The notes under the pieces are model-generated. The model had not been told where the DNA came from. It searched no databases and saw nothing but the letters and a program-made list of their open reading frames with translations. Positions 1 through 64,000 of a DNA stretch of 64,000 nt are shown piece after piece (within the stretch, counting starts at the first letter, position 1; each line of letters opens with the position of its first letter). The stretch covers positions 21,650,038 through 21,714,037 of the forward strand of contig CM119269.1 in NCBI GenBank assembly GCA_051294375.1, in the 5' to 3' direction. Source of the DNA: Paraspadella gotoi. Taxonomy: Eukaryota > Animalia > Chaetognatha. Made by a program: the position numbers and the translations under genes.

Positions 1-2144
1 CTCGGCGCAGGACTTCGGTTCGCCGGAAGATCCGGTCAAGATTTTTCGAAAATATCGCTAGTTTTGGTCAACGGGGATGTCAAGAGGCGGTGGAGGCGGC
101 GGCGGAAGCGGTGGCGACGCCGACAGCACGCCGGGGTCAGCTCCGGCAGCGCGAGGCAAACGGAAACAGATTCTCGGCAAGGTTTCGGGACTCAAGACAA
201 ATAGAACCACGATCGATATGCAACCGAAGCGTAAGTCGCAAAAGATAAAAAGTTGAACGATTTGAGTTCTCTCGCTCTGAACAAATTTATTCACGGCTTT
301 TTATTACACGTGAGTACAGGGTGATAATTTAAAATGAGTCGCCTGAAAAATGATTGTAGTCTATGAATTATAAAAAGTTTTATTTTTTTGCCTTCATGGA
401 AATCATATTTTTAGCGGCAATTTTAAATTTTATCCTTGTTTCATATTTAAAATTATATAAATAATTTATATTAATAATTAAAAAATATTAAAATTAAATT
501 TATATTTTAAACTTTTATATTTTTTACTATTACATTAAAGTCTTGGATGATTAACGGAGCGAGAACATATTGCAGAGATATATCTGTAATTCAATTTTGT
601 GGAATTTTGGGCAACCAATTTTATCGAGTCCGTCATGTAGGGCAGGGCATGCGTTTCACTAGGATTTCTCGTAGTCTGTCTTTTAGACTCTTCGTCTACC
701 AACAACATTCGCAAGTTGCTTTCCGTTTAACGCAGAACTGTCGCGGGCGTTCTGAGTCATTTACTTTTTAAGCTAAATTATAAATATATATATATATCTA
801 GAAGCAAAACTGTTTAATGGCAAAACGCAGACCTAGGTCCAAAAGCTTTCAAACTAACCAGAAAAAAACACAACACTTTTCCAGTTTTGGATCATTTAGT
901 GTGAAAACATCAGAAATTGAGAGTAAGTTTAAACATCAGTGTTGTAAGTATGTGAATAATATCACGTCATTGGCAATATTAATTTCGTCGTGGTCTTTTG
1001 ATTAACTTAGAATCAACTTTGAAAAAATATAAATTTAGGAATTTGATTTCGCTAGAATTTGCTTTTGTTACAAAAAATAATTAAAACTTGTAAAATACAA
1101 ATTCAGGAAGTCGAAAAAAGTCACACTTATTCTGAGAATCAATTTCTTACTTTCAAATGTTTTTTTTTTTTCTTATTCACTCTGTCGCTTTCTTAGAATT
1201 CTTTGGATTGCTCGTCTTATATATTTCCTAGAATGTAGATTGTCGTAATAATATTGATTGCTTGCTTCGATTGGTGCATTGATTAATGGCTCGATCTAGA
1301 TTTATTGCTTGTTGCTTGTTTGTGCTTGGTTTGCTGAATATAAATGATTGTATGATTGTTAAAAAACGTAGAAGAATGAGGTAATTGATTGATTGATTCG
1401 ATTGGAACCCGGTGATTGATCAATTTGGCACGTCTCTGCAACCTCACATTTAACTCACTCACGCTTTATCCTCTTCTTCTCCGCCTTTTTCCCTCTTTTC
1501 TTCCCCTTTTAATCGCCTTTTTGTCTACGCAATACCATAACTTAATGTCTTTTGGTCTACGCAATACCATAACTTAATGTATTTTTGTCTACGCAATACT
1601 CTCACAACCGTAATCGTATTACTACATTTTCTCTCATTTTTATGTTTTCGTGATTATTTTTTTTATTCTATCGTGTGTGTTGTGCGCTTCCGTATTTTTT
1701 TTTTTATTTTCCCATAATTTTATTACTTATCCGTAACAAACGGGGATACAATGCGATTTCCTTGCTTTTTATTTTAAATAAAAATCTCAAATAACAAAAA
1801 AAAACAACTAACTCTCTTCTTTCTCTCTTTTTTTTTTCTTTATAATTTCATTGTCATTCGTAATAAACTTCCGATCTTTTTTTACATGTATTAAATAAAC
1901 GAACAAATCTAATCTTTTCTCTTATATTCTTATGCTTCTTTATGACGACCGACAAATCCAGAACCAATTTGTACCCAGCCTCTGACCCTTCTTCCATCAA
2001 CGACCCAACCTCTTCCATCTCCAACCAATTTTCTCTTTCGATTCCCGACATCAAAGATCGAAAGAAGGAGGAGGAGGGAGGAGGAGAGAGGAGGAGGAGG
2101 AGGAAGATGAAGAAGAAAGCGATCGCTTCCTTCGAAACCGAAAT

Positions 2145-2175
<31 letters not shown>

Positions 2176-3577
2176 ACGACGACGACGTTCGGTCTCGAAA
2201 AATTAGAATCGGAGTTCAAATTCGGGGAGAAAATGGAGTCCGAGTCTCAGGAGAGCGAAAGATTCGGAAAAAAACGAGTCAAAAGAGAAAACATCGAAAA
2301 ACGAAGGAGAAGAAGAAGCAAGGAGTTCGAAGGACGCCCAGGAGATGAAGAGGGCAGCGGAGCAGCTCTGGTGGAGGGGGGACGCGGGCTGGCGGTCTCG
2401 GCAGTAGCGATGGAACGCGGCTCTGCCGTTGCGAAAGCGGCGTCCCGGCGGGCTCCTGTAACAGCGCTGCCGCGGGGGAAGAAATGAGAAAAGACGGAAG
2501 CGAAATTCAATGATCGAATCTTTTCATAAACGTCGCAGCTTTGATCCTTTTTTCTGTCAGAGGATCCAAGTCGAATCTAAGCGTCGATCCGATCGAGAAT
2601 TTGAGCGCCGATCTAAACGACGGCCACGCCCACCCGGCGCCGAATCCGGCCATGTTGGCTTCCGTGACTTCGATGGAGTCATGGATTTCTTCAACGAATC
2701 TCACGATTTTCTCTTCGACGATCACGTCGTCTTCACGTGAGCGACGAAACTCACCCGAATCGAAAGATAGCGGCGCCGAAATCCGTGATCGATGACGCCG
2801 CTTCGATCCGGGACGTCAACGCCCACTTCGATCTTTGCCGACGCGTCTACTTCCGACTCAAACTCTCTCTCGCGACAAAAACTAACAAAGATAACGACGC
2901 ACGACGACGACGACGACGACGACAGAGATGATGATTTAGATACTTTGTCATCATCGACTGACACGGTTGTCGATGAAGACGAATCAAAATCATAACTTCG
3001 GTGACGCCGACTCCTTTGGAGGCAAATCCCAGACGCCGATAAATCCTATAAACCCAACAAATCCGAGGATTTATCCGGAATCAGTTGCCGGAAAAACCGG
3101 GCTTTTGCCGAAACCGAATTCCGTTTCGGAAGTGAGTGAAGACGTCTTCCGGGGGAACTCCTGCGGCCGGATCCACGGAGCCTCAAAGCCTCAATCCGCG
3201 CTTCGCCCTTCGACGACCTGCTTCGATAGATTCGACCGACTTCTCTCGCGGCGGCGGCAGCAGGCAGCGGCGACACCGCCAAGCACCGCGTCACCTTCGG
3301 CTCCGTCTCTCAAAAGTCTCCTTCCCGCGCTTCGCCGCCGCCGCTGCCGCCGCTGCTGGGCGGCTTCGTCTCCATGCCGAATCTGGCCGTCCGTTCCTTT
3401 CGCGATCTCCCGCGGAATGGATCGTCGAAGCCTCGTTGGTTCCAAGTCGCTCGTCGAAGGGGGAAGACGGCGCAGCCGAAGAGAGGGGATGTGGACAAGA
3501 TGTGTTGGCGGCGTTCGTGATGCGGAGAGCGGCGATCGAGTCGGCGACATGAAGAAGGAGGAAGTAAGGAGGAGGAA
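1..3577 (+). other. Indel-rich duplicate of ~4811-8385 (end of one exon, intron, first part of the large exon); probable assembly or long-read artefact, or a degenerate tandem duplicate
   Basis: 1-260 matches 4811-5066 and 1942-3577 matches 6756-8385 almost base for base, but with scattered 1-nt indels that break the frame; the block ends at an N-gap. Confidence 0.85.
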
Positions 3578-3721
3578 NNNNNNNNNNNNNNNNNNNNNNN
3601 NNATAAATGACAAAACGAAATCGAGTTCGATCAGAGAAATAATTTAAGGAAATGATTGAAAGAATGCTGACTTGCTGAGTGTCATATTTTCTGTTCAGCT
3701 ACCTCTCTTTCTTTCTTACTT

Positions 3722-3796
<75 letters not shown>

Positions 3797-3918
3797 CCCA
3801 CCTCGCGTTGGTGATAAGCAGCACTCACTCACATCTCTAGTCACGTGATATAACCGACCCCCAAATTACCAAATCTCCCTTCACCAAAACGCCGCTTCCC
3901 ATTTTTCCACAAAAAAAG

Positions 3919-5040
3919 TTCCCCAATCTCCCGCCAAGCAATCTCCCGCCAAGCAATCTGTCTTCGACCAAGCTCCGGCCAAGCAGGCTCCGCAACCACC
4001 GCCGCATCAGCCGCAGCAGCGACAGCAGCAACAGCAGCAGCGACAACAACGACAGCAGCAGCCCGACGCCGCCTCGTCGATCAAGCGGCCGGGCCTCGCC
4101 GGAATCCCTCGTCCGAGTCGAGGACCGCCAGTTCAAACGCCGACGCAGACGACGACGCCGTCTCCCGGCGTCAAAGTGACGCCGCCGACTCCGCCGGCTC
4201 AACCGACGCCGCGAATTCCACCGACGCAGCTCTCGTCTCAAATGCCGACGTTGACAAGATCCGCTTCCAATTTGGAAAGAGGATCCTTGACTCAGAGGCC
4301 GATGGTACAAGGATATCCTGTCGTCGTGAAGCCAATGACGAGAGGATCGAAAGACGATAACGATTACGATGATCCTGACGACGGAAGAACGCCGCACTCA
4401 GCCGTGCAGCAGCTCAAACCCGCCGTGGCCAAGAAACCCGTCACGCCGCCCAAGGCTGGACCAGCGGGGGCGAGGGCCCGTGCCATGGCGGCCGCTAAGG
4501 CTATGGAGGAGGCGGCGGAGAAGGAGACGACGACGAATAATTTGACCGCCTCCTCCGCCGACGACGCCGCCGCCGCCGCCGCCGCCGCCAAGGATACTTC
4601 TCCGCCCAAATCGCCGAAAGGCAGCGCCGCCGCGGCAGCGAGAGCCAGGGCGGCAGCAGCAGTGGCGGCGGCGGAGGAGAAAACTAAGGAAACGAAGACG
4701 GAAATTAGGTCGGCGGAATCGTCCGGCGCCGCCGACCACGCCGATTTCCCGGCACCGTCTCCTTTCACTCCGGCGTTTCCGGAAGAGTCTCCTCGATTCA
4801 CCCCAGCTTTCTCGGCGCAGGACTCGAGTTCGCCGGAAGATCCGGTCAAGATTTTTCGAAATATCGCTAGTTTGGTCAACGGGGATGTCAAGAGCGGTGG
4901 AGGCGGCGGCGGAAGCGGTGGCGACGCCGACAGCAGCGCCGGGGTCAGCTCCGGCAGCGGCGAGGGCAAACCGGAAACAGATTCTCGGCAAGGTTTCGGG
5001 ACTCAAGACAATAGAACCACGATCGATATGCAACCGAAGC
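3919..5040 (+). CDS. Internal exon (Gln/Pro/Ala/Ser-rich low complexity) of the AIP3-domain gene
   Basis: Open frame from AG acceptor at 3917-3918 (VPQSPAKQSPAKQ..., polyQ) to a C|GTAAGT donor at 5041; phase 1 joins in frame to the acceptor at 6775 (C|AA CCC AAT TTG). Confidence 0.65.
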
Positions 5041-6775
5041 GTAAGTCGCAAAAGATAAAAAGTTGAACGATTTGAGTTCTCTCGCTCTGACAAATTTATT
5101 CACGGCTTTTTATTACACGTGAGTACAGGGTGATAATTTAAAAATGAGTCGCTGAAAAATGATTGTAGTCTATGAATTATAAAAAGTTTTATTTTTTTGC
5201 CTTCATGGAAATCATATTTTTAGCGGCAATTTTAAAATTTTATCCTTGTTTCATATTTAAAAATTATATAAATAATTTATATTAATAATTAAAAATATTA
5301 AAATTAAATTTATATTTTAAACTTTTATATTTTTTACTATTACATTAAAGTCTTGGATGATTAACGGAGCGAGAACATATTGCAGAATAATATCTGTAAT
5401 TCAATTTTGTGGAATTTTGGGCAACCAATTTTATCGAGTCGTCATGTAGGGGCAGGCATGCGTTTCACTAGGATTTCTCGTAGTCTGTCTTTTAGACTCT
5501 TCGTCTACCAACAACATTCGCAAGTTGCTTTCCGTTTAACGCAGAACTGTCCGGGCGTTCTGAGTCATTTACTTTTTAAGGCTAAATTATAAATATATAT
5601 ATATATCTAGAAGCAAAACTGTTTAATGGCCAAAACGCAGACCTAGGTCCAAAAAGCTTTCAAACTAACCAAAAAAAAACACAAACTTTTTCCAGTTTTG
5701 GATCATTTAGTGTTGAAAACATCAGAAATTGAGAGTAAGTTTAAACATCAGTGTTGTAAGTATGTGAATAATATCACGTCATTGCACAATAATTAATTTC
5801 GTCGTGGTCTTTTGATTAACTAGAATCAACTTTGAAAAAATATAAATTTAGGAATTTGATTTCGCTAGAATTTGCTTTTGTTAAAAAAAATAATTAAAAC
5901 TTGTTAAAATACAAATTCAGGAAGTCGAAAAAAGTCACACTTATTCTGAGAATCAATTTCTTCACTTTTCAAATGTTTTTTTTTTCTTATTCACTCTGTC
6001 GCTTTCTTAGAATTCTTTGGGATTTGCTCGTCTTAGATATTTCCTAGAATGTAGATTGTCGTAATAATATTGATTGCTTGCTTCGATTGGTGCATTGATT
6101 AATGGCTCGATCTAGATTTATTGCTTGTTTGCTTGTTTGTGCTTGTTTGCTGAATAAAATGATTGTATGATTGTTAAAAAACGTAGAAAGAATGAGGTAA
6201 TTGATTGATTGATCGATTGGAACCCGGTGATTGATCAATTTGGCACGCTCTGCACCTCACATTTAACTCACTCACGCTTTATCCTCTTCTTCTCTCCGCC
6301 TTTTTCCTCTTTTCTTCCCCTTTAATCGCTTTTTGTCTACGCAATACCATAACTTAATGTCTTTTGGTCTACGCAATACCATAACTTAATGTATTTTGGT
6401 CTACGCAATACTCTCACAACCGTAATCGTATTACTACATTTTCTCTCATTTTTATGTTTTCGTGATATTTTTTTTTATTCTATCGTGTTGTGTTGTGCGC
6501 TTCCGTATTTTTTTTTTTATTTTCCCATAATTTTATTACTTATCCGTAACAAACGGGGATGACATGCGATTTCCTTGCTTTTTATTTTAAAATAAAATCT
6601 CAATAACAAAAAAAAAACAACTAACTCTCTTCTTTCTCTCTTTTTTTTTTTCTTTATAATTTCATTGTCATTCGTAATAAACTTCCGATCTTTTTTTACA
6701 TGTATTAAATAAACGAACAAATCTAATCTTTTCCTCTTATATTCTTATGCTTCTTATGACGACCGACAAATCCAG

Positions 6776-6955
6776 AACCCAATTTGTACCCAGCCTCTGA
6801 CCCTTCTTCCATCAACGACCCAACCTCTTCCATCTCCAACCAATTTTCTCTTTCGATTCCCGACATCAAAGATCGAAAGAAGGAGGAGGAGGAGGAGGAG
6901 GAGGAGGAGGAGGAGGAAGATGAGAAGAAAGCGATCGCTTCCTTCGAAACCAAAT

Positions 6956-6992
<37 letters not shown>

Positions 6993-7699
6993 TTCGCGTC
7001 TCGAAAAATTAGAATCGAAGTCAAATTCGGGGAGAAAATGGAGTCCGAGTCTCAGGAGCGAAGATTCGGAAAAAAACGAGTCAAAAGAGAAAAACATCGA
7101 AAAACGAAGGAGAAGAAGAAGCAAGGAGTCGAAGGACGCCCCAGGAGATGAAGAGGGCAGCGGAGCAGCGGTGGAGGGGGGACGCGGGGCTGCGGCTTCG
7201 GCAGTAGCGATGGAACGCGGCTCTGCCGTTGCGAAAGGCGGCGTCCCGGCGGCTCCTGTAACAGCGCTGCCGCGGGGGGAAGAAAATGAGAAAAGACGGA
7301 AGCGAAATTCAATGATCGAATCTTTTTCAAAAATCGTCGCAGCTTTCGATCCTTTTTCTGTCAGAGGATCCAAGTCGAATCTAAGCGTCGATCCGATCGA
7401 GAATTTGAGCGCCGATCTAAACGACGGCCACGCCCACCCGGCGCCGAATCCGGCCATGTTGGCTTCCGTGACTTCGATGGAGTCCATGGATTCTTTCACG
7501 AAATCTCACGATTTTCTCTTCGACGATCACGTCGTCTTCACGGTGAGCGACGAAACTCACCCGAATCGAAAGATAGCGGCGCCGAAATCCGTGATCGATG
7601 ACGCCGCTTCGATCCGGACGTCAACGCCCACTTCGATCTTTGCCGACGCGTCTACTTCCGACTCAAACTCTCTCCTCGCGACAAAAACTAACAAAGATA

Positions 7700-7737
<38 letters not shown>

Positions 7738-9471
7738 AGAGATGATGATTTAGATACTTTGTCATCATCGACTGACACGGTTGTCGATGAAGACGAATCA
7801 AAATCAACTTCGGTGACGCCGACTCCTTTGGATGGCAAATCCCAGACGCCGATAAATCCTATAAAGCCCAACGAAATCCGAGGATTTATCCGGAATCAGT
7901 TGCCGGAAAAACCGGCGCTTTTGCCGAAACCGAATTCCGTTTCGGAAGTGGAGGTGAAGACGTCTTCCGGGGGAACTCCTGCGGCCGGATCCACGGAGCC
8001 TCAAAAGCCTCAATCGCGCCTTCGCCCTTCGACGACCTGCTTCGATAGATCGACCGACTTCCTCGGCGGCGGCGGCGGCGGCAGCGGCAGCGGCGACACC
8101 GCCAAGCACCGCGTCACCTTCGGCTCCGTCTCTCAAAAGTCTCCTTCCCCCGCTTCGCCGCCGCCGCTGCCGCCGCTGCTGGGCGGCTTCGTCTCCATGC
8201 CGAATCTGGCCGAGTCCGTTCCTTCGCGATCTCCCGCGGAATGGATCGTCGAGCCTCGTTTGGTTCCAGCGCCTCGTCGAAGGGGGAAGACGGCGCAGCC
8301 GAAGAGAGGGGATGTGGACAAGATGTTGGCGGCGTTCGTGATGCGGAGAGCGGCGTCGATGTCGGCGATGAAGGAGGAAGAGGAGGAAGGGGCGAGAAGT
8401 GGAAGGGGTGTCGGGGAAGAGGAAGAGGAAGAGGGGGTGAGGAGTGAAGGGAGTGTCGGGGCGGGAGAGACGAGACCGTCCAAACCTAATAGAACTGACA
8501 TCGATTTGGATAAACTGAAAAAGATGGCGTTGGATCGAAAGAAAACTCCCCCAACTCCTCCGCCCGACAATCCCGTCAAGATGCAAACATCTTCCTCCAA
8601 GGACAAACACCTCCAACAGTCCGTCGACGACTCTCGATCCACGACTTCCCAACATCTCGTCGCCGATCCTTCGATGCTCGATCGATCTCAAACGCTTCCC
8701 CTCGATTTTACGATTTCGGAGAAAAAGCAAAAAGAAAAGAAGAAAGAGAAAAAGAAGAAGCCTTTGGCGGACGAAGCGTTGGACGCCTTCCGATCACCCT
8801 TTAACGCGGACGACGCCGTCTCCCTCCCTCCACCGTCTCCCTCTCACTCTGACATCTCTTGCTCGTCTCTCTCTTCTCTCCCCAACTTTTCTCTTCGCGA
8901 AAACAAGAGAAAGGATTTTTTCTCCTCCAACGTCTCCCTCTCTTCTCCGAAAACGTCTCGTCACTCTGTCTCTATCAAGGCCGTCGCCGAATCTCCCAAA
9001 GCCTCTCTAAGACCGGCTCTGTCCTCTGCTTCTCCTTACTCCGTGCCTCGAGCTCGTTCTTCTCTCGGTTTCCAATTTATGCCTTTCTCATCCTCTCATT
9101 CTATTTCATCTCCTCATCTTTCTTTTTCATCCACTCATCTTCCTTTTTCATCCACTCATCTTCCTTTCTCATCTCTTCATCCTGACTCTAACCCTGTATC
9201 CGTCGCGCGTTCCTCACTCGTTACTCACCCGACTCACTCACCCAAATCACCCACCTCCCTTTCCTACTCACCCGCCCACGTGTCCCCCGCGTGTTTCTCC
9301 TCATCCGCTTTCCTCTTTCCTCCTTCCTCCCTCTCTTCCTCCATCTCTTTCTCTTCCTCCCCAACTTCTCCCTCCGCAGCCTCGTTGGCCAGCATCCCGC
9401 TCCACATCAACGGAGATTCGACTCCGTTGGTCAGGAAACCCGCCATCATTCGACCCATCACGCCGGCACAG
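6776..9471 (+). CDS. ~2.7 kb low-complexity internal exon (polyE, polyD, Ser/Pro-rich) of the AIP3-domain gene
   Basis: 899-aa ORF in the track; tccag acceptor at 6771-6775, CAG|GT donor at 9472, phase 0 into the next exon. Confidence 0.8.
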
Positions 9472-9923
9472 GTTTTTTTTTAATAGTTTGTTAAATTTGT
9501 ATCATTAACTATTTGTTAGTTGTTTTTTTTTTAGTTTCTTAAGTTTATTTTTATCGCTTTTTTAGTTTTAGAAATTTATATTCTTCGTTTTGTTTCTTTT
9601 GTATTTTTGTTTCTTTTTAAGTTTTTTTCTTGTGTTTTTTTTTTTTGTTAATTTTTTTTTAACTTTGTTTGTTTAGATTTTTATGTTTCTTAACTTTATT
9701 TCTTTTCTTTTTATCTATTTTTTTCCTTTTTTTGGTTATTTTGTTTTCTTTTTTCTTTTTTGGTTAAATTTTCATTTTTCAGGAATTGATATTAATTAAT
9801 GTTAGATAATGAAATGTTAATTCAGACTTTTTTCTTGTTTCTTTCATTCTTCTATTTTAAGTAAATCATAGGGTATTACCAATTTCATTTAAACATTATT
9901 TCTAAATTCATTTTATCGTACAG

Positions 9924-10100
9924 TTAACGGTTGGCACAAACGTCAAATCCTCAATTTTCGGTTTAAAATTGAAAACCGAAGATTTGAAGAAGAAAGTTGA
10001 CGATATGAAAGACATTCAAGTGGCTTATATGAGAAGTATCGATAAGACGATTCAACAGGCGGCAGAGATGATGATGACCGCCGTACAGAATACCGTAGAG
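9924..10100 (+). CDS. Coiled-coil exon of the AIP3-domain gene
   Basis: cag|LTVGTNVKSSIFGLKLKTEDLKKKVDDMKDIQVAYMRSIDKTIQQAAEMMMTAVQNTVE|gtataa; 177 nt, phase 0/0. Confidence 0.85.
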
Positions 10101-10406
10101 GTATAAACATTACTCATAAATACGGTTTCTCTATTACTATTAAGATAGTTTGATGTAGTCTTGAATAAAAACTCCATTCAAAACTGATTAGACATTGTTT
10201 AACTAAAATTCTCGAGCTGAAATGTAGTTGAATTTTAATAAAATTTAAGGTTGACAGAAATTTTTTTTACTTACTTTTAGCTTTTTTTTCACTACAGTTT
10301 TGCTTAATTTTTACTCAGAATATAGTATAAAACTAATTTTTAAAGTTTCTCTCACATAATTTTTACAATATGACATTTTACGCAATCATTTGTAACCCTC
10401 ATTCAG

Positions 10407-10543
10407 ACATCAGGCAGCGCGGAAGGTGATCAACTCTTGAAGGATCTTCAAGAGGATCATCCAGTGCGGCTCCAACGACTTCAAGTCTCCAAGTTCCATC
10501 GCGCCTTCAGCAACGACATGACCAAAGTCTCTCAAGAGCTCAG
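10407..10543 (+). CDS. AIP3-domain exon
   Basis: ttcag|TSGSAEGDQLLKDLQEDHPVRLQRLQVSKFHRAFSNDMTKVSQEL AG|gtcaga; phase 0/2. Confidence 0.85.
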
Positions 10544-12039
10544 GTCAGAATTTGTCATTTTATTTTTTAAGTTATTGAGTTAAGTGGTTAACTAGTTAAG
10601 TGGTTCATCCCTTACAAGATAATAACATAGCAGGACCCTCACTCTCTGTCCCGTTTATTAACGTACAGAGCACATTGCTTTCTTATCAATGTATCAATTT
10701 GTTAAATAATGTTTTAAGAGCTGTTTTAATTGTATAAAAGGGCCACTTCCCTAGCGGTTAAATTGGTTAAGACATTTTTTAAAACTTTTTTCCATTCTTC
10801 AAGAAAGATTGGAGATAAAAATTAATTATATTTGCTCTCGATAAAAAAAAATAATTTCCAGTCAATATAGGTTTCTTTACTTTTATATGAGTAAAGTTCT
10901 TAAAATAGACCAGCTACCTTTCAATTAAGGACACTTCAGATCTCGAATTCCTTTTTCAAACATTTTCTTTTCCCCATCGCATTCCAAAAGCTTTTTTTTT
11001 CCTTCAATTTCTTCTTTTCTCCTTTTGTTTCGCGTCGTTCGACCGCGAAATTCCTTTTGTCTATTAATTCATTGTCAACCGCTTCCCTTTTGTCATTTTT
11101 TCTGAGGGGGGACCAGGAGGGGACCAAGCGCAAATTGTTGGCATAATATGGTTTGTCTTTTGTTTGTTTAGAATGATAAATTTTCATATTATTCAGTTTA
11201 TTATGGCGCTATCGTTTTTAAACACGTTTGTTGCTACGAATATCAATTATCAATTGATTTATAAATTGTACCATAAAAAGCACTTGGGAACAAATAAAAG
11301 AAAACAGTACAATACAAACCTGATACTAGGGGTAGCCCCACTCAATGGAGTGAATCAAAAATTTAGAATGATTATATGCTCAAACGAAAATTTATACATT
11401 TTTAAGTATACTTTCAATGGACAAAACATTTCTTATGTGGCTCTATACCCAAATAATTAATTTTTTAATATTTATTTATAAATAGGAAAGGCCAAAAATT
11501 TTTTGGATAATTTTTAAATTTTAAGACCAGATTCAGATAGCTCATAAAAAGTTGTCTGCACAAAGTATAATTCTTTTTTAAATATTTTCATGATAAGTGA
11601 GTCAAAAATAAGAAAAACTGGTCCCTACAATACAATACACTACAATACAATACAATACAAGCTTTAAATTTACTTCACTTCCACTCGCTTCAAATCTTTG
11701 GCGACAGAAATTCGACCGCGCGACGCGTCACGCTCATTGCAGTCTGGACAACCGAACCAGATGGTCGCTCACTGGCGCCAACAATTCCTTTTTTTTTTAA
11801 TTGACGCGGTCATTTTTTTAATTTTTACAAATTTTCTTTTTTTCTAATAATTATTTTTTTCGTCTTTGAAAATCAGTCTAGTACCATTTCTCAGTTTCAA
11901 TTTCATTTCATTTTTTTTTCTTTTAGTTTTTTTTATTTAATTAAATAATATAATATACAATCGGTCCATCGAGAACGTGATTCATTCAATTAAACTTTTG
12001 AATCATACACAATCAAATTGATAGGATCGAAATTGCGTT

Positions 12040-12104
12040 TCATTCGTTGGCACCGATTTTATCCGTGATCCATTTGACGTAACGGGCCGTCTTAGTGTAG
12101 ACTC
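12040..12104 (-). CDS. Serine protease terminal exon
   Basis: ttttag|(G)VYTKTARYVKWITDKIGANE*. Confidence 0.92.
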
Positions 12105-12920
12105 CTAAAAATGTAATAATTTTATTAATATTCTCAATAATAATCTCAATGATAATCTCGCTTATAATCTCAATAATAATTTTAAGTATAATCTCAATAC
12201 TAATCTCAATAAAAATATAATAATAATAATGTAGTGGTACATAAGAACATGTATCAACAATAATGCATAACAGAGAGAGACCTCTTCAATAATATAATAA
12301 TCTTATGTATAATCTTAATAAGAATCTCAACCGGTCGAAATTGTCGAAGCGAAACGTTTATTTTCTGGGATGGATTTCTTCCCCCCCCCCCTTTGCCCCT
12401 TCCTACCCCTGACTCAGGGCCTGAGGGAGGCGATTCGTCCTTTCGCAGGAAATTATTTATTTATTTTTAGTCAGCGGCAAAAGGGCGAATCGATAACACA
12501 CTTTTTTGGTCGGTCTTAGATTGATAAAATAAGCTTGAATAAAAAAGTATAAAAGTATTTTTTTTAAAATGTTTTATCATTTTCAAATTTAAATACTGTA
12601 AGAAAGTATTAATAATAACTAATATTTATTTATGCTTTGATAAAAAAAATAAAACTGTGACCGATTAAATTTGTACTTTTTTACTTAATTAAATAGTACA
12701 GAGTTATCAGTTAATTAGTTATTGGGTGTTTATATTTATTAGACTATTTTTATTTAATATTAAATAATTTACATACTATAATATTATTTTAATTAATACT
12801 TAGTAAGTTAGTATAATAATTAAAAAAACATATTTTTATTTTTATCTTTATATAATCTTTTCAGGATACATGAAAAAAATAAATTAATACCGCGCAGCCA
12901 CTTGAAATCGCCCTTCCTCA

Positions 12921-13235
<315 letters not shown>

Positions 13236-13263
13236 TTATAATATATGGCAGGTAATATGGCCT

Positions 13264-13515
13264 TATATGAAATTGGTACAACCAATATAAAAATTATTCA
13301 ATCATTTAATAATTAAGCTATCTTGCCCCTGACTTTGGACAGGCTTTGGTGGTTTAAGGCCTCCATCACTCTTACAAAAAAATGACATATCAATCAAGAC
13401 TCTCTCACAGTCTCTTTTATTCACTCCCAGAGTACCTGACTTCCCTATCAATGAAGTGTTATTATGTTTCAAAGAATGTTTCATTTGTATGAAAAGACCA
13501 TTCCCTTAATTATTA
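13264..13515. repeat. Unclassified dispersed repeat; pieces also at 10620-10755, 27300-27480, 34790-34895 (inverted), 35310-35368, 42300-42430, 49925-50055
   Basis: Shared gaaattggtacaaccaatataaaaatta, ggcctccatcactctta and gactctctcacagtctc...tatcgat blocks. Confidence 0.65.
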
Positions 13516-13539
13516 GATTAGAATTAGATTTTATAAAAG

Positions 13540-13717
13540 ATGGCATCTGATTTTCAAAGAAATGGCAAAGGCAGATGAGACGGCATCTGATTTTCAAAGA
13601 AATGGCAAAGGCATATGAGACGGCATCTGATTTTCAAAGAAATGGCAAAGGCAGATGAGACGGCATCTGATTTTCAAAGAAATGGCGAAGGCAGATGAGA
13701 CGGCATCTGATTTTCAG
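13540..13717. repeat. 40-bp tandem repeat, ~4.5 copies
   Basis: Unit ggcatctgattttcaaagaaatggcaaaggcagatgagac. Confidence 0.95.
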
Positions 13718-14306
13718 ATGAGAAGGGATTTGAGTCGTAAATCCGCTGAGATTTATTTCCGGTTAATAGGATCACAGTGGGAAATCTTCCAACCCTTTCG
13801 GCCGACACCCACGTCGCCCCCTTGGACCCTCCTCTCTTTTTTTGAAAAGGAAAATGGCTTCTTCCTTTTTTCTTCTTCTTTTTATCTTTCTTTTCCATTT
13901 TGTCTCACCGATTTCAAGACTCACTCACTCACTCTGTGATTTCTTTACTGATAAATTCAGTCCGTCGATCGATTCTCGCTTCTCATTTACTCATTCTTCC
14001 CCCTTCCCCACTTTTTTGGACTCTTCCTCTCAAATTTTAAATTTAAATTTTAGATATTATATATTTAATATTATTTTTTTATCTTTTTAAGATTCAATTT
14101 TCTTTTCGTCTGGCATATATACATTTTCATTTTCATTTTTCTAACGAATAGGCCAAATGCCTACTCATTTATCAAAAATATGGGGAAATTGAATGAACAC
14201 CTTCTGACTTGTAATTATATTTTATATATTTTATATAAAGACTCCAAAACAAGACAGTTTTCTTGCCGAAAAACAGTTTTCTCACCCAAAAAAACAGTTT
14301 TCTTAC

Positions 14307-14452
14307 CTGACAGGAATCTTTCCCTCCTGCCTCCAATCCCGCGCATAAATTACTGTCCCAAACTCTTCCTTTGTAAAATTTATACGTGTTGCATTTCGTT
14401 GGACCGAAAACTGGAAGCGTCACTTCTTGCAGAGACGTTGGAAGTTCGCCAT
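14307..14452 (-). CDS. Serine protease exon
   Basis: (Y)GELPTSLQEVTLPVFGPTKCNTYKFYKGRVWDSNLCAGLEAGGKDSCQ|gtaaga; Asp in the S1 pocket (DSCQ) implies trypsin-type specificity. Confidence 0.92.
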
Positions 14453-14518
14453 CTGGCGGGGCAAAGATAAACGAGAGAGAAGGAGAGAGAGAGAGAGAGA
14501 GAGAGAGAAGAGAGCGAG

Positions 14519-14554
<36 letters not shown>

Positions 14555-15314
14555 ATGGATATCAAAATAAAACGCGAAGAAGAAAAAAGGAGAAAGAAAG
14601 TGAAAAAAAGCAAAGGATTATAATTTTTTCTTTATAGAAATTTTAAAAGAGAAGACAAATAGGCACTATTTTTAAAAAAGGCCCCATTTTTGTTACTAAT
14701 TCCTAAATTTAACCCTATTTTTTTTCTAATTATTTAATCTAATCTCAAACCTTAATCCTTCACCCTATTTTTTTTAATCTATTGCCTAACCCTTACCCTT
14801 AACCAAATCCTTAAACATAAAAATAGATTTAATTCTGAAATTAAGATTGGTCGCTTTAGGAAAAGATGGCCGACAGATTTATAGTGAGTTTCACTTGAAT
14901 GATTACAATTGAAAAAGTGAAAAAGTTTGTTCCATTTTTTCTTCTTTTTAAAAAAAAATAGTTTTCCTCTCTTTTTCTCATTTTAGAGTCTTGATGGAAT
15001 TACGAGCTGAATGCCTCTCTCTCTCTCTCTCTNNNNNNNNNNAGAGAGAGAGAAAGGAAATAAGAAAGAAAGAAAACACTCTCTCTCAAAAAAGAAGAGA
15101 ATTTGAAGTTTGAGGAAGAAAAGAAGAGAGAGAACAAGACAGGTTCGCCATTGTCTTAATGGAAAGTCATTGTTCCATTTGGACCAAATCTATAAATCCT
15201 AAAGAATTCCGTTTCGATCCGTCTTCATCTTTTTGCAACAAAACAGAGAAGAACGAGGATAGAGAATGAGAGGATGAGAGAGAGACAGAGACACCGTCTC
15301 AAAAACAATGTCTT

Positions 15315-15390
<76 letters not shown>

Positions 15391-15524
15391 AAGACGAACA
15401 GTGATTGAGTGAGTGAATGAATGGGTGAAAAAGAGAGAGACAGAGTAAAACAGAGAGAGAGTGTGTGAATAAACGTAACATAGATAAAGAGAGACAAGAG
15501 TCAGACAGAGATAGAGACACTCAC

Positions 15525-15651
15525 AGTCTCTGAGTCTCCCCCACCCGGCGACTTTGCATTGCATCTCTTGGAATTGATCGTCGACGTTTGGAAGACAAAT
15601 TGAGTTGACGGTCAAATCCTTTGTAGGCAGCGCCCCTATCGGAGAATCTAG
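15525..15651 (-). CDS. Serine protease exon
   Basis: ttacag|LDSPIGALPTKDLTVNSICLPNVDDQFQEMQCKVAGWGRLRD T|gtgagt; phase 0/1. Confidence 0.92.
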
Positions 15652-17506
15652 CTGTAATGTGGTAGGAAAAACGAAATAGCAATTAAATGTCAGGCAGAGA
15701 GATTTCAAAAAATTGCTTGTTTTAAAATTATTTTTTTTCAAGATATAAATAATGATTAAGGATAGGCATATGAAATATTTTTTAAATACAGAGGTTAAAT
15801 CTTGCTTTCACGAAAAAAACCCTCATATTATTCATATTTAAAATAAAACTGATATATAAATTTGATATTTAACTATTTGTTTTTTTGATAACGCCTAGTC
15901 AAATATTTTGAAAAATAAATAATTTTTCTGTTTTCATAGCAAAAGTTTTCCAACTTTCAGGTGAGACTCTTTCGCAATATTATTACTTTGTGTTGCGTCG
16001 CAGTGATTTTATTTTCACGTGATATGACATGACTTTCTTTTCCTGTGTATTTATGACATGCACTGCATCAAAATTCCGTCTTTTATTCCTTATAGTTTTA
16101 GGAATTCTTGAAGGCGGCGCTAGCAGTCACTTAGATTTGATGTTTTTTTCTGTCTTAACAAATGAGCAACCAACTATAGGCAAATTATATGCATTTTAAC
16201 GTGAGTGTGTATGTGGATTCGATCTCGAGATATCCACATGTAGATTTAATATTTGACATCTTGGCACAGAGAAAGGACAGAATAGGATTGAGTTACATAG
16301 ACAGAGCCGGTCTAAAAGGTGAATAACTGGAAGCAGCCCTGACGGTTGAGGATGGAATCTGCCGATTTCTGATGACTTTAAAGAAAACAAAAGACGTTCA
16401 AATAAAGGGTAAAAGATGCCATTTAAATATTGGCTGACTTCTAGAATCTGATTTGTAATAAATGCCCGGTGGCGATATCGATAAAGGTGATGTATCATGA
16501 CCAATGAGTCCCGGGTTCGACACTCGATGATGAGACACTATTTATAGATGTTAATCGAAGATTCTATGGCTCTGGATTAATTATTTTATTATAAAAATTA
16601 TATTAATTTTGTTTCCAAGGGATTGGAGCTACAAGTGGGACAGACCGACGGACCGACATACCGACGGGCCGAACGACCCGCGGACCGACCGACCGAGTAC
16701 TCGCTGCGCAACTAAAAACGAAATTGTCTCAAAATCTTTGAATAGGAATTACCAGTATATATCTTCCTGAAGTTAATATCCTCTCTCCGTCTCTATCTAT
16801 CTTTCAAAAAACTCTCTCTCTCTCTCTTTCCTCTCTCTCTCTCTCTCTCTCTCTATCTCTTCAAAGGTCCATGACCTTCTTCTCCGCCACGGAAACCCAT
16901 TTCCGGTTTGGGCGTGGCGCAAAGCGAAAGTGTGAATCGAGTCAAATCCTCTTTTACGCTTTCACCAACCCATAAAAATTTTCTTCACTGTGAACGAAAT
17001 TTCGCGGTGAACTCTTTAATCTTTATCGGGCTTACCTTGAGGCGTTAGCGCGGTGTGAAGATATTTATTTTTTTTTTGTAAAATTAGAAATTAAAATTGG
17101 TTTTCAAATTATAATTTTTATTTTAAATTCTATTAATATTTAAAAATATTAAATAGAATTTTTAAATAATTTTTTAAATAATTAAATTAATAACCATTTA
17201 TCCTTATTAGAAATATGTTTTTTATTAAATTCAGATATTCATTTTAAAATATGTAAAAAGTATTTTTTCAGATCATTTTGTTTAAAAATTAAATATCATA
17301 ATTCAAAATTTTTCTAAATAATATTTATTATTTATAGATTTTTTTTATAATTATGATTCTTAACCTCATTCATAATTTTCAAAGCCGTTTTCAATTTTAA
17401 AAAGTAATACTTTTGCATTTCCTTCTTTATTTCTTTTTTTAAAAATGTTTATGTAATTCTATTTATATTGATAAGATTAGATCGAGTTTCTACTATTAAT
17501 TATATA

Positions 17507-17632
<126 letters not shown>

Positions 17633-18211
17633 TAGGAAAAAAGTATATGACATAATTCATTTATTCAATAAAAAGTATAAAAAACATGGGTAAAACATCA
17701 TGATGACATTCTCAATATTTGGTATACCCTTCCACGGCATCAACTACTGCCTGCCTTTGTCTGGGTATGCTCTTATACAGCAAATTGAGGTATGACAGTA
17801 AAATGTTTTTCGAGATCTTTAACGCAATTCTGCGCAGCCCCGATATTAATGTTGCGCATCTTTCCCTCTTTTCTGAGAGCGATAATAATAGTTTTTTGAA
17901 CCAGAAAGAGGTGCAAGGCCTTTAGCATTGCCAAATTAAAAAATAGTTAAAAAATAACTAACTCTATTTAAAATAAAAACAAATAACTAAATACCAAAAA
18001 TGGTGGAAAATAAAATACTTTTTTTTCACCATTTTTCATTTGAAGTAAAAATAGTTATTTGCCTGTAACTTCTAAACGATTAGTCAAAAAAAGGAAGCTA
18101 CTGAAAGGAAATTCAATATAGATTCGGAAACATTCTTTTTTTTTTTTAAATTAAATAAGTTTTCTAGTAGATATCTTTTATTAAAAATGTCATATTTAAA
18201 ATTAAACTTAC

Positions 18212-18362
18212 TTTAACGAGAGCGATATCGTTCCTGTTCATATAAGGGTCGTAATTCTCATGAACAATAAGTTTTTCAACTTTTCTCCAAATTTCTGTTC
18301 CTTCATCTGCGACCAAATCGTGTTCAGCGAGAAGGACCTTCCAGTTGGATGGCTTGTTGAAT
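18212..18362 (-). CDS. Serine protease exon with catalytic Asp
   Basis: FNKPSNWKVLLAEHDL...VEKLIVHENYDPYMNRNDIALVK|gtaagt; phase 2/0. Confidence 0.92.
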
Positions 18363-18363
18363 C

Positions 18364-18412
<49 letters not shown>

Positions 18413-18539
18413 GAAAAATAGCGGGAGCATTCAAATAATACATTTTCATCGTCGTGCAAACTCCCAGAAAAGCTCTTTCAGCGAAAAACAAAGTGCACAA
18501 TACCCCTCCATCCCCCTGGCTATTTTCCCCCTTCCTGAC

Positions 18540-18765
18540 CCCAAAAAGCAATGCGCCGCTGTGAGGACGAAGCTGGGATGAATCACAGCTCCACCGCATT
18601 GGTGCTCGTCGATTCCGTAGTCGGCGTCTTCGACCCACAATGACGCCAACCACGGGAATTCGTGTGGGCGCGCCTCCACGCCACCCACAATCTTGTCCGG
18701 TGCATCTCGTGGCCGGTTGTTGGTGATACCATCCGGACAGCTGGCAGGATTTCTGAATGAGTCGG
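18540..18765 (-). CDS. Trypsin-like (S1A) serine protease, exon with activation site and catalytic His
   Basis: ...DK|IVGGVEARPHEFPWLASL...HQCGGAVIHPSFVLTAAHCFLG, then a gtcagg donor; acceptor either at 18766 or 18753. Confidence 0.92.
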
Positions 18766-18838
18766 CTGAAGCGAGGTAGTAAGATAGATCCGCGGGAAGG
18801 AATGTCATCTCTCTCTTCTCTCTCTCTCTCCTCTTCTC

Positions 18839-18870
<32 letters not shown>

Positions 18871-19044
18871 GTCTCTCCTCTCGTTCTCTCTCTCTCTCTC
18901 CTCTCCTCTCTCTCTCTCTCTCTCGTCTGTCTTCTCTTCTTCGCTCTCATCTCTCCTCTCTCTCTCTCTCTCTCTTCCTCTCTCTCTCTCTCTCCTCCTC
19001 TCTCTCTCTCTCTCCTCTCTCTCTCCCTCTCTCTCTCCTCTCTC

Positions 19045-19081
<37 letters not shown>

Positions 19082-20049
19082 CTCACCGCTCATTTTCCCG
19101 TCGTCTCCCTCCAGTCAAGCGCGGCGTCAGCTATCCCCGCGTCAAAGAATTCAACAACAAACAAAACAAAAATCATATCTATTAAACCCCCACTACACCC
19201 TGTTTTTTATATTTTTTTAAATGCGGGATACTTAGGGAAAAAATAAACGAGTTGATAACACGTTCTATATTTATACATTATTTAACATCAAATATTAAGT
19301 ATATAACAATTCTTAAATCTATGTTTTTTTTTGTGAATGTACGTAAAAAATAAACTTCAAAAAAAAAATTCTTATTTAATTTTTTGATTTATTGCCAACA
19401 TTGTTGAAGAAATAGTATGATAAATTGACAAGTTTTTCATCTATTAGTGCCAAAATAGCCATTGAGCATACACACGCGAGACTCACCCGCGGCTGGCTCA
19501 CACTAGACGGACGCATTGCAATTACATTATTAAATTTTTATACAGTGAAAAAAGGTCCATTAAGAAAAGAATTTCTATACTGCTCACTCCTCCATTTTCT
19601 GCTGTTATCATGGTAATTTCTTTTTTTAATAACGAGATTCCGTCCCGCGTATTTAGCCTGAGAACACAGAAAAAACTCGAGGGAAAGACAGTTTGTCATA
19701 AAAGACAAATTTATCAAATCTTTACATTTGAAAACAACATAAGGACAAACAAAATTTATGAATGTGGCAAATTCTCGCATTGGTTAATTTGGCTCTGAAA
19801 ACACAAAGCTGAAATACATCTTGCTGAATAATGATTTCGTCGGTATTGATAATTAAACTATAGCCGTACTTGAACAATTTATACACAATTAAAATTAAAT
19901 TGGACTTTTTTTCAACGTTGTCTTACTTATTAATTCCATGGGACCATATAAATCCTATATATTATTATATTTTAAATAAATATTCAATAAATATTCTTAA
20001 TATAAAATAGACCTCTGATGCAACAAAACTGTATCTCTTTTCCTTTCAG

Positions 20050-20180
20050 CGAATTGGAGGCAACAGTCGAAGAGATTCGCAATAAAGTGATCAACGAACA
20101 TTGTCTTATCAACGCGAGTTCCATCGAGACTCTCGCTCTAAACCTCAACACAATATCCGAAGCTTATGGAGAACTTAAAA
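20050..20180 (+). CDS. AIP3-domain exon (SRCIN1/KIAA1217/CG32809-like)
   Basis: ttcag|(S)ELEATVEEIRNKVINEHCLINASSIETLALNLNTISEAYGELK A|gtaaga; phase 2/1; resembles the LE..VEELR..VI...C.VN segment I recall from this family. Confidence 0.85.
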
Positions 20181-20354
20181 GTAAGATATTAATAAAAACG
20201 ACACATCAAAATAACTTAAACTCAACACAATATCCGAAGCTTATGGGGAACTTAAAAGTAAGATATTAATAAAAATGACACATCGAAATAACTTCACCTT
20301 AACACAATCATTTTAAGATAATGATGACGACGACGACGATGATTGCGACGATGA

Positions 20355-20402
<48 letters not shown>

Positions 20403-21339
20403 AGACGACGACGTGTCCATCACCCACAACAACGAATGTAAGATATTTTTTCAAGATGTGATTCATTGATGAAGATGTTATTTTTTGGAATTCTTTTTCT
20501 GCCTGCACGTAAAGACCGCAAAAAATTACTACTTCAATGAATCACCAAATGTCTAACGAACCTAAATTATTTTCATATTTTTTTTAACGAAGATCAGTTT
20601 TGTAGGGAAAAAGGAACGTTTTAATTTTTATTTAGGTTAAGAAATAAATCTTTAAATAAATTTTTTAATAAATTTTGATAGATTTGTAAATAAAAACAAG
20701 ACTGAGCAAACTATGCCGGATCTGCCCACAATCATTAGCGGTAAGCAGCTGATAAGATAATTAATTAATTAATTTATTAATAAATTAAATAAAATAAAAA
20801 TAAAAAAAATAAAAATATTACAAATTTTTAATTTTATTCATGTAAAAATCGTTTTCCAAGATTTCTTTAAAAACAAAAGGCGGCGCCAGTAGTCGCTTAG
20901 ATTTGATTTTTAACAAGTGAGCAACAAACTATAGGCAAGTTATAAGCGTTTTTAACTTACGTGGGACAGACCGACGGACCGACATAACGACGGACCGACC
21001 GACCGACGGACCGATCGACCAACCGAAGTGACTTATAGAGTTGCTCTGCGAGTATTAATTAATCAAATAATTAATAAGTTAATAAATCAATTAATCAATT
21101 AATTAATAAATAATTAATTAATCGGTCAATTAATCAATCCATTAATTATTCAATCAATCAATTTGTAAATTAATTAATTATTAATAAATTAATCAATCAA
21201 TCAAGTCATCGTCGTCGTTGCTTTTGTTGTGGTAAGTAATGAAAAGACCTAAAAACAAACATTTAGGATGAAATTAATTAATTTATTAATTCAATTAATA
21301 TTTTAGTTTATATAGTTTGTATTAATTAATTAATTAATT

Positions 21340-21695
21340 ACTGCTAATGATTCGTGATCCAACATTGTTTGCTCAAACTTGTTTCCATTTTAACTCATTT
21401 CCACTCGGACTATTCTATCGAAACTTGATTTCCCACTCAAATACACACTTTCCTACCCACACACAAAATTTAATTTCAATCACGAGTAATTGGTGTTTTT
21501 TGCTAAGGTGGGTCCGACAAACATACTGACAGACAGACAGACGGACGGACGGACATCATTTTTTTTTTTTTGCATAATTTATCATAATTTGATGTTCTGA
21601 CTTGATATAAGTGAATGCCCGACAAGATTGAGGGGGCGGACCGACGGACCGACAAAGTGAATTATCGAGCCGGAATCTGCGATAATTCCGACGAA
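21340..21695. mobile_element. Helentron/DINE-1-like non-autonomous element; relatives at 16110-16720, 20690-21050, 44240-44380, 51580-51720, 52090-52400, 60232-60345
   Basis: (GACA/GACG/GACC)n microsatellite, a conserved gcataatttatcata...ctgacatgatataagtgaatgcccgacaagatt block, and a terminal short hairpin (tatagagtcggaat...ttccgac) running into an A-tract in some copies. Confidence 0.55.
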
Positions 21696-21760
21696 CTTTA
21701 TAGGTAAACGTAGTAACTGTTAGTACGTTTACCAACAGCGCATGCTGACTATTTTGCGGC

Positions 21761-21847
<87 letters not shown>

Positions 21848-22915
21848 CCTCTCTCTCTCTCTCTCTCTCTCACGCCCCTCGCTCAGCCTTCCATGCAAGA
21901 ATGGATTTTCATTTAGTAAAAAACCATAAAATTGTTAAAAGTGGAGACATTTACCAGAGCAAGTGTTAAAAGGGAGAGACAGAAAGATGAGGCAAAGTTT
22001 GGCTAAAAAAAATATTGCGATTTAAAATGAGAAAAAGTGGAGGGATATATGAAGAAGACGCAAAGCAAAGTGAAAAAGCAACACCGAAGCAAAAAGCTTT
22101 AAAAAACATCTAGCATTAAAGCAAAGCAAATAAAAATAAGAAATGGAGCAGGAAAAAAACCTAAGCAAAGCAGCGTAAAGTTAAAAGAAAGCAAAAAAAA
22201 TGATAATAAAGTAAAGCAAAGAAAAACAAACATAAAACCAAAATAAAACGTCAAAGCAAAGCAAAAGGAACGTAACTAGTTCATGCACCAGCAATCATAA
22301 AGCAATTAAACATGCTATGTATCCACATTTCACAGTAAAGCGTAGCAAAACTATATAAATCAAGTGAATCAAATTTGAATAGTAGATCATGAAAAGTGAA
22401 CATTTAAAAAAAAAAAAACAGTTATTTATATATATTTTCGCATAAGCCCATATTTGTACCTAGTACTCACCATTATTATTAATTATAACTACTAATTAAA
22501 TTTTAGTATAAAAATTTTTTTTTTAATTTTTGGCTAACTTAATAAAATATTTTTTGATTAAGACTTATATTTTCTTCTATAAACTTTTTATGAGGAATTC
22601 GAATCTGCTTTCAAAACTAAGAAAAAAATATTTTAAAATTTAGACATTTTTATGGTATATGTGTAATTGTGTATAAATATGGGCGTATGCAAAAATTTAG
22701 AAATTTAAAAACAATTATTTTTATATATCAATGTTCTTTAGTCCAAAACTGTTCAATGTTCATGATTAACTTTTAGAATTTTGATCTGCAACTTTCACTA
22801 CGCCTTAATCCACAGTTATCACTGTTTAATCCAAAAATTGATGAGTGATTCAATAATCTTATTATAAAGATTAATTTTTAAGGATCACATAGATACATAT
22901 ATACTAAGGCGTAGT

Positions 22916-23042
22916 AAAATTTCTAAATTTAACTTTAATTAAAATTCTAAAAGTGAGGAACATTTATGTAATAAAAAAATTTCTAAATTTAACTTTAATT
23001 AAAATTCTAAAAGTGAGGAACATTTATGTAATAAAAAAATTT
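22916..23042. repeat. 60-bp perfect tandem duplication
   Basis: The lines at 22921 and 22981 are identical. Confidence 0.95.
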
Positions 23043-23422
23043 ATAATAAATTTTACAATTTATGCAGTAGGCCATATTTATACTAGTTCTAAACCAATAA
23101 ATGTTAAAATTTCAAAACATTTTTTTTAAAGATTTTTTTGCAGATTTGGATTTGTCATAAAAAGTTGATAAAAATAAAAATAACTCTTTTTGAAAAATTC
23201 CTTCATTAAGTAGGTCAAAAATTAGAAAAAACTATATTTTAAGCTGAAAATTAATTTTTTATATATTAAATATAGTTTTTTTAAATTTTAACCCACTTAA
23301 TGAAATAATTTTTAAAAATGATTTATATTTTCTTTTATCAACTTTTGACGAGGAATTCAAATCTGCAATCAAAATTTAAAAAAGGCTATTTTGAAATTTT
23401 TCGATTTTATAAGAATAGTACT

Positions 23423-24592
23423 TAATTAAAAAAAAAAAAGGGAAAATTTTCGTGGAACAACAATAAAGTTTTTTATTAACTTTGGACATGTTTCGGCTCA
23501 CACAACCTCAGCCTTCAGCATCTGAAATCACAAATAATTTATTTCACAAACATTGAGAGGAGAGGAGAGAGAGAAGAGAGGAGAGAGAGAGAGGGAGAGT
23601 TCCAACAAAGATTTAGTAAAGGAAAGTGGTCAGATGCGAGGACAGGTGAAGATGAGGACAGGGATGAAAAGGAGAGTGAATGTGAAATTGGTGAAAAGGG
23701 AAGAGAGAGGGAGAGAGAAGACACAGAGAGAGAGAAATAATAGTATACATTAGCAATGTACAACAAAGATAAATAGTATTATAAACTAGACATAACAAAG
23801 ATTGAAATAAATTTAATTAGGCTGTTTGTGCATTTTTGAAATAGTGAATATTGAAATATTGAAAATGAAATGGAAAAAGGATAGTTTGTGAGGGATAGTT
23901 AAGATAAAGAGGTAAGAGAAAAAATAAGTAAAGAAAGAGCTCAAAGTGAGCTGGCCCCCCCCAGCCGGGCAAATGAGGGATATTACTGATGAATTTCGGT
24001 TCATAGGCCTGTCATAGGTTGAGAGAGTATTGTGGTGGAGTTAGTTAGGCTGGGATCTGGTAATGACCCACCTGGAAAAATGCCCAGTGCCACTCGAATG
24101 TCTCTCTGACCTGATAAGCCTGCCGAATGCCCTCCTCTCACCTGACGGTGAGGCGGGCGATTGCCGGTTCTGGCCTGTTTTTGGTACAGGAGATAAGATT
24201 CTCTCCCCTTCCTCCTGCAGCCGTCGTTTTGGGCGACCTCGGTACGAGGAGAGTCGTGCCAAGTTGCTGCAGGCTTGGGTGAGGCATCAGGTACCATTGC
24301 CTGCTGAGAGGTCTCCGCCTGACCCGTTGAGTGGGGACAGGGGAGTCACCGTGCGCTGTGGTGGCGTTGGGTGCTCCACCACAGTTTTGATAAGCGAATC
24401 ATAGCTTGGAGGGAGGTCGAATCTCTCTCTCTCAATGTTTGTGAAATAAATTATTTGTGATTTCAGATGCTGATGAAGGCTTGAGTTGTGACCGAAACAT
24501 GTCCAAAGTTAATAAAAAACTTTATTGTTGTTCCACGAAAATTTTCGTTTTTAATTAATCTCAAACAAACAACAAAAGAAAGGATTAATACA
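23423..24592 (+). mobile_element. Penelope-like non-autonomous insertion: inverted hammerhead-bearing arms, internal cargo, 12-bp TSD
   Basis: 23442-23560 is the reverse complement of 24427-24546; AAGAATAGTACT flanks both sides (23411-23422 and 24593-24604). Confidence 0.7.
24470..24503 (+). ncRNA. Minimal type-I hammerhead ribozyme motif (inverted, damaged copy at ~23484-23520)
   Basis: CTGATGA-aggc...cc-GAAA-CATGTC followed by AATAAA. Confidence 0.65.
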
Positions 24593-24767
24593 AAGAATAG
24601 TACTATATATAAATATATAGCCTACTGCAAAAATTAAAAAACATAAAATTTTTTTTTTACAAATTAATGTTCACTAATGGTATGTTGTTCATAATTGACT
24701 TTTAGAATTTTCGAATGTAACTTTCCACATCGCCTTAATATATACATATGACACATATTGTCAAATT

Positions 24768-24806
24768 GCGCTGAATAAGACTCGAATTGAGTCGAAACAT
24801 GTACGA
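24768..24806 (+). ncRNA. Degenerate minimal hammerhead motif
   Basis: cg-CTGAATA-a-GACTC-gaatt-GAGTC-GAAA-CATGTA-cg; core position G8 is altered. Confidence 0.5.
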
Positions 24807-25016
24807 ATTTATTAAAATATCGTTGTTTTAATAATATAAAATAACTATTTTACTTTGTAACGAAGGGATCATATTGAAAAAACATTATTGTTGTAACTTT
24901 AAACCTTCAAAACTTTTTCCTTCAAAATGTTTTTTTTTAAATTTTATTTTTCCTGATTTTGTCTCTTCTCAATTTTTTAAAGCAATAGAAATTCGAGTTT
25001 TCACTGGTTACAAGAG

Positions 25017-25075
<59 letters not shown>

Positions 25076-25459
25076 ATATTGATAAACAGAGAGAAAGAGA
25101 CGGAATTGTATCTTCAATTTTTAGCTTCACATTATTTTTACTTTTTTTATTTAGAGAGTTCCGTCCCCTAAGAATCGTAAAGAGAAAAAGAGTAAAAGAG
25201 ACTGGATTTTTTTTCTTTTTCTTTTCCTCCTTTACACTTCTTCACACACAGACTCATAGACACACAGACAGACTCTCTCTCTCTCCCTTTTTTTGAATCT
25301 GTCTTCTTTTTTCTCTCTCTGGTTTTCTCTCTCTTTCTCATTCTCTCTATCTCTCTTTATCTTATCTCTCTTGGTTTCTTTCTTTCTTTTTTTATTTCTC
25401 TCTCTCTCTTCTCTCTCTCTCTTCCATCCGTCTCTCGTCTCTCTTCTGCTCTCAGTCAT

Positions 25460-25495
<36 letters not shown>

Positions 25496-25509
25496 CTCTC
25501 CTCTATCTT

Positions 25510-25556
<47 letters not shown>

Positions 25557-26039
25557 ATCTTTACCACCTTTATCTCACTCTCTTTTTTTTGCAAGTGTTA
25601 AAAGAAATCGCAACTCATTTCTTTTTTTTCTCTTTAAAAAAAAAGAAACATTCCCTTTGCCTTTTGTTTTGTTTTTTTCTCTTTCGTCACGTTTTACAAA
25701 GGTTTTTTAGCAGCCGAAGCGACATCTTCCGCTTCCTGCGTCTCTTCCTCCTCCTCCTCCTCCTCCTCTTCCCTCCTCTCTTCCCTCTTCTCTCGCCCTT
25801 CCGCCTTTTCCGGTTTCATTTCTCACGCAGCGTTGACTTTCTTCCCTCCTGCCGCTGCCGCCGCCGTCGCCGCTGCCGTCTGGCTACCGCTGCTGCTGCT
25901 AAACTGCTGCTCCGCCCGCGCTTTGTTACATTATAACGTCGCGACGGCGTTTTTGAAATGTCAGCATCGAGGTTTTAAGTTTCACTACGACGAGTTCAGG
26001 TGTGAAGAGATTTTTCCGCTCAAAGGAGAAACGCTACTT

Positions 26040-26316
26040 TTTTTTTCTTTCTTGTTATCTCTCTCTCTCTCTCATTCTCTCTCTGTCTTCTCTCTCTCTT
26101 TCTCTCTTCTCTCTATCACTCTCCCTTTTTCTCTCCTTCCCGTCCCTCCCTTTCTCTCTCTCTCTGTCTCTATCTCTCTCTCTCTATCACTCCCCTTTTT
26201 CCTCTCCTTCCTTCCCTCTCTCTTTCTCTCTCTCTCTCTCTCTTCTTCTCTCTCTCTCTCTCTCTCTCTTATCACGCTCCCTTTTTTCTCTCCCTCCCTC
26301 CCTCCTCTTTCTCTCA

Positions 26317-26373
<57 letters not shown>

Positions 26374-26519
26374 ACTCTCCTTTTTCTCTCCTTCCCTCCC
26401 TCCTTTCTCTTCACTCTCTCTCTCCTCTCTCTCTCTCTCTCTTCTTTCTCTTCTCTTCTGTCTCTATCTATCTCTCTCTCTCTCTCTCTCTCTCTTATCA
26501 CTCTCCTTTTTCTCTCCTT

Positions 26520-26568
<49 letters not shown>

Positions 26569-26660
26569 ATCACCGTCCCTTTTTCTCTCCTTCCCTCCCT
26601 CCTTTCTCATCTCTCTCTCTCTCTCTCTCCTCTCGTCTCTCTTTTTCTTCTCTCTCTCTG

Positions 26661-26699
<39 letters not shown>

Positions 26700-26747
26700 C
26701 TCTCTCCCTTTTTCTCTCCTTCCTTCCCTCTCTCTTTCTCTCTCACT

Positions 26748-26795
<48 letters not shown>

Positions 26796-27020
26796 GCTCC
26801 CTTTTTCTCTCCTTCCTCCCTCCCTCTGCCTTCTGTCTACATCTCTTTCTCTCTGAGCCTCATTAATCTTTCTCCACTCTTTCTTTAACAAACCCTCTCC
26901 TAGCCTATCTTCTGTCTCTCTCTCCACCTCCGCCGACAAAACTTCTCCTCCCGTCACACACCGTCCCTTCGCCCTATCTGCCCCTATCTCTCTCTCTGTC
27001 TCTCTCTCTCTGTCTCCCTC
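26040..27020. repeat. Extended imperfect (CT)n array; similar tracts at 3720-3795, 14470-14550, 15318-15390, 18366-18410, 18808-19082, 21763-21870, 25270-25560, 29860-30095
   Basis: Directly visible; source of the spurious SL/RE-repeat ORFs. Confidence 0.95.
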
Positions 27021-27744
27021 TAAAACTCCCCAATAAAATAATTCTTTATGGGTCTGGCAAAAAAGAAACTTTTTTTCCTTGAGCTCAAGACATCGATGAG
27101 GTTCCAATTAGCCAAACGATTATTGGCGTCTCAAGTTTAATTCCACTGGGAGAGTATGGTAGTGAGGGGGTGAGGGGGTGAGGGCTGGGCTTTGGAGGGG
27201 GGCTAAGTGGGCGTGCCCCGGCGTGGGGAATGGAGGGAAAAGGTGAATATGAGGGGATGGGTGGACCTATGTTTTGCAAAAAGAGGATGGATGCTGAGAT
27301 CTAGGCCTCCATCACTCTTAAAAGATAATGACCTAGCAGGTCCCTGCAAGTTTTCAATCTCGACTCTCTCACAGTCTCGTTTATTCATTCCAAAAGTAGC
27401 TGGCTTCTCTATCGATAGTGGTATAATATTTCAAAGAATTATAAAATTAAGTATAAAATTACCACTTCCTTATAATTAAGAAACAACTTTCACAATTAAA
27501 TGACGTTAAGGATCTAAGGACCTAAGGTGGCTTCAATCAAACCTTTATGAGTTTCAAAAATCTAGTAATAATAATAATTTTTTTATAAACACAAATAGGT
27601 TAATTGGTTTTAAATGGAATTTCGTATTATAAGAAGGAAGCTGTAGTAAAAAGAGAGAGGAGATATGAAAATTGTATTGATAGGGAGAGAGATGAGAGAG
27701 AGAGAGAGAGAAGAGGCAGGAGGAGAGGAGAGAGGAGGAGAGAT

Positions 27745-27785
<41 letters not shown>

Positions 27786-27932
27786 AGATGAGATATTCCC
27801 TAGACGCTCCTTGAAATCGTTGGCCTGAAACAAAAAGAAATAAATAAATGAAAGAAATAAATGAAAGAGAAAGAATCAAAGCGAATCGCAAGTAAAGGAA
27901 ATGAGAAAGAAAACTCTGGGGGGGCGGGCTTT

Positions 27933-28016
<84 letters not shown>

Positions 28017-28019
28017 AAG

Positions 28020-29147
28020 AGAGGAAAGAGGGAGATTTCCAACAAAGAATTGAGAAAGAAGGTGGTCAGATGTGAGGACAGGTGAAGGTAAGGACAAGGA
28101 AGAAGAAAAGATTTGTTGAAACTTGAAAGGTGAAAAAAATTTTGAGGGAGAGAGAGAAAAAAAAAACAGAGGCAGAGAAAAATAATTACATGTAGCAATG
28201 TACAACAGAGTATAAATGAAAAAAAACTTTAACACTAAACTAGTAATAAAAAGAAACTAATAATTTAGTTAAAAAACTAATTAAGAATGAAATGTGGGAA
28301 GGGAAAATAAGTTGTATTGGATAGAAAGTGAAAGATGTTTAGTGAAATTAAGATAAAGTAAGAGCTCAAAAAAGATCTGCCCCCCCGGCGTGGCAAATGT
28401 GGGACGTTAGCGATGTGATCGGGTTATTAGCTTGTCATAGACTGAGAGGTATTGTAGTAGGCTGGGTATGATTCCCAAGGCCATTCTAATATCCCTCTGG
28501 CCTGATAAGCCTGCCGACGCCCCCTCTCGCCTGACGACGAGGCGGGCGATTATCTGTTCTGGCCTGCTTAGATTTTGAAATTTGATTTTGAGTTTGATTA
28601 TTCTGCTCATAATGCTTAATAAAACACATTTACAATCACCAGGATTCGTAAGAAGAAGCCGTACATGGAGATATTATGTACATGACATTATGCTAAAAAA
28701 TAAAATAACAATTAAAAATTATAATTTCAATTAAATAAATAAACGAGGAAATGGTAAATTTAAAAAGAAAAAATTTTCTATACAGCATCACTGCTTAAGT
28801 TTTATGATGGAACCTTTTTCCATTTTTAACCATTTCCATAACTTTCAATTGTTCAACCAATTATTTTCAATAGTTTTGAAGTATCTTTAGAATAAATTTC
28901 TCTGATGCAGGGGATACAGATTCCTCCCCTTCCTCCTGCAGCCGTCGTTTTGGGCGACGCTCGGTGCGAGGAGAGTCGCACCAAGTTGCTGCGGGCTCGG
29001 GAGAGGCATCGGGCGTCCATTGCCTGCTGAGAGGCCTCCGCCTGACCCGTTGAGTAGGGACAGGGGAATCACCGTGCGGTTTCGGTGGCGTTGGGCGTTT
29101 CACCTCCATTTTGATAAGCGAATCATAGCTTGGAGGGAGGTCGAATC
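28020..29147. mobile_element. Second copy of the unclassified structured repeat that forms the cargo at 23560-24423 (with ~340 bp AT-rich insert)
   Basis: Shared blocks (gtggtcagatg.gaggacaggtgaag; cctgataagcctgccga; ctcctgcagccgtcgttttgggcgac) and an identical end ...cttggagggaggtcgaatc; the other end runs into (GA)n. Confidence 0.75.
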
Positions 29148-29554
29148 GTCTGTTTTTTCCTAAATTCAAAACACAACGAAAAGAAAGAATCATAACAATT
29201 ATAATCTTTAAAAAAATCAACTTTAATATCTTAGCTTATCATTCTCCCCTTTCAGTTTCGTCTTCCCTTTTTCCATTTTCTATGTTTCCTTTTTCCATTT
29301 TCTATGTTTCCTTTTTCCATTTTCTAAGTTTCCTTTTTCTATTTTCAAAGTTTTCTTTTTTCCATTTTCTATGTTTATTTTTTTCATTTTCTATGTTTCC
29401 ATTTTATAATTTTCCCCCAAACTCCATTTTCTTTTCTTTCATACCTTTTTCTTTCCACCTCTATTGCCATCACATTTTCTAATCCCCCTTCCCCATTTTC
29501 TAATCCCCCTTCCCCTTCTCCCTTCCCCATCCCCTTCCCCTACCCTTCCGCCAG

Positions 29555-29714
29555 AAACGTTCCCCGTTTTGCAGCAACGAATGCGACTCGTCATCCAGAC
29601 AGAAATGCAATTGGCTCAGATGGAAGAGAGTTACTTGGACACTGAGGCGCTCAACATCGACAATTCGTTGCAACGCTGCAAGAAGCTCAGCGGAACTTTG
29701 CTCACAATGAGAAG
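29555..29714 (+). CDS. AIP3-domain exon (SRCIN1/KIAA1217/CG32809-like)
   Basis: ccag|(K)TFPVLQQRMRLVIQTEMQLAQMEESYLDTEALNIDNSLQRCKKLSGTLLTMR AG|gtgggt; phase 1/2; FP.LQ...EM....EE..L......L.RCKKL.GTL motif as recalled for the family. Confidence 0.88.
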
Positions 29715-29880
29715 GTGGGTCAATACTTACCTTTTCTGAGGGCGGGAGGGGGATTTAGGGTAAGGTGTGAGGAGAAGAACGATCGTCAATTCGTTCTCAA
29801 TTTCTGTCGAACACAATGAATGTCATACGAGTTCCCTTAAAATATTTCACTGCTTTCTCCTCTCTCTCTTTCTTCTCTCT

Positions 29881-29963
<83 letters not shown>

Positions 29964-30047
29964 GTTTCAAAAATTCAATTAGCTTTCTCACCGAAGGTTA
30001 CCATGCAATTTAGATAATTAAAGAGAGAGAAGAGAGAGGAGAGAGAG

Positions 30048-30096
<49 letters not shown>

Positions 30097-30237
30097 TGGA
30101 GGGAGGGCCAATGAAAGGGGGATCGCCATTGCAGCGACAAAAAAGAAGAAGAAAAAAATATCACCTTTCGCTCGTTTTTTTTTAAACCGCGTAATTGTTT
30201 CTAAAAATATTGCGCTTTCAAAAACCTGTAATACTTT

Positions 30238-30548
30238 GGCTCTCTTTTCCGAAAGCGCCCTATTTATGTATCTTAATCTTTAAACTTAGTTTTAATCTTG
30301 ATATTTATCTTCATAAAACTTATAACTCAATCCTTATCCATAATCCCTAATCTTTAACCATAATCCCTAATCCTTAACCATAATCCTTAACCATAATCCC
30401 TAATTCCAACCATAAACCTTAATTTTGAAACCTAAAACCCTGAACGCTAATCTTTAACCTTTAATCTTTAACCGAATTCATATAAACTTAAAATCTGATT
30501 TTTTTTCCCAATTCAAGATGAAATCGGGCGTTTTGGGAAAATAAGGCC
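30238..30548. mobile_element. MITE with GG..CC termini, imperfect ~30-35 bp TIRs, 8-bp TSD and telomere-like interior (Merlin- or MULE-type); relatives at 14662-14871, 35786-35938, 53500-53937, ~56579-56770
   Basis: AATACTTT|GGCTCTCTTTTCCGAAAGCGCCCTATTT ... AAATCGGGCGTTTTGGGAAAATAAGGCC|AATACTTT; the copy at 14662 has GACAAATA/GACAGATT flanks. Confidence 0.7.
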
Positions 30549-31238
30549 AATACTTTTTTTCTTCAAACTACCGTCACAACTCCGTCCATTTTTTAAAAAA
30601 ATGTTTTTCTCCCCTTTTCCCTTTTTCTTCCTTTTTTTTCCTTTTATTTTCCTTTTTTGTAATGTCAATATCGTTGACCTTTGCTCTCCTTCGTCTTGAC
30701 GTGATCTCTATCACCTGAACATTCTCCGTCTCCAACTCTTTATTCCCGACTCGAACTTGTCACGCTCTGTCGCCGCGGTTGTCACGTTATGTCACGCTGT
30801 CCGTGGCACGACTCTTCGACGTTTGTCTTGACCGTCACCGATCTTTCTTCTTCTCACGTGATGTGAAATTGTGACTCCGTCTTTTCTTTTTTTTTTCTCT
30901 CACTGTTATTGTCGTTGTTGTTGTTGTCTTCGTCGTCATTGTTTTTATTGTTTATGGTTTATTATTTGTTTTTATTATTGATGTTTTGTTTGTTTATTGT
31001 TGTTGTTGTTGTCGTCGTTGTTGTTGATCATTTCCCGCGCCTTCTCCACGCGTTGACGTTTCACTTTTGTCATGCCACCCGTTTTCCATGTCTTCGTGCC
31101 CTTTATCTCTTCCCTGTCTTTTCCCCCCCACCTTTTCTGGGTTGTTGTTGTGAAATTTCCTGTCCCACCTTCAATGCCGTCGCCATGTTATCGCCATGTC
31201 GTCGCCATGTCTGTTTCTCCCGTTGTCCGAAACTCCAG

Positions 31239-31344
31239 TTGGTTGGTTCCAAGGCGGGTCAAGGCGTCCGGCGCTTCCGCCCGCCCTAGAATCGTCTCCT
31301 TTGCCGGATTTTCGGGAAATGCCGGAAAGAGCGACTTTTTCTGA
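31239..31344 (+). CDS. Candidate terminal exon of the AIP3-domain gene
   Basis: ctccag acceptor; a phase-2 join gives (S)WLVPRRVKASGASARPRIVSFAGFSGNAGKSDFF*; no homology support. Confidence 0.3.
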
Positions 31345-34038
31345 CGCGCTATACTGCGATATGCTGCGATTCGCGAATGAGATACTGCGATGCGGTGAGA
31401 TGAGAAGTAGGGGCATCGCGAATAAATGCTGTAAACTGTGTTGGCGTGATCGTGCCGTGGCCAGTGGCACTCTGGATTGGTGAACATGTGCTGCTGGAAT
31501 CTTTAGCTGCTACCGTGAATGTATAAAGGGTTTTAAATGACAGACTAGATAAAAAAAACTGTTTAACAATTATGCCTTAGAACGTATCAAGATATCCGGA
31601 TTACTTAAATATTCTGGGATGCTACAATAAAGCGCGATGCATTAGAAAGCGAATTTCGAAAAGTCGAATCGGCATGCGAGCATGGCATGGTAATATCTTG
31701 GCAAAAAAGTCACGGTGAAAGTGACGCAATTCAATCCCTATTGCTACCTATTCAAGTTATTGTAAAACGCATAAGCAATAATTATCAACTTTTTAAAAAA
31801 CTAAACCACGTGAGTAATTATTAGTCGAACTTTTACTATTTCCTATTTACTTATCTTTTTATTTCTGAATTAGATATTTTTTTCCTCAATCAAAAACTTT
31901 TTAAATCATTCAGTTAGTTTCAAGACTTAGCTTATTAACATTTGGTTATGATGCTAATTTATTATGGCGGTTGTTTTTTTTTTTTTTTTTTTTTTGCGAT
32001 CCACACCAAATCTCATTTCAAAATTTGTTGCCAAAAATTAGTCTTTATTTTCAACATAGAGATGATCTTTGTAATACATGATTATGTATTAATATTGCCA
32101 TAAACTTTTTGATTTTATATAGCACGCTGAGTACACGGATTTCAGAATGGAGAACAAAATCATCATTGAAACTGTAGCTCTAATAGTTATTAATTTTTTA
32201 TTAAATTTGTTTAATTCTCTTATCTTTTTTTTAATTAAATTACTGGTGATTTTTTTTGCTGAATAATTTTATTAGTAAATGTAACAAAGATAAAAAATTC
32301 TCATCAAAATGTATTTATGTCGGTAAGATATTCCTAGCTAAATCTTACAATACCCCAGACTAAAATCCGCGTAGATCGTCAATGCCTAAAATTGAAAAAA
32401 AAACAAAAACAATATCATGAATCATTTTGTTTTATTACTTATTATGTTTTCTTTTAAAAAAACATTCATTTCTTTCAATACAAAGCTTAGTTTTTGTTTT
32501 AATACCTTTATTGTAATACTTTCCCCCGCACGTACTATTAGACGAAATGTTGCAATCGATTCTAGGGTAATAGGTTTTATGCAAATCATTTGTTCGTTGC
32601 TAATAAATCATTTTTTTGAATTATTTTTACATGAACATTCGTTTCCTCACGACAACATGACTTCTTCCGCCTCAACTGGGTCTAACTACATCAACCCCGT
32701 CCAACCCCATCAGACTCGCCACAGTCCAGCAGCAAAAGTGAATCTCATTCACAATTGTTTTGTTTCACGCGAAGCAAGAAAATCACTTGTGAACTTTTTA
32801 CGATTAGACTTCATGACAAAAAAAAAATTCGGCTCATATTTCACGTATCATATTGTACGCTGCATTGTTGAATATATTTTAATCTACGTTCAAATTCATA
32901 TAGAAAATAATAAAGAAAATTGTCTATTATAGTTTGAAGGTTATTGATGGCAAAGGTTATGTAGTTCTTTGTTTAATAATAATTTAAATAGTTTGAAGTT
33001 ATTCCCAAAATTTGATGGCGAAAAAACAATTAGTGTCAGAATAAGTAGTTAAGTACTCAAATAAATTTTTTTTGTTGCTAGTATAACAAAAAACAATTAA
33101 AATTAACAAATATTTTTTTTTAAATAAATTTAATTAAAAAAAATTACACGAGGGAAAAAAAGTGTTAGCGATTTAAGGGTAACAAAGTCAATGAATCAGT
33201 GAAAATCAGTGAAAAGTCAGTGAAAGAATCTTTAGTGAAATCTTGCAGTGACTTGCTTTGAATTTATCTTGTACTATAAGTAGATGGAGGCTTTCGGCTT
33301 AATTAACCATAGCCAAGTCAGTTATTGAATGAATATAAAATTTTTAAGTTTGTTGTACCAATTTAACACAAATTTCGGGCATTCAAGCCGAATTCATTGA
33401 TTATGATAATGGGTTTGAGTCAGTGTAATGGTGTGTTAGCATGTATAATTAACTCCGACTTTCCACTCAATTGCTTGATTCACATCTTGCCTCAATCGTG
33501 TGTCCCGAGTTCAATCCCAGAGAATCCTGATTTTATCATAAATGTAACCAGCCGCGACATGGGGCGGACACTGAAAAACCTCTGCCCTCTTCGCCCCGGG
33601 TTTTCACTGGCGATGTCTCGCCAAAAGGAAATCAATCGAGAAAAATAACAACAACAACAATAACAACAACCGATCGAGTCACGATTTCCATGAGATTTGA
33701 TTTTCTGGTCGAAGGCTGATTTAATGGGACGCTGCCGCTGCCGCTGCCCTCCCCGACGCCGCCGCAGCCGAGCTGGAGGGTGTTGAGGAAAGTCAAGCAG
33801 CGGAATCCGTTTTTGATTTTATTCATGAATCGATTGTTTTTTAGCCCAAGAAAGAATAAAAAAACTGATATCTGGAGGAAAGGAAAAAAATGAGAAGGAA
33901 AAAAAAGGAAAGGGAAAGTTAAAGAGAGAAAGATAAAGGGAAAAAGAGGGAAAAAATAGAAGATAATATCCCATTTTTAAGGGGACAGAAGATAAGAAAA
34001 AAAAAAAGAAAGAAGGAACCAATAATTCTGAAGGATGA

Positions 34039-34084
34039 ACTAGTCTCTTTGGAGGCGTGGGTTCGAATCCCACCGCTGTCACCA
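34039..34084 (+). pseudogene. 3' half of tRNA-Leu (long variable arm) ending in CCA
   Basis: ACTAGTCTCTTTGGAGGCGTGGGTTCGAATCCCACCGCTGTCA-CCA: variable arm, T arm and 3' acceptor strand of a eukaryotic tRNA-Leu; no 5' half upstream. Confidence 0.8.
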
Positions 34085-34531
34085 CAAATAAGTAAGTAGA
34101 CAGGGATTTCGAGACGAAATCTAAGTGAATTTTATACCTTCAGAAAATTGATCATAATAGAAGACGGTGTCAATTCTTGGGGCAGAGTGAATCAATACAG
34201 GTTTGAGTTCCAATTCCTACAGATACATCGGATCGCAGGTCATGGTAAAAATCACCGGCGGATGGAAGCCCATCCGATCATTGGCCAGTTCCATTTGTCT
34301 CTTGACCAATGAGAATGTTCCATTCTTCTTCCGGCGGATTTCACCCGAGTCGTTGATCCGATTTAGATTATGGAGTCTTGATTCCTCTGCGATTAGATTG
34401 TCATCACAAATGGTCGGTCGGTCGATGTGAGAAATCACGTGAGAACCACGAAAAGGATCATATTTAGATAATTTTATGATACTTATAAATTACATGTCGT
34501 CAAATATTCTGGGAAATAATAAAATAAACAG

Positions 34532-34780
34532 TTATGGCGGACTAAAATCCACCAACCGTCCATCAGCGGACATTGGTGCCGGAGGCAAGTCATTCGCCTC
34601 CCAACCCAAAGGTCCGGGGTTCTAACCCGTTGGTCGCCTCGCAGTTACGAGGGACGTAGCGCTTAACCCGCCAGTAACACGGTGTTACAGCTTGATCCAA
34701 AGCTCAGGGACTGATTATATTGAACGGTTCTGTCACTAATACATAACCATAATTACTGTCTCTTCACAGTGTTATTAATT
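34532..34780 (+). mobile_element. Second independent copy of the tRNA-twister repeat (twister ~34641-34715, partly mutated)
   Basis: Same modules; P1 hexamer AGCGCT; substitutions in T1, P3 and P4. Confidence 0.78.
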
Positions 34781-35368
34781 TATTTTTTAAAGGATGGAGG
34801 CCCTAACCTATCTAGGCCTGTTGAAAGTCAAGGGCAAGATAGCTTATTTTTTGAACGAATGGCTAATTTTTGTAGTATTAGTTGTACCAATTTCAACCTC
34901 GGTCTTTGAGCTACCAAAAGATAAAAATTCTACGACAGTAAGTAATTATTAAATAGCTGGATAGCTTGATTTTGCACTGCTCTATTAAAATCGAGTTAAC
35001 ACTTGCTGTGTAGCTAAATTAACAGATATTTTGCCAATTATGATTATGAAAGATAGAGATATAAAAATACGTAGAAAAAAGGGGAAAAAATTTAACGGCA
35101 CCATTTCCCTAAACTTGTACCAAAAGTTTAATAACCAAACCTCGCCCTCATTCTTAACCTTTACGTAATCCTCACCCCTACTATCATTCCTAATCCTAAT
35201 CTTTAACCAAATCTCAAAGTAATTACCTAACCGAATCCTTATCCCTAATCCTTATCCCTAATCCTTATCCCTAATCCTTAAAAAGCTAATGAAAAAACAG
35301 TAATTATTGTTATATGAAATTGGTACAACCAATATAAAAATTATCCATTCATTTAATAAATAAGCTAT

Positions 35369-35590
35369 TATGGTGGACTAAAATCCACCAACCGTTCATC
35401 AGCGGCCATTGGTGCCGGAGGCAAGTCATTCGCCTCCCAACCCAAAGGTCCGGGGTTCTAGCCCGGTGGTCGTCTGGCAGTTAAGAGGGACGGGGCGCTT
35501 AACCCGCCTGTAACATGGTGTTACAGCCTGATCCGAAGCTCAGGGACTACTTACAATGAACGGTTCTGTCATTACCACTTATCAATAATT
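35369..35590 (+). mobile_element. tRNA-headed, twister-ribozyme-containing dispersed repeat (best copy)
   Basis: 5' hairpin TGGTGGA-ctaaaa-TCCACCA; tRNA-like module 35402-35473 (acceptor GCGGCCA/TGGTCGY, CTCCCAA loop, AGGTC variable loop, GGTTCTAGCC B-box-like T arm); twister-like module 35476-35551. Confidence 0.8.
35476..35551 (+). ncRNA. Type-P5 twister ribozyme-like motif; predicted cleavage U35500/A35501
   Basis: GG-GA-CGG..UAA-CCC-GC-C[UGUAAC/GUUACA]G-CCUGA-UCCGAAGC-UCAGG; T1 CCG/CGG, T2 GC/GC; P5 gcagtt/gact.c closes the ends. Confidence 0.8.
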
Positions 35591-35601
35591 ANNNNNNNNN
35601 N

Positions 35602-35736
35602 CAGAATCGTTCAATATGAACAGTCCCTGAGCGACCACTGGGCTAGAACCCCGGACCTTTGGGTTGAGGAGGCGAATGACTTGCCTCCGGCACCAATGGC
35701 CGCTGATGAACGGTTAGTGGATTTTAGTCCACCATA
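35602..35736 (-). mobile_element. Inverted copy of the tRNA-twister repeat with the ribozyme core deleted
   Basis: Reverse complement of hairpin and tRNA head joined directly to gctcagggactgtt at a GC(T) microhomology. Confidence 0.72.
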
Positions 35737-37267
35737 CTAACTTAATTCTGTAATTAAACTAAAATAAGTCACTTTTAAAAATTATGGCCAATTTATCCTA
35801 TAAAATGCATAGTGAATAAAAGGCAAATAGAATTAATTATAGAATAATTCTTAACCTTAACCTTTAATCTAATCTTTAACTAAAATTAAATTAATTCCGA
35901 ATTTGAGATAAAATGAGGTGTTTAGGTAAAATAAGGCCAAATCGCGTGGGTCTGTGAGGCTATCGGTCTGACCTGACCGTTAAACTGTTTTGAGAGTTAA
36001 AGCTATCATACAAGTAAACCTTTTTGGAGAAGCAATTATTTTCGAATCCAGTCGACATTCCAGTTTTAACGACAAAAACAAAAATTTTAGTTTTTATGTT
36101 TTTATGTCACATTTTTTATTAGATTGTGTCACTTCTAGTATTTCCTTTGCTTCTGATTAGTAACTGAGTCAAAGAATTGGGACCCCTAGGGGTCAGACTT
36201 TCTCCAAAGGTCGCCCCACTTTGTCTACCTGCTCCTAAAGATTAGAAGAAAAGACTGGAGAAGAAACTAAACTCCATAGTTTACCTGCTGTACAGTGTAA
36301 AATTTACATTATTTTATTATTTCATTACTTTATGACAGATTTAAAATATAATTTTGGGCTAAAAGGGAAAAAATGGAAAAAAAATAACTTGAAAACTCCA
36401 TAGCCTAGCTCTAGTACATATTCAAAATTATTTTATTTTCAAATGACAGCCAAATAGATTCTTGTTTCAATTTAATTGCTCATTCGAAGTTATCAATAAA
36501 TCATGTTATGCTAAAGAAAGAAAAGTTAAAACTATTGAACCAGACCAGAGGTGGACGAACCGTCATAAATATCTCTGACTCTGAGAATTAAAATTTCGTT
36601 GATTTTCGAGGCAACTTTGCGTCGTCAAATCGTCAATTAGTGTCTAGCCTCTCAGCTCCTTTGCGAAATTATTTTGGGTATTTTTTTTTTTAAATATTTT
36701 TTTAAACTTTTTTAAAATTATTTTTGATTGCCTGCTAGCCTCCCTAGGGTTTCTTAGTCCCGAATTGGGACCCTGGAAGGTCTTCCCCACCACGACCTTC
36801 AATTGACAATTTTCATGATTCAAGGTAGTTAACCCCCCCCCCCAAAAAAAGGTGTTAAGAGATGCGTATCATGATTTGAAAACCGGTTTTCGCTTAGAAA
36901 GAGAAATTGTCTCCTTCCTTTTTCGAATTAAAAAATCCGACATGAAAACGAAACCCTTTTAAATTTTAAAATATAAGTCAAATTGTATTTATTTATAATA
37001 ATTAAAATATAATAAAATATAATTAAAACATTATTATGGTACGAAATTACACATACATTTTAGTAAGCCTTCTTAACTGATATTGTAACGAAAGATTATG
37101 TAAAACTACGGAGAAAGACTAAATGTTTAAAAGTAACGGGAGTAAGAAATTTCAATCACGTTATTTCGAATTTAACTATCCATCTTTGAATTCGTGATAG
37201 TAGAGATATTAATTTAATTGACAAATACATAATTATACCGTTTCAGGTTTTATGACTTAACTAAACA

Positions 37268-37534
37268 ATGGACTCCAAAATCGTCCTCATTATTTTGGGA
37301 ATCAGCATCGCGATCAACATCGGATTGATCGTCGCCGTCATCGTCGTCGCAGTCGATCGTCCAGATGGCGACAACGATTCTGGCACCAAGAATGCCATCT
37401 GCAATGTGGCGCCTAATCCAAGCATAAAGCTGGACAATCAAACGCGCGAGGATAATCCGATCAAAGGCAAAGTCGAGATCACTGAAGAGTCGGACCATCG
37501 GCTCAAAGTCGCCGTCAATTTAATGGGTTTCAAG
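37268..37534 (+). CDS. Cu/Zn superoxide dismutase exon 1 (extracellular/membrane SOD3-like, N-terminal hydrophobic anchor)
   Basis: MDSKIVLIILGISIAINIGLIVAVIVVAV...AICNV...IKGKVEITE...LKVAVNLMGFK|gtgaag; phase 0. Confidence 0.85.
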
Positions 37535-38389
37535 GTGAAGAATTGGGGAAGAGATTGAAAATTGGGATTAAATTGGGGAANNNNNNNNNNNNNNNNNNNN
37601 NNNNNCGAGATTGAAATTGGGGAATTTGAAATTGGGTGAAAGAGGATTAAATATGGCGACTTAAGAAATTGGGGCCAAGAGATAATGAGAATTGGAATTA
37701 AATTGCGGGGAAGAGATTGAAAATTGGGAATTAAAATTGGGAAAGAGAAATTGGAAAATTGGGAGATGAAATTGGGGATTCTCAGGGAAGAGATTGAAAA
37801 CTTGGGAATGTAAATTGGGGAGAGAATTGACGAACTTGGGATTAACTTGGGACACGAGACTTGAAAGATGTGGGATTAAATCTGGGAAGCAAGATTGAGA
37901 ATTGGGATATAATTCGGGCGAAACCAGATTGAGAAAATTCGGATTAAAATCTGGGGAAGAGATTGAAATCAGCGAACTTCGAGTAAATTGGGGAAGAGAT
38001 TACAGATAATTGGGATAGTAGAAATTAGGGGAACATGAGCAGTTAGTATGCAGAGTGTGGGCGATGTACAATTCGCAGGGAGTGAGAGAGAGATGATAAA
38101 TTTGGGATTGAGAGATTCTCGAAATTGAATTAAATTGTCTTTAAGATATGAGCGGAATAAACAGATTTAAAAACTCCAAACTTGCGATCACTGAGGTAAC
38201 TAGATGTTATTAGTCTCTGGAGTTGTGAAGCGAAAACAATATGGCAGCTAGCGATGTAGCGATTATAACATGCCATTTATTCTTGTTCTATTTTGTTATT
38301 AAATATACTCCACCAAGAGAGACCAAGATGGGCCGACCCTTCACCTCGGCCCGCTGATCGCCGCTTCCGGGATGCATAGGCCCGCGCCA

Positions 38390-38960
38390 TCTACGCATTA
38401 CGTCACACCAGACGCCAACGTCTCACGCTTATCCACGGTTTCCACGTTCACTGGGCCCGATCCTATACTCTCACGACCGTCGCGCGCGAGATCTGGGTAC
38501 ACGGGCGACATGAGATGTGCACTAAGGACCTGCCGACGGCGACATGGCTCCAGAAATGCACAGGACAAAAAACTATGCTACGACGGCTGAGCGTGAGAGT
38601 AAACCGAGAGAGTAGAGGTACGAACGTCACGTGGGTGATTCGGGCAACATCGTGCGCGTTCGGCGAGCGCGACTGCGCAGGCCGGTTGGACTCCGAGACC
38701 GATACACACCACAGAGGAGCATCTGGGTGGGCGTGTCATGTGTAGTGAGTCGCAGGTAGTAGGTCGCCGCGCTCAGCGGGCCAATCGATGGTATCTCCAC
38801 GCGGCGGCAGAGAACGATATCCTCGGAGGAGGACGTGAGGGAGGACGCATTGCAGCGAGTTTTGGAGATGCCAGAGAAACATGCGTCGCGAGGCCAACGA
38901 CGAGTACGCTCGCTGAGGACGTTCTGACATCGTGTGCGTCATCGGTCGGCAGGCTTGAGA
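38390..38960 (+). pseudogene. Extremely noisy copy of SOD exon 2 (likely raw long-read sequence)
   Basis: Recognisable pieces (ccacggtttccacgttcac; gaacgtcacgtgggtgatt) with dense insertions; the downstream 39000-41040 likewise copies 42100-44100. Confidence 0.7.
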
Positions 38961-41689
38961 CTGGGCACGAAGTCATTGGGGAACAATCCAGTGAACCTGG
39001 CAATCCTTCGAAAACTTTTGGACAACTATCCCATCAAGTGAGTAAGCTATGACTCCTTTCGACTTGGAAGACGGATGACTTACGAATAGATAGCGAGCAA
39101 ATTATATGGCTCCGGTTTTTCTGATCATCTGCATTCCTCATTTTTATATTGTAATCTTTTTTCTATAATAAGTAATGCCGCCCACAATCTCGGTGCCCCC
39201 TTTATAACACAGAAAGTACAGTTTTAATAATCTGGGTGATAGCAGATGCTTAGCAACAAACCAAACGTAATCAAAGAATTCTTTATATACATCTAGAAAT
39301 TGATTAAGTATATAAATTGGACTTTTCAAGTCCGCTGCCGAGCTTGATTAGAGTCAGACGCCTCGTACGCATCAAGTACCTGCTTATTATCGATGAAGTG
39401 GTATAATATTACAAAAACTGTTTCATTCGCATAAACAGACGACACTCTCCATCAACAGTAATGTATGTAATATTCGTAAATGACGTAACACAGAATCCTT
39501 TATTGCCAAGACGGCCCACACGGGAAACGACCGGACCACGAAAACACTGGCGCAGCTGGCACTGAATTACACGTCGCCAAGCTGAGTCTTTATTAACGCA
39601 TATGATCATGCAGCGTTGTCGAAGGCTATCAACGGCATTCTGGACTATGACAAAACTTTGCTGCATAGGCAGCGACTCTTTTGGTGCCCAAACACACTTT
39701 ATCAAATTCATTCGGACACGAGCAGAGTTGATGCGTACAGCCGCGCCTCTTTCCGGCAGCGCGACTCTGCGGGGGGGATGAGGCCGCAGCTACCCTCGAC
39801 CTCGCTCTCTGCTTTTCCCCAACGGCCACGCATGACCTCAGACGCTCAGATCCAATTGGTTTTTCTTCGTCCCGCCGCGCTCTCACGGATTTCTTCCGGT
39901 CCGTGGCAGAGCCACAAAGAAGACAACAACCAAACTTCACCTTTTCATCCCTGCTACACATCGTTTTGCTCCTCACCGCTCTGTATCAATTATTCTATTA
40001 ACCTTTATATCATTGTCATTGCCAGTCCGCATAAAACCTGTTCTTTACACCCTATGTCGTCGATCTTCTAGCAATTAACTTTGGTTTTGATGGTGGACTA
40101 AAATCAACCAACCGCCTTAGCAGCGCGGCCAATCTGGTGGCGGAGGAGCACATCTCATATTGCCTCCCCACTCAAACAGGTCCGAGGGTTCTTAGCCCGG
40201 TGGTCACCTAGCAGTTAGAGGGACAGGTGGCTACAAAGCCTGATTCCGAAAGACTCAGGGACTGCTTATATTGACACGGTTACTATCACTAACATATAAC
40301 AATCATATTACTGGTCTCTTACAAGCTTTGATTAATTCCTATCAGCTTATTTGGCTTTGTATAGTATGAATAAAACAAATCTATCACTATTTTGTCTACT
40401 GACATTCCTAATCTTGATTACTAATTTTCCATAAATGTCTAATTGGTCTAAATCTGATCAAAATAGATCACAACGGTGGCTGATCTGCGAACAGTACGGC
40501 ACCACCTTTGAACTGTCCAAGAAACAAAGTTTTAGGCAAAACAGATACAATTCCCGAAGATAAACTAAGTTTGAGCAAAGAATCGCCGAACTGGCCACGA
40601 TCATTAGCGGTAAGTCTGAATTAATTAATCTAGTTAAGCTGAATTACATTAAATTCGAAATCCCGCGACATTCTTTTTTCGGCTCCTTTTTCATCAACTG
40701 ACGCGACACAAAAAAAAGCAATCGACGACCGTCTGATAGGCGCAAACGACGACAACTAATCGCCGAATAACGATTAATGGTGATTGGCATTACTTGATTA
40801 ACATTGATTGATTGATTCGATTGATTAGATTTGATTAAATAACTAATTAATCACTGATTGAAATTCATATGAATTGAATATGACTTGAACTAATACTAAT
40901 TATTGATTCTAGTTAATAATTAATTGATTTATTAATTGAAAGAATTTAATTAATTGAAATTAGTTGAAAATTATGTTGACTAATATGAATTAAATTAACT
41001 GATCCTAACACTATTTGACGTAATTAATATATTTCGCAATTACATCTTAATATGAACAAGAAACAGCATAATCAATATAGTGAAAAAGGTTTTTTTGTTT
41101 TTTTCATTTAAACTCATTATCACACTCCAGACGAAATTCCAGTCGACAACTCCTGAATTCATCAGCTTACATTTCAAGTGCAACTAGCCGCCCTTATACC
41201 TACGAGTAAAGTATGGCTTATCAAAGCTCACAGCGGGGATGACGACGGACGGGACGCGGACGGACCGGAGAGAGCGGACAGTCCGTCTTTTTTTTTTTGC
41301 ATAATTTAATACATTGCGAAAAAGCTTTCTTTCTTTTCAGTTGAGTTTCAGATACCAGAAAATAAACGACGCACAGTCATTTTCAACAACCGATTATGAA
41401 TTTTCTATTTATGAGCAGAAACATCGTTTCAGCGTTTCCATCAGCCCAGCCAAAATCGCGCCACTGATGAAGGCTTCGCATGAACAAGCCGAACCATAGG
41501 TCCCTGTATCAAAATCAAATAGTGTAAAAAAAAACCAAAAATTGCAAAATCATAGAACATGTTATTCTGACTTTCAAGAAACAATAGTTACATATGTTAA
41601 ACCCATTTATTTTTCTTATTTTGTTATTAATATCTCCACCAGAGAGACAATGACCCTTCCCCCACCTCCTCCCCCCACTCCTTTCACAG

Positions 41690-42052
41690 ACCGCCAACGT
41701 CTCACGCTTTCACGGTTTCCACGTTCACACTCACGGCGACATCTTCACCGACGGATGTCACTCCGCCGGCGGTCACTTCAACCCGGACAAAAAACATCAC
41801 GGTTCACGTGATAACAAACACGACGAACGTCACGTGGGTGATTGGGGCAACATCGAGGTTCGTCCCGACGGCACGGTCACCGCCCAATTCGAGGACGATC
41901 TGGCGCGGCTGGTCGGGTCCAAGGGCGTTTTGGGCCGGGCCATCGTGATCCACGCGGGGCAGGACGATCTCGGACGTGGGGGCAACGCAGGGTCCAAAGC
42001 GTCGGGAAACGCGGGACAGAGACTCGCATGTTGCGTCATCGTGGCAGCTTGA
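41690..42052 (+). CDS. Cu/Zn superoxide dismutase exon 2 (intact copy)
   Basis: cacag|TANVSRFHGFHVHTHGD...GCHSAGGHFNP..HHG...RHVGDWGNI...GRAIVIHAGQDDLGRGG...SGNAGQRLACCVIVAA*; Cu/Zn ligands, the disulfide Cys pair and the active-site Arg are present. Confidence 0.93.
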   Translation, partial: TANVSRFHGFHVHTHGDIFTDGCHSAGGHFNPDKKHHGSRDNKHDERHVGDWGNIEVRPDGTVTAQFEDDLARLVGSKGVLGRAIVIHAGQDDLGRGGNAGSKASGNAGQRLACCVIVAA

Positions 42053-43175
42053 GACCTGGGGAAGGTCTTGGGGAATCCTTGGAACCTGGAATCCTTGAAA
42101 CTTTGAAACTTCAAAGACAATCTCTTCGACTTAAGAACCGATGATTAAAAGAATTATTCATTTTTACTGTATTATTTCATTTTTTATTGTAATTTATAAT
42201 ATAATTGCATCTCGCTTAAATAGAAATACAGTTTTAATTGGTATAAAGTTACAAACCAAATAAAAATTCTTTATTCATTCTAAAAATTATTAATTATAAA
42301 TGGGCTCTTACAAGTCCCTGCAAGCTTTTAATCAAGACTCTCGCACAGTACCTGCCTTATCTATCGATGAAGTGGTATAATGTTACAAAAAATGTTTCAA
42401 TTGCATGAAAGGACCACTTCCTCAAGTAATGTATTAATATTGTATGATAACCAGAATCCTTTTTCCAGACGCCACAGACGACGCCAAAACTGCAGTGACT
42501 ATTACCCTCCCGTTATTCCTCGGCTCACGGATTTGGACTTGACAAACTTTGTGCATCNNNNNNNNNNNNNNNNNNNNNNNNNNNNNNNNNNNNNNNNNNN
42601 NNNNNNNNNNNNNNNNNNNNNNNNNNNNNNNNNNNNNNNNNNNNNNNNNNNNNNNNNNNNNNNNNNNNNNNNNNNNNNNNNNNNNNNNNNNNNNNNNNNN
42701 NNNNNNNNNNNNNNNNNNNNNNNNNNNNNNNNNNNNNNNNNNNNNNNNNNNNNNNNNNNNNNNNNNNNNNNNNNNNNNNNNNNNNNNNNNNNNNNNNNNN
42801 NNNNNNNNNNNNNNNNNNNNNNNNNNNNNNNNNNNNNNNNNNNNNNNNNNNNNNNNNNNNNNNNNNNNNNNNNNNNNNNNNNNNNNNNNNNNNNNNNNNN
42901 NNNNNNNNNNNNNNNNNNNNNNNNNNNNNNNNNNNNNNNNNNNNNNNNNNNNNNNNNNNNNNNNNCATGGTCTCGTCTCCCGGGCTTCAACCGGGTTTCT
43001 CGTCGTGGCCGTAGCCACAGAGAACACAACAATTCAACTTTCATCCTCGTAACATCGTTTTGTCTCTTACTGTGTAATCATTATTTATTCAGACCTTTTT
43101 ATATCATTGTATTGAGCCTCGACAATAAACTGTTTACACCCTAATGTCGTGATCTTTCTACAATTAATTTGGTTT

Positions 43176-43420
43176 ATGTGGGACTAAAAATCCACCAACC
43201 GTTCGCAGCGGCCATTAGCTGCGAGGCTCATTTGCCTCCCAACTCAAAAAGGTCCGGGGTTCTAGCCCGCGTGGTCACCTAGCAGTTAAGAGGGACGGGG
43301 CGCTTAAACCCGCCCGTAACACGGTGCTTACAGCCGATCACGAAGCTCAGGCGACTGTTATATTGAACGCGGTTCTATCACTCTAACTCATAACAATTAT
43401 TATTGTCTCTTCAGTTTGAT
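43176..43420 (+). mobile_element. Third full-length locus of the tRNA-twister repeat (noisy re-copies of it at 40090-40335 and 50560-50785; re-copies of the other loci at 45511-45770 and 46361-46451)
   Basis: agcagttaagagggacggggcgcttaaacccgcccgtaacacggtgcttacagcc...gaagctcagg.gactgtt. Confidence 0.75.
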
Positions 43421-44077
43421 AATTTCCTTTTGTTTTGTTGTGTGAATAAAAACAAAAATTCTCCTATTTTGTCTACTAATTATTAATTTGGTTTAATTTT
43501 CATAATGTCTAATGTCTAAAATCTGATAAAATAGATAAACAAGGTGGTTGATCTGCGAAAGTACCACCCGCCTTTGAATTGTCAAGAAACAAGTTTTAGC
43601 AAACAAACTGCCTACGATAATTATGCGTAATTATACGATAATTATAATTATCCGAAGATAAATAAGTTTGAGCAAAGAATGCCGAATCTGCCCACGATCA
43701 TTAGCGGTAATTGATTAATTAATTAGTTAAGTAATTAATTAAATTGATGCGACATTTTTTTTCGGTCTTTTCATCACTGACCACAACAAAAGCAATGACA
43801 ACGTTGATGGCGACGACGACAATAATGCCGATAACGATTAATTGATTGGCTTACTTGATTAATTGATTGATTGATTGATTGATTGATTAAATGAATAATT
43901 AATTGATTGATAATTGAATTGATTGATTGAATAATTAATTAATTGATTTATTAATTAATNNNNNNNNNNATTAATTAATTAATTGATTTATTAATTTAAA
44001 GATTAATTAATTAATTATTGAAAAATTATTTGACTAATTGATTAATTAACTGATTAATTATTTGAGTAATTAATATA

Positions 44078-44230
44078 TCTTTTCAACAACGATTTGATTT
44101 TTTTTTTATGACAGAAACATGTTTCAGCTTTCATGCAAGCCAAAATGCGCTGATGAAGGCATGAAGGCATGAAGGCATGAAAGCCGAAACATGTCCCTGT
44201 CATAATAAAATCAAATCGTTGTTGAAAAGA
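44078..44230 (+). mobile_element. Foldback containing a hammerhead motif (core 44150-44195); noisy copies at ~41415-41525 and 51432-51571
   Basis: CTGATGA-aggc...gcc-GAAA-CATGTC...AATAAA; the left arm 44078-44141 is an imperfect reverse complement of the right arm. Confidence 0.65.
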
Positions 44231-47200
44231 CTTTGTCTTCGTTTCCTGACATAATTTATCATATTTTTTGTTCTGACATGATTTAAGTCACATACCGGCA
44301 AGCTTTTGGGTTGGGACCGACGGACCGACAAAGGTGAATTATAGTAGCCGAGATCTGCTGAAGCAAGTTCCGGCTAAAAACAGATAATTTTTTTAATTTT
44401 GTGATCCTAACAGATCATGCCATTAACTAACCAAACTTGAATCATTTTTTTAATTTGCATCATTTTTTTAACTCAAATGATTTTTCAACTGCATTATTTT
44501 TTAAATTCACACATTTTTTAACTGCATCATATTTTTAACTCAAATCTTTTTCACACTCGGATCATTTAAACTCTGACGTTTAACATGCCATTCATTTTTT
44601 ACACTTCGACATTACTTATACCAAATTGCTACTGTCATTTTTTTAACTTGCATCATTTTTACAAATTGCATCATTTTTTTCACTTTAAATTAATTAAGTC
44701 GAGCATTTTTGATTAAGCAATAAATAATAAAAATTAGTCAATTTTTTTTTATGCAAACTCATTTTCACTCCTTCATTCCATCTAAACTATATATCCTGCT
44801 CAATCTCACACTTTCCTACCACACACAAATTATTTCATCTTAATCTATCCATAACACAATTAGTGATTCTAAATCCATCGATTAATTATAGGTTAAAATT
44901 AATAACAATACAAAAGATTTTAGTAAAATGTGACTTATGTTTCCTTCAATAAACCCTACATTTTTACTATCCAAACCTTTATTATTCAGCTCAATCACAC
45001 ACCTTCTCCTAAGCCACAACACAAAAGAATTTCATCTCAATCCATCCATCCAATACACGCAGCTACTCTCTCTCTTNNNNNNNNNNNNNNNNNNNNNNNN
45101 NACGAAATCTAAGTGAATGTCGAAGACGGTTACATTGTTCAATTCTGGGCGGAGAGTGGACAATCACAGGTTGAGTTCCAATTCCTAGCAGTACATCGGA
45201 TCGCAGCTTCATGGGTTAAAAATCCCGCGGATGGAAGCCATCCATCATTGGCCAGTTCATTTGTTCGCTTGACAATGGAGAATGTTCCATTCTTCTTCCG
45301 GCGGATTTCACCCAGAGTCAGTTGATCCGAATTTAGATATGGACAGTCTTGAATTCCTCTTTCGATTAGATTTGCATCACACACTGGCTCGCGTCGGTCC
45401 TGATGTTGAGGAAATCAACGTGACAAACACGAAAAAGATCATATTTATGATTAATTTATGATACTTATAATACATCGTCGTAATATTCTTGGGATCAATA
45501 AAATAACGAGTTATGGCGGACTAAAAAATCCACCAACCTGTCCACCACGGAATTGGTGCCGGAGGCAATCATTCGGCTCCCAATCCAAAGGTCTGGGCAT
45601 TTTAGCCCCGTGGTGGTCGCCCTCTCGGCATTACGGGACGTAGCGCTTTTAACCCGCCTATGTTTAACGGTGTTACAGCTTGATCAAAGCTCAGGACTGA
45701 TTATTAAACGGTTTCTGTCACTCAATAGCATACCTAATTTACTGTCTGTTCCACATGTTATTAATTTATTTTAAAGGATAGGAGCCACGAACCTTATCCT
45801 AGGCCTGTTGAGTCAGGTCAAGATAGCTTATTTTTGGAACGAACATGGCTATTTTTTGTATTTATGATGTACCAATTTCACTGGTTCTTTGAGCTACCAA
45901 AATTAAAGAAAATTCTACACGGCTATCAGTAATTATAAATAGCTGGTACTAGCTTGATTTTGCAGCTGCTCTATTAAAATCGAGTTAACTATTGCTGTGT
46001 AGCATAAATTAACGTATTTTGGCCAATTAATGGATTATGAAAATAGAATATAAAAATATAGATAAAAAGGGGAAAAAATTTAACGGCACCATTTCCCTAA
46101 ACTGTTACTCAAAAGTTTAAATAACCAAACCTCGCCTCATTTCTTAACATTTATCGTAATCCTCACCCTACTTCATTCTATCCTACATCTATTAACCAAT
46201 CTCAGTAATTATCCTTAACGAATCCTGTATCCCAATCCTTATCGGTTTACCCTAATCGCGTTATCCCTAATCCTTAAAAAGCTAATGAAAAAACAGTATA
46301 TTATTTTTATATGAATTTGACAACATAGTAAAAATTATCATTCATCTTAATAAATAAGCTATATGGTGGACTAAAATCCACAACACGTTCCATATCACGA
46401 GGCCCCATTTGGTGCCGGAGGCAAGTCATTCGGCTCCCAACCCAAAGTCCGGTGGCCACTATATGAGCTGTTAGGGTGGCTGACGGAAAATATTCACAGT
46501 GGGCTCCGCTTATCGAGGCCAGAACGACTTTACACTATATGAGCTAGTAGGTGGATGACGGAAAATAGTTCACAGGCCTCGCTAGTAGATTTTGATGTAG
46601 ATTTGTAGATTTTGTCCGCCATACTAACTTAATTCCTTTATTAAACAAAATATGTCAACTTTTAAAAATTATGGCCCAAATTTTCCATGAAAGTGCAGTG
46701 GAGATGAGATAAAGGCAAGATTCAGGGAAATCTAATTATAGAATTAATTCTTAACTTAACTTTAATTTTCCTTCTTAATCTTTAACTAAAATTCAAAATT
46801 AATTTCGAATTTTGGAGATAAATATGATTTTTTGGTAAGGAATAAGGCCCAATCGCGTGGGTCTGTGAGGCTATCGGTTCTGACCTGACCGGAACTGTTC
46901 TGAGCAGTTTAAGCTATCATTACAAGTAAGACCTTTGGGAGAAGCAATTATTTTCGAATCTCGAGTCGACATTTCCGATTTTAACGACAAAACAAAAAGA
47001 TTTTAGTTTTTATGTTAGTCACGATTTTTATTAGCATTTGTCACTTCTAGTATTTTCCTGTTGCTTCGATTAGAACTGACGTCAAACATGGACCGCCTAG
47101 GGTCAGACTTCTGCAAGTCGCCCCACTTTGTCTACCTGCTCCTAAAGATAGCAAGAATAAGGACGGAGAAGAAACTAACTCCATAGTTTACCTGCGTACA

Positions 47201-48229
47201 GTGTAAAATTTACATTATTTATTATTATTTCAATTCAACTTTTGATAGATTTAAAATATTAATTTTGGCTAAAGGGAAAAAATGTGAAAGAAAAAAATAA
47301 CTTGAAAACTCCATAGCCTAGGCTCTAAGTACATATTCAAAATTATTTTATTTTCAAACGACAGCGCCCAAAAATCAGTATGTCTCGTGTTTGCAATGTA
47401 AGTTGCTCATTCGAAGTGATCAATAAATCATGTTATGCTAAAAGAAACGAAAAGTATAAAACTATTGACCAGACCAGGGTGACGAACCGTCATAAATATC
47501 TCTGACTCTGAGAAATAAAATTTCGTTTGAGTTTCGAGGGCACTTTGCGACGTAAATCGTCAATTTTAGGTCTTACTAAATAGTGTTCTAGCCTCTCAGC
47601 TCACTTTTGACGAAAATTATTTTGGGGGCGTATATAGTTTAAAAATTAATTTATTAATATTTAATATTTTTTTTTTAATATTGTTTTAAAACTTTTTTAA
47701 AATTATTTTTGATTCTGGCCTTCCCTAGAGTTCTTCTAGTCCGAATTGGACCCTGGATAGTCTTCCCACCAGACGACTTCAATTGACAATTTCATGATTC
47801 AGTAGTAAGCCCCCCCACCCCCAAAAAAAACGGTTTAAGAGATGCCGTTATTCATGATTGAAAACCGGTTTTTCCGCTGTAGAAGAGAAATGTCTCCTTC
47901 CTTTTTCGAATTAAAAATCCGACTTGAAACGAAAACCCTTTTTAAATTTTAAACTTATATAAGTCAAATTTGTATTTATGTTAATAATTAAAAGTATATA
48001 AAATATAATTACAAACACTTTATGTACGAATACACTAAGATTGTTAGTAAGCCTTCTTAACTCTATTTAACGTAAGAATTATGTAAACTACGAGAAGACG
48101 TTAATGTTAAAGAACGGGTAAAGAAATTCAATACTTATTGAATTAAACTTATCATTTGAATTCTTGTGATAGTAGAAGTATTAATTTAATTGCAGTACAT
48201 ATTTAGTTCAGTTATTACTTAACTAAACA

Positions 48230-49670
48230 ATGACTCCAATAATCGCTCAATTTTTGGGATTCCAGCATCGCGATCAATCGATTGATCGTCGCCGTCATCG
48301 TTCTCGCAGTTCGATCGTCCAGATGGCTGACAACGATTCTGCCACCAGAATGCATCTTGCATGTGGGCCAGTAATCAAGCAATAAGCGGACATGCAAAAC
48401 GCGCCGAGATAATCCGATCAAAGCAAGCGAGATCACTGAAGAGTCGGACCATCGGCTCAACAAAGTTCGCCGTCAATCTTAATGGGTTCAAGGTGGGAAG
48501 TGGGGAAGAGATTGAAAATGAGGATTAACTTGGGAAGAGATGAAAATTGGGATTAAAATTGGGGAGCAGATTGAAAATTGGATTAAATTGGGAGAGATTG
48601 AAAATTGGAATAAATGGGAGAGATGAAATATGGATTAATTGGGAAAGATTGAAGAATTGGGAATAAGTGGAAGATTGGAATTGAATTAAATTGGAGAATT
48701 GAGAATTGGGGATTAAATTGGGGAAGAATTGAGAATTGGAATTTAAATTGGAGAGATTGAGAATTGGAATAAAATGGGGAAGCAGATTGAAAAATTGATT
48801 AAATTGGGAAGAGATGAAATTGGATTAAATTGGTGAGAGATGAGAATTGGATTAATTGGAGAGAGTGAAAAATGGTATTAAATTGACGGAGAGATTGAGA
48901 ATTGAGGTATTAAATTGGGGAAGAGATTGAAAATGGGATTTAAATTGGGAAGAGATTGAGTACAATTGGATGAATGGGAGAGATTGAGAATTGGAAATTA
49001 AATGGGAAGAGATTGAAAATTGGAATTAAATTGGTAGAGAGTGAGAATTGGGATGTTAAATGGGGAAGAGATTGAAAATTTGATTGAAATTGAAATTGAA
49101 TTAAATTTTTCTTTGATAGAATTAAAGTTTTAAAAAAAAACCACAAAGATTGCAAAATCACTAAGAACATATTATATCTGACATTTCAGAAACAATATTA
49201 CATATTGTGTAACCATTGTATTTTTCTTATTTGTTTATTGAGATTATCGTCCACACGAGAGACAATGACCGGCTTCGCCCACTCCTCCCCGCGATCCTTT
49301 CAGCAGACCCAACGTCTCACGCTGTCACGGTTTCACGTTCACACTTCACGGCGACATCTTCACCTGACGGATGTCACTCCCCGGCGGGTCATTCAACTCG
49401 GACAAAAAATCACGGTTCACGTGGATAAACGAACACGACGACGGTTCACATGGCGTGATTGGGCCAACATCGGTTCGTCCGACCGGCCGGTCACCGCATT
49501 CGAGACGATCTGGGCGCGGCTCTGGTCGGTCCACAGAGGCGTTTTGGGCCGGAGCCCATCGTGATCACGCGGGGCACGGACGATCTCGGACGTGGGGGCA
49601 CGCCAGGTTCCAAACGTCGGGAAACGGACAGAGAACTCCGCCATGTTCGCGTCTCCGCTGCCGCCCTTGA
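48230..49670 (+). pseudogene. Frameshifted copy of both SOD exons inside the duplicated block 45102-~52200
   Basis: 48230-48493 matches exon 1 and 49307-49670 matches exon 2, with many 1-nt indels; flanks also duplicate 34113-37560 and 41530-45075. Confidence 0.75.
48495..49100. repeat. ~28-30 bp minisatellite (aattgggattaaattggggaagagattgaa) in the SOD intron; also 37541-38140
   Basis: Directly visible tandem units. Confidence 0.9.
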
Positions 49671-52548
49671 GACCCTGGGAAGGGTCTCTGGGAATTCCTT
49701 GAACCCTGGAATCTTGACCACTTTGAAACTTCAAAGCACAATCTCTTCGATTAAAACCGATGATTAAAAGAATTATTCATTGTTACTGTATTATTTCATT
49801 GTTTTATTGTAAATTTATATATAATTGGCATCTGCGCTTAAATAGAGAATACAGTTTTTAATTTGTATTAAAGTACAAACCAAATAAAAATTCTTTATCA
49901 TTTAAAAAATTATTTAATTATAAATTGGCTCTTACAAAGTCCCTGCAAGCTTTTTAATCAAGACTCTCGCACAGTACTGCCTTCTCATCGATGAAGTTGT
50001 ATAATGTTTACAAAAAAATGTTTCAATTGCGTGAAAGACCACCTCCTCAAGTAATTGTTAATATTGTATGATAACAAAATCTTTTTCCACGACGCCACAG
50101 ACGACGCCAAAACTGCGTGACTATTACACCTCCTCCGTATTCCTCGGCTCACGATTTGGACTTGACAAACTTTGTGCATCAGCAGCGACTCTTTTGTGCC
50201 AAAGCACCCTTTATCAATTCATGGACACGGGCCAGAGTGTGTCAGCCGCGCCTCTTTCCGGAGACGCGACTTAAGGGGGGGAGAGGCCGAGCTACGTCGA
50301 CTCTCTCTCTTTTCCCTCAACGACCACCATGACCTCAGACCTCAGGTCATTGGTCTCGTCGTCCCGGCTTCAACGGAGTTTCTTCCGTCTTGGCCGTAGC
50401 CACAGGAGAACACAACCCAATTCAACCTTTCATCCCGTAACATCGTTTGGTCTCTTTACTGTTGTAATCATTATGTATATAACCTTTATATATCTGTTAT
50501 TGGCCTCGCAATAAACTGTTTACACCCTATGTCGTGATTTCTACAATTAATTGGTTTTATGTGGACTAAAATCCACCAACCGCTTCATCAGCGGCCATTT
50601 GGAGCCGGAGGCACATCACTTTGCCTCCCAACTCAAAAGGTCCGGGTTCTAGCCCGGTGGTCCCTAGCAGTAGAGGACGGGGCCCTTAACACGGTGCTTA
50701 CAGCCTGATCCGAAGCTCAGGGACTGCTTTATATGACGGTTCTATCACTAATCATAACAATATTATTGTCTTCTTCAGTTGATAAATTTCCTTTGTTTTG
50801 TTTGTGAATTAAAACAAAAATTCTCCTTTTGCTCTACTAATTAATTATTTGGTTTACATTTCATAATGTCTAATGTCTAAAATCTGATAAAATAGATAAA
50901 CAAGGTGGTTGATCTTGCGAAAGTACCACCCGCCTTTGAATTGTCAAGAAACCAAGTTTTAGCAAACAAACTTGCCTACGATAATTATGCGATATTATAC
51001 GATAATTATAATTATCGAAGATAAATAAGTTTGAGCAAAGAATGCGAATTCGCCCACGATCATTAGCGGTAATTGATTAATAATTAGTTAAGTAATTAAT
51101 TAAATTGATGCGACATTTTTTTCGTCTTTTCATCACTGACCCAACAAAAGCAATGACAACGTTGATGCGCGACTAAGACAATTAATGCCGAACGTGTAAT
51201 TGATTGGGCTACTTTATTAATTGATTGAATTTAATTGATTGATTGATAAAGTGAAATTGAATTGATGATGAATTAATTTATTGATTTGATAAATTAATTA
51301 ATTGATTTATTAATTAATTAATGATTTATTAATTAATTAATTGATTTAATTAAAGATTATTAATTAAATTATTGAAAATTATTTGACTAATTGATTAATT
51401 AAATGATTAATTATTTGAGTAATAATTATTATCTTTCAACAACGATTTGATTTTTTTATACCCGAAAACATGTTCAGCTTTCATGCAAACCAAAATGGCG
51501 CTGTGAAGGCTTGCATGAAAGCGCGAAACCTGTCCTGTTCATTAAAAATAATCAAATCGTTGTTGAAAAGACTTCGTCTTCATTTCCTGACATAATTTAT
51601 CATAATTTTTTGTTCTGACATGATTTAAGTCACTTACCGGCAAGCTTTTGGGTTGGGACCGACGGACCGACAAAGTGAATTATAGAGGCCGAGATCTGCT
51701 GTAAGCAATGTCCGGCTAATAACGATAATTCTTTTAATTTGTGATTCCTAACAGAATCATGCCATACTAAACCAAACTTGAATCAATTTTTTTAATTTGC
51801 ATCATTTTTTTAACTCAAATGATTTTTCAACTGCATAATTTTTTAAATTCAACATCATTTTTTAACTGCATTATATTTTAACTCAAATCTTTTTTCAACT
51901 CGGAATCATTTAAAACTTTGATCATTTTTATCACTTGCATCGATTTTTTTTACCTTCATAATTTTTTGCTACTCGCATCATTTTTTAACTTGCATCATTT
52001 TTACAAATTGCATCATTTTTTCACTTTAATTAATTAAGTCGAGCATTTTTGATTAAGCATAAATAATTAAAAATTCAATTTTTTTTTTATGCAAACTCAT
52101 TTTCACTCCTTCATTCCATCTAAACTTATATCCTGCTCAATCTCAACGTTTCCTAACCACACACAAAATTTCATTTCAATCCATCCATCCAATCACGAGT
52201 AATTGAAGTTTTTGCTAGGGGAAACGGACGATGGCTAGACAGACGACAGACAGACGGACGGACATCATTTTTTTGCATAATTTATCATAGTCGATTTATG
52301 ACATGATATAAGTGAATGCCCCACAAGATTGAAGGGCGACAGAACGACGCGACAAGTGATTATAGAGTCGGGTCTGCTGATAAAAAAAATTCGACCTAAA
52401 AGAATCAAATAAAAGAAAAGAAAAGATGGAGCTCGTCTTGGAAGGAGCGCTCACACACACGATTTCTCACACAGCCAAATTAAGCGAAATGGAGCTCTCT
52501 TTTTTCTTTTGTTCGGACCTTGGTTTGCAAGGTCTTTCTCTCTCAATT

Positions 52549-52580
<32 letters not shown>

Positions 52581-52833
52581 TTGTTTCTCTTTTTTAGTTT
52601 CACTACTATACCAGTCCCTATCCGAATTTGAAAATTCCTCTGAACGTCTGTTCGTAAATTTCTCTCGTCCTCGAAAATTTACGAATCGAGTTTTTTCCGT
52701 CAAGTGTGGCAAGTTAAAAGTTTTCAAATTCGACTTGAAAAACTTGAAATAAACATTATTTGTGATAATATAACTGACATCATCATGAAAAGTATTATTT
52801 TACGATGAAATAAAATTATGAATTGGTACAACC

Positions 52834-52868
<35 letters not shown>

Positions 52869-52871
52869 CCA

Positions 52872-52907
<36 letters not shown>

Positions 52908-54846
52908 AGAGAGGAGAGAGAGAGAAGGAAGAGAGAGCGAAAGGGAGAGAGAGGGCGAAAGAAGAAGAGAGAGATAGATTATTAAACAATACGATAGCGG
53001 GATCTGAGCAAGCAATATTGCTGAAATAGAGAGAAAGAGAAGAGAGGAGAGAGAGAGAGAGAGAGAAGAGAGAGGAGAGAGAGAGAGAAGAGAGAGAGAG
53101 AGAAAAGAGACATAATTAATCAACGGACACCTCAGTGAAGCTTAATCGTTCTCCTCTACACAAAATTTCAATTATCTGAAAAGAATATCACTATCTTTAA
53201 AACACATCTTATCATATCATATATCAAACATTTCCCAAGAAATAATATCTCCCCCCCCCTCGCCAAGACTTACCCTCGGGTCGGGCAGCCGGAAAGGTTA
53301 AGCCGGATCTGCCGGATATTTTATGACGAATGAGTTTTGCCGATTTTCGATATTTTTTTTTTCCGGTGAAAATCGGGAGAGAAATCTGAAAACCGTTGAG
53401 GGACGATGATTTTTCTCGGCGGTTCCAGTCGGCGGAAAGCGGGAGAGAGACCGTTTGAGGCAGGAGACGATTTCGAAAAAATGGAACCGAAGATAAGTTG
53501 GCTTTTTTATCCCAGAACGCCCCCTTTCATCTTGATTTCGGAATTGAGTAAATGTTTTAAATTAAAGATTAGACTGAAGGTTAAGGTTTGGATTAGAAAT
53601 TGGATTAAGGATTGGATTATTGCTTAAGATTAAAAATTAAAGATAAAGAGCCCTTTCTTTTCGCAGAGTACCTCATCACTATTATATTATTTCAAAATTA
53701 AATTTTAGATTTTAATGTTTTATTTAAAATAAATTTTTAAACTTATATCGCAATCCCTAACCCTAATCCCGAACCCTAACCTTATCCTATATCTTATCCC
53801 TAAACCATTTGCTCTAACTTCTAACCCTAACTCCTAACTAATTACTAACTAAAATACTAACCCAAATCTCTAACCTAAAAAATTAAGCTAATTCCAAATT
53901 TTAAGATGAAATGGGGCGGTCTGGAAAATTAAAGCCCATAATATTTCACAAAAATGACTTTGGAGAAAGTGAAAAAGAATTGTAAACTTGTGAACCTGTG
54001 AAGTGATTTAAAGATCCGAGGGATGAAGATTTTCACGAGGTCTCTCGATGGAAAGAGAAAGAGAGAATCGGGGGCAAAAAAAGGATAATATACTAAGGAA
54101 TAAGAAAAAAGACGGAGAAGAGAAGAGACCCGAGTCAACTTGAGGAGAGACCCGGAGAGAGAGAGACGAGAGAGACGAGGGTCCGGGCATACCCACGGCA
54201 GTATGGTTTGTTTACCCGCGTCTCTATGTCACGCACTCACCGGCGCACGCTGACTCGAACGCGAGCCGCGTTGACCTCTGGGGTCGTAAGAGGCTGCAGG
54301 AACGTCACTTGACTCTCTACCATGCTTTCTGAGGTCGACAGAGTGTCAAAAAGCGATCGGGAAGGAGTGGGCGCGCTGGAGGTGCGCGCGATTCGCTACA
54401 AACTCGACTGAGGCAACATCTCGGCAATCCTGCGCGAGTGTGGCTATGTGACTGCAGGAGACGTAATTCCGCGGTAGCGCGCTTTCTGTCTGAATATCAT
54501 CTGTCCGCGCTGTCGCAGGGCGGCCTACATAAAATTGCGAGTCGAAGAAAATCAGGAGCTCGAACGACGACGACGACGACCGACGACTCCGACGAGACGA
54601 CGACGAGAGGCGTACAGCTGGAAAAGAAAGCGAAGATCGGCTTAATAACAGAGAGAGAGAGAGAGAAGAGACGAGAGAGATGAAGACGATTAGAGATGAA
54701 GAGAGGAAGAAGAGAAGAGAAGGAGAGAAGAGAGAGAGGGAGGCTGGTATGATCTCGCTCAGGGCGGAAGGAGGCATCGGTTTAATATAAAAGATGGAAA
54801 TGAGAAACGAGAGAGAGACGGAGACGGACAAGAAAGCTGAAGAGAG

Positions 54847-54897
<51 letters not shown>

Positions 54898-55463
54898 GAG
54901 AGAGATATGAAGAAGCACTTGTCTTCTTGATTTAAATCAGAGATCTGACTGATTTTTAATATTTTTTTAATTCTTCATAAAAATAATCGGACTAATTTCT
55001 GAATGATGTTATTCAGTAAAATTTATAGTTAATCCTGAATGTATTCCATTTGCGTATTGCATAGACGTAACCTAACTTAGAGGTATGCATTAATTCAAAA
55101 ACCTTATTTATTTTTGTAAATTTTATTGTAACAATGGAATAAGAGAGATCACGAACGTTCACTTTTGATCAATAAGTAAAAACAATTGGTATTTTGAGAG
55201 AATCTAACAATAAATTACGAAAAAATTATGGGTTTACGATGAAATCGGTTTGAAAAATTTATTTTCGCACTCGAAATAAATCCAGATTTTTAAAATCTTT
55301 ATTACTCGGGACCAACATCACGCAGCAGTTAGTATTGGCTTTGAAAAAATAAATAAATAAATAAATATATAAATTAAAAAATAAATAATTAAATAACCGT
55401 TAATTTTTACACATCTAAGTGTTCAATGTTTGGGAAAATATTGAAAATTTGACTGTTAACTGT

Positions 55464-55595
55464 TAACGCTGATGAAGACTCGCAACCAAAATAGTCGAAC
55501 ATGTCCGTATAAAAATAAATTCGTTGATGAAACAAAAATTTCAAACTTTTTCTAAATCTCTAAAGGCACGAAAAAGAAAGGGAATAATACAAATA
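55464..55595 (+). mobile_element. Penelope-like pLTR fragment with hammerhead motif (55464-55512)
   Basis: acg-CTGATGA-a-GACT...AGTC-GAA(A missing)-CATGTC-cgt, then AATAAA and the same aaaagaaagg..taatacaa tail as 24574-24593. Confidence 0.6.
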
Positions 55596-56286
55596 TTTAA
55601 TATTTAATAAATTAAACAACCACTTAAATATTTCTAAAATATTCTGAGCATAAAAGCATCTAAGATAAATCCTAATTGACTAATGGTGGGTAAAGTTGTC
55701 TTAGTAAGTTTATTTTTGTTTAATTAATTAATTAATTTACGAATTAATAATCTTGGTTTACATTGTTAGAAATAAATTGATATTATTTGCATTCTCGATT
55801 TATTGAAATTTTAAAATTAATAGTTTTTCTAAAATAAAGCTAATTTTATGCTTTTTACTATTTAGTTTTTTAGTTTTTACAGTTTTACTGGCTAAAATCG
55901 ACATACTTTGATGAACAAATAGGAGTAGAGCTAAAATTCTGACATTCTGACGTTCCAACTGGTAAACTCTTTCTCCTACTTTTTTGTGCTCAGAGAAATC
56001 AAGGTGCTTGAAAGAAATCTCTTTAATTAGGGCATTTCTAAGTATTGAAACCGGAAATAAAGGAAGTTTTTTAAAAATATTTTTAAAAAATCGTCTCAAA
56101 CAAGGAAAAAAACGAGGAATTATCAAGGAAATTTGAAAAAAAGGCGATTTTATTTTTCCTCCGTTTCGTATCTCTGTCATTTCGAGATACAAGATTTTCT
56201 TGTCTTATTTATCTGTTTTTTGTTTGTTTTTGTTTATGTTTTTTGGGCGTCGGTTTTTAATCCCGTTGATCTTTTGTTTTTGAATT

Positions 56287-56387
56287 TCAGCTATTTACAA
56301 GATCGTTTCCACTGACGACGGGAGAGCGCGAAGTTTTGAAATGCCACAAAGTCTCCATGGAATTAAAATCCGTCATCATCAGTTGAC
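56287..56387 (-). CDS. Terminal exon of the Ig-like membrane protein
   Basis: ttttcag|(G)QLMMTDFNSMETLWHFKTSRSPVVSGNDLVNS*. Confidence 0.7.
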
Positions 56388-56404
56388 CTGAAAAAAAAGA
56401 GGAA

Positions 56405-56578
56405 AACAGATTTTGGGATTTAAAAAATAATTAAACTCAACTGAAAAAGAGATTTTGGGATTTAAAAAATAATTAAACTCAACTAAAAAAGAGATTTTGG
56501 GATTTAAAAAATAATTAAACTGAACTGAAAAACAGATTTTGGGATTTAAAAAATAATTATACTGAACTGAAAAAAAGA
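56405..56578. repeat. ~42-bp tandem repeat x4 in an intron
   Basis: gattttgggatttaaaaaataattaaactcaactgaaaaaga units. Confidence 0.9.
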
Positions 56579-56919
56579 GGGCCATATTTTCTAAAAGCTG
56601 CCAAAATTATTTTAAGTTTAATCTTTGATAAGTGGGTTAAAGATAAGGGATTGGTTAGGGGTTAGGGTTAGAGGATAAGGTTAAAGATTTGGGTTCGGCA
56701 TTAAGTTAAGGATAGGAATTAAGATATGGTATTAAACTAAATATTTGGGTTAAAAACTGCAATGAGGCTTTCAAAGTCTTGGTTTAGCCCTCCCCACTGC
56801 GAGTCAAAGTCAAAGTGGGCTGAAGAGTCCTTTCCGCAACTTCTTTAAATCCTTCTAGCAGTCAGGAACGAATCCTGGGCTTGAGGATTTTCCCCGTCCT
56901 CACGCTTACAGCATGGTAG

Positions 56920-57145
56920 GATCCATTGGGGATCGATCTCGGTACAATTGGGGATCATTTTCGGTACAATTGGGGATCGATCACGGTACAATTGGGGATC
57001 AATCTCGGTACAATTGGGGATCAATATCGGTAAAATTGGGGATCAATATCGGTACAATTGGGGATCGATCTTGGTACCATTGGGGATCGATCTCGGTACA
57101 ATTTGGGATCGATCGTGGTACCATTGGGGAACGATCTCGGTACCT
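56920..57145. repeat. ~22-bp minisatellite x10
   Basis: ggggatcgatctcggtacaatt units, no spacers. Confidence 0.92.
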
Positions 57146-57350
57146 TATGGTCATGAGTTGATGTTACTACTCAATGAGCCACCGGGTCACCACTGAAGGT
57201 TTTATTCTTATATGCGGGGTGAACTTATTTCAATGCCCGACTAAAAATATAGTCGCCGGAATGTAGCGTTGTAAAGTTGAGAATCGGCAAATCAAACCTT
57301 TACAATAAATACACTAAAATACAATTAAAATCAGCACAAAAAAAAATCAC

Positions 57351-57585
57351 CTGGAATGTGTCCCGAATTCATTGGCCGCTGCAGCGTCTGCACGTACTGC
57401 ATCTGCTGGGGCGGTTGCTGTTGCTGCTGCTGCGGAACTCTCATGGTGCCACAGCCGTTGTACGCCGCAGCGCCGAGTTGATGGCTCGTGTCGAGGTAAG
57501 TGCTGATCGGTCGGGAGAGGGTAAGGTCGCCCAAGGAGGTGAGTTCGGCGTGGCAGTGCGGGGTGAGGTCGCCGTCTTCGTCCAT
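57351..57585 (-). CDS. Cytoplasmic-tail exon
   Basis: accag|MDEDGDLTPHC...GCGTMRVPQQQQQQPPQQMQYVQTLQRPMNSGHIP G|gtgatt; phase 0/1. Confidence 0.75.
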
Positions 57586-57761
57586 CTGGTTTCAATTTTC
57601 ATTTCATTTCACTTCATTTTTTTTTATTATTTTTTTTTCATCTTCGACGATTAAATGAATAATTGATTAACTCAACTTATTTAGTTATTTACAGCAACAG
57701 AAACAACACCAAAACCAACAACTACGACATCGAAAAAACTCCCATCAACAACATCAACTAC

Positions 57762-57912
57762 CGGTGGGAGATCATCGTCGGCCCTGATGAAAGTCCCCCT
57801 CCTGTACAGCACCAGCAACAGCACGATGATGAAGACGGTGACGACGAGAATTCCGCCGACGATGAAGTAAAGGACGATCTCGATGTTGAAGGCGAGGACC
57901 GGGGAAAGGGGT
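57762..57912 (-). CDS. Transmembrane exon
   Basis: (R)PLSPVLAFNIEIVLYFIVGGILVVTVFIIVLLLVLYRRGTFIRADDDLPP|gtagtt; hydrophobic helix followed by RR stop-transfer. Confidence 0.8.
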
Positions 57913-58374
57913 CTGGAAGAGAAGAAGGGGAGGGTGGGGGTCAGGAAGGGGACATAAATATTGAAGGTAATGAGGAGGGCGTTGGTTAACTTTATTTCCG
58001 GTCGGCCTCTACAATTCTACATTCTTCTATCCGTCTGTCTGTTTATTTGCTCGTCTATCCTTCCGTCTGTCCCTGTTTGCCTGACGGTATTTCTCGCAGT
58101 ATGCTTGCCGTGCTTGATTGCCCGTGTGGCCGCTTGTCAGTCTATCCTTCATTTTGTTTGTCTGCTTCTTTTAATAAATATAATTTTGTCAGCTTGTCAG
58201 TCCGTTCATCTGCCCTTCATTGCCTCGATTTCCATCCGTCAGTCTGTGCGCCCATTTAAATGTCACTGTCTGTCTTTTTGAGTATCTGTCTGTCTCTCTG
58301 TCTTCCCAGTTTCGCTTCCTTCTTTTCTCGTCTTCTCTCCGTCCGTTCGTCCGCTCCGTCCGTCTCTCTCCAAC

Positions 58375-58553
58375 CTGTGCTCGGGTCTCAACGCCCCCGG
58401 CGACAACTTCCCGACTCCTCCGTCGACGCCGCTGAGGATCTTGAGGGTGACGTGGCGCCGGGCGATGCGGACGGCGCCTCGGACGTGAAGGAGGAAGACG
58501 AACCGGCGCCGTCGGAGTCGCTCGACGAGAGTGTGGTGACAATAGGAGGGACA
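58375..58553 (-). CDS. Membrane-proximal extracellular exon
   Basis: ccag|CPSYCHHTLVERLRRRRFVFLLHVRGAVRIARRHVTLKILSGVDGGVGKLSPGALRPEH AG|gttgga; phase 0/2. Confidence 0.6.
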
Positions 58554-58569
58554 CTGGTATTGAGCGAAG

Positions 58570-59025
58570 GGGGGAGTAAATTTGAGAGGGGAGTGGAAAT
58601 AGTGGAATTTTAGGAGTGGAATGGGGGAAGTCTAATTTAAGGGGGGGAGTGGAAATTAGTGGAATTAAAGGAGTGCAATAGGGAAGTCGAATTTAAGGGG
58701 GGAGTGGAAATTAGTGGAATTTAAGGGAGTGAAATAGGGGAAGTCGAATTTAAGGGGGGAGTGGAAATGTAGGGAATTTAAGGGAGTGGAATGGGGGAAG
58801 TCTAATTTAAGGGGGAGTGGAAATTAGTGGAATTTAAGGGAGTGAAATAGAGGAAGTCTAATTTAAGGGGGGGGAGTGAAATTAGTGGAATTGAAGGGAG
58901 TGCAATAGGGGAAGTAGAATTTAAGGGGGGTAGTGAAAATTAGTTGGGATTTTAGGGAGTGGAATGGGGGAGGTGGAATTTAGGAGAGGGAGTGGAAATT
59001 AGTGAATTGGGGAAGCGAAATTTAG
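58570..59025. repeat. G-rich intronic minisatellite
   Basis: ggaatttaaggg(g)gagtggaaattagt-type units. Confidence 0.88.
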
Positions 59026-59796
59026 GGCTCTCGACTCTGATTTTTGGCCGATGGGTAGTAGGCCGGAACAGGTTAAAAACTAGAAGTTCTTTCAAATAAA
59101 TATTGGTTAAGTGACTGTTAGAGAATATGAAAATGGAAATAATTTTTAAAATTTAGCTTATTGATAAGCGCACGGAAGCATTTAAAGATTGTTTTATTAC
59201 TATACAAAGTTGATTAATTTTTTAATTTTTTTTTAAAGATTCTGATAGAGCTTTAAAAGTTAGATAAAGGTTATTAACACAACTTTTTAAATTTTTTTTG
59301 TTTTATTAATAAAAATTTTGAAAAATTATAAAATTCAGCCAATGATGATGATGATTTTTTCTATTTTTAACCAATTAATTGTTACTTCATGTCAAAATTT
59401 TAAAAAATTATAGAACTAACTTTCATTTAACTTTTTAAGTTCTATAGGAATCCGTTCTTAAAAAATCAAAATTTTAAAATTTTTTTATAAATATTTAAAA
59501 GCTTCAGTGCAACAACCCAATGAACTAATTCAAAAAGTTGCATTGAAAATCGATTCAGTAATAAAAGTAAAAAAATCTTTTTTAGAGAACTAAAAGTTAT
59601 AAAAAGTGTTCAATTTTGGCCCGCCTTAATGGTTATTTTCTTAGGCTTTTCTCTGAACCTTCGGCCTTTCTTTGGCTTTTCTGGCCTCTAGACTTTTAAT
59701 TTGCCTTTCTATCGGCTCCCGCCTATGGCCTTTGAATTGCCTTCCTATCCCCTCTGGCCACAGGCCTCAATGTGGCCTCTCTGTCCGGCCTCTCAC

Positions 59797-60036
59797 CTTG
59801 AACGTGATCGTTGAACTCCTCGTAAAGAACGCTCTTGGTAAGTTCCTCGTGCGGAAAAGGTAAGTACTGCGGTTCCCGCAATTCCCACGAGACGTTCTGC
59901 CGCGGTACCACGGGAAAGGAGAGGATCTTGCAGGAGACGTGGTACAGAGTTCGGTTCTCCGGGGCGCCCTGGACTTCGGGGCAGAGAAGGTTGGGTCCGT
60001 ACTGGAGTTGAAGGGTGACGGTCTTACGGGCCGTGG
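59797..60036 (-). CDS. Ig-like domain exon (probable 1-nt error inside)
   Basis: (A)TARKTVTLQLQYGPNLLCPE...YHVSCKILSFPVVPRQNVSWEL...; a shifted frame gives ...FFTRSSTITFK|gtgaga in phase 0, matching the next exon. Confidence 0.6.
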
Positions 60037-60362
60037 CTGGGGAAAGNNNNNNNNNNNNNNNNNNNNNNGGGGGAAATGACATGAAATGAATGATTGAAGG
60101 AAAGAATCAATAAATGAATGAATAAATATATAAATAAATACATGAATGAAAGAATGAATGAATGAAAAAAACTAAAAATCGAACGAAAGAAGCAAAAGAA
60201 CGAACGAGCCAAAGAACAAAAGAACAAACTTATCAGCAGATTCCGACTCTATAATTCACTTTGTCGGAACGTCGGTCCCACCCCCCAATCTTGTCGGGCA
60301 TTCACTTATATCATGTCAGAACATCAAATTATGATAAATTATGCTTTAGAGCCCTGCTGATT

Positions 60363-60445
60363 CACACAAGTAAAAGCGGGACGGGGCGTCTAACCCACCT
60401 GTAGTGAAGGACTACAGCCCGATCCGAAGTTCGGGACCTTGTGTG
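60363..60445 (+). ncRNA. Divergent type-P5 twister ribozyme-like motif without tRNA head; predicted cleavage U60391/A60392
   Basis: P5 CACACAAG/CUUGUGUG; GG-GA-CGG; GGCGUC; UAA-CCC-AC; P3 CUGUAGU/ACUACAG; P4 CCCGA/UCGGG; L4 UCCGAAGU. Confidence 0.85.
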
Positions 60446-61477
60446 CAACGGACGGTGAACTGCTCGCGGCATCGTCTTCCACAAGATTCGATATAATTAA
60501 CCATCTGATTCGCTGCTTACCGCTAAATTATCGTGGGCAGTTCCGACATTGTTTGCTCAAACTTGTTTCTTATCTTTTTTTCCGCTTCTTTCCGTTTCTT
60601 TCCGCTTCTTTTCGCTTCTTTTTGCTTCTAAATCACTGAATCTTTATCTTCTCCCTGAATCGACTGAATCTTCTCGGTGAATCTCTTTAACTCATTAAAT
60701 CTTTATCTTTTCTCTCAGATTTTCTTTGTTAAATGTCTTAGATGAATCTTTTAGATGAATCTCTTTGATGAATCCCTTCATAAATCTCTTTGATGAATCT
60801 CTTCATAAATCTCATTGATGAATCTCTTCATAAATCTTCTCTCGTGAATCTTGATCTCTTCTCTGAATCTCTGAATCTCCTCCGTGAATCTCCTCACATC
60901 GCCAAATCTCCTCACCTCATTACTTTCCCCTTCACTTGGCCGAATCTCTAAGTCTCACAGACGCCAACGCTTCATTGCCTTCTCTTGCAGTTCACTCATC
61001 ATTCTGGTTGATGCCGTTCATCGACATCTAGATTCTTTGAAGGAAAACATTTCACTCCTTTTCATAACAACACTTCTTTCACTTCTTATGATGCTTTTAC
61101 ATCTTTCACATCTTTCACTTCTTTCACTTTTTATAATTCTTTCACTTTTTTCACTTTTAATAAATTCTTTCACTTCTTTTAGCTTCTGTCACTTCTTGCA
61201 TTAATTGAAATGAGTGAAAAAGCATTTCTATCACTACTTTCACATATTTCACTCCTTTCTCACCCTTAACTCATTCACACTTTTCTAATCCATCTCATCT
61301 CACTTTCCCCCCCCCCACCTATTTCACGTCCTCCCCTCCTCACTTTCACTTTTCGACTCTTTAAATAAAAACTTCCTCGCGATATTAAATAATTAATCCG
61401 GTTATAATTCGAATTGTTAGCCAATCAACTTGCCAATCTTTTTATATTTTTATCCTTTTTGATGTATAAATTTACAA

Positions 61478-62012
61478 ATTATTTCCGAGAAGATATGAAA
61501 AAGTTTTTTAACTCACAAACACTATGAAACTAACTAAAAATAAACATTTTATTTTAAAATATATTCTGAATTATTTATATGCTTCGAAAGTTGAATATAT
61601 TTCGCTTCGCATTATTTCCGAGAAGATATGAACAATTTTTTTTAACTCACAAACAATATGAAACTAACTAAAAATAAAGATTTTATTTTAAAATATATTC
61701 TGAATTATTTATATATTTCGAAAGTTGAATAGATTTCGCTTCACATTATTTCCGCGAAGATATGAAAAAGTTTTTTTAACTCACAAACACTATGAACTAA
61801 CTAAAAATAGAGATTTTATTTTAAAATATATTCTGAATTATTTATATGTTTCGAAAGTTGAATAGATTTTGCTTCGCATTATTTCCGAGAAGATATGAAA
61901 AAGTTTTTTAACTCACAAACACTATGAAACTAACTAAAAATAAAGATTTTCTTTTAAAATATATTCTGAATTATTTATATGTTTCGAAAGTTGAATAGAT
62001 TTCGCTTCGTAT
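61478..62012. repeat. ~133-bp tandem repeat x4
   Basis: attatttccgagaagatatgaa... recurs at ~61478, 61611, 61746 and 61878. Confidence 0.92.
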
Positions 62013-62852
62013 TCTCGGTAATTGTCGATAATTTTGTTGCGGCGACGCGATAAGACGATAATTGGTCGGTCTGTCTGTGTCTAAAAAATATTATTAAAAA
62101 AGGTTTTATTGTCTAAATAGCGTATGAGAAAGAACATAGAACATAGGAAAAGGAAAAAATAAAAAATAAGAGAAAAACAAGAGGAATGATAGAACTCAGC
62201 ATTTCGCTTCTCGGATTTCTCTCTTTTTGTTTTGTTTTGTTTTGTTTTTAAATTAAGTTCTTTTTTTTTTCTTTTTTCTTTTTTTTTTTTGAGACTTGCG
62301 CGATTCTTGCAAATTTTCACCCTTCGGGGCATAAAAACTAGTTGCAGTCAGAATTGCCTTCTGCAATGACAGACAAACTGCAATCCATCGGCAATTTCTG
62401 GGTCGACAACCTTGATGACGACGACCACGACAAGGACGAGAGAAACAACGACGACGACAATGACGAATGCGACGATGACAACAACGACGAAGAAGACGAT
62501 GACAACAACGACCGTGACGACGAAATTAACGACAACGACTAAGACGACGATGATGACGATGACAACAAAAAGGTTGACGTCCTAAGGGAATGACGACAAC
62601 GAGGATGACAACGACGACAACAACAACAACAACATCGAAGACAACGACAAGGACAACAAAGGCAACGATAACAATGACTATGATAATGGCAACAAAAATA
62701 ATGACGATGACGAAAATAGCGACAAACATGAAAATTTGACGATGACGATGACAACGATGGCCACGATGACAACGACGATGACAAAGAAGACAACGACCAC
62801 GAAAACTATGACGACGTTGAAAGCGACAACAACAACGACTAGAGAAACTCAC

Positions 62853-62979
62853 CTAGTCGACCTCTGGCCTCAAGGCTAAAGATGAGTTGATTGTAGATGT
62901 GACTCTGTTTCGTGAAATGTTCCGTTTTGTTGAGACGAAGCTTGACTCGGTAGGCGAAGGGGGCGCGGGGACCCGAGGC
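62853..62979 (-). CDS. Exon (5' part lost in N-gap) of an Ig-like single-pass membrane protein
   Basis: ...FAYRVKLRLNKTEHFTKQSHIYNQLIFSLEARGRL G|gtgagt; phase 1 joins the acceptor at 60037. Confidence 0.55.
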
Positions 62980-64000
62980 NNNNNNNNNNNNNNNNNNNNN
63001 NNNNNNNNNNNNNNNNNNNNNNNNNNNNNNNNNNNNNNNNNNNNNNNNNNNNNNNNNNNNNNNNNNNNNNNNNNNNNNNNNNNNNNNNNNNNNNNNNNNN
63101 NNNNNNNNNNNNNNNNNNNNNNNNNNNNNNNNNNNNNNNNNNNNNNNNNNNNNNNNNNNNNNNNNNNNNNNNNNNNNNNNNNNNNNNNNNNNNNNNNNNN
63201 NNNNNNNNNNNNNNNNNNNNNNNNNNNNNNNNNNNNNNNNNNNNNNNNNNNNNNNNNNNNNNNNNNNNTTAGCAAATTTGTTTCCGGAGATAAAAAAGAA
63301 GAAAGAGAGTGGAAGAAAGAAAAAGGAAGCGAGAAGATTGAGGCAATTTGAATGGAACCGGTTTTCCNNNNNNNNNNNNNNNNNNNNNNNNNNNNNNNNN
63401 NNNNNNNNNNNNNNNNNNNNNNNNNNNNNNNNNNNNNNNNNNNNNNNNNNNNNNNNNNNNNNNNNNNNNNNNNNNNNNNNNNNNNNNNNNNNNNNNNNNN
63501 NNNNNNNNNNNNNNNNNNNNNNNNNNNNNNNNNNNNNNNNNNNNNNNNNNNNNNNNNNNNNNNNNNNNNNNNNNNNNNNNNNNNNNNNNNNNNNNNNNNN
63601 NNNNNNNNNNNNNNNNNNNNNNNNNNNNNNNNNNNNNNNNNNNNNNNNNNNNNNNNNNNNNNNNNNNNNNNNNNNNNNNNNNNNNNNTCTCTCTCTCTCT
63701 CTCTCTCTCTCCCTATTCCGACAGGCCGAGGTCAATTCAGCTTCTCCCAGTTGTAATTCCATGAATTTTCTTTCTCGAATCTTTATTTGTTTTTCCTTCA
63801 GTTTTTCTTCTAAGTTTCTTGTTTTCGTCTTCATCTTTGGTCAGATTTTCAATTAAACTAACGAAAATAACTAACATTCTTTTCACTTAATTTAACTAAC
63901 AATATTATATATCCGCGTTTAATTGCATTCATTTTCTCCTTCCACTAATTTTTGTTACTCTAAATAACCTCAAATTGTCTCCAGCATATTCAAACTGAGA

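Follow-up and report, generated by a model that had tools for sequence, protein, structure and literature searches.

The stretch of Paraspadella gotoi DNA analyzed here, 64,000 nt in length and hereafter called the window, has the content of animal DNA: besides trypsin-like exons and exons of Cu/Zn superoxide dismutase, it contains long microsatellites, N gaps, and segmental duplicates rich in indels. The trypsin-like exons occupy 14172-19082 of the reverse strand, and the Cu/Zn superoxide dismutase exon (PF00080) lies at 41654-42052, with a frameshifted duplicate at 49100-49564; named animal matches to this exon reached no more than 58% identity, those from spiders being the best (56-58%). 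The segmental duplicates form pairs (34170-37969/45139-48820, 39641-44852/49131-52188, and 1-3573/4811-8387) that share 72-95% identity with many indels, and they are possibly uncorrected long-read sequence in the assembly. A further dispersed repeat, associated with a CAGA/CGGA microsatellite, occurs at 21392-21685, 44250-44361, 51591-51705, 52094-52383, and 60230-60344; we take it to be reminiscent of DINE-1/HINE elements.

An earlier note on this DNA described a repeat of ~230-250 bp at 35369-35590, in which a tRNA-like head is joined to a type-P5 twister ribozyme, and counted at least four independent insertions of it. The repeat, here termed F1, is real, and a BLAST search of 35356-35600 against the 64-kb window confirmed four independent insertions that share the 5' end TATGG and have four different 5' flanks. 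Besides the copy under study (35369-35591, forward strand), whose 3' end is lost in an N gap at 35592, these are a complete copy at 34533-34766 (forward, 88% identity, TATGG...CTCTTCA), a complete copy with indels at 43175-43413 (forward, 83% identity), and an inverted copy at 35602-35736 (reverse, 95% identity over 116 bp). The indels in the second complete copy may be sequencing errors. Both modules are present in the 35369 copy, as described for the unit, but the inverted copy has lost the twister core (about 35474-35538) and one strand pairing of the fold (T1, below) is broken in the 34533 copy, leaving one clean copy among the four. Further BLAST matches at 45511, 46350, 50557, and 40090 were rejected as extra insertions, being part of the indel-rich segmental duplicates. 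The region 35369-35736 holds two F1 copies tail to tail across a 10-N gap, and its duplicate (46452-46593) is garbled at the same place.

The boundaries of F1 proved to be fixed, with TA at the start and CA at the end. As read from the two complete copies, the unit measures ~234 bp from TATGG to CTCTTCA and so runs on past the point at which the N gap cuts the copy under study; its 3' end was defined from these two copies together with loose contig ends in public sequencing runs. The 5' boundary is sharp, as loose contig ends in those runs pile up before 35366-35369 and, in 261 contigs of run X2, the sequence from 35368 onward belongs to another repeat (F3) instead. The complete copy at 34533 is flanked on both sides by CAGT, an apparent 4-bp target duplication. 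It sits within an older copy of F3 in which the matching motif occurs a single time; the alignment of F3 to the left flank was reached by 4 of 300 shuffles and that to the right flank by none of 300. The copy at 43175 has GTTT on its right and GGTT on its left, but GTTT is found on the left in the duplicates at 50557 and 40090, consistent with a T having been lost from a run. An apparent 4-bp duplication was present in both complete insertions, the only two that can be read to their ends (the other two run into the N gap), one being exact and the other read through noisy duplicates. By our own arithmetic from base composition, the chance of a 4-bp flank match is ~0.5% per copy.

F1 is also abundant. 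Contigs matching 35330-35591 in four public DNA runs numbered 17,378, 3,390, 1,020, and 0, counts that include F3 contigs, the first 39 bases of the query being F3. Summed depth over F1 in run X2 was 4-5 million, compared to 155-268 for the longest pieces of that run, although such depth is no measure of copy number. Taken with the four insertions in 64 kb, the depth suggests a copy number on the order of 10^4. Relative to the family majority in the public runs, the 35369 copy departs at six places; the majority bases at 35476 and 35549 make helix P5 of the fold described below fully Watson-Crick, and the majority base at 35473 does the same for the first acceptor pair of the tRNA-like stretch.

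The repeat F3, in which two of the four F1 insertions sit (including the copy under study), is A/T-rich and ~260 bp long, with copies at 13263-13520 (reverse), 34778-34895 (forward), and 35310-35368 (reverse), and further places at 27303-27472, 10611-10752, 42340-42436, and 33322-33364. Its 3' part ends near TTTCA, resembling F1 in this respect, and its depth in the public runs is as high as that of F1. The sequence to the left of 35369 had been considered as a MITE terminal repeat; this was rejected, as it is F3.

Several parts of the F1 head were found where the earlier note had placed them. A 7-bp hairpin opens the unit (35371-35390), followed by the 5' arm (AACCGTTCA, 35390-35398) of a 9-bp inverted repeat whose 3' arm (TGAACGGTT) lies at 35557-35565, and the two arms are predicted to pair with a probability near 1 when the RNA begins at 35369. 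The tRNA-like stretch (35402-35474) contains an A-box-like motif at 35410-35421 and a B-box-like motif at 35454-35464, permits a 7-bp acceptor stem, and has a broken anticodon stem. The stretch and its boxes are present as described, but it does not qualify as a functional tRNA gene with a cloverleaf at default score: ARAGORN at default and Rfam both gave no tRNA here, and ARAGORN called it, as tRNA-Gly(CCC) with the anticodon stem broken, only up to 86% of the threshold, a level reached by 3 of 1000 shuffles. At 85% of the threshold there were 11 calls in the window, three of them F1 copies. The B-box pattern matched six times in the window and the A-box pattern 98 times. In the folded ensemble, the acceptor stem formed with a probability of only 0.06-0.29, and we therefore consider a promoter more likely than a folded tRNA mimic. 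The start of F1 precedes the tRNA +1 position (35402) by 33 nt, so that the hairpin would lie upstream of the predicted Pol III start.

Downstream of this head, descriptor matching and alignment identified a type-P5 twister-like fold at 35476-35551. Its helices are P5 (35476-35482/35545-35551), P3 (35508-35526), P4 (35527-35544), and P2, in which 35503-35505 pair with 35488, 35487, and 35485 and A35486 is bulged; the pseudoknots are T1 (35491-35493/35533-35535) and T2 (35506-35507/35538-35539). The putative general base, G35489, and the predicted cleavage site, U35500/A35501, placed by analogy with known twisters, agree with the positions given in the earlier note. A 6-nt linker, GGCGCU (35494-35499), takes the place of P1; it is complementary to itself at all six positions, and we predict that it forms an intermolecular helix. 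With the type-P5 twister of Rfam (RF02684), F1 shares the strand order, the G-A and U-A-A residues, the L4 pattern U-x-x-x-A-A-x-x, both pseudoknots, and P3, P4, and P5. It differs in its bulged 3-bp P2, its palindromic 6-nt P1, its T1 and T2 pairs, and an A-U pair that closes L4, a feature shared with a second family, F2. In known twisters, P2 comprises 4 bp, and the G-C pair that closes L4 is practically invariant (PMC5408937; PMC8501958, Table 1). The claim that F1 maps position by position onto the twister core consequently fails at P2, at the L4-closing pair, and at the P1 linker.

To judge how often such an arrangement arises by chance, we used a sequence-generic type-P5 descriptor allowing a 3- or 4-nt P2 strand, which marked four sites in the window. 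A stricter filter, set after the sites had been seen, retained three of them, as against one match in a single one of 250 shuffled windows, and the arrangement thus exceeds chance. The fourth site (56497; A/U-rich, without P1) was dropped as of a kind given by shuffles, which yielded 20 in 40 shuffled windows. The three retained sites have unrelated flanks and belong to F1 (35485-35545), F2 (60376-60436), and F3 (13327-13371, reverse strand). All three have a 3-nt P2 5' strand, a bulged second base in the 3' strand, and a 6-nt linker for P1, and the conserved G-A, U-A-A, and L4 residues of the Rfam consensus are present in type-P5 order. The F2 variant (60363-60447, forward) carries compensatory changes in T2, P3, and P4 and has a different P5, whereas the F3 variant (13316-13382, reverse) has no P3 and closes L4 with G-C; no tRNA-like head was seen beside either. 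T1 is CCG/CGG in F1 and CCA/UGG in F3, and T2 is GC/GC in F1 and AC/GU in F2 and F3. The first P2 pair (C-G vs. A-U), together with P4 and P5 throughout, likewise shows paired changes across families. F2 has one copy in the window, within a 150-bp stretch (60345-60493) that lies between parts of another repeat (matching 21572-21685 and 20690-20767), and this stretch may be an insertion or a capture.

Structure-preserving covariation was seen in the window sequences. In an alignment of four sequences (three of F1, one of F2), 80 of 88 cells were paired and four pairs were changed on both sides, a result reached by 2 of 500 shuffles, the structure having been derived from the same sequences; slid-structure controls paired 28-46% of cells. 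A covariance model trained on F1 and F2 found F3, which was outside the training set, at 22.8 bits. Run on 100 of 147 loci that share the sequence pattern, this model recovered, at E < 1 and on the right strand, 15 of 23 bona fide twister loci and none of 77 that had the pattern only. Conversely, a model built from 19 canonical type-P5 twisters placed three copies of F1 at the top of its ranking, though with only 13.5-17.1 bits and in the wrong register. A variant-specific pattern found no loci in viral contigs and seven in metagenomes, none of which passed the structural descriptor. Within F1 itself, G35489, A35490, and U35500-A35502 showed no variant at ≥4% in the three covered runs. On these sequence comparisons, we regard the F1 fold as twister-related beyond reasonable doubt, although P2 keeps it outside strict type-P5 membership and its cleavage is a prediction.

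The fold might nevertheless be a twister relic or nearly inactive, either kept for packaging or dimerization or carried passively in a young family. Rfam is consistent with this: there was no match at gathering score across the window, and at E ≤ 10 the five matches over 34300-36000 were unrelated chance matches, with none over 35465-35570, even though RF02684 was passed by 13 of 20 control loci fetched with the canonical pattern. The three departures from consensus, the single clean copy in four, and the fact that uniformity in a young family shows no selection by itself point the same way, as does nested folding, in which the F1 twister scaffold lies 7.8 kcal/mol above a competing hairpin. 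P2 probability in these folds was ~0 in F1, F2, and F3, compared to a median of 0.8 in 18 canonical controls (three of which were under 0.1), and a change in P2 length has been suggested to disturb the active site (PMC5408937). However, nested folding takes no account of the two pseudoknots or of Mg2+, twisters from which P1 is deleted still cleave (PMC5408937), and a phage twister that passes Rfam at 49.5 bits (L029) also has a 3-nt P2 strand. Considering also that the catalytic G, U-A-A, and L4 are kept in three otherwise unrelated families in which T1, T2, P2, P4, and P5 covary, we find a relic improbable. What monomer folding does argue against is an efficient monomeric ribozyme.

A different mode of action is suggested by the linker, which at 6 nt is too short to form P1 as a hairpin and yet is self-complementary in all four versions seen. 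Each of these (GGCGCU, AGCGCU, GGCGUC, and AGGCCU) is self-complementary at six of six positions, a property of 5.3% of hexamers. In cis the linker would yield two pairs closing a loop of 2 nt, and in trans six pairs; the usual minimum for a hairpin loop is three nt. The central linker pair swaps from C-G in F1 and F2 to G-C in F3, a swap that would be explained only by intermolecular pairing; were the outer pairs of the linker to form in cis, however, complementarity at the central one would arise by chance in 3/8 of cases. In folding without pseudoknots and Mg2+, the swapped dimer scaffold lay 10-13 kcal/mol below two monomer scaffolds. The unconstrained fold of two F2 copies was the swapped dimer, with the P2 register slightly shifted, while for F1 and F3 the lowest-energy two-copy fold was not the swapped twister and other dimers lay lower. 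We put at about even the odds that the fold cleaves as a domain-swapped dimer whose two copies share the palindromic P1. Hammerheads with a weak helix III in animal retrozymes and Penelope-like elements offer a parallel, in that a helix beside the cut too weak in the monomer is rescued by the pairing of copies (PMC7229834, PMC7761336). Theirs is another ribozyme class, and dimer activity has been shown in those reports, whereas for F1 it is predicted. A review of RNA dimers lists the VS and hatchet ribozymes, its main text being without twister (PMC7357161).

What kind of element carries this fold? The earlier note proposed a Pol III-driven SINE or retrozyme-like element. The promoter and the twister-type fold in a mobile repeat are supported, but the SINE label now appears less likely. 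In a reading close to that account, F1 would be a SINE-like or non-LTR retrozyme, the twister counterpart of schistosome promoter-plus-hammerhead repeats. Its transcript, made by Pol III or by read-through, would be cut by the twister, and a LINE or Penelope-like enzyme would insert it by target-primed reverse transcription. The tRNA-like stretch near the 5' end, the length of ~234 bp, and the very high abundance would all suit this reading. So would twisters at the 5' end of Perere-3 LINEs (PMC8501958) and the report of a link between animal retrozymes, which occur as monomers, and Penelope-like elements (bioRxiv 10.64898/2026.07.22.740005), as well as the two complete window copies, beside which we saw no internal LTR region, two-LTR copy, primer-binding site, or polypurine tract. 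However, tRNA-derived SINEs begin at or near the tRNA start, and the 33 nt that F1 carries upstream of +1 would be lost from a Pol III transcript. Its tail before CTCTTCA is neither poly(A), A-rich, nor a microsatellite or other simple repeat, and both of its ends are fixed. Animal non-LTR retrozymes are tandem units with a type I hammerhead; the window held neither a head-to-tail tandem of F1 nor an Rfam hammerhead, and the duplications reported for such retrozymes are longer than 4 bp (PMC7229834). Moreover, depth over the head of F1 was no lower than over the twister, and among the public-run matches listed no copies began at 35501 and no loose ends piled up there, which argues against insertion of a cut 3' product. 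We therefore treat a SINE-like origin as a possibility on the unlikely side.

Since F1 has TA...CA ends, an apparent 4-bp duplication, and 33 nt upstream of the tRNA start, a solo LTR fits better than a SINE. Our preferred reading, to which we give a probability of roughly 45%, is that F1 is the solo LTR of a small non-autonomous retroelement, i.e., a Helenus-type TRIM or LTR retrozyme, in which the tRNA-like stretch would act as a Pol III promoter and the twister would cut, probably in dimeric form, at U35500/A35501. It is built on the observed repeat with its fixed ends and two modules, the covariation across three families, and the palindromic linker. Against it, the pair of LTRs around an internal region that defines such elements was absent beside the two complete copies. 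The first bases of F1 are a point of difference, as the Helenus LTRs seen nearly all start with TG and one with TA; several end in TA.

Neither the fixed ends nor the sequence ahead of the promoter calls for an RNA step, and F1 might instead be a non-autonomous DNA element (Helentron/HINE-like or other) that captured the tRNA-like and twister modules as cargo and is recognized through its terminal hairpin and inverted repeats. The subterminal 9-bp inverted repeat and the terminal hairpin do recall HINE anatomy in reverse orientation. In HINEs, however, the 5' arm lies 2-4 nt from the end and insertion occurs between T's with no duplication (PMC4067079), whereas one F1 arm lies ~45 nt from its end, TT is not found on both flanks, and apparent 4-bp duplications were observed. 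F1 also has no terminal inverted repeats for a cut-and-paste transposase, and a ribozyme fold conserved in three families points to an RNA stage. A DNA element thus seems very doubtful to us.

If F1 is a solo LTR, its replication can be pictured as follows. The terminal hairpin would belong to U3, and Pol III would start near 35402 in the 5' LTR. Since no run of four T occurs within the unit (the first lies 14-17 nt past its end), transcription could continue across a short internal region and enter the 3' LTR. Both twister copies in the RNA would then exchange halves, their 6-nt linkers pairing into one shared P1, and both would cut. The released RNA, with a 5'-OH and a 2',3'-cyclic phosphate, could be circularized by an RtcB-type ligase, which would restore one complete LTR together with the 33 nt that precede the promoter. 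Copying and insertion of this RNA, with a 4-bp duplication, would fall to a reverse transcriptase and integrase of the Gypsy type, and single units would arise either through recombination between LTRs or from short cDNAs, along the lines proposed for plant retrozymes.

Irrespective of its mode of mobility, F1 is an abundant repeat that combines a tRNA-derived, promoter-like stretch with a new twister variant common to F2 and F3. To our knowledge, the biological role of most genomic twisters is not known. A variant present in three abundant families supplies natural covarying constructs for a direct test, and current covariance models miss this whole branch of twisters in animal genomes. A dimer-dependent twister, if it exists, would parallel the double hammerhead, the cut firing only when two copies meet, and a two-LTR transcript or a packaged pair of RNAs could be the meeting place. 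Should the LTR reading be correct, LTR retrozymes would reach animals and could run on Pol III, and there would be a possible answer to the question of how the RNA ends are set in an LTR element transcribed by Pol III. As for novelty, the literature searched (mostly papers outside subscription journals) yielded neither a repeat combining tRNA and twister, nor an LTR element with a twister, nor a twister acting as a dimer, in agreement with the earlier note, and the only retroelement-linked twister there was that of Perere-3. The design in which a ribozyme follows a Pol III promoter is, however, already known with hammerheads in Schistosoma (PMC6765202), as is a tRNA inside an LTR, in Helenus (PMC10886601).

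SM-alpha is the name of a SINE-like hammerhead repeat of schistosomes. Like F1, the schistosome repeats, Sj-alpha among them, are short, abundant animal repeats with a Pol III/tRNA promoter and then a ribozyme (PMC6765202, PMC4918200). Theirs is a hammerhead, and they are often tandem, whereas F1 occurs as dispersed single units with fixed ends. The T-variant twisters of Perere-3 in Schistosoma mansoni (PMC8501958) share with F1 a weak P1, a home in an animal retroelement, and a similar P3 sequence. They are of type P1 with a 4-bp P2, and in their autonomous LINE they occupy the extreme 5' terminus, so that cleavage creates the end of the element; the predicted F1 site is internal. In plant LTR retrozymes (PMC4918200), the ribozyme lies in the LTR, 4-bp duplications are made, and replication proceeds via an RNA circle. 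A self-cleaving ribozyme in the terminal repeat and a 4-bp duplication (predicted and apparent, respectively, in the case of F1), solo copies, and the non-coding nature are common to both. In contrast to F1, the plant elements have a type III hammerhead and no tRNA-derived promoter in the parts of the account available, and their two-LTR form and circular RNA have been shown.

Helenus TRIMs/TRIMp3 of animals have a tRNA-like stretch in the LTR, 4-bp duplications, and solo LTRs (PMC10886601). F1 resembles them in having such a stretch, preceded by further sequence, in a short terminal unit, and in its solo copies, and its ~234 bp falls within the 120-323 bp quoted there for LTR lengths. It differs in that no ribozyme is described for Helenus in the accessible text, where hammerheads appear in the references of the main paper only, and in that an internal region with a primer site is not part of F1 as seen. 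Neither the twister L4 string nor an F1 string was found in the available Helenus data file, the line breaks of which limit such a search (PMC10886601). By eye, two LTRs in that file from gall wasps (Helenus-2_SyJa-LTR and Helenus-2_SyUm-LTR; PMC10886601 DataS1) contain, immediately 3' of the tRNA-like part, a motif resembling a type III hammerhead whose loops are complementary. It is conceivable, though we would hold it only tentatively, that a twister subclass outside Rfam, acting as a dimer through a palindromic P1, occupies at least three families, and that one of these is a Pol III-driven LTR retrozyme uniting Helenus and retrozymes, with the ribozyme class exchangeable between the wasp hammerhead and the twister.

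The loci used for comparison yielded a few further observations. In L029, the type-P5 twister spans 147-204, and a hammerhead-like CUGACGA...GAA motif lies upstream. L024 and L031 had been considered as precedents for a 6-nt P1 and were rejected, being junctions of directly tandem type-P1 twisters in phage contigs. Locus L145 carries two type-P5-like twisters ~350 bp apart.

What the first reader, a model, noticed from the sequence alone, without database searches (positions are those of the whole stretch)
60363..60445. Standalone divergent twister copy provides in-window covariation support
Compared with the copy at 35476, four helices change sequence but keep pairing: P5 (gcagtt/gactgc consensus to CACACAAG/CUUGUGUG), P3 (UGUAAC/GUUACA to UGUAGU/ACUACA), P4 (CCUGA/UCAGG to CCCGA/UCGGG) and the T2 pseudoknot (GC:GC to AC:GU). 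The core GGGACGG, UAACCC and UCCGAAG are invariant, and a bulged base in P2 (A vs C) is kept. It has no tRNA head, sits between Helentron-like fragments and lies antisense in an intron of the Ig-like gene, so a second element family probably carries the same ribozyme. It is the best-paired copy and the best candidate for activity.
Basis: partly seen in the sequence, partly recalled or inferred. Interest (0 to 1): 0.8.

Follow-up and report, generated by a model that had tools for sequence, protein, structure and literature searches.

The report
Twister ribozyme in tRNA-headed repeat
This stretch of animal DNA is a shortened copy of a repeated element that joins a tRNA-like head to a fold matching the self-cutting twister RNA, except that its first helix is shrunk to a six-base palindrome, so it likely cuts best when two copies pair, which would let a jumping element carry a cutter in its own middle.

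Summary
The fold is real. All core elements of a type-P5 twister map onto 60363-60445, and four base pairs change on both sides against the 35476 copy with none of 21 broken. The copy is not standalone or headless: public contigs show a dispersed, homogeneous family whose other copies carry a tRNA-like head, and this copy is cut at its 5' end. It differs from its family majority at only two listed places. Its flanks are the two ends of one DINE-1/Helentron-like element. The new point is P1: six self-complementary bases in all three intact cores of the window, against 14-25 bases in 69 of 69 phage P5 twisters. Each core substitution is tolerated in a published mutant matrix. Best reading: a tRNA-headed retroposon whose twister cuts U60391|A60392 slowly alone and faster as a dimer, like the minimal hammerheads of Penelope-like elements. 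Cleavage, dimer need, transcription and the mobilising partner are untested. Rfam misses it. This copy lacks its promoter and is probably silent.

The parts
60229..60344 (+). Left end of a DINE-1/HINE-like host element (inverted repeat 60241-47/60263-69; 9-base subterminal repeat at 60262)
   Evidence: 81-92% matches at four other window sites; sharp loose ends at 60229 and 60344 in 4 of 4 runs; repeats
60345..60348 (.). Four bases that belong to neither element; no target-site duplication around the insert
   Evidence: sequence against the boundaries
60349..60362 (+). Remnant of the tRNA-like head: end of the B box/T arm and the 3' acceptor strand; 5' truncation point of this copy
   Evidence: loose ends before 60351 in 10-16 contigs per run carry a 16-base exact match to the anticodon arm of the 35402 head plus a GGTTCG B box
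60363..60445 (+). Type-P5 twister-like ribozyme fold of family B: P5 60363-70/60438-45; P2 60376,78,79/60394-96; predicted general base G60380; T1 60382-84/60424-26; T2 60397-98/60429-30; P3 60399-60417; P4 and L4 60418-60435
60385..60390 (+). P1 region reduced to six self-complementary bases (one pair plus a four-base loop alone; a 6-bp helix between two copies)
   Evidence: commonest listed variant here (60386 G>A, 2-3% in 4 of 4 runs) makes it a perfect palindrome
60391..60392 (+). Predicted cleavage site U|A
   Evidence: position in the twister consensus; not tested
60446..60484 (+). 39-base family tail with a predicted stem-loop (60450-60477) and a sharp end; no poly-A or simple repeat
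   Evidence: 24-57 contigs per run stop at 60482-84 with unrelated flanks; fold
60485..60568 (+). Right end of the same DINE-1/HINE-like host (subterminal repeat 60540-48, short palindrome 60551-62)
   Evidence: same order and strand as three longer window copies of 683-991 bases
35368..35591 (+). Family A copy used for comparison: leader hairpin, tRNA-Gly(CCC)-like pseudogene 35402-35474, twister-like fold 35477-35550
   Evidence: eight related copies in the window
13326..13374 (-). Family C twister-like core without P3, also with a six-base palindromic P1
   Evidence: Rfam Twister-P5 25.8 bits, below the 37.6 cut-off; found again by the model built from families A and B

Best explanation
60363-60445 is a type-P5 twister-like fold inside a 5'-truncated copy of a dispersed tRNA-headed repeat family, likely a non-autonomous retroposon, and it is predicted to cut at U60391|A60392 slowly as a single molecule and efficiently when two copies pair through the six-base palindrome that replaces P1. 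Shown: the fold's pairings and compensations, the family, its head, its sharp 3' end, the truncation, the nesting in a DINE-1-like element. Inferred: full-length copies are transcribed from the tRNA-type internal promoter; G60380 and A60392 do twister acid-base chemistry; a weak P1 and a bulged P2 keep a lone transcript mostly uncut, so that it survives to be reverse-transcribed with its head, while paired copies (tandem, read-through or abundant RNA) are cut, as described for minimal hammerheads of Penelope-like elements and the Schistosoma Sm-alpha SINE. The partner enzyme is unknown; a Penelope-like (Naiad-type) reverse transcriptase is the lead. This particular copy is probably a silent fossil. 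My odds for the parts: twister-type fold that cleaves in vitro in some form 0.8; tRNA-headed family 0.9; spread through RNA 0.65; strong dimer dependence 0.45; Penelope-like partner 0.3.
For: Core elements map one to one on the Rfam P5 consensus and on published Schistosoma twisters in permuted order. Four double changes, none broken. The three departures from the canonical core each keep activity in the Osa-1-4 double-mutant matrix: T2 G13A/C31U 0.89, L4-closing G23A/C32U 0.85, T1 C27G/G47C 0.86 (my column counts in PDF text). Family: 126-376 contigs laid per run, head before 60351, common end at 60482-84 with flank agreement about 0.42. Listed family variants at paired positions mostly keep pairing (60382, 60386, 60418 keep; 60426, 60429, 60396 and rarer P3 changes do not; all at about 3% or less). 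Two loose-end sets (before 60374 in 7 contigs of one run; behind 60432 in 4-6 contigs of 4 of 4 runs) are complementary over 7 of 7 bases: a probable third P5 (link inferred). P1 is six bases and self-complementary in 3 of 3 intact window cores and in the A2 variant; 69 of 69 distinct phage P5 twisters have 14-25 bases and 4-10 bp there, none 4-13 (6 of 6 tested pass Rfam). Nearest-neighbour energies: native nested monomer -23.6 against misfold -31.0; strand-swapped dimer -61.7 against 2 x -31.0; the unconstrained two-strand optimum (-72.9) is a symmetric swap through P5, P2 and the palindrome. Precedent for palindromic short stems that cleave as dimers in Penelope-like hammerheads and for a Pol III SINE with a ribozyme. 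A 30-40 bp tail is a Penelope/Naiad trait.
Against: P1 is reported dispensable: a twister without P1 cleaves at near wild-type rate and P1 imperfections did not lower cleavage in a survey of natural twisters, so no dimer is needed. One pair plus a four-base loop can span the site, and outer-pair selection alone explains two of the three palindrome pairs (central pair by chance about 0.38 per lineage, two lineages). Two degenerate copies have non-palindromic six-mers (50665, 34790). The two-strand optimum of the family A copy swaps P3, not P1, and pseudoknots are not modelled. No head-to-tail joint of family B is among the 8 joints listed, and no loose-end cluster at 60392 among the 24 rows shown (192 hidden). 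No target-site duplication, poly-A or simple-repeat tail. A motif scan found no reverse transcriptase or GIY-YIG remnant in the window. Rfam gives no twister hit here at E up to 10. The three tolerated substitutions were measured one at a time in another scaffold.
Confidence: 0.4

Rival explanations
1. Same tRNA-headed retroposon, but the twister works as an ordinary monomer with a vestigial P1 (one pair and a tetraloop). The palindrome is a by-product; the cut halves would stay held by P5, P2 and T1, or only uncut RNA would be copied.
For: P1 dispensable in two published data sets; all other core elements present; every twister with a P5 stem in one survey cleaved above 0.8 (small sample, P5 as an internal stem).
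Against: Native P1+P2 costs +3.8 kcal/mol against a -3.6 slipped helix; P2 has only 2 contiguous pairs against 3-5 in 69 of 69 phage twisters; the six-mer stays fully self-complementary in three lineages; a fast internal cutter behind a SINE head is expected to cause 5' truncation (Kojima 2018), yet copies with head and intact core are common.
Confidence: 0.28
2. The tRNA-plus-twister module is cargo spread as DNA by Helentron-type rolling-circle elements; the ribozyme is a hitch-hiker from an older retroposon and need not act now.
For: This copy sits inside a DINE-1-like element that lost its middle (340 against 683-991 bases). Family A keeps a 35-base leader upstream of the tRNA in 8 of 8 window copies (about four independent insertions), with a hairpin and a 9-10-base subterminal inverted repeat, and shows internal deletions and broken T1. 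No target-site duplication or poly-A; Helentrons capture sequence. A minority of family B ends (4-5 contigs in 3 of 4 runs) run into a sequence like the host's subterminal repeat.
Against: Most family B 3' flanks are unrelated to each other and to the host (agreement about 0.42), and the host's left end is not what precedes 60351 in other copies. Family B keeps an intact core with variants at about 3% or less. P5 has been rebuilt two or three times with full pairing, which needs selection on RNA.
Confidence: 0.2
3. A structured RNA descended from a twister that no longer cleaves; the pairings are kept for folding or for recognition by the mobilising enzyme.
For: No Rfam hit; three core substitutions plus short P1 and bulged P2 together are untested; the L4-closing A-U pair was seen in 0 of 58 phage loci that matched an A-U pattern, against 58 of 89 loci passing with G-C; no trace of copies starting at the cut site.
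Against: The catalytic G, its neighbour A, U|AA, and both pseudoknots are kept in families A, B and C with three different T1/T2 combinations; each substitution is tolerated when compensated.
Confidence: 0.08
4. One reading: a standalone, headless twister carried by an unrelated second element family.
For: No other copy of the tail or P5 lies in the window; a single contig type shares only 60426-60484.
Against: The best-supported 5' continuation in all 7 runs laid that show it is the tRNA-like head (6 of 7 runs list it), and the window copy keeps the head's last bases.
Confidence: 0.04

Closest known systems
Type-P5 twister ribozyme (Rfam RF02684, clan CL00120)
   Same: Same strand order, G-A-nnn motif, U|AA site, P2, P4, eight-base L4, both pseudoknots.
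   Different: P1 is six palindromic bases instead of a 4-10 bp hairpin; L4 closes on A-U instead of G-C; T1 is CGG/CCG; T2 is AC/GU; P2 is bulged; P3 present; no Rfam hit.
Twister variants at the 5' end of the RTE element Perere-3 of Schistosoma mansoni (PMC8501958)
   Same: Twister in a retroelement; similar L2, P2 and P3 motifs; imperfect P1.
   Different: Those are type P1 at the very 5' end of a coding LINE, with target-site duplications at the cut. Here the fold is permuted, internal, behind a tRNA-like head, and no copies starting at the cut were seen.
Minimal hammerheads of Penelope-like elements and animal retrozymes (review PMC6765202; PMC7761336)
   Same: A catalytic core whose one stem is reduced to a palindrome and is thought to cleave as a dimer; short tail after the ribozyme.
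   Different: Other ribozyme class; tRNA-like head; dispersed single copies, no tandem seen; no coding partner found.
Sm-alpha SINE-like elements of Schistosoma (review PMC6765202; original paper not read)
   Same: Pol III-type repeat with an internal self-cleaving ribozyme.
   Different: Hammerhead there, twister here; Sm-alpha propagates from tandem arrays, not shown here.
DINE-1/HINE non-autonomous Helentrons (PMC4067079)
   Same: Host element has an inverted repeat and subterminal repeat at one end, subterminal repeat and short palindrome at the other, and a GTCC-type microsatellite in longer copies.
   Different: It is the landing site, not the ribozyme family; subterminal repeat found is 9 bases against 12-15 described.

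Membership tests
Twister ribozyme, type P5 | General-base G followed by A, then three T1 bases | tested here: met
   G60380 A60381 CGG
Twister ribozyme, type P5 | N|AA cleavage strand ahead of P2 | tested here: met
   U60391 A60392 A60393
Twister ribozyme, type P5 | Pseudoknots T1 (3 bp) and T2 (2 bp) | tested here: met
   All Watson-Crick; T2 covaries with family A; both swaps tolerated in Osa-1-4
Twister ribozyme, type P5 | P4 with loop U-nnn-A-A-nn | tested here: met
   5 bp, one double change
Twister ribozyme, type P5 | Essentially invariant G-C pair closing L4 | tested here: not met
   A60422-U60431; invariance from PMC5408937; A-U keeps 0.85 relative activity in Osa-1-4; not seen in phage loci
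Twister ribozyme, type P5 | Stem P1 | tested here: not met
   One pair possible in cis; 69 of 69 phage examples have 4-10 bp; reported dispensable
Twister ribozyme, type P5 | Stem P2 of three or more pairs | tested here: inconclusive
   2 bp + bulge + 1 bp; pair probability 0.01-0.02 without pseudoknots
Twister ribozyme, type P5 | Rfam RF02684 score at the curated cut-off | tested here: not met
   No hit at 60363 at E up to 10; 6 of 6 phage controls pass
Twister ribozyme, type P5 | Site-specific self-cleavage | not testable with these tools
   Needs an in vitro assay
tRNA-derived SINE | tRNA-related head with A and B boxes | tested here: met
   Family A heads called as tRNA pseudogenes in one register in 4 of 4 copies at 80% of ARAGORN's threshold, 0 of 4 at 90%; none at default or by Rfam; relaxed thresholds are noisy (162 calls at 70%). 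Family B: only the 30 bases before 60351 were seen
tRNA-derived SINE | Many dispersed copies with a common 3' end | tested here: met
   24-57 contigs per run end at 60482-84 with unrelated flanks
tRNA-derived SINE | Poly-A or simple-repeat tail and target-site duplication | tested here: not met
   None at this copy; no repeat in the 3' loose-end consensus
tRNA-derived SINE | 3' end shared with an autonomous LINE | not testable with these tools
   No genome held; one contig type shares only 60426-60484
Non-autonomous partner of a Penelope-like (Naiad) element | 30-40 bp tail and ribozyme near the 3' end | tested here: met
   39 bases after P5; weak, unspecific
Non-autonomous partner of a Penelope-like (Naiad) element | Partial tandems or adjacent inverted copies | tested here: inconclusive
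   Family A has a tail-to-tail pair (35360/35744) and abuts family C twice; none seen for family B
Non-autonomous partner of a Penelope-like (Naiad) element | Sequence shared with the terminal repeat of an RT/GIY-YIG element | tested here: inconclusive
   Crude motif scan of the window found no such frame; rest of the genome not available
DINE-1/HINE (host element) | Subterminal inverted repeats, 3' palindrome, internal microsatellite, high copy number | tested here: met
   repeat is 9 bases, shorter than described; autonomous partner not tested

The most novel reading that the evidence does not exclude
This genome holds a radiation of tRNA-headed, non-autonomous retroelements (families A, B and probably a third) that borrowed an obligate-dimer twister from the terminal repeats of Penelope-like (Naiad) elements: a SINE-like class mobilised by a Penelope-type enzyme, in which a palindromic P1 acts as a copy counter that spares single transcripts and cuts paired ones.
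Probability: 0.15. Interest if true: 0.85.

Novelty: new variant of a known kind. Interest (0 to 1): 0.62.

Why it matters
Twisters are widespread but have one proposed role in animals (5' processing of RTE elements). A twister kept intact behind a tRNA head runs against the published expectation that such a ribozyme should truncate a SINE, so something must hold it back. The six-base palindrome offers a cheap, testable answer, and would show that twisters and hammerheads converged on the same dimer switch in mobile elements. Natural families A, B and C give ready-made variants of T1, T2, P3 and P5. Because Rfam misses the fold, such ribozymes are probably under-counted in invertebrate repeats. 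Nine literature searches listed no paper describing a tRNA-headed twister element or a dimeric natural twister; the library lacks most subscription papers, and the supplement of the largest survey (PMC11662667, which includes crustaceans and other invertebrates) could not be read, so these sequences may already be listed there.

Tried and rejected
No genome is held for the window, so copy number, full-length family B and the partner element could not be mined. Run search: no RNA holder listed; one run guessed to be RNA was laid, as contigs only, and says nothing on transcription. Summed contig depth over 60351-60484 is some hundreds to about two thousand times single-contig depth, but the tool warns that this is no copy number; I use contig counts instead and read nothing from the depth slope. 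Rfam: no twister or tRNA hit at 60363 or 35360. Pattern scans for this family: 2 viral, 6 metagenome and 11 prokaryote loci, 18 of 19 without a P4 of three or more pairs; the one that passed (L014) and one of 28 (L245) lie in long open frames and were dropped as chance; 0 of 120 loci passed; 0 of 58. Phage records: no match. Ig-like annotation of the host exon: no Pfam, PDB or Atlas support. A type-P1 reading that uses the second GGACGG at 60450-55 was rejected: no P1, one P2 pair, and it lies in the tail stem. The minus strand folds as well as the plus strand but lacks the core motifs. The inverted 8-mers between host and insert are within chance. The paper on dimeric Penelope hammerheads (PMC5785218) is not held; I rely on a review.

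Full report
Observation. The 83 bases at 60363-60445 fold into P5, P3 and P4 (z = -2.7) and carry every twister core motif in the type-P5 order shown by the Rfam consensus: P5 5' strand, UAAAA junction, P2 strand, G60380-A-CGG, six bases, U|AA, CCC, AC, P3, P4 with loop UCCGAAGU, P5 3' strand. The same elements appear, in permuted order, in a table of Schistosoma twisters (PMC8501958). Against the copy at 35476, 15 of 60 columns differ, four pairs change on both sides and none of 21 breaks; 39 of 500,000 random placements match this, and 8 of 500 shuffles on four copies. All four double changes come from this one comparison. P5 is replaced wholesale, and T1 is broken in two other complete copies, so 'invariant core' holds only for the pair. 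Rfam scores no twister here even at E = 10.

What the copy belongs to. No genome is held, so I laid public contigs of the same organism on the region (seven DNA-type runs, three studies; one may be the window's own source). Over 60346-60495, 126-376 contigs per run were laid. They stop at 60482-84 in 24-57 contigs per run with unrelated flanks, and before 60351 they go on (10-16 contigs per run) into a sequence that matches the anticodon arm of the 35402 head over 16 bases and has a B box. The window copy keeps the last 14 or so bases of that head. It differs from the family majority at two listed places, 60408 in the P3 loop and 60457 in the tail. So it is a 5'-truncated, typical member of a homogeneous family B, sister to family A (eight window copies). 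The family A head is a tRNA-Gly(CCC)-like pseudogene at a relaxed ARAGORN threshold only (noise shown). Two further loose-end sets are complementary over seven bases and point to a third P5 version; that they belong to one element is inferred.

The flanks. 60229-60344 and 60485-60568 are the left and right ends of one far more abundant element; three longer copies in the window have both ends in the same order. Its inverted repeats, 3' palindrome and microsatellite fit DINE-1/HINE elements (PMC4067079). Here its middle is replaced by the family B piece, with four stray bases and no target-site duplication. Other family B copies mostly have other flanks, so this is a landing site. The whole lies on the plus strand within an intron of a minus-strand gene with a transmembrane exon; 'Ig-like' found no support.

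Would it cut? Three core positions depart from the canon. In the complete double-mutant matrix of the rice twister (PMC5113685 supplement; columns counted by me in PDF text) the matching swaps keep 0.89 (T2), 0.85 (pair closing L4) and 0.86 (T1) of wild-type activity, while most single changes there are near dead. They were measured singly. P2 is weak. In a survey of natural twisters, flaws in P1, P2 and P4 were tolerated and flaws in the pseudoknots and catalytic bases were not (PMC11662667); this copy has none of the latter. Cleavage in vitro is therefore likely but untested. In place, the copy has no A box, faces against the host gene, and is predicted to misfold with the head remnant.

The P1 oddity. 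A descriptor scan finds three intact cores in the window (35489, 60380, 13367 minus), each with exactly six bases between T1 and the cut, each six-mer self-complementary. The first, looser scan also gave four A/T-rich hits and 0-6 per shuffled window. For comparison I collected phage type-P5 twisters with P1 regions allowed from 4 to 24 bases: 69 of 69 distinct ones have 14-25 bases and 4-10 bp, and 6 of 6 tested pass Rfam. In family B the commonest listed P1 variant turns the six-mer into a perfect palindrome. Energy models put the native monomer 7.4 kcal/mol above a slipped fold, but the strand-swapped dimer level with two slipped monomers, and the free two-strand optimum is such a swap; they ignore pseudoknots, and family A did not behave so. 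Against this, P1 is dispensable in published work, and a single pair with a tetraloop could suffice; only the central pair needs a dimer to explain it.

How it most likely works. Full-length copies would be read from the tRNA-type promoter into an RNA of roughly 200 bases. Kojima (PMC5786205) argues that a ribozyme behind a SINE head should truncate the element; yet head and intact core coexist here. A cutter that is slow alone and fast in pairs resolves this and has precedent in the palindromic hammerheads of Penelope-like elements and in Sm-alpha (PMC6765202). The 39-base tail without poly-A, the inverted pair of family A and its contacts with family C recall Penelope/Naiad insertions, which lack canonical hammerheads (PMC8557442). 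Unchecked notes of this scan report P5 twisters with a lost or palindromic first helix in Naiad repeats of other genomes; they gave me the Naiad lead but are not evidence, and I found no coding remnant in the window. My dimer idea predates them. No tandem joints of family B and no copies starting at the cut were listed (192 rows hidden). Spread as DNA by Helentrons remains open, and fits family A better than family B.

Papers seen. PMC8501958: abstract, introduction, results sections 17 and 18 part 1. PMC11662667: abstract, sections 32, 33, 35, passages; supplement unreadable. PMC5113685: whole text and supplement passages. PMC6765202: passages and section 11 part 2. PMC8557442: passages and section 6. 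PMC5786205: abstract and passages. PMC4067079, PMC5408937, PMC7761336, PMC4758252 and bioRxiv 10.64898/2026.07.22.740005: passages. Roth 2014 and the original Sm-alpha and Penelope hammerhead papers: not read, known through these reviews.

Verdict. A real twister-like fold that works like a twister but fails the strict family tests for P1, the L4-closing pair and the Rfam score; a new variant of a known kind, in a setting (tRNA-headed repeat, palindromic P1) that I did not find in print. Interest 0.62.

Noticed in passing
window 13326-13374 (-); worn copies at 34790-34850 (+), 45780-45830 (+), 33280-33330 (+): Family C: a twister-like core without P3, with G-C closing L4, T1 UGG/CCA and a palindromic six-base P1, followed by a tail found at several window sites. 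It lies on the sense strand in an intron of a trypsin-like gene. The 33280 copy seems to have a longer P1 region. Candidate terminal repeat of the autonomous partner.
   Followed up: partly
window 35368-35591, 34524-34790, 43174, 50557, 45511, 46354, 40090 (+), 35744-35602 (-): Family A keeps a 35-base leader with a hairpin upstream of the tRNA-like part in all eight copies and has a 9-10-base subterminal inverted repeat, a layout like a HINE on the minus strand; three copies have internal deletions, one lacking the whole ribozyme.
   Followed up: partly
window 34646-34710 and 45632-45697: A family A variant with T1 broken at two pairs but the P1 six-mer turned into a perfect palindrome; the two copies share flanks and are probably one duplicated insertion.
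   Followed up: partly
window 60450-60455: A second GGACGG in the tail stem, identical to the catalytic strand; perhaps a trace of the duplication that produced the permuted order.
   Followed up: partly
window 60426-60484 (contigs of runs X1 and X3): One contig type shares only the last 59 bases of family B and has another sequence upstream; a possible partner element with the same tail.
   Followed up: no
window 60482-60484, 3' loose ends: Minorities of family B ends run into a sequence like the host's subterminal repeat or into a TC-start A/T-rich sequence like a Helitron 5' end (the latter recalled); possible target preference.
   Followed up: no
window 41654-42052 (+) and about 49100-49564 (+): Cu/Zn superoxide dismutase exon (Pfam PF00080) and a frameshifted duplicate; the regions around 40000, 43100 and 50500 and around 34500 and 45500 are diverged local duplications.
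   Followed up: no
window about 12990-18800 (-): Exons of a trypsin-like serine protease gene (Pfam PF00089 on 18446-18784).
   Followed up: no
window 34050-34085 (+) and about 57100-57200 (-): Two other tRNA-like pieces: a T-arm and acceptor fragment (weak tmRNA-model hit), and a tRNA-like head followed by a tandem array of about 20-base units.
   Followed up: no
window 29903-30093: A long hairpin that draws sub-threshold hits to several microRNA models; probably a fold-back repeat.
   Followed up: no
window 57761-62979 (-): Exons of a type-I membrane protein (extracellular exons, Ser/Thr-rich stalk, transmembrane exon at 57761-57911) with no family assigned.
   Followed up: partly
L219, L214, L152 and other loci: Several phage contigs carry arrays of three to five type-P5 twisters a few hundred bases apart.
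   Followed up: no
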